Assembly (NCBI GenBank): GCA_017649945.1
Contig: JAGCFU010000080.1
Location: 220 to 64,219 of the forward strand
From: Bacteroidales bacterium
Lineage (GTDB): Bacteria; Bacteroidota; Bacteroidia; Bacteroidales; F082
DNA: 64,000 nt
Direction of reading: 5' to 3'
The notes below the pieces were generated by a model. That model saw only the letters and a list, made by a program, of their open reading frames with translations, had not been told where the DNA came from and searched no databases. Of this stretch, positions 1 through 64,000 are shown piece by piece. The position numbers and the translations under genes were made by a program. The number at the start of each line of letters is the position of its first letter. Position 1 is the first letter of the stretch.

Positions 1-63
1 CTCTTGGTTCTCACCGCTCTCGGTGCAGGATATGCCGTGGCGCGCAGGAGAAGAAACTTATAG
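1..63 (+). CDS. 3' end of a small exported protein with a Gly-rich/hydrophobic/Arg-rich C-terminal tail; paralog of 15417..15716
   Basis: Frame 1 reads LLVLTALGAGYAVARRRRNL-stop. This matches ...GSGLLILTALGAVYA of ORF 15417..15716 and is followed by a hairpin terminator. Confidence 0.4.
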   Translation, partial: LLVLTALGAGYAVARRRRNL

Positions 64-92
64 CAAATGGCAATTTAAATTTCGTGTAGTTT

Positions 93-121
93 AAGCCCGA
101 ACGTCAGTTCGGGCTTTTTTT
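93..121 (+). terminator. Rho-independent terminator
   Basis: Stem aagcccgaac / gttcgggctt with a 4-nt loop, followed by a T-run. Confidence 0.6.
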
Positions 122-122
122 G

Positions 123-437
123 TCACACAACAGGTCTTACAATCTCAATTCTTAACCCCAAAGCGTTAATGATACTGTGAAAAGTTGACAGTGTCGGATC
201 AATCATGCCGTTTTCAATTCGAGAGATGTAGCTTTTATTGGCTCCTATGCGTTTCCCCAGTTCGGATTGTGATATTTTTTCCTCTTTTCTCGCATCACGA
301 ATCACTTGTCCCATATAAAAAGCATACGCTTTTTTACGAAACTCCGTTCTCTCAGGTGTACCGACTTTGCCATATTTCTCATTCATTATGGCGTCATAAT
401 CATGAATCATATTCTCTTTTGTATTCATAGTATTCAT
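123..437 (-). CDS. XRE-family HTH protein, antitoxin-like (HigA/Gp48-like)
   Basis: 104-aa ORF with an HTH segment ISQSELGKRIGANKSYISRIENG. It lies immediately downstream of, and overlaps, a decayed RelE/Gp49-like toxin frame. Confidence 0.75.
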   Translation of the reverse strand: MNTMNTKENMIHDYDAIMNEKYGKVGTPERTEFRKKAYAFYMGQVIRDARKEEKISQSELGKRIGANKSYISRIENGMIDPTLSTFHSIINALGLRIEIVRPVV

Positions 438-622
438 TTTTAATTCTTAATGCTTTTTCAAATTCTCTTCTAAGCGTGTTTTTTGATTTTTTTTGAAAAC
501 CGTTGAATAAAACAACAATATTCCCTTTGTCAAAAATAAAAAACACTCTGTAAATGTTCCGTATTCAATGATTCGATAAAATCCTTGAAATAATCTCCAA
601 AATAAATAATTTTTCTTTCCAT
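400..622 (-). pseudogene. Decayed RelE/ParE (phage Gp49/HigB-like) toxin gene
   Basis: The minus strand reads MERKIIYFGDYFKDFIESLNTEHLQSVFYF-stop. One frame over it continues FFDKGNIVVLFNGFQKKSKNTLRREFEKALRIKNEYYEYK. This fits a family of roughly 100 aa with the central part missing and a frameshift near 530. Confidence 0.5.
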
Positions 623-792
623 TGCAAAATTATAAAAAGTTTCAATATGTTACAACATATTTTAAATCTTTTAACTGAAAAATGGAATTATGTGCTTGAA
701 ATATCAAGATCTCACAAATTCCGTTTTTGATTTTCCGGCTACAAAATTACAACAAAAATTCAATGCTGCAACTGGTTTTTGAATAAAAAAAT

Positions 793-818
793 AAGGAGCG
801 GACAATTATCCGCTCCTT
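793..818 (-). terminator. Hairpin terminator downstream of arcA
   Basis: Stem aaggagcgg / ccgctcctt, followed on the minus strand by a T-run (plus-strand aaaaaaat at 784-792). Confidence 0.5.
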
Positions 819-831
819 ATGAAATTTTCTG

Positions 832-2073
832 TTACCACTGCACGGGCTGTCGCTTCAGCGGCATCGTCATGCATCGTGCGCCGCCGCCGCCACGTGAGAG
901 CTCGTTGCCCTCGAAAGCGACCACGCAACGCTTGTAATCGTCGACGCTGACCTTTCCTGATGCCACGTCGGCGGCTTTAAGCACCTCGAAACCGTTCTGG
1001 TTCAAGGCTTCTATAGTGTTGTAGTTTCTTGCATATCCCAACACCTTGCCAGGGGCGAAGGCGAAGAAATTGGCTCCGCTGTGCCACTGCTCGCGCGGCC
1101 CGAAATACTCGTCACCGCCACCGCAGAAGATAGGCTCGAGGTTCATGCCGAGCTTGCCCAACGCCTCAATGAGGTTCGTTTCCTCAGTGATTTTCGTGTA
1201 TTCATGCCCCTTCACCTCGTAATGCACAGTCTTGAAGTCGTCGTTCATAATCACCGGCTTGTACGCCATGCAACGGTCTCTGTCTAAGAACGTGAACACC
1301 ATGTCGAGATGGATGAACGACTCAGGCTCCAACGGCAGCTCCTGCGTGATGAGATGACGCACGCCGCCAAGACTTCTCAGATGGTCGAGCAATGCCTGGA
1401 CGCCTTCTTTGCTCGTTCTGGCACCGCAGCCGCTCAAAATGATGTCGTGACGCGCTATCTCGACGTCGCCACCCTCAATGGAACCGATGCCATTCTTGCT
1501 GTAACGGTTAATCGGGTCGACGGCCTCAACATCAATGATGCTTGAATTGTTGAAGATTGCATTCCAAATCATCGTCTCACGGTCACGCACGTCGGTGGCC
1601 ATCTTGCTGATTATCACGTTGTTGTACATCGTGAGCGCAGCGTCTCTCATGAAGAAGAGGTTCGGAATAGGAGGGAAGATGTAACGTTCCTTGAGGCTCT
1701 TGTTGTCGTAGCCCTCGATGAACGCCGTCGCCAGTTTCTCGGCATCGAAATCCAAAAACAACTCTTTGAGATATTGCAGGTTCTCTCTTGCGCAAATGCT
1801 GGCTATGAGGCTTTCCTTGACGTCTTTGTTTTTAAGTATGTCTACCAACAAATCCTTGAAATACAATACGTTGGTGACTTTCTTCAGGCTTCCTTCAAAG
1901 TCTTTGTAGTTCTCCAACGCTTCACGATGGTTTAGGATGTCACTGAAAAGGAATTTGTGGGCGTTTTCCGGTGTCATATGCTCAATCTCCTCGCCGGGAG
2001 CATGCAAAATGACATAATCTAATTTACCAATTTCTGATTCAACACACGGTTTTACGCATCGAAAATAATCCAT
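832..2073 (-). CDS. arcA: Arginine deiminase
   Basis: 413 aa with the amidinotransferase-fold C-terminus ...GGGGARCMTMPL containing the catalytic Cys, and overall ADI-like sequence. Confidence 0.8.
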   Translation of the reverse strand: MDYFRCVKPCVESEIGKLDYVILHAPGEEIEHMTPENAHKFLFSDILNHREALENYKDFEGSLKKVTNVLYFKDLLVDILKNKDVKESLIASICARENLQYLKELFLDFDAEKLATAFIEGYDNKSLKERYIFPPIPNLFFMRDAALTMYNNVIISKMATDVRDRETMIWNAIFNNSSIIDVEAVDPINRYSKNGIGSIEGGDVEIARHDIILSGCGARTSKEGVQALLDHLRSLGGVRHLITQELPLEPESFIHLDMVFTFLDRDRCMAYKPVIMNDDFKTVHYEVKGHEYTKITEETNLIEALGKLGMNLEPIFCGGGDEYFGPREQWHSGANFFAFAPGKVLGYARNYNTIEALNQNGFEVLKAADVASGKVSVDDYKRCVVAFEGNELSRGGGGARCMTMPLKRQPVQW

Positions 2074-2096
2074 AAAGTATTTTTTTAATTAGACTG

Positions 2097-2104
2097 CAAA
2101 AATA
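2097..2104 (-). promoter_or_regulatory. Bacteroidetes -7 promoter box (TATTTTTG) for arcA
   Basis: Matches TAnnTTTG about 24 nt upstream of the ATG at 2073. Confidence 0.5.
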
Positions 2105-2130
2105 CAACTTTTTTTTGAAAAAAGAAAAAA

Positions 2131-2646
2131 TTAATAAAGTTCAATGAACTCGTACCTGTTTCCCATCGCGTCTAAAAACTTCACCAAATCTGTGGTCTTG
2201 ATGACGCATGTCCCTGTATTTTCGTTGGGATGGAAGCTGATATACTCGCGGTCGAGCAGGTTCTTGTCGAGATACAGATACACGTGGTGCTCCTCGTCGT
2301 TGATGATGCCGAAGGGGGAGACGCTGCCCGGTTTCAAGCCGAGATATTTGTCCATGCGCGCCTCAGAGGCGAAGCTGAGCTTGCCCTGTTTCAGACGATG
2401 CTCCAAATCGTGGATGGCAAGCTGCTGCATGCAGTCGAAAATCACCAGATAATGGCGGTTCCCCTTGTGATTCCTGAAAAACAGGTTCTTGCAGTGCGTC
2501 CACTCGAACTTGCCCCAGTAACTCAGCGCGTCCTCAATGGTCGGGAGCGCCGGATGAAATATCAGCTTAAACGGGATTCCCAACTCGTTCAGCTTGTCGA
2601 CGACCTTTTTCTGTCTTTCCGATAACTCGTGATTAATCTCTGTCAT
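2131..2646 (-). CDS. YbaK/ProX-type aminoacyl-tRNA deacylase domain protein
   Basis: Sequence is prolyl-tRNA-synthetase-associated/YbaK-like (HCKNLFF..., GLKPGSVSPFG). The start is moved to MTEINHEL (2646) because the ORF's N-terminal extension runs into a palindromic repeat. Confidence 0.7.
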   Translation of the reverse strand: MTEINHELSERQKKVVDKLNELGIPFKLIFHPALPTIEDALSYWGKFEWTHCKNLFFRNHKGNRHYLVIFDCMQQLAIHDLEHRLKQGKLSFASEARMDKYLGLKPGSVSPFGIINDEEHHVYLYLDKNLLDREYISFHPNENTGTCVIKTTDLVKFLDAMGNRYEFIELY

Positions 2647-2661
2647 AACATTCAATAAAAC

Positions 2662-2797
2662 CGTCATTTCGAGCGAAGTCGAGAAATCACCGCCATCTAA
2701 TTGCTGCAGATAATTCAAATGCCGGAGATTTATTCACCAAGGTGAATGCTTTCGCAAGCTCAGGTCTCCATTCCGCTTCGCTTCAGTCGAAATGACG
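2662..2797. repeat. Palindromic intergenic repeat, family A, copy 1
   Basis: Left arm is cgtcatttcgagcgaagtcgagaaatc and right arm is ctccattccgcttcgcttcagtcgaaatgacg. Related copies occur at 47852..47950 and 48577..48615. Confidence 0.7.
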
Positions 2798-2799
2798 AG

Positions 2800-3768
2800 T
2801 TATTTAAATATTTCCTTAATTCCTCCGATGCTTCCCAGCAGATTCGTTGCCTCGTAAGGGATGTAAACCGTCTTGTTATCCTTACCGCTGGTCATCTCCT
2901 TCAGAGTCTCGATGTATTTCGTCGCGAGCAGATACGATGCCGGGTCGGTCTTCGTCGCCTTGATGGCGTCAGCAACCAGCTGGATAGCCTTAGCCTCGGC
3001 TTCAGCCTGCATGATCTTGGCCTTCGCAACACCTTCAGCCTCAAGCAATGTCGACTGTTTTACAGCTTCGGCCTTGTTGATTGCCGATGTCTTTTCACCT
3101 TCTGAATTCAAGATTGCCGACTGTTTCTCACCTTCAGCCTTCAAAATCTCGGCACGACGGTTACGTTCAGCCTGCATCTGCTTCTCCATTGCCTGACGTA
3201 CTGTTTCAGGTGGTGTAATGTCTTGAAGCTCAACGCGATTAACCTTGACGCCCCATTTGTTTGTGGCATCGTCCAAAACGGCGCGAAGCTTGGCGTTTAT
3301 TGTATCACGTGATGTCAATGTCTCATCGAGTTCGAGCTCGCCGATGACGTTACGAAGCGTGGTCTGTGTCAGCTTTTCGATAGCATTCGGCAGGTTGTCA
3401 ATCTCATAAACCGACTTTATCGGGTCGACAATCTGGAAATACAGCAATGCGTTGATTTCTGTCGTGACGTTATCTTTTGTAATCACGTTCTGTTTAGGGA
3501 AGTCGTACACCTGCTCGCGGAGGTCGATTCTGGCGGTCTCGCTCATGCGCACTATTTGCCGGCCTTGATAGCCGTCGACAACCTTTCTTGTGATGATGAT
3601 TTTCGGGCGGTCGATGATAGGCCAGATGATATTGAGACCTGCAGGAAGCACCTTATGGAACTTGCCCAGGCGTTCGATTACTTTTGTTTCCGACTGTGGG
3701 ACGACCTTCAGTCCTGCCAATGCGAATATGATAACTATCGCAGCTATTACAATTACAACGTAAATCAT
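2800..3768 (-). CDS. SPFH/Band-7 (stomatin/paraslipin-like) protein
   Basis: 322 aa with an N-terminal TM segment, SPFH core sequence and a C-terminal coiled coil. It is paired with an upstream NfeD gene. Confidence 0.85.
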   Translation of the reverse strand: MIYVVIVIAAIVIIFALAGLKVVPQSETKVIERLGKFHKVLPAGLNIIWPIIDRPKIIITRKVVDGYQGRQIVRMSETARIDLREQVYDFPKQNVITKDNVTTEINALLYFQIVDPIKSVYEIDNLPNAIEKLTQTTLRNVIGELELDETLTSRDTINAKLRAVLDDATNKWGVKVNRVELQDITPPETVRQAMEKQMQAERNRRAEILKAEGEKQSAILNSEGEKTSAINKAEAVKQSTLLEAEGVAKAKIMQAEAEAKAIQLVADAIKATKTDPASYLLATKYIETLKEMTSGKDNKTVYIPYEATNLLGSIGGIKEIFK

Positions 3769-3770
3769 GA

Positions 3771-4208
3771 TTATAGTTTTTTAACGGTTAATATTATGCT
3801 TTCAAATGATTCTATCCGGACTTTCTCGCCGACTTCGGCTGCCGCACCGTCTGCTGTCTGCGCTTTCCAGTCGTCGCCGTCGATTTTAACGCGGCCGTAA
3901 CCGTTTCCCTCGATGCGTTCAGTGACAACGGCGGTCTTCCCGATGATGTTGTCCATATTGGTTTTAATGTGATTGTCGTTGGTCTTTTTGTCAAGATACC
4001 TCATCACTACCGGACGAATCAGAATGAACGAGAGGAATGTTCCGATGGCGAACGCCACCACCTGCCATGTGAGCGACAAATCGCATGCCGCCAATATTGC
4101 GCCAAACACGCAACCTACTGAGAAACAAGCGACTGCGAATCCTGAGGTGAAGATTTCAATCACCACGAACACAGCCGCAACCAGTAACCAAATCTGCCAA
4201 ATAGTCAT
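3771..4208 (-). CDS. NfeD-family membrane protein
   Basis: 145 aa with a hydrophobic N-terminal half and an OB-like C-terminus (GRVKIDGDDWKA). Classic NfeD-SPFH operon arrangement. Confidence 0.8.
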   Translation of the reverse strand: MTIWQIWLLVAAVFVVIEIFTSGFAVACFSVGCVFGAILAACDLSLTWQVVAFAIGTFLSFILIRPVVMRYLDKKTNDNHIKTNMDNIIGKTAVVTERIEGNGYGRVKIDGDDWKAQTADGAAAEVGEKVRIESFESIILTVKKL

Positions 4209-4233
4209 AATATTTAAATTTTAAATCAGTATG

Positions 4234-4241
4234 CAAAAATA
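4234..4241 (-). promoter_or_regulatory. -7 promoter box (TATTTTTG) for the nfeD-SPFH operon
   Basis: Matches TAnnTTTG about 26 nt upstream of the ATG at 4208. Confidence 0.5.
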
Positions 4242-4252
4242 CAAATCATTTT

Positions 4253-5134
4253 TCAAATTTCAAAATTTTTCGGAAAAGGAGTCTCAAATTTTAAATCTTC
4301 GCCTGTTATAGGGTGGATGAAGCACAATTTATATGCATGCAGTCCCAAACGCCCGATTTTATCGTCACCGTCGCCGTATTTCGGGTCACCGACGACAGGG
4401 AAACCGATGTCTTGCAAGTGAACGCGGATCTGGTTCTTGCGTCCGGTGTCCAATCGAAGCTCGACGAGAGAGTATCCGTCCGACACCTTTATTAATTTAT
4501 AGTGTGTCGTCGCAAACTTGCCGCCGTTGTCGGTCTTGCTCGAATATGTCACAAACTGCGCGTTGTCCTTGAGCCATGAGCTTATCGCGCCTTCTTTTTT
4601 GTGCATCTCGCCGTGCACTAGCGCCACATAGCGGCGGTCGTAAACCGTCTCTTTCCAGTTTTCCTCGAATTTCAGCGCCACTTTTTTGTCTTTCGCAAAC
4701 AAAAGCAGCCCCGAAGTGTCTCTGTCCAAACGATGTATCGTGTGCGCGTGACATTTCTGATGGTTCCGCTCAAGATACTGGTTCAGGATGCCTTGCACCG
4801 TCTCCTCGTCGGTATGCGGCGAATTACAAAGGATTCCGCTGCGTTTCTCGACAACAAAAAGATACTGGTCTTCGTACACTATCCTCACCCAATGACTGTT
4901 CAGAGGCTCGCCTGTCTGGTTACGCCCGATCTTCACTTCCATGCCCGGCTTAAGCTCAAAATCATGCTGTGTAACCTTCTTGCCATCGATAACGATTGAG
5001 CCGCCCGAAAGGATGTTCTTGGCCTTGTTGCGACTGATTCCGTTCATCTTCTTCATCACGAACGGTAAAAGCGTGTCGGTTTCCAATACCTTGAAAATCA
5101 AATCTTTAGGTTTGTTGTCTTTCTTGTTTTGCAT
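4253..5134 (-). CDS. RluA-family pseudouridine synthase with an S4 domain
   Basis: Contains the catalytic motif HRLDRDTSGLLLFAK and an N-terminal S4-like RNA-binding region. Confidence 0.85.
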   Translation of the reverse strand: MQNKKDNKPKDLIFKVLETDTLLPFVMKKMNGISRNKAKNILSGGSIVIDGKKVTQHDFELKPGMEVKIGRNQTGEPLNSHWVRIVYEDQYLFVVEKRSGILCNSPHTDEETVQGILNQYLERNHQKCHAHTIHRLDRDTSGLLLFAKDKKVALKFEENWKETVYDRRYVALVHGEMHKKEGAISSWLKDNAQFVTYSSKTDNGGKFATTHYKLIKVSDGYSLVELRLDTGRKNQIRVHLQDIGFPVVGDPKYGDGDDKIGRLGLHAYKLCFIHPITGEDLKFETPFPKNFEI

Positions 5135-5191
5135 AGGAAAAATTATTTACACAAAAATATTAAAAAATTTTCAAACTTCAAGAAAAATGTA

Positions 5192-5199
5192 TAAATTTG
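5192..5199 (+). promoter_or_regulatory. -7 promoter box (TAAATTTG) for the transketolase genes
   Basis: Matches TAnnTTTG about 40 nt upstream of the ATG at 5239. Confidence 0.5.
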
Positions 5200-5238
5200 C
5201 AAAAGAAAACGAATTATTTAAAACACTTAGATAATATT

Positions 5239-6081
5239 ATGACTATCAATGAGTTAAAAGATGTCGCGTCGCAAGTCAGACGTGATATTATCCGAATGGT
5301 TCATGGTTGTCAGTCGGGACATCCGGGCGGCTCGCTCGGTGCCACCGATGTTGTGACGGCTTTGTATTTCGACCAGATGCAAATCGACCCGAAGAACTTC
5401 AAGATGGACGGGGCAGGTGAGGACATGTTTTTCCTTTCCAACGGTCACATCAGCCCGATGCTGTATAGCATTCTGGCTCGCCGCGGTTATTTCCCTGTAA
5501 GCGAGCTCGCCACCTTCCGTCGCTTGGGCACTCGTCTCCAGGGGCACCCGACACCGGTAGAAGGTCTCCCGGGCATCCGCGTGGCAAGCGGCTCGCTCGG
5601 TCAGGGGCTCTCTGTGGCGGCAGGCGTCGCACAGGCTAAGAAACTCAACGGCGACAACTATCTCGTGTTCTGTCTCATGGGCGACGGCGAACAGGAGGAA
5701 GGTCAGATCTGGGAAGCCGTGATGTATGTGCCGGCAAAGAACGTCGACAACCTCGTGGCAATCGTCGATTACAACAAGAAACAGATCGACGGCAGCACCG
5801 ACGACGTGATGAATCTCGGCGACCTCCGTGCGAAATACGAATCATTCGGATGGAAAGTGTATGAATGCAACGGCAACGACATGCAGCAAGTTGTTGATAC
5901 TCTTAATATTACACGTCAGAACGCTCACAAAGGCCAGGCGCAGGTCATCCTCGCTCACACCGAAATGGGCTGTGGCGTCGACTTCATGATGGGAACGCAT
6001 AAATGGCACGGCACGCCACCTAACGACGAGCAAGCCGCGAACGCTCTTTCACAACTTAAAGAAACACTGGGAGATTATTAA
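5239..6081 (+). CDS. Transketolase, N-terminal (TPP-binding) subunit
   Basis: Carries GHPGGSLG, a GDG..EG TPP-binding motif and the split-transketolase layout. The start is set at MTINELK. Confidence 0.85.
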   Translation: MTINELKDVASQVRRDIIRMVHGCQSGHPGGSLGATDVVTALYFDQMQIDPKNFKMDGAGEDMFFLSNGHISPMLYSILARRGYFPVSELATFRRLGTRLQGHPTPVEGLPGIRVASGSLGQGLSVAAGVAQAKKLNGDNYLVFCLMGDGEQEEGQIWEAVMYVPAKNVDNLVAIVDYNKKQIDGSTDDVMNLGDLRAKYESFGWKVYECNGNDMQQVVDTLNITRQNAHKGQAQVILAHTEMGCGVDFMMGTHKWHGTPPNDEQAANALSQLKETLGDY

Positions 6082-6083
6082 TT

Positions 6084-7034
6084 ATGAAGATAGAAGTTCA
6101 AAACTACAAAGATACAAGAAGCGGTTTCGGCGACGGTCTGCTCGAAGCCGGAAAACGTAATCCTAAGGTTGTCGGCCTCACCGCTGACCTCACCGGCTCG
6201 CTGAAGATGGGCGATTTCGCCAAGGCATTTCCTGAGAGATTCTTCCAAGTAGGCATCGCTGAAGCTAACATGGTCGGCATCGCGGCAGGATTAGCCATCG
6301 GAGGCTACATCCCGTTCACCGGAACATTCGCCAACTTCTCATCGGCGCGCATCTACGACCAGATTCGCATGGTGGTGGCTTATTCCAACAAAAACGTGAA
6401 AATCTGCGCGTCGCACGCCGGCGTGACATTAGGTGAAGACGGCGCTACACACCAGACTCTCGAAGATGTCGGAATGATGAAGATGTTACCTAACATGACG
6501 GTTCTCGTGCCTTGCGACTACAACCAGACCAAGGCTGCAACAATAGCCGCCGCTGAGCTCAACGGACCGGTATACCTGCGTTTCGGTCGCCCGAAAGTGG
6601 CAAACTTCACCCCGGCCGACGAGCCATTTATAATAGGTAAGGCACAGATGATTCAGGAAGGCACCGACGTTTCTATCTTCGCTTGCGGTCACCTCGTGTG
6701 GAAAGCTATCGAGGCGCTCCCGATTCTGAAGGAGATGGGAATCAACGCGGAGCTCATCAATATACACACTATCAAGCCGTTGGATGTCGAGGCAGTGTTG
6801 AAGTCAGTTGCAAAGACAGGCTGCGTGGTGACAGCAGAAGAGCACATGCGCAACGGCGGTCTCGGCGACAGCATCGCACAGGTCCTCGCCTTGAACAACC
6901 CACGTCCGCTTGAGATGGTCGCCGTCAACGACGTCTTCGGTCAGAGCGGCACTCCTGATGAGCTGCTGAAGCACTATCATCTCGACACTCCGGACATCGT
7001 GGAGGCGGTGAAGAAAGTTATTGCGAGAAAGTAA
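6084..7034 (+). CDS. Transketolase, C-terminal (pyrimidine-binding) subunit
   Basis: 316 aa with the FQVGIAEANMVGIAAGLA motif, directly following the N-terminal subunit. Confidence 0.85.
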   Translation: MKIEVQNYKDTRSGFGDGLLEAGKRNPKVVGLTADLTGSLKMGDFAKAFPERFFQVGIAEANMVGIAAGLAIGGYIPFTGTFANFSSARIYDQIRMVVAYSNKNVKICASHAGVTLGEDGATHQTLEDVGMMKMLPNMTVLVPCDYNQTKAATIAAAELNGPVYLRFGRPKVANFTPADEPFIIGKAQMIQEGTDVSIFACGHLVWKAIEALPILKEMGINAELINIHTIKPLDVEAVLKSVAKTGCVVTAEEHMRNGGLGDSIAQVLALNNPRPLEMVAVNDVFGQSGTPDELLKHYHLDTPDIVEAVKKVIARK

Positions 7035-7050
7035 AACTTACTTATTAATA

Positions 7051-7121
7051 TTTTTAATGCCATTCGCAGAATTACGACTTACCACAGGGTACTGAGAGTA
7101 ATTCGAGAATGGCATTAAAAA
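7051..7121. repeat. Long-hairpin intergenic repeat, family B, copy 1
   Basis: The stems tttttaatgccattc...gaatggcattaaaaa enclose gaattac...gtaattc and the apical sequence taccacagggtactg. The second copy is at 48624..48694. Confidence 0.65.
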
Positions 7122-7124
7122 TGT

Positions 7125-7465
7125 CTAAAAGCTAAAAAGGATGTCGCTTTTGGTTCTCTCAAGTGCTTTTTGCAAACTGGTTAAATGCTTTTGAAATATT
7201 TCCTCATTTGCAAACAACCTTTTGTTCATAAACCAAAACGAGCCATATTTCATTGAAAATTTCTGAATCATCTGAGTACGCACGGCTATCTCAATGTGTT
7301 GAATGGAGCTAAAGAGAAGTGTTTTAAGTTCGCTGTCAAATTGATAAAGTGCAAGCACATTACTTAAATGGCAGTAGCTTCGCATTCATCATCAATAATT
7401 AGTCCGCGCTGTTTTAATGTTTCAATTTGTTGCGCAACGGTAATAGGTTTCTTAGTGTACTCCAT
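7125..7465 (-). pseudogene. Truncated, frameshifted Abi_2 (AbiD/AbiF-like) abortive-infection gene
   Basis: The minus strand reads MEYTKKPITVAQQIETLKQRGLIIDDECEATAI-stop. In another frame it continues SYCHLSNVLALYQFDSELKTLLFSSIQHIEIAVRTQ.... By recollection, full-length family members are several-fold longer than this remnant. Confidence 0.55.
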
Positions 7466-7469
7466 AGTA

Positions 7470-7525
7470 TAAAAAAATAAAACGTCCCGCCCTGGTGCGC
7501 TGTTCAGCGGGAAGCGTGGCGGGAA
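7470..7525 (-). terminator. GC-rich hairpin plus U-run between the promoter box and the Abi pseudogene start
   Basis: On the minus strand, stem tcccgcc...ggcggga is followed by gttttattttttt. Confidence 0.4.
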
Positions 7526-7536
7526 CTATCCGACTG

Positions 7537-7544
7537 CAAAAATA
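7537..7544 (-). promoter_or_regulatory. -7 promoter box (TATTTTTG)
   Basis: Matches TAnnTTTG. A 24-nt stretch around it is identical to the arcA promoter region (gactgcaaaaatacaacttttttt). Confidence 0.4.
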
Positions 7545-7608
7545 CAACTTTTTTTCATTTATGTAATCTTTTTATAGAAAAAATCTTTTTTTTTTCAAAA
7601 AACATTTC

Positions 7609-7616
7609 TATCTTTG
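7609..7616 (+). promoter_or_regulatory. -7 promoter box (TATCTTTG) upstream of the exported-protein cluster leader
   Basis: Matches TAnnTTTG about 275 nt upstream of the ATG at 7890. Confidence 0.45.
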
Positions 7617-7704
7617 CAGTCGCATTGTAAAACAAAAATATCATGTAGAAAAACAAACTGACATACATAAAAAAATAGCGTTTGTGCTATTCCTTGAAGC
7701 TCAA

Positions 7705-7793
7705 TTTCCACAAGTCTTAACTGACAACCAATCAAGGGACAGTTCACAAACGCCGTATTTAGGTACGGCGTGGAACAACTTGTTTGATTGGTG
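7705..7793 (+). promoter_or_regulatory. Structured 5' leader with nested helices and alternative pairing segments
   Basis: Helices are ccaatcaa (7728-7735) / ttgattgg (7784-7791) and acgccgta (7750-7757) / tacggcgt (7764-7771). The segments tttccac (7705-7711) and gcgtggaac (7768-7776) can compete with the terminator arms. Confidence 0.4.
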
Positions 7794-7794
7794 G

Positions 7795-7840
7795 GCGTGG
7801 AAACCCGAGCTTCGGCAAGTTGGTTTCCACGCTTTTTTTT
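7795..7840 (+). terminator. Intrinsic terminator inside the leader, 50 nt before the 7890 start codon
   Basis: Stem gcgtggaaacc / ggtttccacgc followed by eight T. Confidence 0.6.
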
Positions 7841-7889
7841 ATGTCTTTTTAGGAATAACTAATCAACATTAACTAATAATTATTTACAA

Positions 7890-8927
7890 ATGAAAACAAA
7901 TTTACTTAAAATGAGAAGAGTGTTGAGTGCCACTCTGTTAGTCCTGCTGCTGAATGTGGTGGGAATGACAAACGCATTCGCTCAAACACAAGTTGCCACT
8001 TTACAGCATAACGATACAATTAGCATGTATTACGGACAAAATGCTTTGGTCGAGGCTTATACGGCATCTGCAGATGGTGACGTAATAACCCTTTCAAGCG
8101 GAACTTTTACCACAACAGGAGACATTATGAAAAGCATTATTTTGCGTGGTGCAGGTTGTGTCGCTGATACGGCAACTAATACATTGCCAACAATAATTCC
8201 AGGAACAATTAAATTACAACATTGTTCACCAACAATAGAAGGAATAGTGTTTAGCGGAACTATTGTGTGTTATATATATGGCAATTCAAATATGAGTTAC
8301 AAGCCTACTTTTATAAAATGTAGTATTAATGAGATAAGACCGTTCGCATATGGGCAATGTAATCGTAGTTGCCAATGTACAGACTGCATTGTAAAAAACT
8401 TCGATTTTGCATATATGGTTGGAGCAGAATTTATTAATAGTGTCGTTTATTTTAGTAATTACGTACATGATGACATATATAATTTAACATCAGTCTATAA
8501 TTCTTTATTGGTTTTTCCTGATGGTAAAAATATCAAAAACTTAATTGCATATAACAGCATAATAGTCAGCAATAATCAAAATGTTGTTGATAACTGTACA
8601 TTCAACAATTGCATCGGCATAAAATTAGGCGACACATCAATATTTGAAGGTCAGGCCAACGCATCAAACATGGAAGTAAACAATTATTCAGATGTTTTTG
8701 AGACTTTTAACGGGACTGTGTCATTTGATGAAAATTACAACTTGAAAAATGATATTATAGACACTTTTCTGGGTAATGATGGCACCCAAGTCGGTATTTA
8801 TGGTGGTATGATGCCTTACAATCCTCGTCCTACTTATATGAAAATTAAACGCTGCAATGTGGCAAGCCGCTCAACAATCGATGGCAAGTTGAGTGTTGAT
8901 ATTGAAATCATAAACGAGGATAATTAA
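7890..8927 (+). CDS. Exported hypothetical protein with a signal peptide
   Basis: 345 aa with the N-terminus MKTNLLKMRRVLSATLLVLLLNVVGMTNAFAQ. It is Asn/Cys-rich with no recognisable catalytic motif and is the first gene of the cluster. Confidence 0.55.
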   Translation: MKTNLLKMRRVLSATLLVLLLNVVGMTNAFAQTQVATLQHNDTISMYYGQNALVEAYTASADGDVITLSSGTFTTTGDIMKSIILRGAGCVADTATNTLPTIIPGTIKLQHCSPTIEGIVFSGTIVCYIYGNSNMSYKPTFIKCSINEIRPFAYGQCNRSCQCTDCIVKNFDFAYMVGAEFINSVVYFSNYVHDDIYNLTSVYNSLLVFPDGKNIKNLIAYNSIIVSNNQNVVDNCTFNNCIGIKLGDTSIFEGQANASNMEVNNYSDVFETFNGTVSFDENYNLKNDIIDTFLGNDGTQVGIYGGMMPYNPRPTYMKIKRCNVASRSTIDGKLSVDIEIINEDN

Positions 8928-8945
8928 TCCTTAAAAACAAGTGTT

Positions 8946-11900
8946 ATGAAACGGATTTTATTGACATTGTGCAGTTTACTGCTGTGCCTTGTAATGAAAT
9001 CGCAGTCGCTTTATACTTGCCGTTATTGGTTTGATAATAATGAGCAGGTCTTTACTGCGGCTTACGATGACAACGCATGGCAAATTGATTTGGATGTCGG
9101 GGATATTTCTAATGGAATACACGTCTTCAATATTCAAGTCGCTGACACCTCATTAATATGGAGTGCGCCGCAAAGCTATATATTCATGAAAGTGCCTACT
9201 AATGAAGAAAGCACTTACAACACAAACAACATGGTTTTTCACAGTTGGTTTGACCAAAATTATGGCAACCGTCAGACAAATCCTTTGGGGAACGGACATT
9301 TTTTGATAAATGTCAGTGACATTGAAGACGGAATGCATACCATTAATGTGATGCTCGAAGGGAAGGCGCTGACATCAACACGGAGTTATATATTTATGAA
9401 AGTACCGACATACCAAAACGATACATTGAATATGAACAATTTAGTGTATCATTGTTGGTTCGACCAGGATTATGATGATCATCAGACTGACTCTTTAGGC
9501 AATGGACAATTTCTTTTGGATGTTAGCGATTTGCAGGATGGTATTCACACTGTAAACATTATGCTTGAAGGAGATGCAGTGACAACAACGCGTTCATATG
9601 TGTTTTTGAAAGTTCCGACCGAAAGCATCTCAAGTTCCGATATGCAGTACAAATTCTGGTTTGACAATGATTTATGCACATTGCAGACAGGAGTTTTGGG
9701 TACAGGCTGTTTTCAACTCGAAGTTGGGGAGCTGTCTAATGGAATTCATACTCTGAATATTTCAGTTGAGGGCAGCACTCCACAAAATTACATGTTTTAC
9801 AAGATGCCTTTAGGCGGATTTGGCGTTGCCAGATGGGACTATTGGATAAACAATGATTTGTTGCACACTCACACAACCAATATTGTGCCGTCGTTGGACA
9901 CATTAGACATTATATCTTTGCTACCCGTTGAAGCTCAACCTATAAGGACATCTTGTTTTCATTTCCATCCTGATGGTGAACATCCGTATATCAATGCGAA
10001 AAATGAGATTACATTCCGTTTTTGGGATGCCAACAACCATTATTTTGACATGTCGGCATTTTATATAGATGAAAATGTAACGGAAGACATTGTCGCTGAT
10101 GTTTTTGAACGTAATACAACACAAACAATAGATGTGCCAGACAAAAACGAAATCAAATGGTTCAAGTTTGATGTGGGTGTCGGCGATTATGTTGATGTCA
10201 AATCTGACAAAGCCTGTACTATGCAGATTTTCGCTCCTTCGGGAGAAGAAGTATACACTGCTTACGGACAGGAATCGATGACATTTAGTGGAATCAATGT
10301 TAACGAGAACGGCACATATTATTTGGCTGTGCATGATGTTACAGGAAGCGGTGACGAAGTGTCAATTACTTACAACTGGGTTTATCGTTATGCAATTTTG
10401 TCATACGATGTGCATATTGTCGGTAATGGCGGTTGCTCAACAATCACTTATCAGGGAAATGGCTTTAACAGTCTGTTGGATGTTTATTTTATTAGTGAAA
10501 ACAATGACACCATCCGCAGTTTGGATATCGGTCATGAAAGCAACACAACAACAACTGTTTCATGCAATTTCTATGAAGAGAATTTAGGAAGATATGATGC
10601 AGTTTTCGAGTTTTGGCAAGAAACAATAAGTATCAATGGAGCGTTGCAAGTTGATGAACCGATTGATATTCAATTAACTTCAACAGTTTCATATCCATCG
10701 GCATTTTTGAGGAATACGCCTTGCACATATACATATACCATTACTAACAATGGCAATATGTCGGCGTATGGAGTGCCGATATTCGTGTATATTTCAACAC
10801 CAACCGAAAAAGGCATCTCTCATTTAAATATTGATGGTCTAAATCTTTCGTCGGTTATTGATGGAATTAGTATGGACTCTATGTCGGAATCAGATAGGAT
10901 GATTCTTCAAGAATGGGCAGAGGAAATCGGAGAAGATCATTATTTTTTTAAATTTCATTCAATTGATAATGAAACAGGTGATTCATTATATGTTAGAAGT
11001 AACTATTTCTTTTTGAATATTGCTTCATTTGAAACAAAAACACTGACTTTTAGAATTACATCTAGTGAACCTGTTAGTGTATGGCTAACGGTACCAGAAG
11101 ATATAGTAGCACCATTAACATTTATTCCAAATCGTGGATTTATTGATCAATACTGTTGTGTTAAGGATAAAATTACATGTTATTTGGATCTTCTTTGCAA
11201 TGTTATTACTTTAACAAATTCAATTACAAGTTTTGCTCCTGGAACGCCTCTTGCAACGGTAATGTCCATTGCTGACTGTGTTTGTGGTTTTGTAAGTTCA
11301 TATAACACGGCATTAAGTGAAGATCTATGTGGAGGAGAATCACCTTCTGGTTTCTGGAGTACTTTTTGGCAATCACTTTCTAAATTAGTTGATATGAATT
11401 CTATGATTAATTCAATAGCTAATTGTTTTGCATCATTTTTACCAGGAGGGGGGAGTGCAAAAGCGATCAAAGAACTAAGTGAAAGTATTGCAAAAGCATT
11501 TTTCGGTGTTTCTGCAGCCAATTCAATAATGAATTGTTATCATGCATTTGACGACCCCAAACCAAATTGCCCCCCAGGAGACCCCAAGGGTGGCAAAACT
11601 CCAGCTGTTAACTCTCTTGACCCTAATGATATTTATGGTTATCAATCTGAATCAGGCAGTCGTTATATGAGACAAGAAATTCAAAATATCCATTACGAAA
11701 TCGAGTTTGAAAATGACACTACTTTTGCTACCGCTGCAGCGCATACAATCATAGTGCGCGATACTTTGGATGCAACGAAGTTTGACCTTAATTCCTTGTC
11801 GGCTCATAGCGTAACAATAGGGGATAAACATTTGGACCTCAATGGTGAACAGACTTTTGCCAAGACTTTGGATATGCGTCCTGAGCTTTATGTCATTGCA

Positions 11901-13583
11901 CAAGTTGAGCAGGATTATGACCCGGCAACTGGTATCATCCAATGGACAATATCGTCGTTAGACCCAATGACAATGGAACCTACTGATAATCCATATCAGG
12001 GAGTGTTACCAGTCAATTATTACGGCGACGGCGTTGGCTTCATCGACTATAGCGTCAATCTCAAACAAATGTTTGCCGATGGCACCGAAATAAGCAATCG
12101 GGCAGGCATCATTTTCGACAATGAAGATATGATAATGACCCCAACTTGGACCAATATCGTGGATGCTGTAAAACCAACATCTCATATTGCCGATGTAACT
12201 CAAGTAGCTGATACTCTTAACTTTATCTTTACATCAGAAGATAATCGTTCTGGCATTTGGTACCATACCTTATATTATAGAAACGAATCAACTGAAATGG
12301 AATGGAAAGTGAAGAAAAGCCAGATTCTGGAGAATAACTACAAGATGAATCTTGAGGATTTGCAGATGACGGAATATTTCGTTTTGGCAACCGACTCGGC
12401 AGGCAACAAGGAAGACAAGGATTTTCTGGCTGAATATATTTATAGTCAGGATAATGTTACTCTTCAGAATAACATATTGGATCAAGGCTGGAACTGGTGG
12501 TCAACATACGTTGAGCAAAGCACTATGGACGGCCTCACAACAGTCGAGAACGCATTGGGCAACAACGGTTTGACAATCAAGTCGCAAAATGAGTTCACCA
12601 CAAACTATTACGAGAACATGGGTTACGACTACTGGTATGGCGGTCTCGAAATGATCGACAATGAGCATGGTTATATGATAAACACCAATACCGCTTGCAA
12701 TGTGAGGATGCTAGGAACGCCTGCACAACCTGAAGACCATCCGATTGCCATTGGAGCAAATTGGAACTGGATTGGATACCCGGTCGGTCAGCAGCAGTTG
12801 CTTGCCACGTCAATATCCGACACATTCCAACCTGAAAGCGAAGATGTGATGAAGAGTCAATCAGGTTTCGCCACATATTATCCGGGCTACGGCTGGTATC
12901 CTGATGATTTCGTTATGACACCTGGTGAAGGCTATCTTTACAAGTCAAACTCAACTGCAAACAAGACGTTGACGTATGTTTTGAGCAGGAAGCATTCATC
13001 TGCCTCAAAACAGGAAGAAATTCATCAGTGGAAACCTGAAATTCACAAATATGCCGACAACATCAGCGTGATAGCAGTTTTGGATATGAACGGCTACGAA
13101 ATCCGTGAAAACATTGAAGTTGGAGCATTTGTGAACGGTGAATGCCGCGGAAGCGCTATTTTGAGATATTTCGAACCAACCGACCGTTACTACGCCATGT
13201 TGAGTATAGCAGGCGAGGATGATGATGTCGTAAGCTTTGAAATTCAAGGCTCGAATAGTGAAACGCACATTACATTCCATAAAAACGATGTAATCGGTAG
13301 TCTTGACGCTCCTTTACCAATAGAATTCGGTTTTCTTGGTAACGACGTCTCAGATTTGACATTGTATCCGAATCCTGTTGAGCGTGATGCGAATTTCTCA
13401 ATAGATATTCCTACATGGGAAAAAGTTTCGGAGGTTACAATAACCAACGTATTAGGCTTGGTTATCCGTAAAGAATCGACCAACGAAATCAATATGAATG
13501 GAATTCACGAACCAGGCATTTATATTGTAAAAATAACATGCAAGACAGGAAATGTTTATCAAAATGTGTTGATAGTCAAATAG
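8946..13583 (+). CDS. Giant T9SS-secreted surface protein (1545 aa)
   Basis: Has a signal peptide, four N-terminal tandem modules and a DPNDIYG...YEIEFEND region. The C-terminal sorting domain LYPNPVERDANFSI...GIYIVKITCKTGNVYQNVLIVK is TIGR04183-like. Confidence 0.8.
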   Translation: MKRILLTLCSLLLCLVMKSQSLYTCRYWFDNNEQVFTAAYDDNAWQIDLDVGDISNGIHVFNIQVADTSLIWSAPQSYIFMKVPTNEESTYNTNNMVFHSWFDQNYGNRQTNPLGNGHFLINVSDIEDGMHTINVMLEGKALTSTRSYIFMKVPTYQNDTLNMNNLVYHCWFDQDYDDHQTDSLGNGQFLLDVSDLQDGIHTVNIMLEGDAVTTTRSYVFLKVPTESISSSDMQYKFWFDNDLCTLQTGVLGTGCFQLEVGELSNGIHTLNISVEGSTPQNYMFYKMPLGGFGVARWDYWINNDLLHTHTTNIVPSLDTLDIISLLPVEAQPIRTSCFHFHPDGEHPYINAKNEITFRFWDANNHYFDMSAFYIDENVTEDIVADVFERNTTQTIDVPDKNEIKWFKFDVGVGDYVDVKSDKACTMQIFAPSGEEVYTAYGQESMTFSGINVNENGTYYLAVHDVTGSGDEVSITYNWVYRYAILSYDVHIVGNGGCSTITYQGNGFNSLLDVYFISENNDTIRSLDIGHESNTTTTVSCNFYEENLGRYDAVFEFWQETISINGALQVDEPIDIQLTSTVSYPSAFLRNTPCTYTYTITNNGNMSAYGVPIFVYISTPTEKGISHLNIDGLNLSSVIDGISMDSMSESDRMILQEWAEEIGEDHYFFKFHSIDNETGDSLYVRSNYFFLNIASFETKTLTFRITSSEPVSVWLTVPEDIVAPLTFIPNRGFIDQYCCVKDKITCYLDLLCNVITLTNSITSFAPGTPLATVMSIADCVCGFVSSYNTALSEDLCGGESPSGFWSTFWQSLSKLVDMNSMINSIANCFASFLPGGGSAKAIKELSESIAKAFFGVSAANSIMNCYHAFDDPKPNCPPGDPKGGKTPAVNSLDPNDIYGYQSESGSRYMRQEIQNIHYEIEFENDTTFATAAAHTIIVRDTLDATKFDLNSLSAHSVTIGDKHLDLNGEQTFAKTLDMRPELYVIAQVEQDYDPATGIIQWTISSLDPMTMEPTDNPYQGVLPVNYYGDGVGFIDYSVNLKQMFADGTEISNRAGIIFDNEDMIMTPTWTNIVDAVKPTSHIADVTQVADTLNFIFTSEDNRSGIWYHTLYYRNESTEMEWKVKKSQILENNYKMNLEDLQMTEYFVLATDSAGNKEDKDFLAEYIYSQDNVTLQNNILDQGWNWWSTYVEQSTMDGLTTVENALGNNGLTIKSQNEFTTNYYENMGYDYWYGGLEMIDNEHGYMINTNTACNVRMLGTPAQPEDHPIAIGANWNWIGYPVGQQQLLATSISDTFQPESEDVMKSQSGFATYYPGYGWYPDDFVMTPGEGYLYKSNSTANKTLTYVLSRKHSSASKQEEIHQWKPEIHKYADNISVIAVLDMNGYEIRENIEVGAFVNGECRGSAILRYFEPTDRYYAMLSIAGEDDDVVSFEIQGSNSETHITFHKNDVIGSLDAPLPIEFGFLGNDVSDLTLYPNPVERDANFSIDIPTWEKVSEVTITNVLGLVIRKESTNEINMNGIHEPGIYIVKITCKTGNVYQNVLIVK
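9012..9809 (+). repeat. Four tandem coding repeats of roughly 55-63 aa
   Basis: The repeated pattern is [YF]xxWFDxxxxxxQTxxLGxGxFxxxVxxxxxGxHTxNxxxEG...Y[IVM]FxK[VM]P at about aa 23-85, 96-155, 166-225 and 234-288. Confidence 0.7.
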
Positions 13584-13590
13584 TTTTAGT

Positions 13591-15420
13591 ATGAAAAAGA
13601 TAATGTTTTTAATAGTTGTTGTTTTGGGCTGGTTTTTGGCGCCAGCCCAGACACACTGGACTCCGGTTACCGGATATGAATCCACGATGAGCGTAACAGG
13701 CGTCATTATTATTGACGGTGTTGAGCAGACATCCACTCAGCTTGAGATTGGAGCTTTTTGCGGTGATGAATGCCGTGGCGCGAAAAAGGCGGGTTTCTTT
13801 CCACCGACAAGTCAATACACCGTGCCGATTTCTATTGCCGGTTTATCAGGTGATCTGATAACATTCCGTGTTTATGACCATTCGCAAGGGCAGGAGCTTG
13901 ATTTGGAGAGCGAGAGCTCGCTTACATTTGAGATAAACGCTGTGATTGGCACGTTCGGCAACTGGTATCAGTTTGTGTTCACCACTTCACAGCCTGCAAG
14001 TTGGAGTAATCCCGAAACATGGGGCGGCTCTGTTCCTGATGAAGGCTCGAGTGTAACGCTTCCAAACAATGTCATCATCGACAACAACGCTTCAGTCACG
14101 GTGGCTGAAATGACGATTCCTACTGAGTATACGCTTACCATCGAATCAGGTTCAACACTCATCGTCAATGGCGACTTAATCTGCAACGACGAAACCGGAC
14201 TCGTCATAGAAGACGGCGCTCAGGTTATCAACGCCTCGCCCAATGTGAAGGCAACGGTTGAAAAAGACATCAACGCCTTCACCGCCAAGGACACCGACGG
14301 CTGGTATCTGATTTCTTCTTCAGTAAACGAAATGGCTATAGCCGGCAGTGATTTCATTACGGAATCATACGATTTGTACAGGTATAAAGAGAACGGAAAC
14401 GGCAGCGTTTGGGAAAACTATCGTGCCGGTCATGCCGACTTTACCGCTTTTGAAAACGCAAGAGGGTATCTGTATGCCAACAGCAACTCGTTTACACCTG
14501 TGTTTACTGGCGATTTGAATTACGATGACATTGCTCGACCGATAACATGCACAGGCAGTAATGCAATCAGCGGATTCAACGTAATAGGCAACCCGTTCCC
14601 ACACAATATTTACAAAGGTGCAGGCGGCGCTATCGACGACGCAAGTCTCGCAGCCGGTTATTACACCTTGTCATTTAAAGGCGAATGGGAGGCTCATACC
14701 TACGAAGAGGCAATCCTTCCTGAACAAGGCATAATGGTGAAGACCACTACATCTAAAGACCTCATAATCGTCAAGACAACCGATGCCGCAACTTCAGAAA
14801 CAACTGCGAAGAATGAGATAGCACGTTTGAAATTCATGGTGTCGGGCGAAAAAGGCGAAGACCGCGCTTACGTTTATTTTGGCGAAGGCATAGGACTTGA
14901 TAAAATCGACCATCTCAGCGATGTCGCTCCGATGATTTACATTGCCAATGATGGCGGCGATTATGCTATAACGATGATAGATGAGGAAACAGAACGTTTC
15001 AACCTTAACTTCAAGGCTAAAAATATTGGTTGGTATACATTGAATGTCAACGCTGACGGCGATTTCAGTTATCTTTATCTCTTCGATAGATTAACAGGCG
15101 AAGAAGTGGATTTGCTTCTTGAAAACAGCTATACATTCATTGGCGCACCAGGCGATTCTGAGAATCGTTTTTTTGTTAAAGTTAAAGATTTCACCGATGT
15201 GGATGAAAATTATGCAAACATGACATTTGCATACGTTTCAAACGGCGAGATAATTGTCAATGGTAACGGTACGTTGCAGATGTTCGACATCACGGGAAAA
15301 AACGTGATGAATGTTAACGTGAACGGTGTAGAGACGGTTCGCAAACCGTCTCCCGGATTATACATCGTTAGAATTGTCAATGAAACCAATGTTAAAACCC
15401 AGAAAATCGTTGTGAGATGA
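13591..15420 (+). CDS. T9SS-secreted protein (609 aa)
   Basis: Has a signal peptide and a C-terminal sorting domain (...MFDITGKNV...PGLYIVRIVNETNVKTQKIVVR). Its N-terminal module (EIGAFCGDECRG) is shared with the C-terminal part of the 1545-aa protein (EVGAFVNGECRG). Confidence 0.75.
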   Translation: MKKIMFLIVVVLGWFLAPAQTHWTPVTGYESTMSVTGVIIIDGVEQTSTQLEIGAFCGDECRGAKKAGFFPPTSQYTVPISIAGLSGDLITFRVYDHSQGQELDLESESSLTFEINAVIGTFGNWYQFVFTTSQPASWSNPETWGGSVPDEGSSVTLPNNVIIDNNASVTVAEMTIPTEYTLTIESGSTLIVNGDLICNDETGLVIEDGAQVINASPNVKATVEKDINAFTAKDTDGWYLISSSVNEMAIAGSDFITESYDLYRYKENGNGSVWENYRAGHADFTAFENARGYLYANSNSFTPVFTGDLNYDDIARPITCTGSNAISGFNVIGNPFPHNIYKGAGGAIDDASLAAGYYTLSFKGEWEAHTYEEAILPEQGIMVKTTTSKDLIIVKTTDAATSETTAKNEIARLKFMVSGEKGEDRAYVYFGEGIGLDKIDHLSDVAPMIYIANDGGDYAITMIDEETERFNLNFKAKNIGWYTLNVNADGDFSYLYLFDRLTGEEVDLLLENSYTFIGAPGDSENRFFVKVKDFTDVDENYANMTFAYVSNGEIIVNGNGTLQMFDITGKNVMNVNVNGVETVRKPSPGLYIVRIVNETNVKTQKIVVR

Positions 15421-15716
15421 AAAAGGCAATCGTAACATTATCAATAGTTTTGGCGTTAGGTTTGTGTGCCAATGCACAATTTAATCATAATCGTAGCGAC
15501 GGTTTTTTCAACACGTGGGACGATGTCAGCAACGGTCTTGACAAACCTAGTGATGTGTTGCCGGTGATTCCTGGCGGTCACGGTGGTGGCGACGATGTCA
15601 ACGTTCCTGTCGGCAGCGGTTTGCTTATTCTAACCGCACTCGGAGCCGTATATGCTTTTATTCTATCCCTCTCAAATCCTTATACAACTCCACCGCATAA
15701 AGGTCAGTCATGTTAG
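15417..15716 (+). CDS. Small exported protein whose C-terminal anchor tail appears replaced
   Basis: Signal peptide MKKAIVTLSIVLALGLCANAQ, then ...HGGGDDVNVPVGSGLLILTALGAVYA. After that the reading frame runs antisense into the dgt 3' end. The intact paralog tail is at 1..63. Confidence 0.5.
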   Translation: MKKAIVTLSIVLALGLCANAQFNHNRSDGFFNTWDDVSNGLDKPSDVLPVIPGGHGGGDDVNVPVGSGLLILTALGAVYAFILSLSNPYTTPPHKGQSC

Positions 15717-16980
15717 AGATGTAATCAAGGACGACTTGTATCTTAGAATACAGGTCGTCTTTTTCTGTCTTGAACTGGTCGGGGATGATCGACATCAAAC
15801 GCTTGTGATAACCGCTGTCAGGATGCAGAATGGCGTCCATAAACTCGTTCATCAGGCTGCCTATGATGTTGTATCCGGTGACTTCAATCTTTACTACAGA
15901 TGGATGCTTGTAAATGTTTGGTACTGAGAAACTTCTGCATTCTTCAAGGGCGTCTTTTTCAAGCTCCGGCAGATGCGAAATCAAGCTGTTTTTGAACGTT
16001 CCGGACATGATGTCGTCGTAGTTCTCGATGAACACCTTCGACACACAGTCGACGAGCTTGTTGATGACCGTGGCACGCAGAAACGCCATCCTCTCGTTTG
16101 CGTCGGTGACGGTCTTGAAGATGTGCTCGCGACGCTCGAAAAACCACCGTTCCTCTGGCCTGTCTTCTCTGAAAAACGCCGTGAAATGCTTGTCGATGTC
16201 GGCAGTCTGTATGATGCCTCGTTTGTGGGCGTCTTCCATGTCAAGAATGAGATAGCAGATGTCGTCGGCAGCCTCCATCATATACGAAAGCGGATGACGT
16301 GCGTAGATAGGCTTTTCGCTGTCGATACGCGGTATTCCGCAGCCTTCCATGACCTTCTCAAACTGCTCGATTTCTGAGTTGAAGACGTTGTATTTTTTAC
16401 GGTCGCCCTTGCCGAACGAAGGGTAGGGGTATTTTATCAGCGTGGCTAACGAAGCGTATGTCAGCGACAAACCGCCTTCACGACGTCCTGCAAACTGATG
16501 CGTCAGCTGACGGAAAGCATTGGCGTTGCCCTCGAATGAAATCAGGTCACTCCATTGATTCTCAGGGATTTGACTCTGTAACGCCTTGCCTTCGCCGAAC
16601 TTGAAATAGCTGCTCATGGTCTCCTCGCCGGAATGTCCGAAAGGAGGGTTGCCGAGGTCGTGGGCGAGGCATGCCGTAGAGACGATGGTGTCGATGTCGT
16701 AGATGACATCATGGAAATCGGGACCGTACTTATCGATGAGGAACTTCGACACTTTACGCGCTATCGAACGTCCGACGCTGGCCACCTCGAGGCTGTGCGT
16801 CATACGGTTATGCACGAGCTTGGATCCAGGCAACGCAAACACCTGCGTCTTGTTCTGCAGACGGTGAAAAATATTCGAGAAGATGATTCTGTCATAGTCT
16901 CTCTGAAACTCGTTTCTGATGTCGGCGACACTTTGCGCCCGAGCCTCACGCTTTGCTGATAATAACGATTCCCAATTCAT
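15658..16980 (-). CDS. dgt: dGTP triphosphohydrolase-like HD-domain protein
   Basis: 440 aa with RMTHSLEVASVGRS and HDLGNPPFGH HD motifs. Confidence 0.85.
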   Translation of the reverse strand: MNWESLLSAKREARAQSVADIRNEFQRDYDRIIFSNIFHRLQNKTQVFALPGSKLVHNRMTHSLEVASVGRSIARKVSKFLIDKYGPDFHDVIYDIDTIVSTACLAHDLGNPPFGHSGEETMSSYFKFGEGKALQSQIPENQWSDLISFEGNANAFRQLTHQFAGRREGGLSLTYASLATLIKYPYPSFGKGDRKKYNVFNSEIEQFEKVMEGCGIPRIDSEKPIYARHPLSYMMEAADDICYLILDMEDAHKRGIIQTADIDKHFTAFFREDRPEERWFFERREHIFKTVTDANERMAFLRATVINKLVDCVSKVFIENYDDIMSGTFKNSLISHLPELEKDALEECRSFSVPNIYKHPSVVKIEVTGYNIIGSLMNEFMDAILHPDSGYHKRLMSIIPDQFKTEKDDLYSKIQVVLDYISNMTDLYAVELYKDLRGIE

Positions 16981-16982
16981 AG

Positions 16983-18005
16983 TTATTTATTGACGGTTCT
17001 TGCGTACGGTGTCATGTCCTGACTTCCAAATTCACCTCTCTGATACTTCAGATATCCCGCCACGCCGATCATCGCGGCATTGTCGGTGCTGAACTTGAAC
17101 TTCGGGATGAACACGTCCCAATGATATTTCTTTCCGGCGGCACGCATAGCATCCTGGAGCCCGGTGTTTGCCGACACTCCGCCCGCTATCGCCACCTGTT
17201 TGATGCCTGTGTCCTTCGCCGCCTTGATGAGTTTCTTCATCAAAGTGTCGATGATGTCTTTCTGGATGGAAGCGCACAAATCGGCCTTGTTTTCCTCGAT
17301 GAAATTCTCGTTTTCCTTCAATTTGTCTCTCAAAAAATACAGGAAACTGGTCTTCAATCCGCTGAAGCTGTAGTCGTAGCCTGGGATGTGCGGCTTGCTG
17401 AACTGGAACGCGTCGGGGTTGCCTTCCTTGGCCAGTTTGTTGATGATAGGGCCTCCGGGATAGCCTAATCCCATGATTTTCGCTGTCTTGTCGAAAGCTT
17501 CTCCTGCCGCGTCGTCGATGGTCTTACCCAAAATCTCAAGGTCGAAATAGTCGTTTACCTTCATGATCTGAGTGTGGCCGCCCGACACCGTGAGACAGAG
17601 GAATGGAAACTGCGGAACCGGCGTAGGATCGTCGGGCTCCTGGGCGAAAAGTGCCAGAACATGACCGTTCGTATGATTAATTTCAATCATCGGGATATTC
17701 ATCGCAAGAGCGAAAGCCTTTGAAAATGAAGTACCTACGAGCAAAGAACCTAATAATCCCGGTCCACGTGTAAAAGAAATTGCGCTTATTTGATTTTTTT
17801 GTATATTTGCTTGCTTAATTGCGGCGTCAACAACAGGTATGATATTCTGCTGGTGCGCACGCGATGCGAGCTCTGGGATGACACCCCCGTACTGGCGGTG
17901 AACCTCTTGATTAGCAATGACATTCGATAAGACTGTCGTGCCTCTGAGGACTGCCGCGGACGTGTCGTCACACGATGATTCGATGGCTAAAATGTATTCG
18001 TTCAT
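16983..18005 (-). CDS. tsaD: tRNA N6-adenosine threonylcarbamoyltransferase
   Basis: 340 aa with ILAIESSCDDTSAAV and the Kae1/Gcp fold motifs HxxGH (HTNGHV) and GGVSAN. Confidence 0.9.
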   Translation of the reverse strand: MNEYILAIESSCDDTSAAVLRGTTVLSNVIANQEVHRQYGGVIPELASRAHQQNIIPVVDAAIKQANIQKNQISAISFTRGPGLLGSLLVGTSFSKAFALAMNIPMIEINHTNGHVLALFAQEPDDPTPVPQFPFLCLTVSGGHTQIMKVNDYFDLEILGKTIDDAAGEAFDKTAKIMGLGYPGGPIINKLAKEGNPDAFQFSKPHIPGYDYSFSGLKTSFLYFLRDKLKENENFIEENKADLCASIQKDIIDTLMKKLIKAAKDTGIKQVAIAGGVSANTGLQDAMRAAGKKYHWDVFIPKFKFSTDNAAMIGVAGYLKYQRGEFGSQDMTPYARTVNK

Positions 18006-18017
18006 ATCTTAAAAAGA

Positions 18018-21000
18018 ATGCGCAAAGGTACAAAAAAGAATATTATACACGGCATTTTAATTATCTTTGTGATAATTTTTGCTCTCATGGCAAGCATCGT
18101 GGCTGCTTTCCGTGACGTCACCGTGCAGAGTATGGTTGCGCGTTCCATCGCCGGCACCTTGTCGGAAAAACTGAATACCGTCGTCAAAATCAAGACGTTT
18201 TACATCACAGAGAAACTCTTCGTGTGCATCGAAGACATGCAAATCAACGACTTGGAAGGCTATCCGATGTTTATGATAGGCCGCCTCGACGCTAAGATAA
18301 TCCCGATAATAAGCTCCAACGAAATCTGGATACGTGACATATATCTGAAAGACGTGCTCGGAAGGGTGGTGAAATACGAAGGGGAGAAGCGCCTGAACAT
18401 CATGGAGATAGTGGCCCAACTGAACGGCAACTCCGACAAAAACAAGGACAAGACGGAAACAGACGACGGCAACGGTATCCGTCTGCGTATCGATAATATG
18501 CAGCTCGACAACGGCCATGTGGTCTACTGGAACCAGAACAAAGACAAGCCGGAGAAGCTGATTATGGACTATGCGCATATCGATATCGACAGCATCTACG
18601 GCAAATTCAGCAACCTCGAGATGTATAACGACACTGTCTCGGGCGTAGTGCATACCCTCAGAGGCAAGGACAAATGCGGACTGCCTCTCGACGACGCCAG
18701 CGGAAAAGTGCTGTTCTGCGAGAAAAGCCTGACTGTCGACAATCTCATACTGAAAACCAACCAGTCGCATGTCGACCTCGACCTGAGATTCGAATACGAG
18801 AAATCAAGCGCTTATTTCGAATTCGTCAATTCAGTTTACATCAAAAGCAATATCCGCCAATCCACGATAGTGCTCAGCGACCTCCAATATTTCTGCTGGA
18901 CGTTGAGGAAAATGCCCGACAGATTCGACTTTACAACGAATTATGAGGGCTTCGTGAAGGAGTTTACTGTTACCGACTTCGTCGCTGACTTTGGCAACGA
19001 GTCACATATCGACCTCGATGTGTCGTTTGCCGGACTGCCTGACTTCTTCAACAGTTACATGGATATCAACATCAAGGAATTGTCATCGACGTATGACGAC
19101 ACGAAGAATTTTGCGATACCTGTTGAATCCCAGACAGTGCCAATGCCTGAAATGCTGGCCGGAATCGGGAGATATTCATTGTCAGGAACTTATCAAGGAT
19201 CTGCCAGCGATTTCAAAACGAATTTCAATCTGGTTTCGGAAATGGGTGACATCGACGCTCAGATTTATGTCGACGCCACCGAAAATGTGGATTATTCGTT
19301 TATTATCGATGCTAATAATTTGAAAATCAATGATTTGATTGGTATGCAAGATCATGCTGAAGTGTCGCTGAACCTCGATATGAACGGTCATGGAATGAAT
19401 GTGGAAGATGCTGATTTTGAAGCCGATCTGAATATCAAGCGTTTGAATATCTATGGCAATGAATTTGAAGATTGGACAATTCATGGAGACCTTGAAAATA
19501 AACGGTTTATAGCTCTTTCAGATGTCCGTCAGCAATATCTTGACGCCGACTTGTCGACTATGATTGATTTTACAGGTGATAAGCCGAGTTACAACATCAT
19601 CACGAAAATAAATAACGCCGACCTCGTGAACCTCAACATGCTTGACAGCGACTCGATAATGCTGCTCGCCACGAATATCGACCTGCAGTTCAGCGGCACA
19701 GATATCGACGATATCACCGGACACCTCGATATCAGCAAGACGAGATATTTCAACGGCGAAGAATTCCTGATGGACAATTTCTCAGCCAATATCAGCGAAA
19801 TGAGCGGTATCAAGGATGTCACTGTCGACTGCGATTTCTTCAGATTCTACGGCTACGGCATCGTAAAGGCGAAAACTTTCGTCAACGCGTTGAAAAACAC
19901 CGCAAAGAGGTACGTTGACATACCTGTTTGGTTCGCAAACACCGTGCCTGACGTCGACAAACAGGAGCTCTCGGTTTCGATGGAACTGAAAGACACGGAA
20001 ATGCTGTCGAGACTGTTTATGCCTACACTGTACGTCAGCAGTGGCACTACTATCAACGCTACATATACCGACGGATATTCGTATCACGGCTCGACTATTG
20101 AATCAGATGAAATTGTATTTAATGGACTGAAATTCAAGGGTATAGACGTTAGAAACACCGCTAAGTTCGATGAGTTTGTATCAAAAATAGATATCAGCGA
20201 CATCATACTGCGCGACACGACGGAGACCAACCCGGATGCCATCAACCTCGAAAATGTGGTGCTCATCTCGCGATGCGGCGACGACTTGATTAACTTCGAC
20301 TTGTCGTGGGATGACAACGATAGGAACGACCATAACAAGGCGATGATAAAATCGACATTCACGCCTCATCCTAACGCCGGCGGTCTGCTGACAATCAGGC
20401 CGGAGCTGATTTTGGTGAACGACACCGTCTGGAGCATGCATCCCGATTGCAATATCAATTTCCAGAAACACGAGACAGGTATCAACAACCTTGAGCTTTA
20501 CACTGACAATCAACTGATATCGGTGCACGGTGTCTATCCGAATACCGATGCCGACACCTTATACGTCGATTTCCAGAATCTTGACATTTCTGATTTCGAT
20601 TTCATAACAAAGGGCAATAACCTCAATTTTGACGGCTATTTGAACGGTTTTGTGGGACTTTCCGGCTTGAATGGTAATCTTTCATTCTCAGCAGATATCG
20701 ACCTGCAGAGCTTAAATGTCAACGGTCAGGAAGTGGGCGACGTGCTCGCAAGCGCGAAATGGTACGACCCGAAAGAGTCAATATTCATAAATCTTATCGT
20801 ATACAACACGCTTTTCAGCACTGAACAGAAGGAATCGATAGGCATGGTCGGTTTCTATTATCCGCGGAAAAAGAACGATAACCTCAGTTTCGACCTGTTT
20901 TTCAACGATTTCAAACTCGAGACGGTGTCGCCGTTTGTGTCAAAAGAGGATGTGGATAGAATCGGCGGCCTGGCAAGCGGAAACCTCGGCTTAAGGGGCT

Positions 21001-22523
21001 CACTGAGCGAACCGGAGATTTTCGGAAACGTCAAACTGAAAAACGCAGGATGCGAGGTTAAATACATAAATAGTTATTACTCAATCAATAACGACATCAA
21101 ATTAGAGAAAAACAAAATCGTATTTGAAAATATCATAGTGCAGGATTCTCTTGGCAATACGGCTGAAATCAATGGCGCCATAAATCATAACCATCTCAAG
21201 GATTTTGATTTCGATTTGAATCTGACATGCAACGATTTCCTCGGTTTGAACATACCTCCTGAGAATGCCAACGGCTTTTATGGCACTGCTGTCGCTGATG
21301 GTACAGTATCGATAAAAGGCCCTGTCGACGACATCAACATGAACATTGACGTTGTGACGAAAAAAGGCACGGTGATAGATGTGCCGCTTTCAGGAACAAG
21401 CAGCGTGGATAACAATTTCGTCGTTTTCGTCCAGGATATCAACGAACCTGACACCATTGTGGAGCAAGTGGTGACGGAGATTGAGAAAAAAGACAGCAAT
21501 TTTAAAATGAATCTGGATGCGGAGGTCAATCCTGACGCTCTCGTCAACATTTATCTGCCTGAAAACATGGGAAGTATCAGCGCGAGAGGCAACGGAAACA
21601 TCAATATCGGACTGACGCCACACGACTTCGAACTCCGTGGCGATTACGTGATAACAAGCGGTTCCTTCGTCTTCAAACTCGAGATGGTGCGCAGGACGTT
21701 TACCCTTCGCAGAGGCGGAACGTTACGTTGGACAGGCGACCCTACCGATGCCGACATCAACATCGTGGGTGTTTACAGAACAAAATCGTCGCTTACGTCG
21801 CTCGGAACACAGGCTGTCGACTCCTCAGCGTTGACAAACAACATCAACGTCGACTGCATTATCAGGCTCACCGACAAGCTCATGAACCCGACAATCACCT
21901 TTGGCATCGAGCTCCCGAACGCGACGGAAGATACTAAAAACACTGTTTATTCCGTCATCGACACCACCAACCAGGCGGTGATGGCGCAGCAAGTGTTCTC
22001 TCTCATGGTGCTCGGCTCGTTCTCGAATACAGCAGGCAGCAACATCGCGCGATTCGGCACAACGGCAGGCTACAGCGTCATAACAAATCAGCTGAGCAAC
22101 TGGCTGTCGCAGATTTCCAAAGATTTCGATATCGGTATCAGCTACACTCCAAACGATAATGTCACTAACGAAGAACTTGAAGTGGCGCTCTCGACACAGC
22201 TGTTCGACGACAGGCTCACCATCGAAGGCAATTTCGGCGTGATAAGAGGCAACAAAAACGACGCAAACAACGCCAATAACATCGTGGGTGACGTGGATCT
22301 CTCATTCCGACTCACTAACCGCTTGAGCCTCAAAGCTTATAACCATACCAACATCAGGAGTAATTACTATTATTCGTTTGAAAACTATTCGGATTTCACA
22401 CAGGGAGTGGGTATCTCATTCTCGCAAAGTTTCGACAATATCAGGGAGATTTTCCATTATAACAACAAGAATAAGAAGACAAAAAAGCCAAAACTGAAGC
22501 TGGACAATGAATCGAAGCCATAA
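18018..22523 (+). CDS. tamB: TamB-like translocation and assembly module protein
   Basis: 1501 aa with an N-terminal TM anchor, a long beta-rich body and a DUF490-like C-terminus. Confidence 0.7.
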   Translation: MRKGTKKNIIHGILIIFVIIFALMASIVAAFRDVTVQSMVARSIAGTLSEKLNTVVKIKTFYITEKLFVCIEDMQINDLEGYPMFMIGRLDAKIIPIISSNEIWIRDIYLKDVLGRVVKYEGEKRLNIMEIVAQLNGNSDKNKDKTETDDGNGIRLRIDNMQLDNGHVVYWNQNKDKPEKLIMDYAHIDIDSIYGKFSNLEMYNDTVSGVVHTLRGKDKCGLPLDDASGKVLFCEKSLTVDNLILKTNQSHVDLDLRFEYEKSSAYFEFVNSVYIKSNIRQSTIVLSDLQYFCWTLRKMPDRFDFTTNYEGFVKEFTVTDFVADFGNESHIDLDVSFAGLPDFFNSYMDINIKELSSTYDDTKNFAIPVESQTVPMPEMLAGIGRYSLSGTYQGSASDFKTNFNLVSEMGDIDAQIYVDATENVDYSFIIDANNLKINDLIGMQDHAEVSLNLDMNGHGMNVEDADFEADLNIKRLNIYGNEFEDWTIHGDLENKRFIALSDVRQQYLDADLSTMIDFTGDKPSYNIITKINNADLVNLNMLDSDSIMLLATNIDLQFSGTDIDDITGHLDISKTRYFNGEEFLMDNFSANISEMSGIKDVTVDCDFFRFYGYGIVKAKTFVNALKNTAKRYVDIPVWFANTVPDVDKQELSVSMELKDTEMLSRLFMPTLYVSSGTTINATYTDGYSYHGSTIESDEIVFNGLKFKGIDVRNTAKFDEFVSKIDISDIILRDTTETNPDAINLENVVLISRCGDDLINFDLSWDDNDRNDHNKAMIKSTFTPHPNAGGLLTIRPELILVNDTVWSMHPDCNINFQKHETGINNLELYTDNQLISVHGVYPNTDADTLYVDFQNLDISDFDFITKGNNLNFDGYLNGFVGLSGLNGNLSFSADIDLQSLNVNGQEVGDVLASAKWYDPKESIFINLIVYNTLFSTEQKESIGMVGFYYPRKKNDNLSFDLFFNDFKLETVSPFVSKEDVDRIGGLASGNLGLRGSLSEPEIFGNVKLKNAGCEVKYINSYYSINNDIKLEKNKIVFENIIVQDSLGNTAEINGAINHNHLKDFDFDLNLTCNDFLGLNIPPENANGFYGTAVADGTVSIKGPVDDINMNIDVVTKKGTVIDVPLSGTSSVDNNFVVFVQDINEPDTIVEQVVTEIEKKDSNFKMNLDAEVNPDALVNIYLPENMGSISARGNGNINIGLTPHDFELRGDYVITSGSFVFKLEMVRRTFTLRRGGTLRWTGDPTDADINIVGVYRTKSSLTSLGTQAVDSSALTNNINVDCIIRLTDKLMNPTITFGIELPNATEDTKNTVYSVIDTTNQAVMAQQVFSLMVLGSFSNTAGSNIARFGTTAGYSVITNQLSNWLSQISKDFDIGISYTPNDNVTNEELEVALSTQLFDDRLTIEGNFGVIRGNKNDANNANNIVGDVDLSFRLTNRLSLKAYNHTNIRSNYYYSFENYSDFTQGVGISFSQSFDNIREIFHYNNKNKKTKKPKLKLDNESKP

Positions 22524-25500
22524 CAAGCCGTTCAAGATATACAAAGCCTCCGCTGGCTCTGGCAAGACTTTCACCATCGTGAAGGAATACTTGACGCTTT
22601 GCCTTGGCGACACAGCCGACGCTTACCGCGAAATCTTAGCCGTGACATTCACAAATAAAGCGGCTAACGAGATGAAAGCCAAGATATTACGCTATCTTCT
22701 CGGCATCATCGAAGGCTCGAAAAAAGAAGATATCGTCCAGATGAAAGAGTATCTGATTTCAGCCGTCGGCGTTGAGGAACGACTACTTGTGGAACGGGCC
22801 AAACGCTTGTATGTCAATATTTTACATGACTATAGCGATTTTGCGGTATGCACCATCGACAGCTTCGTGCAAAGGCTTTCCAGGACATTCTCGAGAGAAC
22901 TGGAGCTCCCAGGTCAGTATAGCGTCATCTTGGACAACGACGACCTCGTGGATGAGATTATTCAACGCATCTCCGACGAGATAGGCAAAAACCGGTTCAT
23001 CACTACGATCCTGTCGAATTTCGTGGAATATAACCTCTCTGAAGAGACATCGTGGAACGTCAAGAAACTGATTGGCGAATACATCGAAAAACTCCTCTCG
23101 GAAGACGCTTACCGTAAAGGCAACTATAAGAATTTCAGCGATATCGACGAGACAAAATACAAAGAAATCAAAGACTACGTTCATTCTGAAAACAAGAAAA
23201 TGGATGAGGCTTTATCGTTGATTATCAAAGATATAGAATCTGAAGAAGAACGGCGCGGAATTTCTGAGCAGGATTATAACGGAAAGGCGAAAACCGGTCT
23301 GCCGTCGGTGAAACGCAAGATGCAGGAAGGCAAAAGTGTGCTCACGACGAAGACTATTGAAAGTATTTTGAACGGCGAAAAACGCTGGAACGACGCGAAA
23401 AGCAAGATATCCGACGATTCTATTGTTGATGTTTACAATGATGCGATACAAAAATATAAGTCGTTGTATTCCAAGAAGTTAATCTTCAATGACATCGAAA
23501 AGGATTTGTACCTTTACGTCTTGCGCAACCATATTTTCGAGCTGATTAGGAATTACATCGCGGAGACGTCGCAGGTGCATATTTCAGAGTTCAACAAGCG
23601 TATCTCCGACATTTTGGATGATTGCTCTGTGCCATTCATTTACGAGCGGATAGGCGAGAAGTACAAGCATTATTTCATCGATGAGTTTCAGGACACGTCG
23701 GTGTTGCAATGGCATAATTTCCTGCCTCTCGTGGAAAACAGCATCGCATTGGGCAACATGAATCTGATTGTAGGCGACGCGAAACAGTCGATTTACCGTT
23801 TCAGAAGCGGCGAGGTCGAGCAAATCATAAGCCTGCCGAAGATTTACAAACGTCCGGAAAACGAGTTCGGAATACGTTGCGAGGCGCAGTTTGTCGGTTC
23901 GGCGCAGAAGATGTCACTGACAACGAATTACCGTTCCTCGAAGAATGTTATAAAATTCAACAACACGTTTTTCCGTGCTGCCGGCACCCGTTTGGCTGAT
24001 GATGTCTATCATGACGCCGAGCAGGTTTACGACCCGAAAAATCAGGCCGGATACGTCTCCGTCGAAGTGTTTCACGGCGAGTTGAAGGCCGCGGAATACA
24101 AAGAAAAAGTCAAGAAATCAATGTTAAAGCAAATTATAGATTTGCACAATCAAAACATTGATTATAAAGATATTACAATTTTGGTTCGTTCCAACAGCGA
24201 CGGTACCGACATAGCGAATTATTTGGTCGCAAACGGCATCGGGGTGCTGTCGGCGGAGTCGGTGTTGTTGCAGACTTCCGACAAGGTGCAGCTGGTCATC
24301 AACATATTGAAATTGATGGTCGATGTCAAAAATCCGGTGACAAAAATGGCGGTGGAACATTTTGGTGGCGGCGACGCTACGAATCACGTCTGTACGGGTG
24401 GTTTGTACGATGTTTGCGCTCAGATTTGTAAGGAATACAATTTCAATGTGTTGGAAGACGTGTTCCTGCAATATTTCATGAACACCGTCTACGAATGGCA
24501 GTGCCGTCACAGCACCGGAATAGGCGATTTTCTGGAGTTTTGGGACAAGAAAAAAGACAAGCTGGCGGTGCAGATAACAGGCGACCTCGACTGCGTCCAA
24601 ATCATGACAATACACAAGGCTAAGGGTTTGGAATTCAACGTGGTGATGTACCCTTACGCCGATACAAGCCTGAATCCGTCGCATGGTTTCACGCAAAACG
24701 AGATGTGGGTGCAATGCGCTGATAATCAAGATACTAAAGATATTCCGTATCTTGACGCGTTCCTTCTGAAGCTGTCGAAAGACAAGCTGACTGGAACCAC
24801 ATACGAGCCTCTTGTCAAGAAAGAGAATGAGAAAACAATGCTCGATATCCTCGATATCATGTATGTCGCCATGACGCGTGCCAAGAACATGCTGTTTGTT
24901 TACACTAACGACAAGCGGCCTGTCGACGGATACAACCTCTTTACCGATTTCTTTGCTGATATACCTGACATTCAACATGTTAAGTCGGGAAATGATGATT
25001 CTGACTTCAATGATTATTTCGTTAAAAACGGAGAGTTTGAGGTTCAGGAAGGCGAGGAGATGACGTCATACAATTATGGCGATGCCGCTGCTACGCTTTT
25101 GGTTATCAATGAGAAACGCAAAAAAGATGACGATGTCAAGATTCTTGAACTGAAAGAAGGCGAGGAGCTCCCGAAAACGTTGAACTGGTCGGAAAAACTG
25201 CAAGTTGACGCCGATCCGACCATGATTTGGGCTGAAAAAGGCTCGTTTATGCCTGAAGAATGGGGCTCGTTGGTGCATCAGATACTGTCGAAAATAAAAA
25301 CGATTAAAGACGCTGAGAACGCCTTGAGACCATATGTCAACGACGGCACGATCGACGGGGAACAGGCGGCCAAATTGCTCGACACATTCCGTAAAGTGAC
25401 TGATATTAAGGAACTTAAGCCGGCGTTTTCCGACGATGCCATCGTGAAAAACGAGATGGATATCCATACCTGCGACGGCCGTATCATACGTCCCGACAGA

Positions 25501-25695
25501 TATGCGGAGACACAACAAGGCATCATCCTGATTGATTACAAGACAGGGAAGGAGCACGAGAAATATTACGACCAGCTGCGCGATTACATGAGCGCGATAA
25601 TTCAAATGAATCGCATGCAGCAAATCAAGGCATATCTCGTTTATATAGGAGATGAGGTTAAAGCCGTTGAAGTGAAAATGGACAGACTATTTTAA
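22507..25695 (+). CDS. UvrD-family helicase fused to a PD-(D/E)XK nuclease (AddA/RecB-like)
   Basis: Walker A ASAGSGKTF, helicase motifs (FIDEFQDTS, TIHKAKGLEF) and a C-terminal nuclease-like block (IILIDYKTGK). Confidence 0.8.
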   Translation: MNRSHNKPFKIYKASAGSGKTFTIVKEYLTLCLGDTADAYREILAVTFTNKAANEMKAKILRYLLGIIEGSKKEDIVQMKEYLISAVGVEERLLVERAKRLYVNILHDYSDFAVCTIDSFVQRLSRTFSRELELPGQYSVILDNDDLVDEIIQRISDEIGKNRFITTILSNFVEYNLSEETSWNVKKLIGEYIEKLLSEDAYRKGNYKNFSDIDETKYKEIKDYVHSENKKMDEALSLIIKDIESEEERRGISEQDYNGKAKTGLPSVKRKMQEGKSVLTTKTIESILNGEKRWNDAKSKISDDSIVDVYNDAIQKYKSLYSKKLIFNDIEKDLYLYVLRNHIFELIRNYIAETSQVHISEFNKRISDILDDCSVPFIYERIGEKYKHYFIDEFQDTSVLQWHNFLPLVENSIALGNMNLIVGDAKQSIYRFRSGEVEQIISLPKIYKRPENEFGIRCEAQFVGSAQKMSLTTNYRSSKNVIKFNNTFFRAAGTRLADDVYHDAEQVYDPKNQAGYVSVEVFHGELKAAEYKEKVKKSMLKQIIDLHNQNIDYKDITILVRSNSDGTDIANYLVANGIGVLSAESVLLQTSDKVQLVINILKLMVDVKNPVTKMAVEHFGGGDATNHVCTGGLYDVCAQICKEYNFNVLEDVFLQYFMNTVYEWQCRHSTGIGDFLEFWDKKKDKLAVQITGDLDCVQIMTIHKAKGLEFNVVMYPYADTSLNPSHGFTQNEMWVQCADNQDTKDIPYLDAFLLKLSKDKLTGTTYEPLVKKENEKTMLDILDIMYVAMTRAKNMLFVYTNDKRPVDGYNLFTDFFADIPDIQHVKSGNDDSDFNDYFVKNGEFEVQEGEEMTSYNYGDAAATLLVINEKRKKDDDVKILELKEGEELPKTLNWSEKLQVDADPTMIWAEKGSFMPEEWGSLVHQILSKIKTIKDAENALRPYVNDGTIDGEQAAKLLDTFRKVTDIKELKPAFSDDAIVKNEMDIHTCDGRIIRPDRYAETQQGIILIDYKTGKEHEKYYDQLRDYMSAIIQMNRMQQIKAYLVYIGDEVKAVEVKMDRLF

Positions 25696-25705
25696 ATTTT
25701 ATACT

Positions 25706-28700
25706 ATGAAAAAGCATTTCTTTATTTTCAGCATGTTGCTTGCTTTGGGCGCATTGTCGCTGCAGGCACAGAACGAGGCTAAGATGCTGCGTTTTCCGGC
25801 AATACACGGAAACCAGGTTGTCTTCAGCTATGCCGGTGACCTCTACACCGTCGACATCAACGGCGGAATGGCTCGCCAATTAACCAACGACCCTGACGGC
25901 TTCGAGATCTTCGCAAGATTCTCGCCCGACGGGAAAAACATCGCGTTCACAGGACAGTACGACGGAAACACTGAGGTTTATGTGATACCTTCACAAGGCG
26001 GTGAGCCTCAACGTGTTACGTATACCGCGACCCTCGACCGCGACGACCTGTCCGACCGCATGGGACCAAACAACATCGTGATGACTTGGAGAGACAACGA
26101 GAACATCGTATATCGCTCACGCAGAATCACTTGGGACGATTTCGTGGGTCAGCTTTTCGTTGCCAACATCAACGGCGGGCTCGGTGAGCAGCTGCCGTTC
26201 GAGGAAGGTGGCTGGATTAGCTATTCGCCTGACGGTCAGAAGATTGCGTTCAACCGTGTGATGCGTGAGTTCCGTACCTGGAAATACTACAAAGGCGGTA
26301 TGGCCGACGATGTCTGGATCTTCGACTTCAACACGAAAGAACTCACAAACATCACTAACAACGTCGCACAAGACATCTTCCCGATGTGGGCAGGCAACAA
26401 GATTTATTTCTGCTCCGACCGCGACCGTACGATGAATATCTTTTGCTATAACCTTGATAATAAACAACTTACAAAGGTTACCGACTACACATATTACGAT
26501 GTGAAATATCCTTCGCTCGGCGACAACGACATCGTTTATGAAAACGGCGGTGAGCTTTATCGCATGAGCCTGAAAGACAACTCAATACACAAGATTCCGG
26601 TGAAAATCATCGGCGACGGCATCTCATCGAGAACGAAATATGTCGACGCATCGAAATTCATCACCTCAGGCAACGTGTCACCCGACGGCAAACGTATCGT
26701 TTTGGGTGCTCGCGGCGATATCTGGACGTTGCCTGTAGAGGAAGGAATCACAAGGAATCTCACGAAATCCGACGGCGTCCACGACCGCAACGTCGCTTGG
26801 TCACCGGATGGCGAATACATCGCTTACATCTCCGACCGCACGGGCAACGACGAGCTTTACATCCAGAAACAGGATGGCAAGGAAGAAGCGATACAACTCA
26901 CTGACCCTCAAAAGGTTTCGGAGACTTACAAATACCAGCCTTCATGGTCGCCGGATAGCAAGAAAATCGCTTGGTACGACAAGATGAACCGCCTCATGAT
27001 GATTGACGTCGCCACCAAAAAAGTGACTGAGGTAGCTAAGAGTCAGGACGGCGAAATGAGCGATTTCAGCTGGTCGCCCGACAGCAAATGGATTGCTTAC
27101 TCAGATGAGAATATGTCGGAATTCAGCAGGATCTTCATCTATAACGTTGATACTCAGAAGACTGAAGCCGTCACCGACACTTGGTTCAATTCGGCAAATC
27201 CGGCCTTCGACAAGAACGGAAAATATCTGTACTTCACCTCTGAACGTGATTTCAACCCGACTTACAGCAGCGTGGAATGGAACTACGCCTACTGCGAGAT
27301 GAGCCGCATCTACATGATTACCTTGCAGAAAGACACTCCGTCGCCGTTCCTTGCAAAGAACGACGAGGTAACTGTCGAAAAAGGCGAGGCAAAAGATGAG
27401 AAACCTGGCAAATCTGACAAAGGCAAAGACAAGAAAAAAGATTCCAAGAAAGAGGATGACAAGTCGATAAAGATTGATTTTGAAGGCATTACGAGCCGTA
27501 TTATCCCGTTGCCAGACCTCAATACCGCATATTATTACTACCTTCAGGCCGTAGAAAACGGACTTTATTACATGACATGGGGCAATCGTGGTGGCGGTTT
27601 GTATTACTACAACCTGGAAGAAAAAGAAGCCACGAAAATCGGCGATTTCAACGGTTATTACCTGACTCCTGACGGCAAGAAGATGGCTCTCAGAAAACGT
27701 TGGGATATTACTGTTATCAACACTCCGACGCGTGAGGTGAAAGGCATCGAGAAGCCTATCGACCTGTCAAACATGAAGAAATGGGTCAACCTGCATGAGG
27801 AATGGGCTCAGATATACACCGAGGCATGGCGTCAGATGCGCGACTTCTTCTATGCGCCTAACATGCACGGCAACGACTGGCCTGCAATACACGACAAATA
27901 CTCTGTTTTGATTCCTTATTGCGGCGACCGTAACGACGTCAACTACCTCATCGGCGAGATGATTGGCGAATTGAACATCGGGCATGCCTATACCGGAGGC
28001 GGCGACCGTACACCGGCAAAACGCCTTAAACTCGGTCTGCTCGGCGCTCAGCTGAAACGCGACGACAGCGGTTATTACCAAATCGACAAGATTTTGAAAG
28101 GGGAGAGCTGGAACGACGCTACAATATCACCATTGACGGAAATCGGCGTCAACGCTAAGGAAGGCGACTTCATCGTGGCAGTCGACGGCGTCCCGACAAA
28201 AGACATGAACAACATCTTCGAGGCATTGGTTGACAAAGCCGGGAAACCTGTCGTTTTAAGCCTTAACAGCAAAGCTTCAGAAGCTGGCGCCCGTGACGTC
28301 GTGGTGAAACCGCTGGAAAGCGAGAACTCGCTATATTACTACAACATGGTGCAGAACAACATCGAGAAAGTCAGCAAGGCGACTAACGGTCAGGTAGGTT
28401 ACATACACATCCCTGACATGGGTCCTGAAGGGTTGAACGAGTTTGTGAAATATTTCTATCCGCAGCTCACAAAGAAGGCTTTGATTATCGACGACCGTGG
28501 CAATGGTGGCGGCAACGTCTCACCGATGATTATCGAGCGTCTGCGTCGTGAGGCCTCGATGTGGACCGTGACACGCAACGGCAACGCAGCCGAAATCAAG
28601 CCTAACCAGATGATGAACGGACCTAAAGTGCTGTTGTTCAACAAATATTCAGCATCCGACGGCGACTTGTTCCCGTGGCAGTTCAAACATTACAAGCTCG

Positions 28701-28999
28701 GCACCACCATCGGCACACGCTCATGGGGCGGCGTCGTAGGTATCCGTGGAAGCCTCCCGTTCATCGACGGCGGCACCTTGAACCGTCCTGAGTTCGCTCC
28801 GTTCGACCAAAACGGCAACTGGATCATCGAAGGTCACGGCGTCGACCCTGACATCGTCATCGACAACAATCCTTACGACGAGTTCAATGGCATTGACGCT
28901 CAGCTTGATAAGGCTATCGAAGTCATCCTCGAACAGATGAAAGATTGGCCTGAGGCACCGGCAATTCCGGCATGGCCCGACAAGACCAACGTGAAGTAA
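25706..28999 (+). CDS. Tricorn-type protease (peptidase S41B) with beta-propeller and PDZ regions
   Basis: 1097 aa with a signal peptide, LRFPAIHGNQVVFSYAGDLYTV and repeated TolB-like SPDG motifs. It also has the C-terminal S41 core. Confidence 0.8.
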   Translation: MKKHFFIFSMLLALGALSLQAQNEAKMLRFPAIHGNQVVFSYAGDLYTVDINGGMARQLTNDPDGFEIFARFSPDGKNIAFTGQYDGNTEVYVIPSQGGEPQRVTYTATLDRDDLSDRMGPNNIVMTWRDNENIVYRSRRITWDDFVGQLFVANINGGLGEQLPFEEGGWISYSPDGQKIAFNRVMREFRTWKYYKGGMADDVWIFDFNTKELTNITNNVAQDIFPMWAGNKIYFCSDRDRTMNIFCYNLDNKQLTKVTDYTYYDVKYPSLGDNDIVYENGGELYRMSLKDNSIHKIPVKIIGDGISSRTKYVDASKFITSGNVSPDGKRIVLGARGDIWTLPVEEGITRNLTKSDGVHDRNVAWSPDGEYIAYISDRTGNDELYIQKQDGKEEAIQLTDPQKVSETYKYQPSWSPDSKKIAWYDKMNRLMMIDVATKKVTEVAKSQDGEMSDFSWSPDSKWIAYSDENMSEFSRIFIYNVDTQKTEAVTDTWFNSANPAFDKNGKYLYFTSERDFNPTYSSVEWNYAYCEMSRIYMITLQKDTPSPFLAKNDEVTVEKGEAKDEKPGKSDKGKDKKKDSKKEDDKSIKIDFEGITSRIIPLPDLNTAYYYYLQAVENGLYYMTWGNRGGGLYYYNLEEKEATKIGDFNGYYLTPDGKKMALRKRWDITVINTPTREVKGIEKPIDLSNMKKWVNLHEEWAQIYTEAWRQMRDFFYAPNMHGNDWPAIHDKYSVLIPYCGDRNDVNYLIGEMIGELNIGHAYTGGGDRTPAKRLKLGLLGAQLKRDDSGYYQIDKILKGESWNDATISPLTEIGVNAKEGDFIVAVDGVPTKDMNNIFEALVDKAGKPVVLSLNSKASEAGARDVVVKPLESENSLYYYNMVQNNIEKVSKATNGQVGYIHIPDMGPEGLNEFVKYFYPQLTKKALIIDDRGNGGGNVSPMIIERLRREASMWTVTRNGNAAEIKPNQMMNGPKVLLFNKYSASDGDLFPWQFKHYKLGTTIGTRSWGGVVGIRGSLPFIDGGTLNRPEFAPFDQNGNWIIEGHGVDPDIVIDNNPYDEFNGIDAQLDKAIEVILEQMKDWPEAPAIPAWPDKTNVK

Positions 29000-29016
29000 C
29001 GAAATATTGTTTTTGA

Positions 29017-29997
29017 ATGTTTATAGGAGAGCTGATAGCTTTGTTTGTTGCCGTTTCGTGGACCGCCACCGCCTTGTTTGCGGAGGTCGGCTCGAAACAC
29101 ATGGGCTCTCTGCCGTTCAACACCATCCGCATGACGATGTCGCTGCTTTTTCTCGTGCTCACTCTGTGGCTCGTGATGGGCGTCCCTTATCCTCGTCATG
29201 CTGATGGTGGAACATGGCTGTGGCTGATTCTCTCAGGCTTAGTGGGCTATGTCATCGGCGACTACTGCCTGATGCAGGGATACATATATATCGGCTCGCG
29301 TTTTGGCCAGCTTTTCATGACGCTGTCGGCACCGACGGCGGCTCTCACCGGAAGGTTGCTGCTGGGCGAGCACATGCGCCCGATAGCTGTCATTGGCATG
29401 ATTATAACTGTAAGCGGTATCGCACTTTCGATACTCTCAAAAAGTGATGATTCTGAACACCGAACCTTGCATTTCAAGTTTCCTGCAAGAGGTATCTTCT
29501 ACGCTGCGATGGCCGGAATCTGCCAGGGTTTCGGGTTGGTGCTAAGCAAAGAAGGACTGACGCATTACGACGCGGCGCTTGAGGCTTTGAACATCGCGCA
29601 AGACTCTGTTTTTGAAGGCGCTATACTGCCGTTGCCGGTGAGCATCAGCGTGCCGTTTGCAGCGACCACAATACGCGCTTATATCGGCCTGACGGGTTTT
29701 TTCTTGGCTTTGGTGCTGTTCAATAAAGACGGCCTGGCGCAGTTACGTCATGCTGTCAACGACCGAAAGGCGATGTGGTGTGCGCTGGCATCCACAGTCT
29801 TCGGCCCGTTCATCGGAGTCAGCGCTTCGTTGCTTGCCACGCAGTACACCTCAACAGGTATCGCGCAGACGCTCTTCGCCCTCACGCCAATCCTCATCAT
29901 CGCTCCGGCGGCGATACTTTTCCATCAGAAAGTCACCGTCCGCGAAGTCATCGGCGCAATTATCAGCGTCGCTGGCGTCTGTTTGTTTTTTGTTTAA
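29017..29997 (+). CDS. EamA/DMT-family transporter
   Basis: 326 aa, about 10 hydrophobic segments, duplicated EamA-like halves. Confidence 0.7.
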   Translation: MFIGELIALFVAVSWTATALFAEVGSKHMGSLPFNTIRMTMSLLFLVLTLWLVMGVPYPRHADGGTWLWLILSGLVGYVIGDYCLMQGYIYIGSRFGQLFMTLSAPTAALTGRLLLGEHMRPIAVIGMIITVSGIALSILSKSDDSEHRTLHFKFPARGIFYAAMAGICQGFGLVLSKEGLTHYDAALEALNIAQDSVFEGAILPLPVSISVPFAATTIRAYIGLTGFFLALVLFNKDGLAQLRHAVNDRKAMWCALASTVFGPFIGVSASLLATQYTSTGIAQTLFALTPILIIAPAAILFHQKVTVREVIGAIISVAGVCLFFV

Positions 29998-30008
29998 AAC
30001 CTTAGATT

Positions 30009-30593
30009 ATGACCGAGCGCCATCCGTTGCAACCCTTTCTTCCAGCAAATGCTAAAGTGCTGTTTTTAGGCAGTTTTCCGCCGCCGAAGAAGCGCTGGTG
30101 CATGGACTTCTTTTACCCGAATTTCATGAACGACCATTGGCGTCTGGAAGGCGAGATTTGGTTTCACGACAAGAACCATTTCATCGATTTGGAGTGTAAA
30201 TGCTTTAAAAAAGATGAGATAATCGCATTTTTACATGAAAAAGGAATAGCGTTTTTCGACACTGCAATGGCTGTAAACCGGTTGAAAGACAACGCTTCAG
30301 ATGCGTTTCTTGAAATAGTTGAGAGAACCGACATCAGAGTTTTATTGGCGAAGATGCCACAATGCAAAGCCATTGCCACGACAGGGGAGAAGGCTACCGT
30401 TGAAGTCTGTGAATATTTCAATATCAATGATATTCCGGCGCCGAATAGCAAAATCACATTGGAAAACGACCTCGTTTTATATCGTTTGCCATCATCATCG
30501 CGAGCTTATCCGCTGGCGTTTGAAAAGAAAGCGGAGGCGTATCGGAAGATGTTTGAAGAGGTTTTAAGCTGCCAGCAGTGTCATAAACAGTAA
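30009..30593 (+). CDS. Uracil-DNA glycosylase superfamily protein (family 6 / hypoxanthine-DNA-glycosylase-like)
   Basis: Contains LFLGSFPP...FFYPNFMNDHW, which resembles the GSFPS...YY.HP.N.FW signature of this superfamily. The assignment is by motif only. Confidence 0.5.
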   Translation: MTERHPLQPFLPANAKVLFLGSFPPPKKRWCMDFFYPNFMNDHWRLEGEIWFHDKNHFIDLECKCFKKDEIIAFLHEKGIAFFDTAMAVNRLKDNASDAFLEIVERTDIRVLLAKMPQCKAIATTGEKATVEVCEYFNINDIPAPNSKITLENDLVLYRLPSSSRAYPLAFEKKAEAYRKMFEEVLSCQQCHKQ

Positions 30594-30830
30594 AACAAAC
30601 AATGCTATTGTAACAATCGCCAGTATGCTTCCGAGGCAGCCCCAGTTTCGGTCGCCATCAGGCAGCTTATCCGATAAAAGGCAGAAAATCAAGCCGATGA
30701 AAGGTGTGAACAGCACCGACAGGAAGAACGTCCAGCCGAAGCCTATTCTGCGTCTTGCGCCGAGCAGTCCCACCAAAGCGGCGACAAAAGTGTCAGAGAT
30801 AAGACCGAAAAGTAATAATGTGAAAGCCAT
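30564..30830 (-). CDS. Small hydrophobic membrane protein
   Basis: 88 aa with three hydrophobic segments. Its 3' end overlaps the convergent UDG-like gene by 30 nt. Confidence 0.4.
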   Translation of the reverse strand: MAFTLLLFGLISDTFVAALVGLLGARRRIGFGWTFFLSVLFTPFIGLIFCLLSDKLPDGDRNWGCLGSILAIVTIALFVLLFMTLLAA

Positions 30831-30873
30831 AATGTCATAATTTGATGCAAAGATAAAAACTATTTTTAAATAA

Positions 30874-31455
30874 TTACAAAATTGATAAAATTATCTCTTT
30901 CCCGATTTCCATTTTTGAGAAAGCGAACATTCTTTTTCCTAAATCTTTTAATGAAGCCCCGATGTGATATACTTCATTGTCAATAATCATAAATCTGTCA
31001 TGAGATTTATTGAACTGCTCAATGTTTATTGGCTGATACTGGGAATTGTGCTTTTTTAAATCCAGTTTAAGATTTTCAGAAATATGAGCTGTGTAGATTG
31101 TAGCGGAAACGTTGTCTTCTCGTTTGTTTAGAATTTTTAGAACCGAATCATCAACATAATTATCAATTAGTATAATTTCGTTCTTTGCTTTTCTTACTAA
31201 ATCAGAGATGAAGTTGTAGGCATCAAATATTTGTCCATCAAGTCGAACTACCGAGAAATTCTCGGAGGTTGAATCGGAGTCAATTTCATGTTCTTCATAA
31301 ATGTTTTTTAGATGTAAACTTATATTGTCTGTTGAACAGTCAAACAATATGGCCATTTGTGTTTGTGTCAGCCACACTGTTTCATCAGAAACCTTAACTT
31401 CAAGTTTAACGTTACTACTCTCTGTTTTGTAAACAACAACATTGTGATTATCCAT
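30874..31455 (-). CDS. RhuM-like N-terminus fused to a C-terminal domain seen on Bacteroidales ORF6N-type proteins (R-M-associated DNA-binding protein)
   Basis: N-terminus VVVYKTESSNVKLEVKVSDETVWLTQTQMAILF...LHLKNIYEE. C-terminus LIDNYVDDSVLKIL...SHDRFMIIDNEVYHIGASLKDLGKRMFAFSKM. The gene is AT-rich. Confidence 0.55.
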   Translation of the reverse strand: MDNHNVVVYKTESSNVKLEVKVSDETVWLTQTQMAILFDCSTDNISLHLKNIYEEHEIDSDSTSENFSVVRLDGQIFDAYNFISDLVRKAKNEIILIDNYVDDSVLKILNKREDNVSATIYTAHISENLKLDLKKHNSQYQPINIEQFNKSHDRFMIIDNEVYHIGASLKDLGKRMFAFSKMEIGKEIILSIL

Positions 31456-31504
31456 TATTTACAATTTTAAAAGATTCCAAAAATAGCGTTGAATTCCTTG
31501 GTTG

Positions 31505-31512
31505 CAAAATTA
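31505..31512 (-). promoter_or_regulatory. -7 promoter box (TAATTTTG) for 30874..31455
   Basis: Matches TAnnTTTG about 50 nt upstream of the ATG at 31455. Confidence 0.45.
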
Positions 31513-31621
31513 AGTCGTAATTCCTTATGTGTCAAGGATTTTAGTGTTAAATTTTGTTAACAAAAGTTGCGGAATTTTGGAGGAAATCTTAAAAAATTTT
31601 AACAATTATTATGCCTTTATT

Positions 31622-31798
31622 GGCCCCCGCTGCAGCCGTCCTAAGGCGGTGATCCTCATGGCGGGGAGTGCTTTCTGCTGAAAGCAAACGACTGGGCGCC
31701 CCGTCTTGAGTATCATCCGCTTAGTCCGGCTTTTAGGCCCTCGCTGCCCCGCAATCGGGCCGGGCCCCCGCGCCGCGAAGCGAAGTGGGGGCGAAGCC
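31622..31798 (-). repeat. GC-rich structured repeat, left copy (inverted relative to 43855..44030)
   Basis: Its reverse complement aligns end to end with 43855..44030, roughly four-fifths identical by eye. Several differences are paired across predicted helices. Confidence 0.85.
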
Positions 31799-32027
31799 AT
31801 GATGGAATGTGCAAAAAATGCAAATTGCTTTTTAAACCAATCTCAAAACTCATCGTTTAAATAGAATCTAATGTCAATTTTTCATCTTATTATTAAAAAT
31901 ATGTTTTCTATATTTGTTTTATTGCCTGCTTTTCATATAATGGCAGAGGTGCTATAATTAACAAAATGCAAAATAATTACACTGATATTTTTTTTCTGAA
32001 AAAAGTTGAAAATTGAAAAAAAATAAT

Positions 32028-32035
32028 TAAATTTG
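32028..32035 (+). promoter_or_regulatory. -7 promoter box (TAAATTTG) for the island operon(s)
   Basis: Matches TAnnTTTG 32 nt upstream of the ATG at 32067. A second match (TATATTTG) lies at 31909..31916. Confidence 0.45.
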
Positions 32036-32066
32036 CAAATCAAGTATTTTACATAAATTATATAGG

Positions 32067-33410
32067 ATGAAAAGCACTAACAATAAGAGTTTTAACGAGT
32101 TATCTTTAAAAAAAGATAAAGAAATGGTGTTTGACATCCATCAAAAAGAAAAGGTTCATGCTAAAAAAAGTAAAAACATTACACACACTGTAATAGATTT
32201 GTTCGCTGGCTGCGGAGGTTTGTCGCTTGGTTTATATCAAGCCGGTTGGGAAGGTCTTTTTGCCATTGAAAAGAATGCTTTTGCTTTTGAAACGCTTAAG
32301 TTCAATTTGATCGATAACAAGAAGCACTTCCAATGGCCTGAATGGCTGCCTCAAACCGAGCATGACATCAATGAAGTGTTGGAGAAATATCCGAAACAAT
32401 TGAGAGCATTGCGGGGAAAGGTGGATTTGGTAGCTGGAGGGCCTCCGTGTCAGGGCTTTTCCATGGCTGGAAAGCGTGTTGAGGATGATGTGCGCAATCA
32501 GTTGGTGTTTTCGTACATTAAGTTTATTGACTTGGTACAGCCGAAAATGATTCTTTTCGAAAATGTGAAAGGTTTCACTTATGCTTTCGATAAAGGGAAA
32601 TCGGCTTCTTCCGAGAATGAACCTTATTCCCACAAAGTGATTCGTGGGTTGGGAGATTTGGGTTACAACGTGAAACCCCATGTGATTGATTTTTCAGAGT
32701 ATGGTGTCCCTCAACGTCGCAAGCGTTTTATCCTTGTTGGGATTCGAAAAGAACTGGGTGCTCCTGATGGTTTCGAGGATTTGTTGAAAGCCAATCGAGA
32801 TTCATTCTTGGCTCAAAAAGGTTTGAAGTCCATCAATACCTTGCAGGATGCCATTTCTGATTTGCTTCGTTCCAACGGAGAAGTTTCCTCTCCTGACCGC
32901 AAAGGTTTTTATTCTGGAATATACGGCAAGAAGAAACTGACAGCGTACCAAAAACTGATGCGGGGCGATTATCCCCAAATGCACGAAATAGCGGATAGCC
33001 ATAGTTTTGCAAAGCACAAACAGGAGAAAATTACTTGTTACAAACGATTGTTGGCTGAATATCCAAAACGTGGCAAACGAATTGATGGGGAAGCCCGCGA
33101 ACAATGGGGCATCAAACAACGGGGGATCACCATTTTGGATCCCAATGTGGTTTCGCCGACCATTACCGGCAGTCCGGATGACTATTTGCACTATTCCGAA
33201 CCACGCATCATGACGGTTCGCGAATGTGCCCGCATACAGTCGTTCCCTGATTGGTACGAGATTAAAAAGAAATACACTACCGGTGGCAAGATGCGCAAGT
33301 TGGAAGTGCCCCGTTACACCCAAATTGGTAACGCCATTCCGCCACTATTTGCGGAGTTGGCGGGGAAAGTTTTATTAAATATGCTACGATATGGAACAGA
33401 TGCAGTTTAA
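32067..33410 (+). CDS. DNA (cytosine-5)-methyltransferase
   Basis: Motifs I DLFAGCGGLSLG, IV GGPPCQGFS, VI ENV, VIII QRRKR, IX TVRECARIQSFPD and X GNAIPP. Confidence 0.9.
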   Translation: MKSTNNKSFNELSLKKDKEMVFDIHQKEKVHAKKSKNITHTVIDLFAGCGGLSLGLYQAGWEGLFAIEKNAFAFETLKFNLIDNKKHFQWPEWLPQTEHDINEVLEKYPKQLRALRGKVDLVAGGPPCQGFSMAGKRVEDDVRNQLVFSYIKFIDLVQPKMILFENVKGFTYAFDKGKSASSENEPYSHKVIRGLGDLGYNVKPHVIDFSEYGVPQRRKRFILVGIRKELGAPDGFEDLLKANRDSFLAQKGLKSINTLQDAISDLLRSNGEVSSPDRKGFYSGIYGKKKLTAYQKLMRGDYPQMHEIADSHSFAKHKQEKITCYKRLLAEYPKRGKRIDGEAREQWGIKQRGITILDPNVVSPTITGSPDDYLHYSEPRIMTVRECARIQSFPDWYEIKKKYTTGGKMRKLEVPRYTQIGNAIPPLFAELAGKVLLNMLRYGTDAV

Positions 33411-35664
33411 AATAAGTTCATTTTTAAAAGATCTTATTGGACGAGAATTGATAACTGATGAATTCGTGGCAGTTTTCGAATTGGTTAAGAATTCTTTTGA
33501 TGCACATGCAAAAAAAGTAAAAGTTATTTTTGAAAATCAATATGACCCTACAAACGCCAGAATCATTATTTGGGACAATGGACGAGGAATGGACAAATCA
33601 GATTTACAAAACAAATGGTTATTTGTTGCGCATTCTGATAAAAGGGATGGAACGGAAGACAAAGATTACAGAGATAAAATCCAACACAAACGCACTTTTG
33701 CCGGAGCTAAAGGTGTTGGTCGCTTCTCTTGTGATAGATTAGGAAGATATTTAAATCTTATCTCAATTAAAGACGCACCTAATGCTTTAATAGAGAATCT
33801 CAAGATAGATTGGACTTCTTTTGAACAAGACTCCAACAAGGAATTCATAGATATTAAAGTTGAACATAATACTTTATCAGCAACAAACTATGAAGATTTT
33901 CATCAAGGAACTATTTTAGAGATCTCGGGGCTGCGAGATATATGGGATAGAGATAGGATTAAGAAATTGAAAGTATCATTAGAAAAGCTTATTAATCCAA
34001 TTCAAGGGAATGATGTTGACGATTTTGCTATTGAGATTATTGCTGACGATGAGTTATTACAAGATCAGAAAGAAAAAGATGATAGAGACAAGGTTAATGG
34101 TGTTGTTCGAAATATTGTCTTTGAGCGTTTGGGATTAAAGACAACACAAATTAAAGTGAGTATTACAAATCATGGTGGAACAATCACAACAACATTAACA
34201 GACAGAGGCACAGAGATATATACTTTAACAGAACGCAATCCATATGACAAATTATATGATATAGATATTGTATTGTTTGTTTTAAATAGAGCTGGAAAAA
34301 TCAACTTCAAAAAAATAATGGGTGTTGATTCCGTTAAATACGGGTCTGTCTTTATTTACAAGAATGGTTTCCGCATATATCCTTTTGGAGAGGAAGGTGA
34401 TGACACCTTGCAAATAGACCGACGCAAGCAACAAGGTTTCTATCGTTATTTGGGAACCCGTGATTTATTGGGACGTATTGAGATTAATGGCGAACGTTCT
34501 GATTTAAGAGAAACCACTAGTCGAGACGGTGGATTTATTAAAAATGAATCATGGAATCAGTTAGTTGAGTTTTTCTATGACAAAGCTTTACGCCGTCTTG
34601 AAACTTATACTGTGGGCATCATTAAATGGGGTGATGAAAAGTTTGACAAGGAAACTGGTGAAATTATTCAACCAGAACTAAAGCCCGAAGACGTTAAAGA
34701 CAAAATATTGGACATTATTTCTAATCTGACAAAAGCCAAAGAGGTAATAGATGTTCAATATAATCAGGATTTTTTAAAAATCTATGAATCTAAACAAGAA
34801 AAAAGCGCCACTCAACTTGTGAAAAATCTCACCCGCATGGCTGAAGAGACAAATAATCCACAATTTGTCAAACAAGCGAAAGCTGTAGAGAAACAAGTTA
34901 GCGAGATGAGACAATCCATTGGCGAACTTGAACGGGATAATGCCACCAAAACTGAAGAGAATAAAAATATTAAAAAAACTGTATCGCAATTACAAACAGA
35001 AAATTTATTCTTGATATCGGATGTCACAAATGATACCAAAGAGTTTAAAAGTTTGCATCATCACATCACGCACACTTCTGATTTGATTGCTGAATATATT
35101 TCCATTGCTATTGAAGCATTAAGTAAAGGCGACAACAAACGCGTGAAAGAATCGTTGCAATACATAGAAATAGAGAATCAGAAAATTTTGACATTATCCA
35201 ATTTCGTAAGCAAAGCAAAATTTGATACGAAAACAACTAAAATAAACGATGACATTATCAGTTTTGTTTACGAATACATAAACAATCTATATGTAATTAC
35301 TCATAAGAAACTAATTGTCAATGTTGAAAAAGCTTCGTTCAAATTTGTCACAAGGTTTGTGCCAATTGAAATGATAATACTCATTGATAATTTGCTGAAC
35401 AACTCTGAAAAAGCCAAAGCTCAAAATGTTTCGATAAGCTGGGTACTTGAGGAAAGCACCTTGACAATGCATTATGCTGATGATGGGCACGGCATTAAGC
35501 AAGAAGTTTTGCCACATGTATTTGAATACCGTTTTTCCACTACTAACGGAGGTGGTTTAGGATTGTATTATGTGAAAGAAATAGTTAACAAGATGAAAGG
35601 CTCGGTCCAAATTGATAACAGCAAGTCTAAAGGTGTGGAGTTTATTATAACTTTGAAGAAATGA
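33391..35664 (+). CDS. Cytoplasmic dual-GHKL protein: MORC/HATPase_c_3-like N-terminal ATPase plus a C-terminal histidine-kinase-like module
   Basis: N-terminal Bergerat motifs are ELVKNSFDA, WDNGRGMD and GAKGVGRFS. A coiled coil leads to the His-rich segment SLHHHITHTSDLI (aa 555-567). C-terminal kinase boxes are IDNLLNNSEKA, DDGHGI, VFEYRFST and GGGLGLYYVKEIV. No TM segment is seen. The start overlaps the MTase stop by 20 nt. Confidence 0.75.
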   Translation: MEQMQFKISSFLKDLIGRELITDEFVAVFELVKNSFDAHAKKVKVIFENQYDPTNARIIIWDNGRGMDKSDLQNKWLFVAHSDKRDGTEDKDYRDKIQHKRTFAGAKGVGRFSCDRLGRYLNLISIKDAPNALIENLKIDWTSFEQDSNKEFIDIKVEHNTLSATNYEDFHQGTILEISGLRDIWDRDRIKKLKVSLEKLINPIQGNDVDDFAIEIIADDELLQDQKEKDDRDKVNGVVRNIVFERLGLKTTQIKVSITNHGGTITTTLTDRGTEIYTLTERNPYDKLYDIDIVLFVLNRAGKINFKKIMGVDSVKYGSVFIYKNGFRIYPFGEEGDDTLQIDRRKQQGFYRYLGTRDLLGRIEINGERSDLRETTSRDGGFIKNESWNQLVEFFYDKALRRLETYTVGIIKWGDEKFDKETGEIIQPELKPEDVKDKILDIISNLTKAKEVIDVQYNQDFLKIYESKQEKSATQLVKNLTRMAEETNNPQFVKQAKAVEKQVSEMRQSIGELERDNATKTEENKNIKKTVSQLQTENLFLISDVTNDTKEFKSLHHHITHTSDLIAEYISIAIEALSKGDNKRVKESLQYIEIENQKILTLSNFVSKAKFDTKTTKINDDIISFVYEYINNLYVITHKKLIVNVEKASFKFVTRFVPIEMIILIDNLLNNSEKAKAQNVSISWVLEESTLTMHYADDGHGIKQEVLPHVFEYRFSTTNGGGLGLYYVKEIVNKMKGSVQIDNSKSKGVEFIITLKK

Positions 35665-36608
35665 GAATAAAATATAAGATACTCTGGGTAGATGATCGCA
35701 AGGATGAGTTCGAAAGGTTGTCTTATGATAAACGGATTATTGAATATGTCAAGAATCTGTTTTTCGAACCGCACTTAACATTCTGTGAGAATGTCGAGGA
35801 AGCTAAAGACATAATTAGTCATAATCATTTTGATGTCATTTTTTCAGATTATAACATCAATGATGGATCTTCCGGAGAGCAAGGAGACGGATTTATTTCA
35901 TATATTCGTTCCAGAAATGTGAATACTGAGGTGCTGTTTTATTCTGCCATGAAGGAATTGCCCACTTTAAAATTAAATCGTATAGTCTTTTTCTCGTTGG
36001 CGGGTTTGCAAGATGGTTATCGCAAGTTGTTAGAACAAATGGAAGGGCTCATATATCTCACAACGGAAAAACTACATGATTTGACGGCTCTGCGTGGTCT
36101 TGTTATGGCAGAGGTGAGTGAACTGGATGTCTTAATGGAACAAATCATTTTAGCATATTTCAATTCTCCAGAGAGAATGCGTACATTCCATGACCACATC
36201 ACAGCGAATCGAGAAGAAACTTGGCATAAAATGCTAAATTCTAGTACTCAGTGCGATAAGCAATGTTTTCACATATGGCGTGAAAAAGATCTAACAGAGT
36301 ATGTCAGCAAATTAGATTCTTCACAAAAAGCGCGTGCCATTAACATTGTGCTTTCAGATATTGACTCTGCTCATGCTATTTGTACAGATAGCAAATTTTT
36401 CAAGAACTATGATGATTCTATCATTCTCAATCGGAATAATTTAGCTCACTGCATTAGCGAAAAAGATAAGAATGGAAATGAAATCTTAAAAACATGGAAA
36501 GGAGAGAAAATATACAATGATGAAGAATTCCGCATTATGAGAGCGAATATTATTAAATATCACAACATGTTTACAACATTATTGACTACATTAACCGAAT
36601 CCGAATAA
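35661..36608 (+). CDS. Receiver (REC) domain protein with a HEPN-like C-terminal domain
   Basis: REC features are ILWVDDRKD (acidic pocket), FDVIFSDYNI (putative phospho-Asp D63), VLFYSAMKELP and K98. The C-terminal ~180 aa are helical and carry RNNLAH (R258-H263), which matches HEPN Rx4-6H. There is no HTH. The ATG overlaps the upstream stop (ATGA). Confidence 0.6.
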   Translation: MRIKYKILWVDDRKDEFERLSYDKRIIEYVKNLFFEPHLTFCENVEEAKDIISHNHFDVIFSDYNINDGSSGEQGDGFISYIRSRNVNTEVLFYSAMKELPTLKLNRIVFFSLAGLQDGYRKLLEQMEGLIYLTTEKLHDLTALRGLVMAEVSELDVLMEQIILAYFNSPERMRTFHDHITANREETWHKMLNSSTQCDKQCFHIWREKDLTEYVSKLDSSQKARAINIVLSDIDSAHAICTDSKFFKNYDDSIILNRNNLAHCISEKDKNGNEILKTWKGEKIYNDEEFRIMRANIIKYHNMFTTLLTTLTESE

Positions 36609-36740
36609 AGTATGGTTATAACAATATAATAGATTTTACAGTAAAACGAATAAAAAAGATTATGCATCAATTATGCCTATAGAACATTGCCCAGACCGCG
36701 ATTACTTGGCATATCATAGAGATAGAATTTTTAAAGGGAT

Positions 36741-38378
36741 ATGAAACAAAACATTTTAATGAAGAAAGAACAGACATTAAAACAAAAGGTAGCCGATTTA
36801 ATCGCACGGCATATGATTTGTTATTCCGAACAAGATTGTGCACAGATTCTTGTTGGACTTAATGTTATTTCCTCGTTTAATTTGAATATAGACCATCCAC
36901 AAGCATCGATTAACCTTAATCTTTTCCAAGAATCTTTGGCGAAAATCAATGAAAAAGAATTGAGGAGGCGTGATGAAGGTGTATACTATACCCCAAAAGA
37001 CGCAACAGAATATGTTGTTGCTAACACATACCTTAATTACGTTTGTCCAGACAACGTTCAAGTACATCCCGTTGATAAATGTTTGCAGATACTAACCCAA
37101 ATCAATAGTAGTAAGTTGGTTTGCGCTAAAGTTTTTGACCCAACATGTGGAACAGCCGAATTCTTGTTAAGTGCAATAAATCTAAAGTTGCAGATAATTG
37201 ATTGTGATTCCGATGACGCAATATTAAATCTTGTGTCAACAATATATGGCAACGATATTGCAGAAGAATCCATCTTTTTATCCAAGGTGAGATTGTTCTT
37301 TGCAGTTGTTAAGTTTCTTCAGGACAAGAATAATTCTGTAAGATTAGCAAAGATTTTAAATAAGAACTTCACCTCATTGGATTATATAATTAACCATAAC
37401 ATATCGCCAAAATATGATATAATTGTGGGTAATCCGCCATATGTAGAATACCGCAAATTACCCGTAAAGCCAACCACAAACTATGGAAACACATACGCCG
37501 ATGTTTTGCTAAATTCTATTAATGCAGCAAAGCAAAATGGTGCCTTGGGTTTCGTGATTCCCATATCATTTGTATCCACCGGACGCATGAAAGCTATTCG
37601 TGAGTATTCATATTCAAAGTTAAGCAAAATGTTTTTGCTTAACTTTGCGGATCGTCCTGATTGCTTATTTGATGGCGTTCACCAAAAACTTACAATATTC
37701 TTCGGAATCAAAGGCAGAAATAAATGCTGTGTCTACTCATCCAGTTACTACCATTGGTATAGCGAGGAACGAGATTATTTGCTCAGCAACGCAAGTGTTT
37801 TACCCGTTATTCCTTATGAAAAATACATTCCTAAAATCGGTAATGATTTTGAGCGGAGTATATTTGATAAAATAATGAGTGCTAAAGGGCTGACCTTAGC
37901 GGACATCACATCAGACACAAAAAGCAATACTTTGCTATATCTTAACATGCGTGGATGTTTTTGGATGAAAGCATTCTCTTTTAATCCGGGGTCAAATGAA
38001 TATAAGCAATTCAAAAGCCCGAAGGAAATGCAACCGTATATCCTTGCCATCTTAAATTCCAATCTCTATTTCCTTTATTGGACAATAGTTTCTGATTGTT
38101 GGCATATAACTGGAAAGGAAATATCCGAATTTATCATACCTATTAAAGACGTCAACTTCAAAGCTTTTAGAAATATATACAACAATATTGAAAAAAAATT
38201 AGAGGAAACCAAGAAGTATATCGGTAGCAAACAAACGGCTTATGAGTACAAACATAAAGATTGTAAGCCAGAGATAGACGCTGTTGATGATGCTTTGAAA
38301 GGTATATATAATCTCTCAGATGATGAAGTTGAATATTTAAGAAACTATAAAGTCAAATATAGAACTAGTAATGGCTAA
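36741..38378 (+). CDS. N6-adenine DNA methyltransferase (gamma class, Eco57I/TaqI-like)
   Basis: Motif X GVYYTPKD, motif I VFDPTCGTAEFLL and motif IV VGNPPY. Confidence 0.85.
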   Translation: MKQNILMKKEQTLKQKVADLIARHMICYSEQDCAQILVGLNVISSFNLNIDHPQASINLNLFQESLAKINEKELRRRDEGVYYTPKDATEYVVANTYLNYVCPDNVQVHPVDKCLQILTQINSSKLVCAKVFDPTCGTAEFLLSAINLKLQIIDCDSDDAILNLVSTIYGNDIAEESIFLSKVRLFFAVVKFLQDKNNSVRLAKILNKNFTSLDYIINHNISPKYDIIVGNPPYVEYRKLPVKPTTNYGNTYADVLLNSINAAKQNGALGFVIPISFVSTGRMKAIREYSYSKLSKMFLLNFADRPDCLFDGVHQKLTIFFGIKGRNKCCVYSSSYYHWYSEERDYLLSNASVLPVIPYEKYIPKIGNDFERSIFDKIMSAKGLTLADITSDTKSNTLLYLNMRGCFWMKAFSFNPGSNEYKQFKSPKEMQPYILAILNSNLYFLYWTIVSDCWHITGKEISEFIIPIKDVNFKAFRNIYNNIEKKLEETKKYIGSKQTAYEYKHKDCKPEIDAVDDALKGIYNLSDDEVEYLRNYKVKYRTSNG

Positions 38379-39498
38379 ATATAACGTCATAGATTTGTTT
38401 TCAGGCTGTGGAGGTTTTTCTGTAGGTTTTGAAAGAGCGGGCTATCGTATCATTAAGGCGGTAGAATACGACAAAACAATTGCCGTTTCTTACTCGCATA
38501 ATCATAAGGCAACAATTATGTATGCAGAAGATATAGGAAAGATAGACAATGAAGATCATTTTACATGCGGAGAATCAGATGTAATCATTGGGGGCCCCCC
38601 ATGTCAAGGTTTCTCTATGGCAGGTGCGAGAATTCGTGAAAAAAATGCATTTATGAACGACCCGCGAAACTTTCTTTTTCGTCACTATGTGAACGTTGTC
38701 AAAATAGTTCGTCCAAAAGTATTCTTGTTGGAAAATGTTAAGGGAATCTTGTCAAAAGACAAAGGCGCCATATTCAAAGAGATAGTCAGTGCTTTTAGCA
38801 ACCCTGATAATTTTGAAGGGGATAGATATTATTTGCACTACAAAGTTTGCAAGGCTGTAGAATATGGAGTACCTCAACAACGAGAACGTGTTGTTGTGAT
38901 AGGCGTGCTCAATCACGATTTTAATATAGACGAAGTATTTGAGTTTGCCCGGAGAAATATCCTTAAAAAAGATAAGCACTTCTTTGATGCTGTATCATTG
39001 CGAGATGCAATTTCTGATTTAGGTCACCCGACAATTGATGGCATTACGGAATTACAACCTTGTCAATCCAGGTATCAAGAATTCTTGCGTGAGGGGTGCG
39101 ATAAAACTTCAAATCACATAGCATCTAAACATAATGCAATTGCTATTAACCGGATGCAACATATTGAAGTGGGACAAAACTGGGAAGTATTAAATGAAGA
39201 TATCCACTCTGTGCATAGCGGTGCATATGGTCGATTGGCATGGGACAAGCCAACTATGACAATAACAACTCGTTTTGATACACCAGCTGGAGGAAGATTT
39301 ATTCATCCGGTAGAAAATAGGACTCTAACGCCGCGCGAAGCTGCCCGCATACAGTCTTTCCCTGACAGTTTTGAGTTCTTAGGAAATAAAACAATTGTTT
39401 GTAGACAAATAGGAAATGCGGTACCACCGAAAATGGCATACTTTTTAGCAAATGTAGTAAAACATATATTTTATGAATATGGGAAAACTAAGCGATGA
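38371..39498 (+). CDS. DNA (cytosine-5)-methyltransferase (second copy, different TRD)
   Basis: Motifs DLFSGCGGFSVG, GGPPCQGFS, ENV, QQRER, TPREAARIQSFPD and GNAVPP. It overlaps the upstream gene by 8 nt. Confidence 0.9.
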   Translation: MAKYNVIDLFSGCGGFSVGFERAGYRIIKAVEYDKTIAVSYSHNHKATIMYAEDIGKIDNEDHFTCGESDVIIGGPPCQGFSMAGARIREKNAFMNDPRNFLFRHYVNVVKIVRPKVFLLENVKGILSKDKGAIFKEIVSAFSNPDNFEGDRYYLHYKVCKAVEYGVPQQRERVVVIGVLNHDFNIDEVFEFARRNILKKDKHFFDAVSLRDAISDLGHPTIDGITELQPCQSRYQEFLREGCDKTSNHIASKHNAIAINRMQHIEVGQNWEVLNEDIHSVHSGAYGRLAWDKPTMTITTRFDTPAGGRFIHPVENRTLTPREAARIQSFPDSFEFLGNKTIVCRQIGNAVPPKMAYFLANVVKHIFYEYGKTKR

Positions 39499-41257
39499 AA
39501 AACTCGCCAAATTGAAAACCTTGGATAGTCAAGGAGGATTTTGGTATATCACAAAGCAAAATCTAGTATTTCGAGATTTATGCTTTATGGCAAAAATTCT
39601 TGAGGCATGGGATGACCGTAAGGAGGAGAATTATGAAAGTTTCTTTAATAAGCACAAGATTCTTCCTGATTTTGGTGCTTTTGATCCCCTTATTGCTCAT
39701 CGTGCTACAAAAAATTGTGAATACATCGGATTGACTGTGCCTTCTGAAAAATACAGTGCACAAAATTTGACTCCGTTCTATTTCGCGCTAAAGAAGTTGT
39801 GTGGAGGCGATTTTAACCAATTGTCTTCTTATCCTCAAATTATTGATAAACAATTGGAACGGATGTTTATTGATTCGCGTACAAATAAAACATATACTAC
39901 TAATTTTCAAATTTGCCCATTTATGTTTTTGTTCAAAGTTTTGCTCCTTATAGGAGATATTACAAAATCGTATAAAATTTCGACAGCAGAATTTAAGCTG
40001 TTTGTTGCAACTGCACAGAGTTGGAATGAATACTTTGAAGTTGTAGAATCTATTTTAAGATATAGAACCGACGCGGATTTCCAAGCACAATGCAATAAGA
40101 ACAACACAAAAGTTAGCGATGTTCGTTACAATATATTAGCTCAAAATCATTCTCAGCTTGCAGTTACAAGTAGCGATATAGCTATATTGGAAAATGAAGT
40201 TAGAAATGTACGTAGAAAAGTAGCAGAATATGAATTAAGTGAAAGAGTTCAATCTGCAGAAGAAATTTTTACAGCGGGTTCTTTTGTTGAAAAAACATTC
40301 CAGAAAATATATTACGGTGCTCCTGGAACCGGCAAAAGCCACGAAGTAAAAAAGCAAACTGAAGAATTGTTGGATAGTGGCGAAGAAAGAGACTTGCCCA
40401 ATGTTTTCCGCACCACTTTCCATCCTGATACGGATTATGCTTCTTTCGTGGGATGTTATAAGCCTACCATGAAACCGACATCCAAAGAGGAAAAGACTCT
40501 CACCGGCAAAGATGAAGAGATAGTATATGAATTTGTTCCGCAGGTCTTTACAGATGCGTACGTTTATGCGTATAATAATTCCGACCAACCGACCTACTTG
40601 GTTATAGAGGAAATCAACCGTGGTAACTGTGCACAGATATTTGGCGACCTGTTCCAGCTATTGGACAGAAACGGAGGCGTTTCCGAATATAAAATCAAAG
40701 CAGACAAAGACTTGGCGCTATACCTCCGTGACAAATTGGATGCAGACTCCCAAGGCATCCAAGACGGAAAACTATGCTTGCCTGCCAACCTGCATATCCT
40801 TGCCACCATGAACACCTCCGACCAGAGTCTGTTCCCTATGGACAGCGCCTTCAAACGCCGTTGGGAATGGGAATACGTGCCCATCAATTATGACACAACC
40901 ATCAAATCGGGCGAGTTTGAAGTTACCATCGGTGACAAGTCCTATTCATGGGTTGTATTTATCAAGCAAGTGAACGAGAAGATCTTCGACCTTACCCAAA
41001 GCGAAGACAAACAAATGGGTAACTTTTTCATCAAACAATCCATTGATGAAAAAGGGTTCAAGAGCAAAGTGATGTTCTACCTTTGGTACGAAGTGCTACG
41101 TGACGAAACGGAAAACAACAAATACTTCTTCTACAAGAAAACTATCGTTGACGGCAAAGAAGTGTCAAGCAAATTCACATTTAAAGACCTATTCGGAGAT
41201 AAAGCGACGGAGACATTGCAGCAGTTCATGGATTACTTGAAGGTTGACCCTAAATGA
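39473..41257 (+). CDS. McrB-like AAA+ GTPase restriction subunit (LlaJI R1-like) with an unassigned ~270-aa N-terminal domain
   Basis: Walker A GAPGTGKSH, then FHPDTDYASFVG, VIEEINRGN, ATMNTSDQS (McrB NTAD-like) and AFKRRWEW. Confidence 0.85.
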   Translation: MNMGKLSDEKLAKLKTLDSQGGFWYITKQNLVFRDLCFMAKILEAWDDRKEENYESFFNKHKILPDFGAFDPLIAHRATKNCEYIGLTVPSEKYSAQNLTPFYFALKKLCGGDFNQLSSYPQIIDKQLERMFIDSRTNKTYTTNFQICPFMFLFKVLLLIGDITKSYKISTAEFKLFVATAQSWNEYFEVVESILRYRTDADFQAQCNKNNTKVSDVRYNILAQNHSQLAVTSSDIAILENEVRNVRRKVAEYELSERVQSAEEIFTAGSFVEKTFQKIYYGAPGTGKSHEVKKQTEELLDSGEERDLPNVFRTTFHPDTDYASFVGCYKPTMKPTSKEEKTLTGKDEEIVYEFVPQVFTDAYVYAYNNSDQPTYLVIEEINRGNCAQIFGDLFQLLDRNGGVSEYKIKADKDLALYLRDKLDADSQGIQDGKLCLPANLHILATMNTSDQSLFPMDSAFKRRWEWEYVPINYDTTIKSGEFEVTIGDKSYSWVVFIKQVNEKIFDLTQSEDKQMGNFFIKQSIDEKGFKSKVMFYLWYEVLRDETENNKYFFYKKTIVDGKEVSSKFTFKDLFGDKATETLQQFMDYLKVDPK

Positions 41258-43332
41258 AAATACTCATTGAGCAATACGGCTACGACAAGGGCAGGTTGAG
41301 TTCCATACTCGACCCACACTATTTCACTGAACTGCGTGACGGGAAAGCCAAGATACCCTATGTGGGTTATTTCCTGTCGCACAAGATTCCGGACATGGTG
41401 TTTATCCTGCCGAAAGTATTCATCATCGAAGGCAAAGCCTTTGGTGAATACGATCCGGAAGAGATTATCGACTTCGAGCAACTCAAGCCGGAGCACAAAG
41501 CCAATGTGTTCAGCCTTTCGGTATGGATATATCGCGCCATCAAACTCTATTTCCAACACAAAGACAAGATAGGAGAGGAATCGGAGATATTGCAGAACGT
41601 GGTTTCTCACCAAGGTCCGAGAAGCGAGACAATGATAGATATTGTGCTTTCTCTGCTGAAGTTTGACAAAGAGCACAAGAACCTGTTTGCCTATATCACC
41701 CGCCTCAAGCACTCCGGACAAAACAAAATCCATTGGCAGAAAACAATCTCCCGGACACAGGCACTCATCCAAAACGGTGTACCTATTTACCTCCAACCGC
41801 ACACCAAACAGAAAGACATTAACTTCGATGAAGAGCTGATTGTACTGTTTTACTCAGTACTGAACTATCTCGCTCAGGAATTCAAGTTCAATGTGCGTCC
41901 GGCATTTGGGTACGACTTACTCAAACCCGAGACCATCCAATCCATGATAGACAGTGGGAAAGGCGTTCATGTGCTCCGTCAAAACCGCCGCAAGTACTTC
42001 ACGGACGAGATGGTACAGTTGTGGAACCTACTCTTCACCTTCTTCGAGCAATCCCAATATGTCCAAAGCAAAGATAATGACGACGAACAAGCTATGCTGG
42101 TTCGCGAGTTCAACCTTGTCTTTGAAGATATGATTGACTCACTCATCGGCGATAGTGATATATCAGGAGGACTGAAAGAGCAAAAAGATGGTAAAATCAT
42201 CGACCATATCTACCGCGATAATGCACTGATAGAAGATAAGAAACAAATCTATTTCATTGGTGACAGCAAATATTACAAGGATGACAACGACATCGGTCCG
42301 AATTCTATCTACAAGCAGTTCACATACGCCAAGAACGTCATCCAGTACAATATTGATTTCTTCAACAGCAGGCCTCAAGAGTTTGAGGCGGAGAACCTGC
42401 AATATCGGGATAACACTACCGAAGGCTACAACATCACCCCGAACTTCTTTATTCGAGGTCACCTGCAAGCCGGGCAACTGAATGACTACAGCAATGCTAA
42501 TTTGAAATTGGAGAAGATGAATGATGGTAAGAGCCATAGGATTTCGTACCATTTTGAGAATCGGCTCTTTGACCGTGACACGCTGATTTTGCAAACGTAT
42601 AGCATTAATTTCCTGTTTGTGCTGGCTTGTTATGTGCAAGGGGCAGGCGAGCACACACAAGAAATCAGAAGTATATTCCGTGAAAATATCAAGAAGGTTC
42701 TTCAATTGCAATATGGTTTCTTTGCCATCAAGCCGAGAGTTCATGACGAGACAGAGCAGTTCTTGCATGACAATTTTCAACAGGTGCTTGGCAAAGTATT
42801 TGCACCGTATGGTGGTTCGACCAATTGCATGACTTTAGCTTTAGATAATGATGCTGATAATACGGAAACACTTGCGCTGATAGATAAGTATTTTTACAGG
42901 AAACCTATTCCAAATAATCAACTGGATGTAAAACCGGATACATTGTTTGACACTGACGAGCAGACGATTATGCATGCTGTGGAACTTTCGGTGGATATGC
43001 ATGATAAATGTGTCATTACGGCACTTGTCAGAAAAGATGACAAGAGTTTTGACAAATTTAATATCGGAGGAGCTAAAGAATATGTCATGGAGTCGATTCC
43101 GGCTGTTAGTTTATGGAGCATCAAATACTTAATGCCGATGGCCTCATATGATTTTATTGGATATTATGAGGTGACGGACATAAAGTTTAATCCAATGACA
43201 AAAAGATTGCGGTTCATGTTGGGGCAGTTCTTCCCGTTGGGCGATTTACCGGTTAACGTGGCTGGGAAAATGAGGCACGGTGAATTGATTAACCTTGAAT
43301 ACGTACAAAAATTATATAACAAGGAAATATAA
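41254..43332 (+). CDS. LlaJI/McrC-like restriction endonuclease subunit
   Basis: 692 aa. The ATGA overlap with the McrB-like gene suggests translational coupling. The PD-(D/E)xK-like block is IIDHIY...(x)...YFIGDSKYYKD (D317, D337-S-K339). Confidence 0.65.
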   Translation: MKILIEQYGYDKGRLSSILDPHYFTELRDGKAKIPYVGYFLSHKIPDMVFILPKVFIIEGKAFGEYDPEEIIDFEQLKPEHKANVFSLSVWIYRAIKLYFQHKDKIGEESEILQNVVSHQGPRSETMIDIVLSLLKFDKEHKNLFAYITRLKHSGQNKIHWQKTISRTQALIQNGVPIYLQPHTKQKDINFDEELIVLFYSVLNYLAQEFKFNVRPAFGYDLLKPETIQSMIDSGKGVHVLRQNRRKYFTDEMVQLWNLLFTFFEQSQYVQSKDNDDEQAMLVREFNLVFEDMIDSLIGDSDISGGLKEQKDGKIIDHIYRDNALIEDKKQIYFIGDSKYYKDDNDIGPNSIYKQFTYAKNVIQYNIDFFNSRPQEFEAENLQYRDNTTEGYNITPNFFIRGHLQAGQLNDYSNANLKLEKMNDGKSHRISYHFENRLFDRDTLILQTYSINFLFVLACYVQGAGEHTQEIRSIFRENIKKVLQLQYGFFAIKPRVHDETEQFLHDNFQQVLGKVFAPYGGSTNCMTLALDNDADNTETLALIDKYFYRKPIPNNQLDVKPDTLFDTDEQTIMHAVELSVDMHDKCVITALVRKDDKSFDKFNIGGAKEYVMESIPAVSLWSIKYLMPMASYDFIGYYEVTDIKFNPMTKRLRFMLGQFFPLGDLPVNVAGKMRHGELINLEYVQKLYNKEI

Positions 43333-43847
43333 TGACCGACCACTTCACCCCAATCCAACGGCACCTTGTGATGTCACACATCCGCAGCCGTAACACTAAA
43401 CCCGAGCTGAAGGTGCGCAAATGGCTTTGGTCTCATGGCTATCGCTATCGTCTTAACGTAAAAGGAGTTCCTGGCAAGCCAGACATCGTAATGCGTCGTT
43501 ATCGCACTGCAATCTTTGTTAATGGTTGCTTCTGGCATGGTCATGAGGGATGTGAGAAGTTCAAGATGCCGAAAACAAATGTCGAGTTTTGGGAGGCGAA
43601 AATACGGAGAAATAGAGAACGAGACTGTCAAAACTATCAGATTTTAAAGGAAAACGGATGGCAAGTACTTGTGCTTTGGGAGTGCGAGCTTACAAAGAAG
43701 TCGTTTGAAGCAACTATGCAGAAAGTGGAAGTGATGCTGCATGATTATTGCTTGAAGACTATAAGTCCCAAGGTTAAAGAATATATTAGAGTGGATGAAG
43801 ATGCCATTCAGATGGCAGCTGAAGCAGAAGCTGATTATGGAGATTAA
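43332..43847 (+). CDS. vsr: Very short patch repair endonuclease
   Basis: Contains TKPELKVRKWLWSHGYRYRLN...PGKPDIVMRRYRTAIFVNGCFWHGH, the diagnostic Vsr core. Confidence 0.9.
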   Translation: MTDHFTPIQRHLVMSHIRSRNTKPELKVRKWLWSHGYRYRLNVKGVPGKPDIVMRRYRTAIFVNGCFWHGHEGCEKFKMPKTNVEFWEAKIRRNRERDCQNYQILKENGWQVLVLWECELTKKSFEATMQKVEVMLHDYCLKTISPKVKEYIRVDEDAIQMAAEAEADYGD

Positions 43848-43854
43848 CTCTCTT

Positions 43855-44030
43855 GGCTTCGCCCCACGTCGCTTCGCGGTGCGGGGGCTCGGCCCGAATC
43901 GCGGGGCAGCGATGGCCAAAGAGCCAGGCTAAGGCGCTGATTCTCAAGTGGGGCGCCCGGTCGTTTGTTTTCGTAAGAAAACACTACCCACGCTGAGAAT
44001 CACAGCCTTAGACCGGCTGCAGCGGGGGCC
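43855..44030 (+). repeat. GC-rich structured repeat, right copy
   Basis: Begins 8 nt after the vsr stop and aligns with the reverse complement of 31622..31798. Confidence 0.85.
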
Positions 44031-44054
44031 GATTATTCGGGCCTTGATTTTTTG

Positions 44055-44082
44055 GATACTTTTTTATCAAGAAAAAAGTATC
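44055..44082. repeat. A/T palindrome GATACTTTTTT-ATCAA-GAAAAAAGTATC, copy 1
   Basis: Near-perfect 11-bp arms. It lies 30 nt upstream of the -7 box at 44112. The twin is at 44759..44786. Confidence 0.6.
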
Positions 44083-44111
44083 ATACAACCGCCTGTTAAG
44101 GCCAAAATTCC

Positions 44112-44119
44112 TATATTTG
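44112..44119 (+). promoter_or_regulatory. -7 promoter box (TATATTTG)
   Basis: Matches TAnnTTTG. The listed ORF start at 44117 lies inside it, so the real start is taken as 44159. Confidence 0.45.
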
Positions 44120-44158
44120 CAAAACATTTCTCATGAAGTGCACAATGACATCGTTACC

Positions 44159-44605
44159 ATGGAACAAACCTATTCCAACTACACCAACCGCATCCTGAAT
44201 CTCCGCCAGGCGAAAATCCATGGCGAGGTGATAGTCGCAAAGCCTGTTCTGCTGCTCGCACTGATTGATGGCATAGGGCAGGGGATATTCAAAGAAAACC
44301 GTTTCGTGCTTAACGAGTGGCTCGAAGCCCGCTACCTGAAGCTGATGGTGGAAAACACCCGTCATTCGCAATTCGACAAGCCTGCCGATATAGCCAATCC
44401 TTTCTGGCATCTCGCCACCGACGGCTTCTGGCATCTGAATGGCAAAGATGTGCTTGAGATGAAAACCACACCATCAAGAAAATGGCTCAAAGAGAATGTT
44501 AACTACGCCTATTTTGATGAAGACCTATGGCTCCTGTTACAAAACCAGCCATGGAGAGAAAAACTGCGCAACTTTATCGTAGAACAAAAACTTACCAATT
44601 TATAG
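44159..44605 (+). CDS. Stand-alone domain resembling the N-terminal DNA-reader domain of HNH-type type IV restriction enzymes (ScoMcrA SBD-like); no nuclease domain
   Basis: The pattern AKPVLLLALIDGIGQG...NEWLEARYLKLM...NPFWHLATDGFWHL recalls KP(L/I)LLLA...PF(W/Y)HL..DGFW.L N-termini of such enzymes. This is motif-level recall only. Confidence 0.35.
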   Translation: MEQTYSNYTNRILNLRQAKIHGEVIVAKPVLLLALIDGIGQGIFKENRFVLNEWLEARYLKLMVENTRHSQFDKPADIANPFWHLATDGFWHLNGKDVLEMKTTPSRKWLKENVNYAYFDEDLWLLLQNQPWREKLRNFIVEQKLTNL

Positions 44606-44758
44606 ATGTGGCTTTGCCCCATATGGTTTACAGCGTTGGCCCGCGTCATACAGCGGTCAGAGCTTTGTATGGCGCTTGACTTTTTAGTTTTACTGATTTT
44701 GCTTTGTCTCAGCATAGCTCAAGTAAACTTGGCTCTGCATTCGACATTCGCAAAATTG

Positions 44759-44786
44759 GTTACTTTTTTGTCAAGAAAAAAGTAAC
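44759..44786. repeat. A/T palindrome GTTACTTTTTT-GTCAA-GAAAAAAGTAAC, copy 2
   Basis: Has the same 24-nt core as copy 1 with a compensating A:T to T:A swap in the outer stem. It lies 44 nt upstream of the -7 box at 44830. Confidence 0.6.
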
Positions 44787-44829
44787 AAGATAATATAAAA
44801 TAAACCTCTGAACTTTCAAAAATTTTTCG

Positions 44830-44837
44830 TACCTTTG
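44830..44837 (+). promoter_or_regulatory. -7 promoter box (TACCTTTG) for the Fic gene
   Basis: Matches TAnnTTTG 25 nt upstream of the ATG at 44862. Confidence 0.45.
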
Positions 44838-44861
44838 CAAAGACAACATTTAGCATTTATA

Positions 44862-46046
44862 ATGTCTGACAATCATCCATATCTGAACTTCGATGAGTAC
44901 ATCCGGCAAGGGGAGCCGTCGCAAAAAGAGAAGGCTCTGAACTGGGAGACTGCTATTGGCTTGCAGGCCGTAGACGGACTTCGTGTGTCGGATTATCTGC
45001 GAGAGACCGCACAAAAGCACATCGAAGGGGAGATATCGTCAGATGATGTAAAACGGCGCATCAGAGAGTATTATCAAACCAAAACCAAACGCGAACCGGA
45101 CGACGATGAGCACCAGGAAGCGGATAGCGTGTCGAGCAACATCCAGGAAATACTGGCGACAAACACTCTCGATTTTTCAGTCAGAGGCTATATGGCCTTA
45201 CATCGAAAAATTTTTGACGGTGTTTTCAAACATGCTGGCCAACTGCGTAAATGTGACATCTCCAAAAAGGAATGGGTGCTTGAATGGGATACAGTCGATT
45301 ATCTGTTTTGGCAAGATTTGCACCGCGCTTTGGAATACGATATCGCAAAAGAACGCGAATTCAGCTACAAAGGCATCTCTAAGGATGATCTGATAAAGCA
45401 TGTCGCCAGATTTACTTCTGATCTTTGGCAAATCCATGCTTTCGGCGAAGGCAACACCCGAACAACTGCGGTTTTCATTATCCAGTATCTGCGGTCGTTG
45501 GGTTTTGAAGTGACTAACGATATGTTTGCCAAGCATTCTTGGTATTTTCGCAACGCTCTCGTTCGTGCTAATTACAAAAGCGCGGTGAAAGGCATTGATT
45601 ATTCTCCAATTTATTTGGAAAGATTCTTCCGCAACCTGCTTCTCGGCGAGCAATGGGATATGCGGAACCGCTATCTGCATATTCATCCTACAGTAGAATG
45701 GAGAATACAGCCAAATTTGGCAGACCCCACAAGTATCCCCACAAGTAAGGAACAAACACCCATCAAGCACACATCAAGCACCCATCAAGTTGTGAACAAG
45801 TTTCATACAAAGAATCAGAATATAATAGATCTGATAAAAATTGTAGGGGATGAGGGAATCTCAGTTAAAAATATGATGGTAAGGATTGGGTTAAAAGATC
45901 GTGTGAACTTTATGAATCTTTATCTGAATCCAGCCATTGCCGAAGGTTATATTCGAATGTTATATCCAGATAAACCACACCATCCTCGCCAGAAATACCT
46001 CCTCACAGTGAAAGGATTGTCGCTTTACAAAGAAATTACAAGATAA
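44862..46046 (+). CDS. Fic/DOC-family protein with an N-terminal VbhA-like segment and a C-terminal wHTH-like region
   Basis: The Fic motif variant HAFGEGNTRTTA lies at 45435..45470. The canonical form is HxFx(D/E)GNGRxxR, so G is replaced by T and the last R by A. The start is moved to ATG 44862 because the listed start is a TTG inside the promoter box. Confidence 0.75.
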   Translation: MSDNHPYLNFDEYIRQGEPSQKEKALNWETAIGLQAVDGLRVSDYLRETAQKHIEGEISSDDVKRRIREYYQTKTKREPDDDEHQEADSVSSNIQEILATNTLDFSVRGYMALHRKIFDGVFKHAGQLRKCDISKKEWVLEWDTVDYLFWQDLHRALEYDIAKEREFSYKGISKDDLIKHVARFTSDLWQIHAFGEGNTRTTAVFIIQYLRSLGFEVTNDMFAKHSWYFRNALVRANYKSAVKGIDYSPIYLERFFRNLLLGEQWDMRNRYLHIHPTVEWRIQPNLADPTSIPTSKEQTPIKHTSSTHQVVNKFHTKNQNIIDLIKIVGDEGISVKNMMVRIGLKDRVNFMNLYLNPAIAEGYIRMLYPDKPHHPRQKYLLTVKGLSLYKEITR

Positions 46047-46047
46047 A

Positions 46048-46302
46048 ATGAAACACCTACAATACACCACCCAGGGCACCTGCTCAATACTCATCGACGT
46101 CACCGCCGACGACGACAACATCATACAAAACGTGGCCTTCCTCGGCGGCTGCAACGGAAACCTCCAAGGCATCTGCCGCCTCGTGACATGTCAGAAAATC
46201 GACGACGTGATAAACAAACTCGAAGGAATACGCTGCGGAAACAAGATTACTTCTTGCCCTGATCAACTTTGCCAAGCACTGAAAGAGCTGAAGAGACAAT
46301 AA
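46048..46302 (+). CDS. TSCPD-domain protein (TIGR03905-like)
   Basis: 84 aa carrying the literal TSCPDQL motif and conserved Cys/Gly pattern (FLGGCNGNLQGI). Confidence 0.65.
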   Translation: MKHLQYTTQGTCSILIDVTADDDNIIQNVAFLGGCNGNLQGICRLVTCQKIDDVINKLEGIRCGNKITSCPDQLCQALKELKRQ

Positions 46303-46307
46303 CGACC

Positions 46308-46670
46308 TCACACTCCCATCATCGCTGCAGGAGTAATGCCCAAAACCTGACATAGCAAACGCGCGATTTTTAAAGTCGGCTCGGCACGACCTGAAATGTA
46401 ATCGCTAATACGAGAAGGACTTACACCGATTTCCTGCGCAAGTTGTTTCTGACTCATGTTTTTGTCTTCAAGTGAAAGCTCAATCAATTGAGCAACTGTA
46501 GGCTTCCCAATAGGATAATGTTCTTTTTCATATTCGATGACAGTATCCGACATCAGAGTAAGTTCAACGGCGTTGCGGTCGTTGGTAGGGGTGTTGTCGT
46601 CAACCAATGGTAGCAACTCTTCAATACGCTGAAGCGCGAAATCATACTGCTGTTTTGTTATTTTTCTCAT
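46308..46670 (-). CDS. XRE-family HTH protein, HigA-like antitoxin architecture (orphan)
   Basis: 120 aa with an N-terminal helical extension plus the HTH MSQKQLAQEIGVSPSRISDYISGR. No toxin ORF lies upstream. Confidence 0.7.
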   Translation of the reverse strand: MRKITKQQYDFALQRIEELLPLVDDNTPTNDRNAVELTLMSDTVIEYEKEHYPIGKPTVAQLIELSLEDKNMSQKQLAQEIGVSPSRISDYISGRAEPTLKIARLLCQVLGITPAAMMGV

Positions 46671-46760
46671 AATATGCCTCTTATATATTTAACATTAAAA
46701 GGTGACTAAATATTGATTTGTTACCTGTTGCAAAATTATAAATTTTTTCATAAAAATCAT

Positions 46761-46768
46761 TATCTTTG
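46761..46768 (+). promoter_or_regulatory. -7 promoter box (TATCTTTG)
   Basis: Matches TAnnTTTG 17 nt upstream of the ATG at 46785. Confidence 0.45.
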
Positions 46769-46784
46769 CAAAAAATTTCAAACT

Positions 46785-47159
46785 ATGATTCAAATCGGAT
46801 TATCTCATACATCAACAACAACTGTAAACAACACTAACACCGCCCGTACTTACGGCTCCGGCGGTCTCGACGTGTTCGCAACGCCGGCAATGATCGGCCT
46901 CATGGAAAACGCAGCAATGACTGCCGTTGAGAACGACCTGCCGGAAGGCTCGTCTACCGTGGGCGCGCATATCAGCACATCACACGTCAAGCCTTCAAAA
47001 CTCGGCGCAACGATAAAAGCAACCGCCGTCCTCGAAGAAATCGACGGCCGTAAGCTCACGTTCAAAGTGTCGGCATGCGACGACGAAGGCATCATCGGCG
47101 AAGGCACTCACATCCGCTATATCGTCGACATCGAACGCTTTATGGCGAAACTCAAATGA
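46785..47159 (+). CDS. Hotdog-fold thioesterase (FlK/fluoroacetyl-CoA-thioesterase-like family)
   Basis: Contains ...GSGGLDVFATPAMIGLMENAA...VGAHISTSHVKPS...KLTFKVSACDD. The start is set at MIQIGL. Confidence 0.65.
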   Translation: MIQIGLSHTSTTTVNNTNTARTYGSGGLDVFATPAMIGLMENAAMTAVENDLPEGSSTVGAHISTSHVKPSKLGATIKATAVLEEIDGRKLTFKVSACDDEGIIGEGTHIRYIVDIERFMAKLK

Positions 47160-47848
47160 TAAAAACCACCATCATCAACGGCTCGGAAATCCGCTACGAG
47201 TTCAAACGCTCGCCTCGGCGGAGCGTGTCGGCTCACATACGTCGCGACGGCGTGATAGAGGTGAAAGCGCCGCTGCTGTACCGCGAAAGCGACATGCTAT
47301 CATTCCTGAACCAGCATAAACGATGGATTTTTAATCATCTCGACAGACTGCAAAACACTGATAATCAACAGAAAAAGTACATTTCTGGAGAGATTCATTA
47401 CTATCTTGGCGAAAAATACACGCTTCAAGTGGTTGAAAGCAACAAAAACTCAGTTTTTATTGAAGGTAACTCATTGATAATCAATTCTAAATATCCGGAA
47501 AACCCGGACTATTTAGAGGTTTTATTAAACAAATGGTATAGAAACCAAGCAAAAAAAGTGTTTGCTGAACTGCTGCCTCCAATTATCGAAAAATTCAAGA
47601 AATACAACGTTGCTCCAGCCAAAATAAGCATCCGCGACATGCGGTCGAGATGGGGCAGCTGCTCACGAAAAGGCAACATAAGCCTCAACCTGCAGCTTAT
47701 AAAACTCAACGAAAACTGCATCCGACAAGTGATGGTCCACGAAATGTGCCACCTCGTTTATTTCAACCACCAAGCCGGATTCCATGCACTAATGGATGAA
47801 ATGATGCCTGATTGGAAACTATGGAAGAAGGATCTGAAGTTTCTTTAA
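47156..47848 (+). CDS. M48-family / YgjP-like (DUF45) metallohydrolase
   Basis: HEMCHL zinc motif plus WGSCS. The start MIKTTII overlaps the upstream stop (ATGA). Confidence 0.75.
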   Translation: MIKTTIINGSEIRYEFKRSPRRSVSAHIRRDGVIEVKAPLLYRESDMLSFLNQHKRWIFNHLDRLQNTDNQQKKYISGEIHYYLGEKYTLQVVESNKNSVFIEGNSLIINSKYPENPDYLEVLLNKWYRNQAKKVFAELLPPIIEKFKKYNVAPAKISIRDMRSRWGSCSRKGNISLNLQLIKLNENCIRQVMVHEMCHLVYFNHQAGFHALMDEMMPDWKLWKKDLKFL

Positions 47849-47851
47849 TAC

Positions 47852-47950
47852 CGTCATTTCGACCGAAGCCGTCAGGCGTAGCGGAGAAATCTCCTGCATT
47901 TATGTTTGAAGGAGATTTCTCCATTTCGCTACGCTTCAGTCGAAATGACG
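47852..47950. repeat. Palindromic intergenic repeat, family A, copy 2 (near-perfect ~99-nt palindrome)
   Basis: The sequence is cgtcatttcgaccgaagccgtcaggcgtagcggagaaatctcc ... ggagatttctccatttcgctacgcttcagtcgaaatgacg. It supplies the last codons and the stop of the HAD gene. Confidence 0.75.
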
Positions 47951-48547
47951 TATAATGTGTCTCAAATCCTCTTTTAGTTTTTTGGCGTTTTCGAAGCGTA
48001 TTGCATTGATTCCTACTGCTTTAGCACCTTCGACGTTTTTGATGTTATCGTCGATAAACAGACTTTCCTCAGCTTTGAGGCCGAAAGTGTTCAGCAATGT
48101 GTGGAAAATCTCTGGATTCGGCTTTAATTGCTTGACTTCTCCGGAAACAATAATCTTGTCGATGAGGCTAAAGATACGATACTTTTTCCGCACCGTCGGG
48201 AATGTCTCCGCCGACCAGTTTGTGAGACCGTAAATGATAGGGAAGCCGTTGTCTTTCAATGACTTGATAAGCTCGTACATGCCCGGAATCTCATCGCCCA
48301 TGGTATCCATCCAGTTGGTTTGATAAAGCTTCAGCGGCTCGGCATATTTCGGGAACATGGCAGTGCGTTCCTTCACCGCCTGCTCAAAAGGCTTTCCGCC
48401 GTCCATCTCGGCATTCCATTCGGTATTGCACACATTCTCAATGAAATAGTTCGATTCCTCCATATCATTGAAATACTTATCAAACAGATAGTGCGGATTC
48501 CAATCCACCAACACTCCACCAAAATCAAAAATAATATTCTTTATCAT
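47936..48547 (-). CDS. HAD-superfamily hydrolase (subfamily IA)
   Basis: Has the IIFDFGGVL motif I and a C-terminal DD motif (LFIDDN). Confidence 0.8.
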   Translation of the reverse strand: MIKNIIFDFGGVLVDWNPHYLFDKYFNDMEESNYFIENVCNTEWNAEMDGGKPFEQAVKERTAMFPKYAEPLKLYQTNWMDTMGDEIPGMYELIKSLKDNGFPIIYGLTNWSAETFPTVRKKYRIFSLIDKIIVSGEVKQLKPNPEIFHTLLNTFGLKAEESLFIDDNIKNVEGAKAVGINAIRFENAKKLKEDLRHIIRHFD

Positions 48548-48576
48548 ACACTTAAAACTTCATACTTTCATTATCC

Positions 48577-48615
48577 GAGATTTATTCACTCCGCTTCGCT
48601 TCGGTCGAAATGACG
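48577..48615. repeat. Family A repeat, half copy
   Basis: gagatttattcactccgcttcgcttcggtcgaaatgacg matches the right arm of copies 1 and 2. Confidence 0.6.
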
Positions 48616-48623
48616 GGAGAGAT

Positions 48624-48694
48624 TTTTAATGCCCTTTGCAGAAAAACGACCTACCACAGGGTACTGGTGAGTCTTTCGAAAATGGTATTAAAAA
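48624..48694. repeat. Long-hairpin repeat, family B, copy 2
   Basis: The sequence tttttaatgccctttgcagaaaaacgacctaccacagggtactggtgagtctttcgaaaatggtattaaaaa aligns with 7051..7121. It overlaps the 3' end of miaA. Confidence 0.65.
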
Positions 48695-49568
48695 TCCCAT
48701 CTACTTCATCAATTGTAAACCATTGATAATCACCGTTCTTCCGCAGCCATGTCATCTGACGCTTGGCATATTGGCGCGTGTTAATCTTAATCTGCTCAAC
48801 AGCCTGCTCCAAGGTGCATTTTCCGTCGAGATAATCGAACAATTCTTTGTAACCTACTGTGTTTAAAGAGTTTAGGTGACGTTTCTGATACACCGATTTC
48901 ACCTCATCAAGCAAACCTTGCCGCATCATCATGTCGACGCGCTTGTTGATGCGCTCGATGAGCTTGTCTCTGTCCCAAAGTATCGCCAGCTTCACTATGT
49001 CAAAATCGCGTTTTGCCACATTTCTCTGCCTGAAAGCGGAGTAGGGTCTGCCAGTTTGATAATAAACCTCCAAAGCGCGCTGCAAGCGACGCGGATTCTG
49101 CTTGTCGACGACCCGAAAATACTCGTTGTCAACCTTCTCGACTTCTTTTTGCAAAGCCTCAATGCCATCTGTCTCAAGCATCTTGGAAACCCTGTCGCGC
49201 ACCTCTTCGGAAATATCCGGCATCGAGTCCAATCCGTTGCACACTGCATCGATAAAAAGCCCCGAGCCACCGGTAATGATGGCGACATTTTTAGTATTAA
49301 AGTATTGCTTTAAGAAATCTAATACATCTCTTTCATAATCAGCCACGTCGTATTTGTCTTCAATGCTCAAATTATGAACAAAATGATGCTTCACCTGACT
49401 CAATTCCTCCGCTGTCGGAGCGGCTGTTCCAATCGATAATTCTTTGTAAAACTGACGGCTGTCGGCGGATATGATTTCAGCATCAAAGGCCTTCGCGAGC
49501 TTTATCGCGGTCTCCGTTTTTCCTGACGCCGTCGGTCCCGCCAATACTATGAGATGCTTGCCTTCCAA
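48651..49568 (-). CDS. miaA: tRNA dimethylallyltransferase
   Basis: P-loop GPTASGKT and MiaA-specific sequence throughout. The last few codons lie in repeat B2. Confidence 0.9.
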   Translation of the reverse strand: MEGKHLIVLAGPTASGKTETAIKLAKAFDAEIISADSRQFYKELSIGTAAPTAEELSQVKHHFVHNLSIEDKYDVADYERDVLDFLKQYFNTKNVAIITGGSGLFIDAVCNGLDSMPDISEEVRDRVSKMLETDGIEALQKEVEKVDNEYFRVVDKQNPRRLQRALEVYYQTGRPYSAFRQRNVAKRDFDIVKLAILWDRDKLIERINKRVDMMMRQGLLDEVKSVYQKRHLNSLNTVGYKELFDYLDGKCTLEQAVEQIKINTRQYAKRQMTWLRKNGDYQWFTIDEVDGIFNTIFERLTSTLW

Positions 49569-49576
49569 AATGTGAA

Positions 49577-51043
49577 TTATTTTACCGGAACCGGTCCGTT
49601 TGACTTTACTTCCACAGGTTCTGTGACCTCGCAGACGACCTTCAAGCCGAGTTTTTCGCCCTCAGTTTTCATAAACTGATAAGCTTCCTCGAAGTTGTTG
49701 CCGATAACGCCGTCAAGAATGGCTTCACGGATGGCGGTTTTAATCACGCCAACCTCGCGACTCTCAGGAATTCCAAAGGTTTTCATGATGACGGTGCCGT
49801 CGACAGGCGGCTGCCAGTTACGCAGATGGTCTTTCGCCTCAATCTCCTTGAGTTTCCTTCTTACAATCTGGAAATTATTGTGGAAACGGGCTTTCTTTTC
49901 CTCGTTTTTCGATGTGATGTCGGCATCGCAAAGTGTCATCAGATCGTCGATGTCGTCGCCGGCATCGAAGAGCAAACGCCTTACTGCTGAATCGGTTACG
50001 ATGTCTTGGGCCAGCACGATGGGGCGGAGGTGGAGGTAAACGAGTTTCTCCACATATTTCATCTTCTCGTTAAGTGGCAGCTTGAAGTTGGCGAAAATCT
50101 TATGCACCATCTTCGAGCCTTTCACCTCGTGTCCGTGGAATGTCCAGCCGGCTTCTTTTTCAAATTTCTTGGTAAGCGGCTTTGCGATATCATGTAAGAT
50201 GGCAGCCCAGCGAAGCCATAAGTCGCCACCGCTATTCGCCACATTATCAAGCACTTCCAAGGTGTGATAGAAATTGTCCTTATGTCCTTTGCCTTCTTGG
50301 ACCTCTATGCCTTTCAACGCCGCCATCTGCGGGAAAATCAATGGTAACAGTCCGCATTTGTCAAGGAGTTTGAAACCGATGCTCGGCACACTCGACATGA
50401 TGATTTTGTTCATCTCCTCGGTGACGCGTTCCATTGATATTATCTTGATTCTCTGAGCGTTACGTCTTATCGCCTCGAACGATTCCGCCTCAATCATGAA
50501 ATGCAGCTGTGTGGCAAATCTTATGGCGCGCATCATTCTCAAAGGGTCGTCGGAATAGGTGATGTCGGGGTCTAAAGGTGTCCTGATGATCTTGTCTTCA
50601 AGGTCCTGAACTCCGTTGAATGGGTCGACGAGCTCGCCGAAGTTGTTATCGTTCAATGAGATAGCCATGGCGTTGATGGTGAAGTCACGGCGGTTCTGGT
50701 CGTCTTCCAAAGTGCCGTTTTCACAGGTCGGCTTGCGGCTGTCGGCAGTGTATGACTCTTTTCTCGCGCCCACGAACTCAATCTCATGGCCGGCCGCATT
50801 GATCATCGCAGTGCCGAAACGTCCGTAATATTTCACGTGTTTCTTGCCAGGCAACAACTCGGCGGTTTTCTTGGCCAACTCGATGCCGCTGCCGACCGTA
50901 ACCACATCAATATCATTGGATTGGCGCTGCAGAAGCAGGTCACGGACATAGCCGCCCACGATGTAGGAATCGAATCCCAACTCACGCGACGCGGCTGTGA
51001 TTACCTTGAAAAATTTGTTATCGATCTTATCCTTCAGATTCAT
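49577..51043 (-). CDS. CCA-adding / poly(A) polymerase-family nucleotidyltransferase with an HD domain
   Basis: Carries the GGYVRD...DIDV nucleotidyltransferase motif, RDFTINA and an HD domain (HDIAKP). Confidence 0.8.
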   Translation of the reverse strand: MNLKDKIDNKFFKVITAASRELGFDSYIVGGYVRDLLLQRQSNDIDVVTVGSGIELAKKTAELLPGKKHVKYYGRFGTAMINAAGHEIEFVGARKESYTADSRKPTCENGTLEDDQNRRDFTINAMAISLNDNNFGELVDPFNGVQDLEDKIIRTPLDPDITYSDDPLRMMRAIRFATQLHFMIEAESFEAIRRNAQRIKIISMERVTEEMNKIIMSSVPSIGFKLLDKCGLLPLIFPQMAALKGIEVQEGKGHKDNFYHTLEVLDNVANSGGDLWLRWAAILHDIAKPLTKKFEKEAGWTFHGHEVKGSKMVHKIFANFKLPLNEKMKYVEKLVYLHLRPIVLAQDIVTDSAVRRLLFDAGDDIDDLMTLCDADITSKNEEKKARFHNNFQIVRRKLKEIEAKDHLRNWQPPVDGTVIMKTFGIPESREVGVIKTAIREAILDGVIGNNFEEAYQFMKTEGEKLGLKVVCEVTEPVEVKSNGPVPVK

Positions 51044-53565
51044 TTGGTCGTAACGGTCATATCACCCTTTTCGGCATCGTAGTCAATCACAATCTTAGCG
51101 CCTTTTTCAGGGTTTGATTTGATTATTTCCTCTGCCAAGACATCTTCCACATATTTCTGGATGGCACGTTTCAGCGGACGTGCGCCATATTGCTCGTCCC
51201 AGCCTTTCTCCACGATGTAATTGCGAGCTTTTTCTGTCAATTCCGGCTCGTAACCCATCTCTTTTATGCGCTCGAACACCTTCTTCAGCTCGATATTGAT
51301 GATTTGGTTGATGTTTTCCTTGTTCAGCGACTCGAAAATCACCACCTCGTCGATTCTGTTAAGGAATTCAGGGGCAAACGAGCGTTTTAAGGCATTTTCT
51401 ATCACGGCGCGACTGTTCTTATCTTTCGCATCTTTCTTCGCCTGTGTGCCAAATCCAACGCCTTGTCCGAAGTCCTTCAGCTGACGTGAACCGATGTTCG
51501 ATGTCATGATGATGATGGTGTTCTTGAAATCGACCTTTCTGCCAAGAGAATCAGTGAGCTGACCGTCGTCTAACACCTGCAAAAGCAGATGGAACACATC
51601 GGGATGTGCTTTCTCGATTTCGTCCAAAAGCACGATAGAGTAGGGCTTCCTGCGAACTTTCTCGGTCAACTGGCCGCCTTCTTCGTAACCGACGTATCCT
51701 GGAGGCGCTCCCACGAGACGCGAAACGGCGAATTTTTCCATGTATTCGCTCATGTCAATGCGTATCAAAGCGTCCTCTGAATCAAAGAGATACTTCGCGA
51801 GAACCTTTGCCAAATATGTTTTTCCGACGCCTGTAGGACCGAGGAAAATGAAGCTTCCAATCGGTCTGTTCGGGTCTTTCAAACCGGCTCTGTTGCGTCT
51901 GATGGCCTTCACCACATTCTTAATGGCTTCATCCTGACCGATGACGGTGCCTGCGAGCTCTGATTCCATGCTCATCAGGCGGTCGCCTTCGTTTTGTGCG
52001 ATACGCTGAACCGGAACACCTGTCATCATTGCCACGACTTCCGCGACGTTCTGCTCAGTGACTGTCTCACGATGGTTGTTGGTCTCGTTATCCCAGTCTT
52101 TTTTGGCTTTTTCGAGTTTTTCAGCAAGCTGTTTCTCTTCGTCACGATAATGTACCGCATCCTCAAATCTCTGCTCTTTTATCGCGAGTTTCTTCTGCTG
52201 ACGAATCTCTTCAACCTGTTTCTCCATCTCTATAATCTCCGTCGGGACGTGGATGTTGCCAATATGCACTCTCGCTCCGGCTTCATCTAAAACGTCGATA
52301 GCCTTGTCGGGCAAATGACGGTCGGAGATATAGCGGTTTGTGAGTTTCACACAAGCCTCGATCGCATCCTGTGAATATCTAACGAGATGATGGTCTTCGT
52401 ACTTGCTCTTGATGTTGTTTAGAATCTGTACGGTCTCTTCCGGAGTCGTCGGTTCCACTAATATTTTCTGGAAACGGCGTTCCAAAGCTCCGTCTTTTTC
52501 AATGTATTGGCGGTATTCGTCCAAAGTGGTTGCTCCGATGCACTGCAGCTCGCCGCGTGCCAATGCAGGCTTGAACATATTCGATGCGTCGAGAGAGCCG
52601 TTGGCGTTGCCTGCTCCGATGATAGTGTGAATCTCGTCGATAAACAGGATTATATCAGGATTTTTCTCTAACTCACTGAGTATCGACTTCATGCGTTCCT
52701 CAAACTGGCCTCTGTACTTCGTTCCGGCAACCACCGAGCCGAGGTCTAAAACCACGATGCGTTTGTTATACAAAGTACGCGACACTCTATGTTCCACAAT
52801 GCGTTGCGCCAATCCTTCCGCAATAGCCGACTTTCCTACACCTGGCTCGCCAATGAGAATAGGGTTGTTTTTCTTTCTGCGGCTCAAAACCTGCGCGATG
52901 CGTTCCAACTCTGTCTCGCGTCCGACGATAGGGTCGAGGCGGCCTTCTTCAGCTGCTTTCGTCAAATCACGGCCGAAACTGTCGAGGGTAGGTGTTGACG
53001 ACTTCGCATTTTTCTTATTCTGTTGTTTATCAGTGGTTTGCGTTGGAGTCTCGTCTTCTTCGTCCTCATCCTGAAACACATTCGTCGGCTCCGAAACGAC
53101 ATCTTCATTCTTACTTCTCGCCGGATAATTCGGCATCAATTTCTCCACTTCCTTCTTGTATTTGTTAAATGTAATACCTTCATATTCAAGACGTTGCGAA
53201 ACAATATTGTTGTCATCGTGAAGGATGGCAAGCATCAGATGCTCCGACGCGACTTGCTCGCTGTTGAAGTCCTTGGCCACTATATATGTGAACTTCAGCG
53301 CGCGTTCGGCCTGCTTGGTCAAAGGCAGATTGTCTGTATTTCCGAGAACGGTGTTGTTAGTCTTAATCGATGCCTCGAGTTTTTGTCTAAACGCCTCAAT
53401 ATCAAGCTCTAAATTCCTCAAAATCTGCACCGCATTGCTGTCGCTGTCATCCACAATTCCAAGGAAAATATGCTCCAATCCGATGTACGCATTGCCCATC
53501 TTCACAGCTTCCTTGCGACTATGCTGCATTATATCTTGAACTCTTGGTGAAAATTTCTGATCCAT
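51040..53565 (-). CDS. clpC: Clp/Hsp100 ATPase, ClpC-type
   Basis: Clp_N repeats, two AAA+ modules (GEPGVGKSA and GPTGVGKTY) and a UVR-like linker. Confidence 0.8.
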
Positions 53566-53585
53566 CTTCTAAAAATTTCAAACTG

Positions 53586-53593
53586 CAAAAATA
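53586..53593 (-). promoter_or_regulatory. -7 promoter box (TATTTTTG) for clpC
   Basis: Matches TAnnTTTG 21 nt upstream of the ATG at 53565. Confidence 0.5.
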
Positions 53594-53672
53594 CAAAATT
53601 TTTGTTAAATTTATTGTTAATTAAATGTTAAAAATTTTTAATTAATATTGTGTCCAATTCAAAAAAAATCCG

Positions 53673-53680
53673 TATTTTTG
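53673..53680 (+). promoter_or_regulatory. -7 promoter box (TATTTTTG) for gyrA
   Basis: Matches TAnnTTTG 39 nt upstream of the ATG at 53719. Confidence 0.5.
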
Positions 53681-53718
53681 TAAATTATTTTTTGGATTTA
53701 AAATTAAAGGAAAGATAA

Positions 53719-56289
53719 ATGGAAGAACAGTTAGAAGGTGAAAAACTTGAAGGTGAACGAATAGTCCCGATTGGCATTGAGGATCACATGAAAACGAGTT
53801 ATATCGACTATTCAATGTCGGTTATCGTCGCCCGTGCATTGCCTGATGTCAGAGACGGTTTGAAACCTGTACACCGCCGTATCCTTTACGGAATGATGGA
53901 CATGGGCGTCCTCTCGAATCGCCCGTATAAGAAGTCAGCGAAGGTGGTCGGCGAAGTTTTGGGAAAATATCACCCACATGGTGACTCGTCAGTGTATGAC
54001 GCCATGGTGCGTCTGGCTCAGGACTGGAGCATGCGTTATCCTCTCATCGACGGTCAGGGTAACTTCGGCTCTATGGACGCCGACCCGCCGGCGGCAATGC
54101 GTTACACCGAGGCTCGTCTGAGAAAGATAGCCGAAGAGATGCTTGCCGACCTCGACAAAGACACTGTCGATTTTATGAACAACTACGATGATTCCGAGCA
54201 GGAACCTACAGTGCTGCCGTCACTCATCCCGAACCTCCTGGTGAACGGAGCGAGCGGTATCGCAGTGGGTATGGCAACAAACATGCCGCCTCATAACCTC
54301 AGCGAGGTGGTCGACGGAATCATTGCTTATATCGATAACAACGATATCACCGTAAGCGAGTTGATGGAATATATCAAGGCTCCTGACTTCCCGACAGGCG
54401 GCATCATCTACGGCTACGAGGGCGTGAAAGACGCTTTCGAGACTGGCCGCGGACGTATCGTTTTGCGTGCAAATACCACCATCGAGGAACATAACGGACA
54501 CGAGAGAATCATCGCTACGTCAGTGCCTTATCAGACCAACAAGGCTGATATGATTAAGCGTACCGCCGACCTCATCGGAGAGAAGAAACTCGACGGCATC
54601 GCTGACATCCGCGACGAATCCGACCGTAACGGTCTCCGTATCGTCTACGACTTGAAACGTGACGCCGTGTCAAGCGTGGTGTTGAACAAATTGTTCCAGA
54701 TGACAGGCCTCCAGAGCTCGTTCAGCGTGAACAACGTGTGCTTGGTGAACGGCCGTCCTCACACATTGAATCTCAAACAGTTGATTCAATATTACGTCGA
54801 ACACCGTCATCAGTGCGTGGTGCGACGTACACAGCATGACCTCCGTGAGGCTGAGAAACGCGCTCATATCTTGGAAGGTCTCGCACGCGCAATCGATATC
54901 GTCGACGAGATCATCGCTACGATTCGTGCTTGTAAAGGTGGCTCACAGGAGGCAAAGCAGGCTTTGATGGATCAGTACGGATTCGACGACCCGCAGGCTG
55001 CTGCAATCGTGGCTTACCGCTTAGGTCAGTTGGCAGGCCTCGAAATCAAGAAGATTATGGATGAACTCGAGCAGCTGCACCAGCTCATCGCACATCTCAA
55101 GGAAATCCTGGCAAGTCCTGCAATGCAGTTCGACATCATCAAGAAAGAGCTGCTTTACGTAAAAGAGAAATACGGTGACGAGAGAAAGAGCACCATCGAG
55201 CGCACGGCCGAGGACTTCAAGATGGAAGACATCATCGCCGACGACGCAGTGGTCGTGACAATCTCACACCTTAATTATATTAAACGCACCAACCTGACGG
55301 AATACCGCCGCCAGAGCAGGGGAGGCAAGGGCTCGAAAGGCTCCGACGCACGCGACGAGGACTTCATCGAACAGATATTCGTGGCGACGAACCATAACTA
55401 CATGCTGTTCTTCACTGAGAAGGGCAGATGCTACTGGCTCCGCGTCTACGAAATCCCTGAAGGCACCAAGGCAAGCAAGGGTAGGGCTATCCAGAACCTC
55501 ATCCATCTGGAGCCTGACGACAACGTCAAAGCGTACATCAACCTGACTGATATGAGCCCTGAATTCGTTGAGAATCATTATCTTACACTCATCACGAAGA
55601 AGGGTATCATCAAGAAGACCACGCTCGAGGCTTACTCACGTCCGCGTGCAACAGGTATCATCGCTCTCGGCATCCGCGAAGGCGACGAGTTGCTTGAAGC
55701 CAAGATGACCAGCGGCAACAGCGAGATTTTGATTGCGTTGAAGTCGGGTAGGGCTATCAGATTCCCGGAGAAGACAGTGCGTCCAATGGGCAGAACGGCA
55801 TCAGGCGTGCGCGCTATCACCGTTGACAGCGAAGACGACGAAGTTGTCGGCATGATTTGCATCGACGACCCGCAGACTAACGTGCTCGTGGTTTCTGAGA
55901 AGGGCTACGGAAAACGTTCCGACCTTGAGGAATACCGCATCACCAACCGTGGCGGCAAGGGCGTCAAGACCATGAACATCACCGACAAGACCGGCCAGCT
56001 GGTCGCAATCAAAGATGTGGTCGACGGCGATGACCTCATGATTATCAACAAATCAGGAATCCTCATCCGTATAGCCGTTGATACTCTGAGAGTTATGGGT
56101 CGTGCAACACAGGGCGTACGTCTCATCAACCTCCGCGATAACGATGAAATCGCAGCTGTTACAAAAGTCAAGGCTGAAGACATCGAAGAAGAGGAAGAAT
56201 TTGATGAAAATGCGGAAAACGTTGAGAATCAGGACAATAATGATAACAACGAAAACGTTAATACAGAGAATAATCCACAAGAAGTTTAA
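53719..56289 (+). CDS. gyrA: DNA gyrase subunit A
   Basis: Contains [12 protein letters not shown], the active-site AAMRYTE region, a GyrA-box beta-pinwheel CTD and an acidic tail. Confidence 0.95.
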
Positions 56290-56308
56290 CAAATAAAAAT
56301 TAAATAAA

Positions 56309-57556
56309 ATGAAGAAAGTATTGTTAGTATTAGCATTGGCTGTTTTAGCACAGTTTGCTATAGCTCAAAACGTACAGGTACAAAACGCTTTCAACAACCA
56401 GAAATCGGCACAGCAGTACATCGAACAGGCTGAAGCGTTGAGAACACAGAATAAGGTAGATAAGGCTGCAAAACAGATGCAGAACGCCAAGATGATGATT
56501 CAGAAGGCAAAAGACGCCATCGATGCAGCATCACAGCATGAAGCTACAATGAATCAGGCCAAGACATGGCACTATTATGCAGTTATTTACTACAAAATCG
56601 GCGCTTATCCGGAATTCGTCGACATCGACCACGACGCTTTCGTGAAGACTTTGGACGCTTTCGTGAAGATTCAGAATCTCGACACCGATTATTACATGAG
56701 AAACCGCGGAGAATTCCAGCAGTATGCAAGCAATATCGGCGCACGTTACTATGACCTCGGCGCAAACAGCTACAATGAAGGCAACTTCGAGGATGCTTAC
56801 ATCAATTTCAAGAAAGCTTACGATGCAACAGCCATCATCGGCGGTAAAGACAACAGCGCTTTGCTCAATGCAGCTCTCAGCGCAATGAAAGTCGAGAAAT
56901 TTGACGAGAGCGTCGCTATGTTTGAAATGTTGATTGCAAACGGTCTTGAAGAGCCTACAGTTTATTCAAATATGGCCGCTGCATACCGCGGAGCCGGCAA
57001 CACCGACAAGATGCTTGAGACAATTACAATCGCAAGAGAGAAATTCCCTGAGGATGAAGCAGTTATGAATGAAATGATTAACTCATACCTCACACTTCAC
57101 AGAGAAGCTGAAATCATCGACCAGATCAGAGCAATGGCTGAAGCCAACACAAATCAGCCGATTTATTACTTCATCCTTGGTACAATCTACGGAAATCGCG
57201 AGTCAGACCTTTATAGCATTGACAATGCACTTGAAGCTTACAACAAAGCCATCGAAGAAAACGACAAATACGCTGACGCATATTACAACGCAGGCGCTTT
57301 GCTGATCGACAAGGCATCAGAAATCTATCAGGCAGCAAACGATAAAGACCCGAGCGAATACTCGAACTTCAACGCTTATCTCAAAGCTACCAACGAAATG
57401 ATGGACGAAGCAAAAGAGTATGACCAGAGAGCATTGCCATACGTCGAGAAGACTTATGAGCTGCTTCCGGGTGATCCTGCAGTGAAACAAGCTCTGAAAG
57501 GTATTTACGCACGTCTTAAGATGACAGAGAAAGCTCAGGAGCTTGATCAAGAATAA
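56309..57556 (+). CDS. Exported tetratricopeptide-repeat protein
   Basis: Signal peptide followed by repeated A/Y/N-rich TPR-like helices. Confidence 0.65.
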   Translation: MKKVLLVLALAVLAQFAIAQNVQVQNAFNNQKSAQQYIEQAEALRTQNKVDKAAKQMQNAKMMIQKAKDAIDAASQHEATMNQAKTWHYYAVIYYKIGAYPEFVDIDHDAFVKTLDAFVKIQNLDTDYYMRNRGEFQQYASNIGARYYDLGANSYNEGNFEDAYINFKKAYDATAIIGGKDNSALLNAALSAMKVEKFDESVAMFEMLIANGLEEPTVYSNMAAAYRGAGNTDKMLETITIAREKFPEDEAVMNEMINSYLTLHREAEIIDQIRAMAEANTNQPIYYFILGTIYGNRESDLYSIDNALEAYNKAIEENDKYADAYYNAGALLIDKASEIYQAANDKDPSEYSNFNAYLKATNEMMDEAKEYDQRALPYVEKTYELLPGDPAVKQALKGIYARLKMTEKAQELDQE

Positions 57557-57563
57557 ATTTAAC

Positions 57564-57591
57564 GGTGGAGTATGAGTCTCCACCTTTTTTT
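57564..57591 (+). terminator. Rho-independent terminator
   Basis: Stem ggtggag / ctccacc followed by seven T. Confidence 0.6.
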
Positions 57592-57740
57592 AAAACACTT
57601 TATTTAACATAATGTATATTATTTTACAATAGGGGTTTCTTAAAAACGCAACAAATCTTAATATATTTTAAGATTACAATCTTTCTTTTGCAAGTTGTGT
57701 TAAAAATTGTAAAAATTGAAAATCGTTCCGAAATTTTTAA

Positions 57741-57748
57741 TAACTTTG
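57741..57748 (+). promoter_or_regulatory. -7 promoter box (TAACTTTG)
   Basis: Matches TAnnTTTG 29 nt upstream of the ATG at 57777. Confidence 0.45.
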
Positions 57749-57776
57749 CAGTTAGAAAATAATAAATGAAAAATAT

Positions 57777-58166
57777 ATGGAAATAGTTGGAAAAGTCGTA
57801 CAATTAGGTACTTTGATTGAAGGAAACTCGCCTCGCGGTCCGTGGAAAAAACAGGAATTGATTATTGAAACTGTCGAGCAATATCCGAAGAAGATTTGTC
57901 TGCTTTGCTGGAACGAACGCGTCAACGACGCCAACAGCTTCTTTGTCGGACAAACAATCAAAGCTCAGATCAGCATAGAATCACGTGAGTTTAACGGCAA
58001 ATGGTACACCGACGTCAGAGCGTTCAGATTCGACCTCGAACAGCCGGCACAGCAGCCTGCAGCACAGCCTATGAATCAGATGCCGCCACAAGTGCCTCAA
58101 CAACCGCTGCCACCGATGAACGAAGATTATTTCGCGTCGGATAACGGCGACGATCTGCCTTTCTAA
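57777..58166 (+). CDS. DUF3127-like small OB-fold protein with a Pro/Gln-rich tail
   Basis: The N-terminus MEIVGKVVQLGTLIEGNSPRGPWKKQELIIET... resembles DUF3127 family members by recollection. Confidence 0.55.
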   Translation: MEIVGKVVQLGTLIEGNSPRGPWKKQELIIETVEQYPKKICLLCWNERVNDANSFFVGQTIKAQISIESREFNGKWYTDVRAFRFDLEQPAQQPAAQPMNQMPPQVPQQPLPPMNEDYFASDNGDDLPF

Positions 58167-58177
58167 GGAATAACTTG

Positions 58178-59224
58178 TTATTTAAGAATTGTTGTTATTT
58201 GACCTGTGTTCGGGTTGAATAACACTTTATTATTCTTTACCGAAATCACTCTAAGGGCGCCAAACTGACTGATAATCAGCTGTTTCTCGGCTATTACATT
58301 GTTTCCGGAAAGCACCTTTAAAGTGGTCTCTACAGGCATTCTGTAGAACAGTTTGTTGCTCTGACTTGTTGTTTTGGTCTCGTCATTGACCGGATTGATA
58401 TTCGCAAGCTGATTCTTGCTCTCAAACTGAAGCTTTATCTGCTCTCCGGCAATCTTAGTTATTGATGCTGAGGCATTTGCCTGTTTTTCCTCAGGTGTGA
58501 AGTACACAGTCTGTTTATATGTGCTTTTGATAATTTTACCTTTAAAAAGGCTAATATATTCATTTTCAAGCTCTTTCATCTGGTCGACCATATACGAAGT
58601 GGTATTGCCGTAAACGACCTCGTTAAAGCCCGAAATAAGCTCAAAATTAGCATTTCTAATCTTGGAAATCTTGTCTGCAATAGCATTCGCCTTGTCTTCC
58701 TTGCTGATTTTTTTAGGAGCACTACTACCCTCTTCGTCATCATCGTCGTCTTTTTCAACCTCAACCTCATTTTCAAGTATATCGATAAAATTCGGATTAT
58801 TATCTTTAACTGTATTTAAATCATTGATAGTAAATGTATTACGACTTATTTTTGATTTAGAAGGTATACTGTCAAAACCTAATGCAAGGATGATTCCGTC
58901 TGAATCCAAAATGATATTCGGCATGGGTTCTTTGCTTTTCTCATCGGATGCAACGAAAAACACCGCATTTGGATCCGGCTCGTCAGCTACTTGAATATCA
59001 ACGCTTTTGATCTCATATTCAGTCTTGTTTTCCTTGATGTAATCGCTTGTCCCCATTATTTTCATGGCAAATTCAGCATAAGGCCCGATGAAATAATTGG
59101 TTTCTTCTATCGTGAACTCAAGTTTGATTACATTTCTCGGCAGATAATAGAAAATTCCATCTTCCTGTTGAGCTTCAAGACTTAACGAGGCCAACAATGA
59201 TAATATTAAAAACAGTTTTCTCAT
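58178..59224 (-). CDS. Exported hypothetical protein (possibly DUF4831 family)
   Basis: Signal peptide and an internal acidic stretch DDDDDEEG. Its stop overlaps the upstream symporter gene. The family call is tentative. Confidence 0.45.
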   Translation of the reverse strand: MRKLFLILSLLASLSLEAQQEDGIFYYLPRNVIKLEFTIEETNYFIGPYAEFAMKIMGTSDYIKENKTEYEIKSVDIQVADEPDPNAVFFVASDEKSKEPMPNIILDSDGIILALGFDSIPSKSKISRNTFTINDLNTVKDNNPNFIDILENEVEVEKDDDDDEEGSSAPKKISKEDKANAIADKISKIRNANFELISGFNEVVYGNTTSYMVDQMKELENEYISLFKGKIIKSTYKQTVYFTPEEKQANASASITKIAGEQIKLQFESKNQLANINPVNDETKTTSQSNKLFYRMPVETTLKVLSGNNVIAEKQLIISQFGALRVISVKNNKVLFNPNTGQITTILK

Positions 59225-60690
59225 ATTTTTACTTTTTTTGATGAGATTAACAACGCGATAAATGTTATTAACCCATTGATAATCAATATTTCAAATCCAA
59301 ATTTATATCCGTTGAACAGTTGTACCGAATACATGTTTAATATATAACTCAAAATCGGCGAAGCTATTGCGATGTAAGGTACAAATTTGTCGATTGGCCT
59401 GCGGTTTTTCACAAAAAGTCCGAATGAATATAAGCCAAGCAGCGGTCCGTAAGTGTAACCGGCGATTTCAAACACCTTGTCGATGAGCGATTGGTTGTGG
59501 AACGGACGGAATGCAATGATTACCAATAAGTAAACGATTGCAAATGCGATGTGAATACGTTTTCTTGTCTTGAGTTTCTGCTCTTCTGTAAGGTCTTTTT
59601 TAGTGTCGAAATCGAGGAAGTTGTAACAGAATGTCGTTGTAAGCGCCGTCAAGGTGCCGTCAGCTGACGAATAACCTGCTGCGACGAGTCCGATGACAAA
59701 CACAATACTCGTGAACTTGCTGAAACTGAACGCGATAGCTGGGAAAATCTTATCGTTGACCACTACTCCACTATCGTTTGCAGGCAACTGAAAACCAGTG
59801 TGCTGTGCGTAATAAATCAGCGAGGCGCCGAGGCACAGGAAGATGATGTTCACGAAAATAAACAGAATGCTCGATGTCATGACGTTTTTCTGGGCGTCAC
59901 GCAAACTCTTGCATGTCATGTTTTTCTGCATCATATCCTGGTCGAGACCGGTCATCACAATGGTGATGAAAGCGCCGCTGAGTATCTGTTTAAGCCAGAA
60001 ACGGCTATGATTCGGGTCGGTCTCAAAAAGTTTCGTATAACCTTGTTTTGCCGAGGCTTTCAGCAAGTCAGGGATTGAAATGTTGAGTTCTTTCAGGATA
60101 CAAACGACGGTTATTATCGCTGCCAAAAGCAGAAACGTAGTTTGCAGTGTGTCGGTCCATACCACGGTTTTAATGCCGCCTTTGAAGGTGTAGACAAGGA
60201 TTAACGCTATGAATATGACCGCCGGCACCCAGAACGGTATGCCCCAGGCCTTGAATACGAATTCATATAACACGAAGACCACCAAATACATTCGCAGTGC
60301 AGAGCCAAGCAGACGCGACAAGATAAAGAACGCCGCGCCGGTTTTTTCGGAATTCCTTCCGAAACGCATCTCGAGATACGAATATATTGAGGTCAGGTTG
60401 AGCTTGTAATACAGCGGCAGCAACAGCAGTGCGATGACAGCGTAGCCGATGATATAGCCGAGAACTATGCCGAAATATGTGAACTGACTCGTGTAGACGT
60501 TGCCTGGCACCGACATAAATGTGACTCCCGACAGCGACGCCCCAATCATACCGTATGCAACCACAAACCACGGCGATTTGCGGTTTCCGGTGAAAAACGT
60601 GTCATTTGTCGACTTCCGAGATGTGATGTGTGCAATCACTAAAATCAGCACCGTGTAAATGGCAAAAACCGTTAATATTAACGTCGACAT
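59221..60690 (-). CDS. Sodium:solute symporter family transporter
   Basis: 489 aa, about 13 TM segments, SSF-like sequence. Confidence 0.8.
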   Translation of the reverse strand: MSTLILTVFAIYTVLILVIAHITSRKSTNDTFFTGNRKSPWFVVAYGMIGASLSGVTFMSVPGNVYTSQFTYFGIVLGYIIGYAVIALLLLPLYYKLNLTSIYSYLEMRFGRNSEKTGAAFFILSRLLGSALRMYLVVFVLYEFVFKAWGIPFWVPAVIFIALILVYTFKGGIKTVVWTDTLQTTFLLLAAIITVVCILKELNISIPDLLKASAKQGYTKLFETDPNHSRFWLKQILSGAFITIVMTGLDQDMMQKNMTCKSLRDAQKNVMTSSILFIFVNIIFLCLGASLIYYAQHTGFQLPANDSGVVVNDKIFPAIAFSFSKFTSIVFVIGLVAAGYSSADGTLTALTTTFCYNFLDFDTKKDLTEEQKLKTRKRIHIAFAIVYLLVIIAFRPFHNQSLIDKVFEIAGYTYGPLLGLYSFGLFVKNRRPIDKFVPYIAIASPILSYILNMYSVQLFNGYKFGFEILIINGLITFIALLISSKKVKI

Positions 60691-60733
60691 AATTTATTGA
60701 CTATAAAAATGTTAAATTACTTTATTTAAAGCG

Positions 60734-61273
60734 TTACTTTAATATTTTCGCAAACTTGATAAGCGACTCGAATTGGCTGTCAGGTTTGCATTTCACGGGC
60801 TCGTCACCTATTAATATTGTGTACATCCCGGCGTTTTTTCCGAACTCGATGTCGGAATTTGAATCGCCAATCATCACGGATTTGTCGAAATCTATTTCCG
60901 GAAAGTCGTGCTGTGCCATGTAAGCCATGCGAGGACTTGGCTTGCGGAAGTTATCAGGGTCGGATTTCAGTTGTGGGCAGACATAAATTTTGTCAACTCT
61001 CCCCTTCTGCTTTTCAATCTCCTTAACCATGAAATCGTGAACTTTGTCGACATCTTGTAAAGTCATCAGTCCTTTCCCTACACCTTGTTGGTTGGTCACA
61101 ATTATGATTCGGCCGAATTTCTCTGCAAAGATTGTGAAAGCGTCCAAAACGCCGGGCAGAAATTCAAATTCCCCAAGATTTTTGACATAATCGTCTATTA
61201 GACGCACGTTGATGACGCCGTCGCGGTCGAGGAACAAAGTCCATGATTTGTCGATTTTGCCTCTCCAGTCCAT
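60734..61273 (-). CDS. gmhB: HAD-IIIA phosphatase, GmhB-like (heptose-1,7-bisphosphate phosphatase)
   Basis: Contains LFLDRDGVIN, VTNQ and a GDSNSD motif. The start is set at MDWRGK (61273), overlapping the gmhA stop by 1 nt. Confidence 0.65.
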   Translation of the reverse strand: MDWRGKIDKSWTLFLDRDGVINVRLIDDYVKNLGEFEFLPGVLDAFTIFAEKFGRIIIVTNQQGVGKGLMTLQDVDKVHDFMVKEIEKQKGRVDKIYVCPQLKSDPDNFRKPSPRMAYMAQHDFPEIDFDKSVMIGDSNSDIEFGKNAGMYTILIGDEPVKCKPDSQFESLIKFAKILK

Positions 61274-61851
61274 CACTTTTTCGGGAAAATCGTGGCTTCG
61301 ATGATTTCGCAGATGATATGTCCTATCATGATGTGCGACTCTTGGATGCGAGGAGTGCATTTGCTCGGCACGTTCAGTAAAATGTCGCAGCATTCGGCCA
61401 TTTTGCCGCCGGTCTCCCCTGTCATCCCTATCGTCTTCACACCGACTTCTTTGGCCACTTCAATGGCTTTCAATATGTTGGCGGAGTTTCCTGACGTGCT
61501 GATGCCTATGAAAACATCGCCTTTCTTAGCTGAAGCCTGCAACATTCTTGAATAAATCACATCGTAGGAATAATCATTGGCTACAGCCGTGAGGTAGCTC
61601 GTATTCACGTGTAAGGCCTCGGCATTCAACGGTGGACGGTCGTAATAGAAACGTCCGCTCAACTCGGCAGCGAGATGCTGTGCGTCGGCAGCGCTTCCGC
61701 CATTGCCGCAGAAATGAATCTTTCCGCCGTTTTTAAGAGATTCGACGCACATCATGGCAGCGTCGTTTATCTTTTTAACAAATGCCTTGTCGCTGACAAT
61801 CAACTGTTTAACATTGATTGAATCATTTATAATATTCTCAATAGAAATCAT
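61273..61851 (-). CDS. gmhA: SIS-domain phosphoheptose isomerase
   Basis: 192 aa with GNGGSAADAQH and ISTSGNS motifs. Confidence 0.8.
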   Translation of the reverse strand: MISIENIINDSINVKQLIVSDKAFVKKINDAAMMCVESLKNGGKIHFCGNGGSAADAQHLAAELSGRFYYDRPPLNAEALHVNTSYLTAVANDYSYDVIYSRMLQASAKKGDVFIGISTSGNSANILKAIEVAKEVGVKTIGMTGETGGKMAECCDILLNVPSKCTPRIQESHIMIGHIICEIIEATIFPKK

Positions 61852-61860
61852 TTTTTCAAA

Positions 61861-61868
61861 TATTTTTG
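61861..61868 (+). promoter_or_regulatory. -7 promoter box (TATTTTTG)
   Basis: Matches TAnnTTTG 47 nt upstream of the ATG at 61915. Confidence 0.4.
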
Positions 61869-61914
61869 CAAAGATATATAAAAAATCCCGATTTTTGCAG
61901 CAAATTTTTGAAAA

Positions 61915-62283
61915 ATGAAAACTCTTTATACTATTTTGCTGTTGGTCGTATCCAACATTTTTATGACATTTGCTTGGTATGGAAATTTGAAACTTACCGA
62001 CATGGGCATTATAAAGGATTGGCCGTTGTTTCTCATTATTTTAGCAAGTTGGGGCGTCGCGTTGTTTGAATATTCATTTATGGTTCCGGCCAACCGTATC
62101 GGCTCTGAAGTTAACGGAGGCTCGTTCAATCTTGTGCAACTCAAAGTGATTCAAGAGGTAGTAAGTCTTATCGTCTTCATGATAATAACAATAAAAGTGT
62201 TTAAAATGGGCGAATTCAGTTGGAATCATGTGATAGGTTTCTGTTTCATGGTGCTCGCTGTTTATTTTTGTTTTAAAAAATAA
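61915..62283 (+). CDS. Small DMT-superfamily membrane protein (DUF486-like)
   Basis: 122 aa, four hydrophobic segments, N-terminus ...NIFMTFAWYGNLK. Confidence 0.65.
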   Translation: MKTLYTILLLVVSNIFMTFAWYGNLKLTDMGIIKDWPLFLIILASWGVALFEYSFMVPANRIGSEVNGGSFNLVQLKVIQEVVSLIVFMIITIKVFKMGEFSWNHVIGFCFMVLAVYFCFKK

Positions 62284-62315
62284 CGAAAAAACTTGTATTT
62301 TTAAAGAAAACACTG

Positions 62316-62323
62316 TACTTTTG
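62316..62323 (+). promoter_or_regulatory. -7 promoter box (TACTTTTG)
   Basis: Matches TAnnTTTG 23 nt upstream of the ATG at 62346. Confidence 0.45.
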
Positions 62324-62345
62324 TAAGTCAAAAATTTATTAGGAT

Positions 62346-62756
62346 ATGAAATTTTACGACATTGATTCGATTTTCACTTTCGGAAAATATGAGGGTGAGA
62401 CTTTGGCTGAAGTTTTTGAAAAAGACCCTAAATATATTAAATATTGCCAGGAAAACATCGATGATTTCTACATCGCCCCTGATGTCTTGAAAGAGTTGAG
62501 GGCATCGTCACGCGACAATAAGTTGTTGACAGCCAACCTCGATGAGATGAGTGACGAGGAGTTGCGCGACTTCATGAGCCAGATGAACGACATCGATGAG
62601 TTTGACGAGAGCAAGCTTGAAGAGGATTTCGACTGGGAAGAAGGCGAAAACATGTTTGCCGACGACGAGGAAGATATCTTCGGCGAAGACGAGGATGAAT
62701 ATTATGAGGATGAAAGCTTTGACGAGCCGTTTGATGATCCTTACGACCGCTATTAA
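62346..62756 (+). CDS. Hypothetical protein with a strongly acidic C-terminal half
   Basis: 136 aa. The N-terminus FTFGKYEGETLAEVFEKDPKYIKYC is followed by a D/E-rich tail. Confidence 0.5.
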   Translation: MKFYDIDSIFTFGKYEGETLAEVFEKDPKYIKYCQENIDDFYIAPDVLKELRASSRDNKLLTANLDEMSDEELRDFMSQMNDIDEFDESKLEEDFDWEEGENMFADDEEDIFGEDEDEYYEDESFDEPFDDPYDRY

Positions 62757-63688
62757 ATCCTTTCGGAGATTCCGTAAACCTTATTTTTTGACGACGTCGA
62801 CTGCACGAGTTCCGCGAGGAATCCTGTCATAAATAATTGTACGCCGACGATGACGCATACCAGTGCGAAGTAGAACAGCGGACGGTTGGTCATGCCATAT
62901 GCATGGAATGCGAACTTCTTGACTGCCAGCACTATACCGATTATGAAACCGACAAGGAAGGTCAGTGAGCCGAGGCCGCCGAAGAGATGCATAGGGCGTT
63001 TACCGAACTTGGAGATGAACGAGATAGTGAGCAGGTCGAGGTAACCTCTTATGAAACGGCTCATTCCGAATTTCGACTCGCCATATTTGCGTTTCTGATG
63101 ATGAACCACCTTCTCCCCTATATGTGAGAATCCTGCAGCCTTTGCGATGACTGGGATGTAGCGGTGCATCTCGCCGTAAATCTCTATGCTTTTCACCACT
63201 TCGTTGCGGTAAGCCTTGAGCCCGCAGTTGAAATCGTGAAGTTTGATGCCTGTCATGCGACGTGTCGACCAGTTGTAGAACTTAGACGGGATGTTTTTCG
63301 ACATAGTGGAGTCGTAACGTTTTTTCTTCCATCCGCTTACGATATCATAGCCGTCTCTCTCAATCATGTTGTAGAGTTCCGGTATCTCATCCGGACTATC
63401 CTGAAGGTCAGCGTCCATGGTGATGACGACGTCGCCTTGTACGATTTTGAAGCCTTCGTTGAGGGCTGCCGACTTGCCGTAGTTTCTTCTGAAACGGATA
63501 CCTTTTATGTTAGGATTGCTTTCTTTAAGTTTCTGTATGCAATGCCATGAGCCGTCGGTGCTGCCGTCGTCGACGAACACGATTTCGTAAGAATAGTTGT
63601 TTTCGGTCATGACGCGACGAATCCATGCCTCGAGTTCAGGCAATGATTCCTCTTCGTTCAGCAAAGGTATGATGACAGATATATTCAT
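62753..63688 (-). CDS. Family 2 glycosyltransferase (polyprenol-phosphate glycosyltransferase-like) with C-terminal TM segments
   Basis: Contains VIIPLLNEEESL, VDDGSTDGS and a DADLQD motif. The start is set at MNISVIIP. Confidence 0.85.
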   Translation of the reverse strand: MNISVIIPLLNEEESLPELEAWIRRVMTENNYSYEIVFVDDGSTDGSWHCIQKLKESNPNIKGIRFRRNYGKSAALNEGFKIVQGDVVITMDADLQDSPDEIPELYNMIERDGYDIVSGWKKKRYDSTMSKNIPSKFYNWSTRRMTGIKLHDFNCGLKAYRNEVVKSIEIYGEMHRYIPVIAKAAGFSHIGEKVVHHQKRKYGESKFGMSRFIRGYLDLLTISFISKFGKRPMHLFGGLGSLTFLVGFIIGIVLAVKKFAFHAYGMTNRPLFYFALVCVIVGVQLFMTGFLAELVQSTSSKNKVYGISERI

Positions 63689-63689
63689 T

Positions 63690-64000
63690 TCAATCTTTTT
63701 TGCGTGCAAAAATAGCAATTATTAATGAATAAAACAGCGATAATATCACATTTATTATCAACAACGAGATGGCGGTGGCTTTTGGTGAGAAAAGTTCGCG
63801 CATCATGCGGCCGTTTTCGTAAAGTCCCATCCTACTCTCCATTCCGATGTAGGCGTAGAGTATGTAAATTACGCCGCTGAAGCATATTGAGCCGATTATT
63901 CCGCTCATTAAGCTCATGGTGAAGGCTTTGCCGTAAGAGAACTCGCTCCACACGAATCTGTTTTTGAAGAATGCGAGAGTGATGCTGAGCCACACGAACG
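63690..64000 (-). CDS. Membrane protein, partial (DUF4199-like); continues beyond the window
   Basis: Hydrophobic ORF open to the window end, in the position typically upstream of a GT2 gene in Bacteroidales. Confidence 0.45.
   Translation of the reverse strand, partial: FVWLSITLAFFKNRFVWSEFSYGKAFTMSLMSGIIGSICFSGVIYILYAYIGMESRMGLYENGRMMRELFSPKATAISLLIINVILSLFYSLIIAIFARKKD

Follow-up and report, generated by a model that had tools for sequence, protein, structure and literature searches.

The gene at positions 35661-36608 of the window (the whole stretch of 64,000 nucleotides analysed here) raises the question of the role of a protein in which a CheY-like receiver is followed by a HEPN-like domain. 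A preliminary description, made from the letters alone, had recognised this receiver-HEPN arrangement, which stands. However, it had missed the operon context, which changes what the gene is. As judged from its sequence and neighbours, it closes a three-gene cassette, widespread and uncharacterised, that is predicted to encode a DNA methyltransferase, an ATPase-kinase and a receiver-RNase (Table 1). This cassette looks like an anti-phage defence system. In the favoured reading, to which we give a probability of roughly 0.6, gene 3 would supply the effector, a phosphorylation-gated HEPN RNase, to a defensive two-component system of three genes that is linked to DNA methylation. The cassette type was already described bioinformatically in 2021, a relative with an HNH nuclease (Ambrosia) was validated in 2025, and defensive two-component systems are exemplified by Detocs (2023). 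No report of a HEPN output for such a cassette was found in the searchable literature.

Table 1. Coordinates of the cassette genes and of their predicted domains and key residues (window numbering)
Feature	Position	Strand	Evidence
Gene 1, C-5 cytosine DNA methyltransferase, 447 aa	32067..33410	+	Pfam, NCBIfam, PADLOC, motifs
Gene 2, soluble kinase, 757 aa	33391..35664	+	Pfam, structure alignment, conservation
Gene 2, N-terminal GHKL ATPase module, aa 26-157	33466..33861	+	Pfam HATPase_c_3 E=1.2e-24
Gene 2, His557 codon, predicted phospho-accepting His (H-x-I of H box)	35059..35061	+	conservation, alignment
Gene 2, CA domain, aa 662-756	35374..35658	+	Pfam HATPase_c E=1.9e-26
Gene 3, receiver-HEPN response regulator, 315 aa	35661..36608	+	single reading frame
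Gene 3, REC domain, aa 1-118	35661..36014	+	Pfam, AlphaFold2, Foldseek, family profile
Gene 3, Asp63 codon, predicted phospho-acceptor, end of strand 3	35847..35849	+	conservation, codon check
Gene 3, HEPN-like domain, aa 141-313	36081..36599	+	AlphaFold2, homologues' Pfam HEPN matches, topology per PMC3710099
Gene 3, R258-N-N-L-A-H263, Rx4H motif, predicted RNase active site	36432..36449	+	codon check, conservation

The receiver and the HEPN-like domain of gene 3

The open reading frame proposed for gene 3 was confirmed as a single 315-aa frame on the forward strand. The CheY-like receiver ascribed to its N-terminus is borne out by PF00072 matches of homologues, by a family profile, by an AlphaFold2 model and by the conserved residues D11, D12, D63 and S95. 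The window protein itself matches Response_reg (PF00072) over aa 39-102 (E=9e-5) with 23.1 bits, under the gathering score of 30.2. Some homologues exceed this score (e.g. 35.9 bits), and at E<=0.01 the profile is matched by every one of the 59 close homologues and by 85 of the 102 distant ones. Weak Pfam matches to the cREC receiver family were also observed. The family profile retrieved solved response-regulator receivers from the PDB (E=7e-7). Foldseek aligned the model of the window protein (mean pLDDT 88, pTM 0.80) with such receivers at E-values down to 9e-5 and target-normalised TM scores of 0.66-0.74. The model exhibits five parallel strands (4-10, 36-42, 59-63, 90-95 and 108-112) in canonical order, that is, a (βα)5 Rossmann-like fold apart from α4, which is replaced by a 12-residue loop in the subfamily of the window protein. 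Helix α5 (119-139) runs on as a linker helix.

D63 and S95 (end of strand 4) are invariant in the 59 close homologues and at least 90% conserved in the 102 distant ones, while the acidic pair D11/D12 after strand 1 hardly varies, reading E-D or D-D in distant members. The Lys that conventionally follows strand 5 is absent past strand 108-112 (RIVFFSLAG), and distant members carry a conserved Arg about three residues past this strand (consensus DGVYxxxR). Helix α4 is part of the usual receiver output and dimerisation face. The lack of both this helix and the Lys suggests that coupling between receiver and output may be unusual.

The C-terminal region had been predicted to be helical and the model agrees: it is mostly alpha, with a single β-hairpin (264-278). 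Helix 1 (141-166), which carries the invariant residues R145, G146, E151 and D156, is followed by helix 2 (170-190), an insert (191-245), helix 3 (246-262), the hairpin and helix 4 (287-313). The two AlphaFold2 models covering this domain have pLDDT values of 88 and 87.6. As had been claimed, neither Pfam nor other profile scans detected a helix-turn-helix, GGDEF or other standard output domain.

The codons of the RNNLAH motif read exactly as given in the preliminary description. R258, N259, L261 and A262 are invariant among the 59 close homologues and H263 is present in 58 of them. The 102 representatives share only 22-33% identity with the window protein; R258 and H263 never vary among them, and the Asn is at least 90% conserved. 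RNxxxH is found in 75 of 79 species-level genome loci. The family form of the motif is R-N-x-[LF]-A-H, and its conservation is, at the level of the alignments, far beyond chance. Conservation among homologues had been named as one of the points on which the HEPN proposal could fail; it extends down to 22% identity.

The window protein remains below significance with every HEPN model (best E=0.19, MAE_28990), and the HEPN assignment is therefore based on its homologues. Three proteins 55-57% identical to it (P0014, P0020 and P0034) exceed the gathering score of PF18735 (HEPN_RiboL-PSP; 28.4) with 28.6, 30.7 and 29.1 bits, and the alignment of P0117 spans positions 20-190 of the 191 in this profile, which is matched by 9 of the 59 close and 5 of the 102 distant members. 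Among some 160 family members, no Pfam families other than HEPN ones (RiboL-PSP, HepT-like and MAE_28990) recur as C-terminal matches, those outside RiboL-PSP being weak, and Abi_2 and Swt1 were each hit once. A Foldseek search of the C-terminal model against PDB and BFVD returned no match at E<=0.001, with Csx1 and AbiV at ranks 6 and 9 (E about 1.3-1.4), and a family profile found no solved relative. HEPN domains are described as carrying a conserved Rx4-6H motif with a polar residue (N, D or H) after the Arg (Anantharaman et al. 2013, PMC3710099). In the model, as in solved HEPN domains, the motif closes helix 3; it opens the loop to helix 4, and the long insert lies between helices 2 and 3. 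As modelled, the motif position, the polar residue and the insert agree exactly with that description. The proposed HEPN-like domain is thus supported by the Pfam matches of homologues, the conservation of the motif and its place in the model.

Partner genes, linkage and distribution

Gene 1 matches C-5 cytosine DNA methyltransferase models in Pfam (DNA_methylase, E=5.7e-59), NCBIfam (dcm, E=3e-47) and PADLOC (MTase_II, E=1.4e-80), and includes the catalytic PCQG (C128) and ENV motifs. It overlaps gene 2 by 20 nt. The gene 3 ATG in turn overlaps the gene 2 TGA by 4 nt (ATGA). The active-looking m5C methyltransferase, the predicted soluble histidine kinase and the receiver-HEPN protein form one translationally coupled unit. 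At some loci the methyltransferase is far better conserved than its partners (86% versus 35% and 39% at locus L030).

The gene 2 product begins with a GHKL ATPase of paraMORC/MutL type and ends in a DHp+CA histidine-kinase core; between the two lie a conserved middle region and a coiled coil. Genes 2 and 3 are not covered by any PADLOC or NCBIfam model. The GHKL ATPase stands where kinases usually carry a sensor domain, and in profile scans this N-terminal region hit MutL and, at E=3e-18, the family of BbrUII/HgiDII restriction enzymes. In 61 orthologues, its residues E30, N34, D62-x-G64-x-G66 and G105..G110 show at least 95% conservation, which suggests that the module is an active ATPase. 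At the other end, aa 545-755 align to the DHp+CA of two kinases of solved structure, WalK and HK853. In the same orthologues, conservation of H557 and I559 is at least 95%, and in the alignment these residues fall no more than one position away from the WalK H box ('SHELRTP'). The N (N671), G1 (D697-x-G-x-G) and G2 (G720-G-G-L-G) boxes of the CA domain show the same conservation. Control by phosphorylation, as first proposed, is therefore plausible, since the phospho-acceptor residues are conserved and a kinase with an H-box His and N, G1 and G2 boxes lies immediately upstream at all testable loci.

Of 79 species-level loci, 76 have the kinase gene directly upstream of the REC-HEPN gene, and contig ends interrupt the other three. 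All three genes are found at 71 loci; seven of the remaining eight are truncated by contig ends, and the last is a degenerate copy. Across many phyla, the order methyltransferase-kinase-REC-HEPN is thus kept at 71 of the 72 species-level loci that could be tested. The triad also occurs in Bacteroides uniformis and on other metagenome contigs, and one metatranscriptome contig spans the junction between genes 2 and 3.

The REC-HEPN family gave 333 matches in one database, and a profile of the HEPN domain alone retrieved 837 clusters (50% identity) at E<=0.001. Members come from many bacterial phyla and from two archaeal MAGs, and the B. uniformis version is found on hundreds of gut metagenome contigs. 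The family was not found in the plasmid and phage collections searched. Its members are labelled 'hypothetical protein' in public databases; this is a large, unstudied family, overlooked by defence-system catalogues. In the window, the cassette has as neighbours a LlaJI-like restriction system, a PDC-S05 candidate fragment and a Fic protein, and GC content drops from 53% to 33-38% across the island. By composition and gene content, the cassette here lies in a horizontally acquired low-GC defence island.

Proposed mechanism and alternatives

In the favoured reading, the methyltransferase would place a self-mark on the cell's own DNA, and the GHKL/paraMORC module would sense, in an ATP-dependent manner, foreign or unmodified DNA or another infection cue, leading to autophosphorylation of His557. 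The phosphoryl group would then pass to Asp63 of the receiver, altering the receiver and its long α5 linker helix such that two HEPN domains pair. As a rule, HEPN RNases work as dimers that unite two Rx4H motifs, and the cleavage expected of them is metal-independent and leaves 2',3'-cyclic phosphate ends. The pair would form a metal-independent RNase (R258/N259/H263) cutting cellular and/or phage RNA, and growth of the infected cell would be arrested by abortive infection. Relatives of the kinase are paired with other outputs, either a REC followed by HNH or a REC fused to an unknown domain, which fits a sensor with exchangeable effectors. On the other side stand the lack of PADLOC and NCBIfam models for genes 2 and 3, the absence of the family from the plasmid and phage collections searched, and the higher conservation of the methyltransferase compared to its partners at loci such as L030, which argues against a tightly co-evolving sequence-specific reader. 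If the favoured reading is true, response regulators would gain an RNase as a further output class, and defensive two-component systems a third architecture. It would also tie DNA-methylation self-marking to abortive infection and hint at what bacterial paraMORC ATPases sense. A small protein with a clean on/off handle (D63) may moreover serve as a phosphorylation-switchable RNase.

A more specific version is put forward tentatively: the cassette would be a restriction-modification system devoid of a DNA nuclease, in which the paraMORC clamp reads the m5C state and signals non-self through the His-Asp relay to a HEPN domain that cuts RNA. If so, epigenetic self/non-self discrimination would be coupled directly to abortive infection via a two-component relay and bacterial paraMORC ATPases would acquire a defined signalling role. 

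It seems unlikely that the system instead acts as a guard, with the kinase maintaining, in healthy cells, a receiver state that silences the HEPN RNase until phage interference with methylation, ATP supply or a restriction neighbour frees the enzyme. This behaviour would be analogous to that of the PrrC/RloC anticodon nucleases, which back up restriction systems, and PrrC-like logic has been proposed for HEPN domains in restriction-system neighbourhoods, including paraMORC-HEPN fusions (Anantharaman et al., PMC3710099). Two-component genes in methylase-associated McrBC operons were noted by Bell et al., and at 17 of 79 loci, as in the window, the triad is followed by a McrB-like gene. However, the other 62 have no such neighbour within the fetched flank, nor does the abundant B. 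uniformis version, suggesting that the triad is self-sufficient. Moreover, loss of the receiver Asp in Detocs and Ambrosia abolishes defence rather than causing toxicity.

A signalling pathway that tunes expression of the adjacent methylase or restriction genes is improbable; in it, the HEPN domain would process or bind RNA sequence-specifically rather than serve as a suicide effector. Control of restriction-modification systems was the speculation of Bellieny-Rabelo et al. (PMC8011034) for a related kinase/regulator pair, and the Ambrosia authors likewise prefer transcriptional control by the receiver protein (10.1101/2025.09.30.679545). However, the profile scans identified no DNA-binding domain in gene 3, the full Rx4H motif is retained with its polar Asn invariant, as in toxic HEPN RNases, and the genes following the triad vary between loci, so that there is no constant regulatory target beyond the triad itself. 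Least probable of all is a pseudo-receiver controlled by contact or ligand and/or a non-catalytic HEPN binding module, which the missing Lys and α4, the sub-threshold Response_reg score, the weak cREC matches and the ligand-sensing receivers proposed for CRISPR-associated Cam2 might favour, but pseudo-receivers usually lose the acidic pair, the phospho-acceptor Asp and the Ser/Thr, whereas here the acidic pair, D63 and S95 are conserved family-wide together with the kinase His, and the Arg and His of the motif are invariant.

Relation to described systems

Gene order and logic are shared with the Response_reg_2/HEF_HK cassette (Bellieny-Rabelo, Pretorius & Moleleki 2021, PMC8011034), in which a C-5 methylase lies upstream of a soluble kinase-like protein (HATPase_c_3, a DHp-like helix with a conserved His, HATPase_c) followed by a receiver-like protein, and which is enriched in restriction-modification neighbourhoods. 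However, HEPN is mentioned nowhere in that study, which gives its regulator no output, whereas the output predicted for the window family is HEPN; that regulator also has the conserved Lys after strand 5 that the window receiver lacks. Neither PF19192 (Response_reg_2) nor PF19191 (HEF_HK) matched any of about 170 proteins scanned (the window proteins, 59 + 102 family members and two related plasmid loci), which match PF00072 instead; the library copy used may not hold both models. The orthologous group of that study may or may not include the REC-HEPN family.

Association of an ATPase module with a HEPN RNase in restriction-modification neighbourhoods is also seen in paraMORC-Ymh HEPN fusions and in PrrC/RloC (PMC3710099, PMC2292703). 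In proteins of restriction systems, the paraMORC GHKL module occurs in direct fusion with nucleases or with HEPN domains. HEPN domains of Ymh type are among its partners (Anantharaman et al. 2013, PMC3710099). In the paraMORC-Ymh and PrrC/RloC proteins, ATPase and HEPN share one polypeptide, whereas in the window they are two proteins that would be joined by His-Asp phosphotransfer; the same survey mentions receivers only in another context. HEPN_RiboL-PSP, the best-matching HEPN family for the homologues, has a conserved Rx4H (PMC3710099, Table 1) and is described as distantly related to AbiD/AbiF. However, its prototype is fused to endoRNase L-PSP or found in ParB operons (PMC3710099), while the window domain is fused to a receiver.

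Detocs (Rousset et al. 2023, bioRxiv 10.1101/2023.01.24.525353) resembles the window cassette in that its receiver is fused to an effector rather than to a DNA-binding domain. Phosphotransfer from its kinase to this receiver gives anti-phage defence; the effector kills the cell and can be swapped (PNP, REase, TOPRIM or transmembrane). Defence needs both the kinase His and the receiver Asp and proceeds by abortive infection. Detocs differs by a stand-alone buffer receiver (DtcB) and by the lack of a methyltransferase and of HEPN among its listed effectors, and the window kinase has a GHKL ATPase in the sensor position. Assignment of the window cassette to Detocs was rejected: it has no stand-alone receiver gene and a methylase instead, and its genes 2 and 3 have no PADLOC match.

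Ambrosia (van den Berg et al. 2025, bioRxiv 10.1101/2025.09.30.679545) likewise combines a methylase, a histidine-kinase/HSP90-like ATPase and a receiver. This validated anti-phage cluster, in which the receiver Asp is required, consists of five genes encoding an XRE regulator, an N6-adenine methylase, a HATPase kinase, a REC with wHTH and an HNH nuclease. The window cassette was not assigned to it, having no XRE-like ORF upstream, a C5 methylase, a receiver with HEPN instead of wHTH and no HNH. An Ambrosia look-alike is found on a Bacteroides finegoldii plasmid (L090), with a kinase, a 209-aa REC, an HNH and an N6 methylase.

Receiver and C-terminal domain of the gene 3 protein

Gene 3 is an open reading frame of 315 codons and the last of three co-directional overlapping genes, its ATG overlapping the TGA of gene 2 in an ATGA junction (see Table). 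A search of 5.8 billion proteins retrieved 333 relatives of similar length. Pfam identifies only Response_reg in the window protein (aa 39-102, E=9e-5), at 23.1 bits and so below the gathering score (30.2), and the C-terminal 200 residues match no Pfam profile. Neither NCBIfam nor PADLOC includes a model for genes 2 and 3. All members of an alignment of 59 relatives match PF00072 (59/59), and the profile of this alignment matches solved response-regulator receivers (E=7e-7). D58, D63, Y94 and S95 are invariant in it while D11/D12 are nearly so. The AlphaFold2 model (mean pLDDT 88, pTM 0.80) exhibits strands in receiver order (4-10, 36-42, 59-63, 90-95 and 108-112) and superposes on many receivers in Foldseek (target-normalised TM 0.66-0.74). 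Since D11/D12 follow strand 1, D63 ends strand 3 and S95 ends strand 4, the phospho-acceptor pocket appears to be in place. The CheY-like receiver proposed in the preliminary description is borne out by the family profile, the PF00072 matches, the model and the conserved D11/D12, D63 and S95. This receiver departs from the canonical form in two respects: in the subfamily of the window protein a 12-residue loop is found instead of helix alpha-4, and there is no Lys after strand 5. In distant family members alpha-4 is restored and a conserved Arg follows strand 5.

The C-terminal region had been described as HEPN-like from an RNNLAH sequence, and the codons at this position do read R-N-N-L-A-H. 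HEPN domains carry an Rx4-6H signature in which R is usually followed by N, D or H, and a variable insert separates their helices 2 and 3 (Anantharaman et al. 2013, PMC3710099). The best HEPN match of the window protein itself is to MAE_28990 (E=0.19). Three homologues 55-57% identical to it exceed the gathering score of HEPN_RiboL-PSP (28.4): P0014 with 28.6 bits, P0020 with 30.7 and P0034 with 29.1. The alignment of a further homologue, P0117, covers positions 20-190 of the 191 in this model. Recurrent C-terminal Pfam matches of the 59 close members are to HEPN families only (RiboL-PSP in 9, HepT-like in 4, MAE_28990 in 2). Among 102 distant representatives, 22-33% identical to the window protein, five match RiboL-PSP and one each MAE_28990, Abi_2 and Swt1; genome-derived members also match Abi_2 and RiboL-PSP. 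The conservation of RNNLAH among homologues, on which the early proposal turned, is pronounced: R258 and H263 are invariant in 102 of 102 distant representatives and N259 is retained in at least 90%, while H263 is replaced by N in a single one of the 59 close members.

Two AlphaFold models (pLDDT 88 and 87.6) were used for the topology, and in both the predicted arrangement of helices and insert corresponds exactly to the HEPN marks of PMC3710099. In Foldseek, the C-terminal model retrieved nothing at E<=0.001 from the PDB and BFVD (Csx1 ranked 6 and AbiV 9, with E of about 1.3-1.4). The full-length model matched PDB entries through its receiver only (PorX and other regulators) and is uninformative on the output domain. 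The family profile of the HEPN domain identified no significant solved relative among PDB sequences, nor did hhalign detect a signal between this profile and a single AbiJ-family protein from the plasmid locus L091. The HEPN-like character of the domain is thus well supported by homologue profiles, motif conservation and predicted topology, although fold comparison did not confirm it.

The HEPN-domain profile alone retrieved 837 clusters (50% identity) at E<=0.001. In the best 150 of these the domain almost always occupies about residues 125-305 of proteins of about 300 aa, so that the architecture of receiver plus HEPN domain is fixed. Effector swapping within the family, suggested by some tblastn matches ending at residue 163, was rejected because the ORFs of 75 among the 79 species-level genome loci keep RNxxxH. 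These include members with as little as 24% identity and two archaeal MAGs.

The insert between HEPN helices 2 and 3 also includes a C-x3-C-x-H motif, conserved in the close subfamily (C202 is invariant) and not in the wider family. A zinc site was set aside since the motif is limited to the close subfamily, occupies the loop modelled with least confidence and offers three ligands only. The motif could be an incomplete metal site or respond to redox state.

Features of the window (nucleotide positions) and of the gene 3 protein (aa)
Feature	Position	Strand	Remarks
Shortened PDC-S05-like ORF (candidate)	30874-31455	-	193 aa
Inverted element, left copy	31622-31798	+	
Gene 1	32067-33410	+	C-5 cytosine DNA methyltransferase; PCQG and ENV motifs
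Gene 2	33391-35664	+	757-aa kinase
Short metatranscriptome contigs	33416-36642		over genes 2 and 3
Metatranscriptome contig	35583-35858		spans the gene 2/3 junction
Gene 3	35661..36608	+	receiver-HEPN regulator
C198-x3-C202-x-H204	36252-36272		in the insert
RNNLAH	36432..36449		R258 to H263
Predicted HEPN helix	aa 141-166		invariant R145, G146, E151, D156
Predicted HEPN helix	aa 170-190		
Predicted HEPN insert	aa 191-245		
Predicted HEPN helix	aa 246-262		ends in RNNLAH; hairpin next
Predicted HEPN helix	aa 287-313		after the hairpin
LlaJI-like restriction system	36741-43332	+	directly downstream of the triad
Unannotated ORF	43332-43847	+	171 aa; adjoins the LlaJI-R2-like gene
Inverted element, right copy	43855-44031	-	
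Fic/DOC protein	44835-46046	+	just beyond the right copy

The methylase-kinase-regulator cassette

The gene 2 product begins with a GHKL ATPase (HATPase_c_3), a module also N-terminal in MutL and in restriction enzymes of the BbrUII/HgiDII family. Its C-terminal region can be aligned over the entire DHp+CA core to two solved kinases, WalK and HK853. In 61 orthologues, H557-x-I559 (H box), N671, D697-x-G-x-G and the G2 box are at least 95% conserved, and the GHKL residues E30, N34, D62-x-G-x-G and G105..G110 equally so. As their catalytic residues are conserved, both ATP-binding modules are probably active. Pfam reveals no sensor or membrane domain in this protein.

Gene linkage was analysed in 79 loci, one per species, from GTDB-derived genomes. 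A gene 2-type kinase lies directly upstream of the regulator in 76 of them, the other three being interrupted by a contig end. The methylase-kinase-regulator order is found in 71. The remaining eight comprise seven loci that a contig end interrupts and L079, a truncated copy that lacks the motif. The same triad occurs on metagenome contigs of two further homologues, P0048 (Bacteroides uniformis) and P0019. Judged by record titles, the loci belong mostly to Bacteroidota but also to Spirochaetota, Fibrobacterota, Verrucomicrobiota, Bacillota, Cyanobacteria and Melainabacteria, Pseudomonadota, Campylobacterota, Planctomycetota and Patescibacteria, together with the two archaeal MAGs. The real unit is a three-gene cassette rather than a single ORF. 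tblastn of the regulator against plasmid and phage collections gave no match, no XRE/C-protein gene was found upstream of the methylase, and promoter and terminator scans performed no better than on shuffled sequence.

The window sequence was found in bovine, sheep and other gut metagenomes, and bovine and other gut metatranscriptome assemblies include short contigs over genes 2 and 3, one of which spans their junction. This is weak evidence of co-transcription since DNA carry-over is possible in metatranscriptomes.

In the Bacteroides uniformis contigs (L001-L006), a DDE transposase gene precedes the triad and the upstream flanks differ from one contig to another. P0048 appears in 1023 index blocks (580 contigs by the cluster table). 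Together these observations indicate a mobile element common in human and animal gut metagenomes. Compared with the window, several Bacteroidales loci (L027-L041) carry methylases 76-86% identical, kinases 35-42% and regulators 33-41%, suggesting modular recombination of methylase genes and kinase/regulator pairs.

Proposed mechanism and relation to known systems

Class I kinases autophosphorylate on the H-box His and then pass the phosphoryl group on to the Asp of the receiver, and receiver dimerisation is commonly driven by phosphorylation. HEPN RNases generally act as dimers in which two Rx4H motifs are juxtaposed. They are metal-independent (PMC3710099). GHKL ATPases of the paraMORC type work in restriction systems (PMC2292703) and occur fused directly to Ymh-type HEPN domains (PMC3710099). 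The sequence analysis itself shows the domain composition, the conserved residues for catalysis and phosphotransfer, the structure of the operon, its conservation as a block and its setting in an island. From the background knowledge above we infer the following mechanism. The gene 1 methylase would mark self DNA and the GHKL module of gene 2 would switch the kinase on after sensing DNA that is foreign or unmodified, or some other cue of infection. Phosphorylated D63 would then license HEPN dimerisation and hence RNA cleavage, resulting in abortive infection.

The preliminary description had proposed a phosphorylation-controlled RNase effector, a view supported as far as sequence analysis allows. 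We estimate at about 0.6 the probability that the gene 3 product is such a HEPN effector of a defence cassette. The specific proposal that the system reads unmethylated DNA appears rather unlikely. In some loci the methylase shows far higher conservation than its partners (86% against 35% and 39% in L030), which does not resemble a co-evolving pair of sequence-specific reader and writer. The atypical output face of the receiver also counts against the detailed model. Less likely rivals of the best model are a guard model of the PrrC type with the sign reversed and a purely regulatory role in RNA processing. A further unlikely rival, a pseudo-receiver or a non-catalytic HEPN domain, has to be set, together with the departures from the canonical receiver, against the conserved pocket and the invariant R258 and H263.

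The effector reading gains credibility by analogy, as the logic of the triad resembles that of two validated systems. Detocs combines a kinase with a receiver-effector fusion whose effectors are exchangeable, and needs the kinase His as well as the receiver Asp (Rousset et al. 2023). Ambrosia includes a methylase, a HATPase kinase, a receiver whose Asp is required and an HNH nuclease (van den Berg et al. 2025). Effector swapping was observed only among more distant relatives of the kinase, at two plasmid loci (L090 and L091), neither of which encodes a HEPN domain. Since these relatives pair with other outputs, the pattern fits a conserved sensor with swappable effectors. In L090 (B. finegoldii plasmid, 6001-11103) the kinase relative is followed by a 209-aa receiver, then by HNH and N6 methylase genes in an Ambrosia-like arrangement. 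In L091 (Enterobacter mori plasmid, 5995-9217) it accompanies a 357-aa receiver protein fused to an unrecognised and unrelated C-terminal domain of 230 aa.

A cassette of the same kind as the triad, composed of a C5 methylase, a HATPase_c_3...HEF_HK...HATPase_c protein and a Response_reg_2 protein, was tied to paraMORCs and restriction systems by Bellieny-Rabelo et al. 2021 (PMC8011034), who assigned no output to the regulator and never mention HEPN. However, the proteins described here match PF00072 and not the PF19192/PF19191 of that study, which matched none of the proteins scanned. No description of a receiver-HEPN response regulator was found in the literature searched (RiboL-PSP, HEPN outputs, paraMORC). 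Defensive two-component systems and methylase/paraMORC-kinase cassettes are both known kinds and the triad is not categorically new. The receiver-HEPN family, built from familiar parts, is large, widespread, unannotated and readily testable.

The surrounding defence island

GC content is 33-38% in the stretch carrying the cassette and 53% in the housekeeping genes that flank it (TamB, a UvrD-like helicase, a tricorn-like protease and ClpB). The downstream LlaJI-like system encodes an N6 methylase (Eco57I/N6_Mtase) and a LlaJI-R2-like protein, together with a second m5C methylase and a McrB-like GTPase (AAA_5) whose N-terminal region is AlwI-like and whose motif reads MNTSD (NxxD). Methylase-associated McrBC operons of the NxD branch often include two-component genes, an association whose analysis was deferred (Bell et al., CoCoNuT paper). 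Assignment of the window GTPase to this branch was rejected because its motif is NxxD. Among the 79 loci, 17 have a McrB-like gene behind the triad and 11 have a LlaJI-R2-like gene there. This neighbourhood may reflect more than defence-island clustering.

Two inverted copies of an element of about 177 bp (about 70% GC, 82-86% identical) bracket the entire low-GC island, comprising the triad, the LlaJI-like system and the 171-aa ORF. They are strongly structured (fold z-scores -1.9 and -2.9), match no Rfam family and have no counterpart in the 91 related loci. In the interval between the copies no ORF for a transposase or integrase was noticed. The pair could mark the termini of a mobile unit or be a site of recombination. 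The right copy, beyond which lies the gene for a Fic/DOC protein, is touched by one metatranscriptome contig (depth 18.5). Before the left copy, the 193-aa ORF matches two separate parts of the PADLOC candidate PDC-S05 models (N-terminal aa 1-75 and C-terminal aa 71-191). It resembles a larger defence-candidate protein that has been shortened or has undergone an internal deletion.
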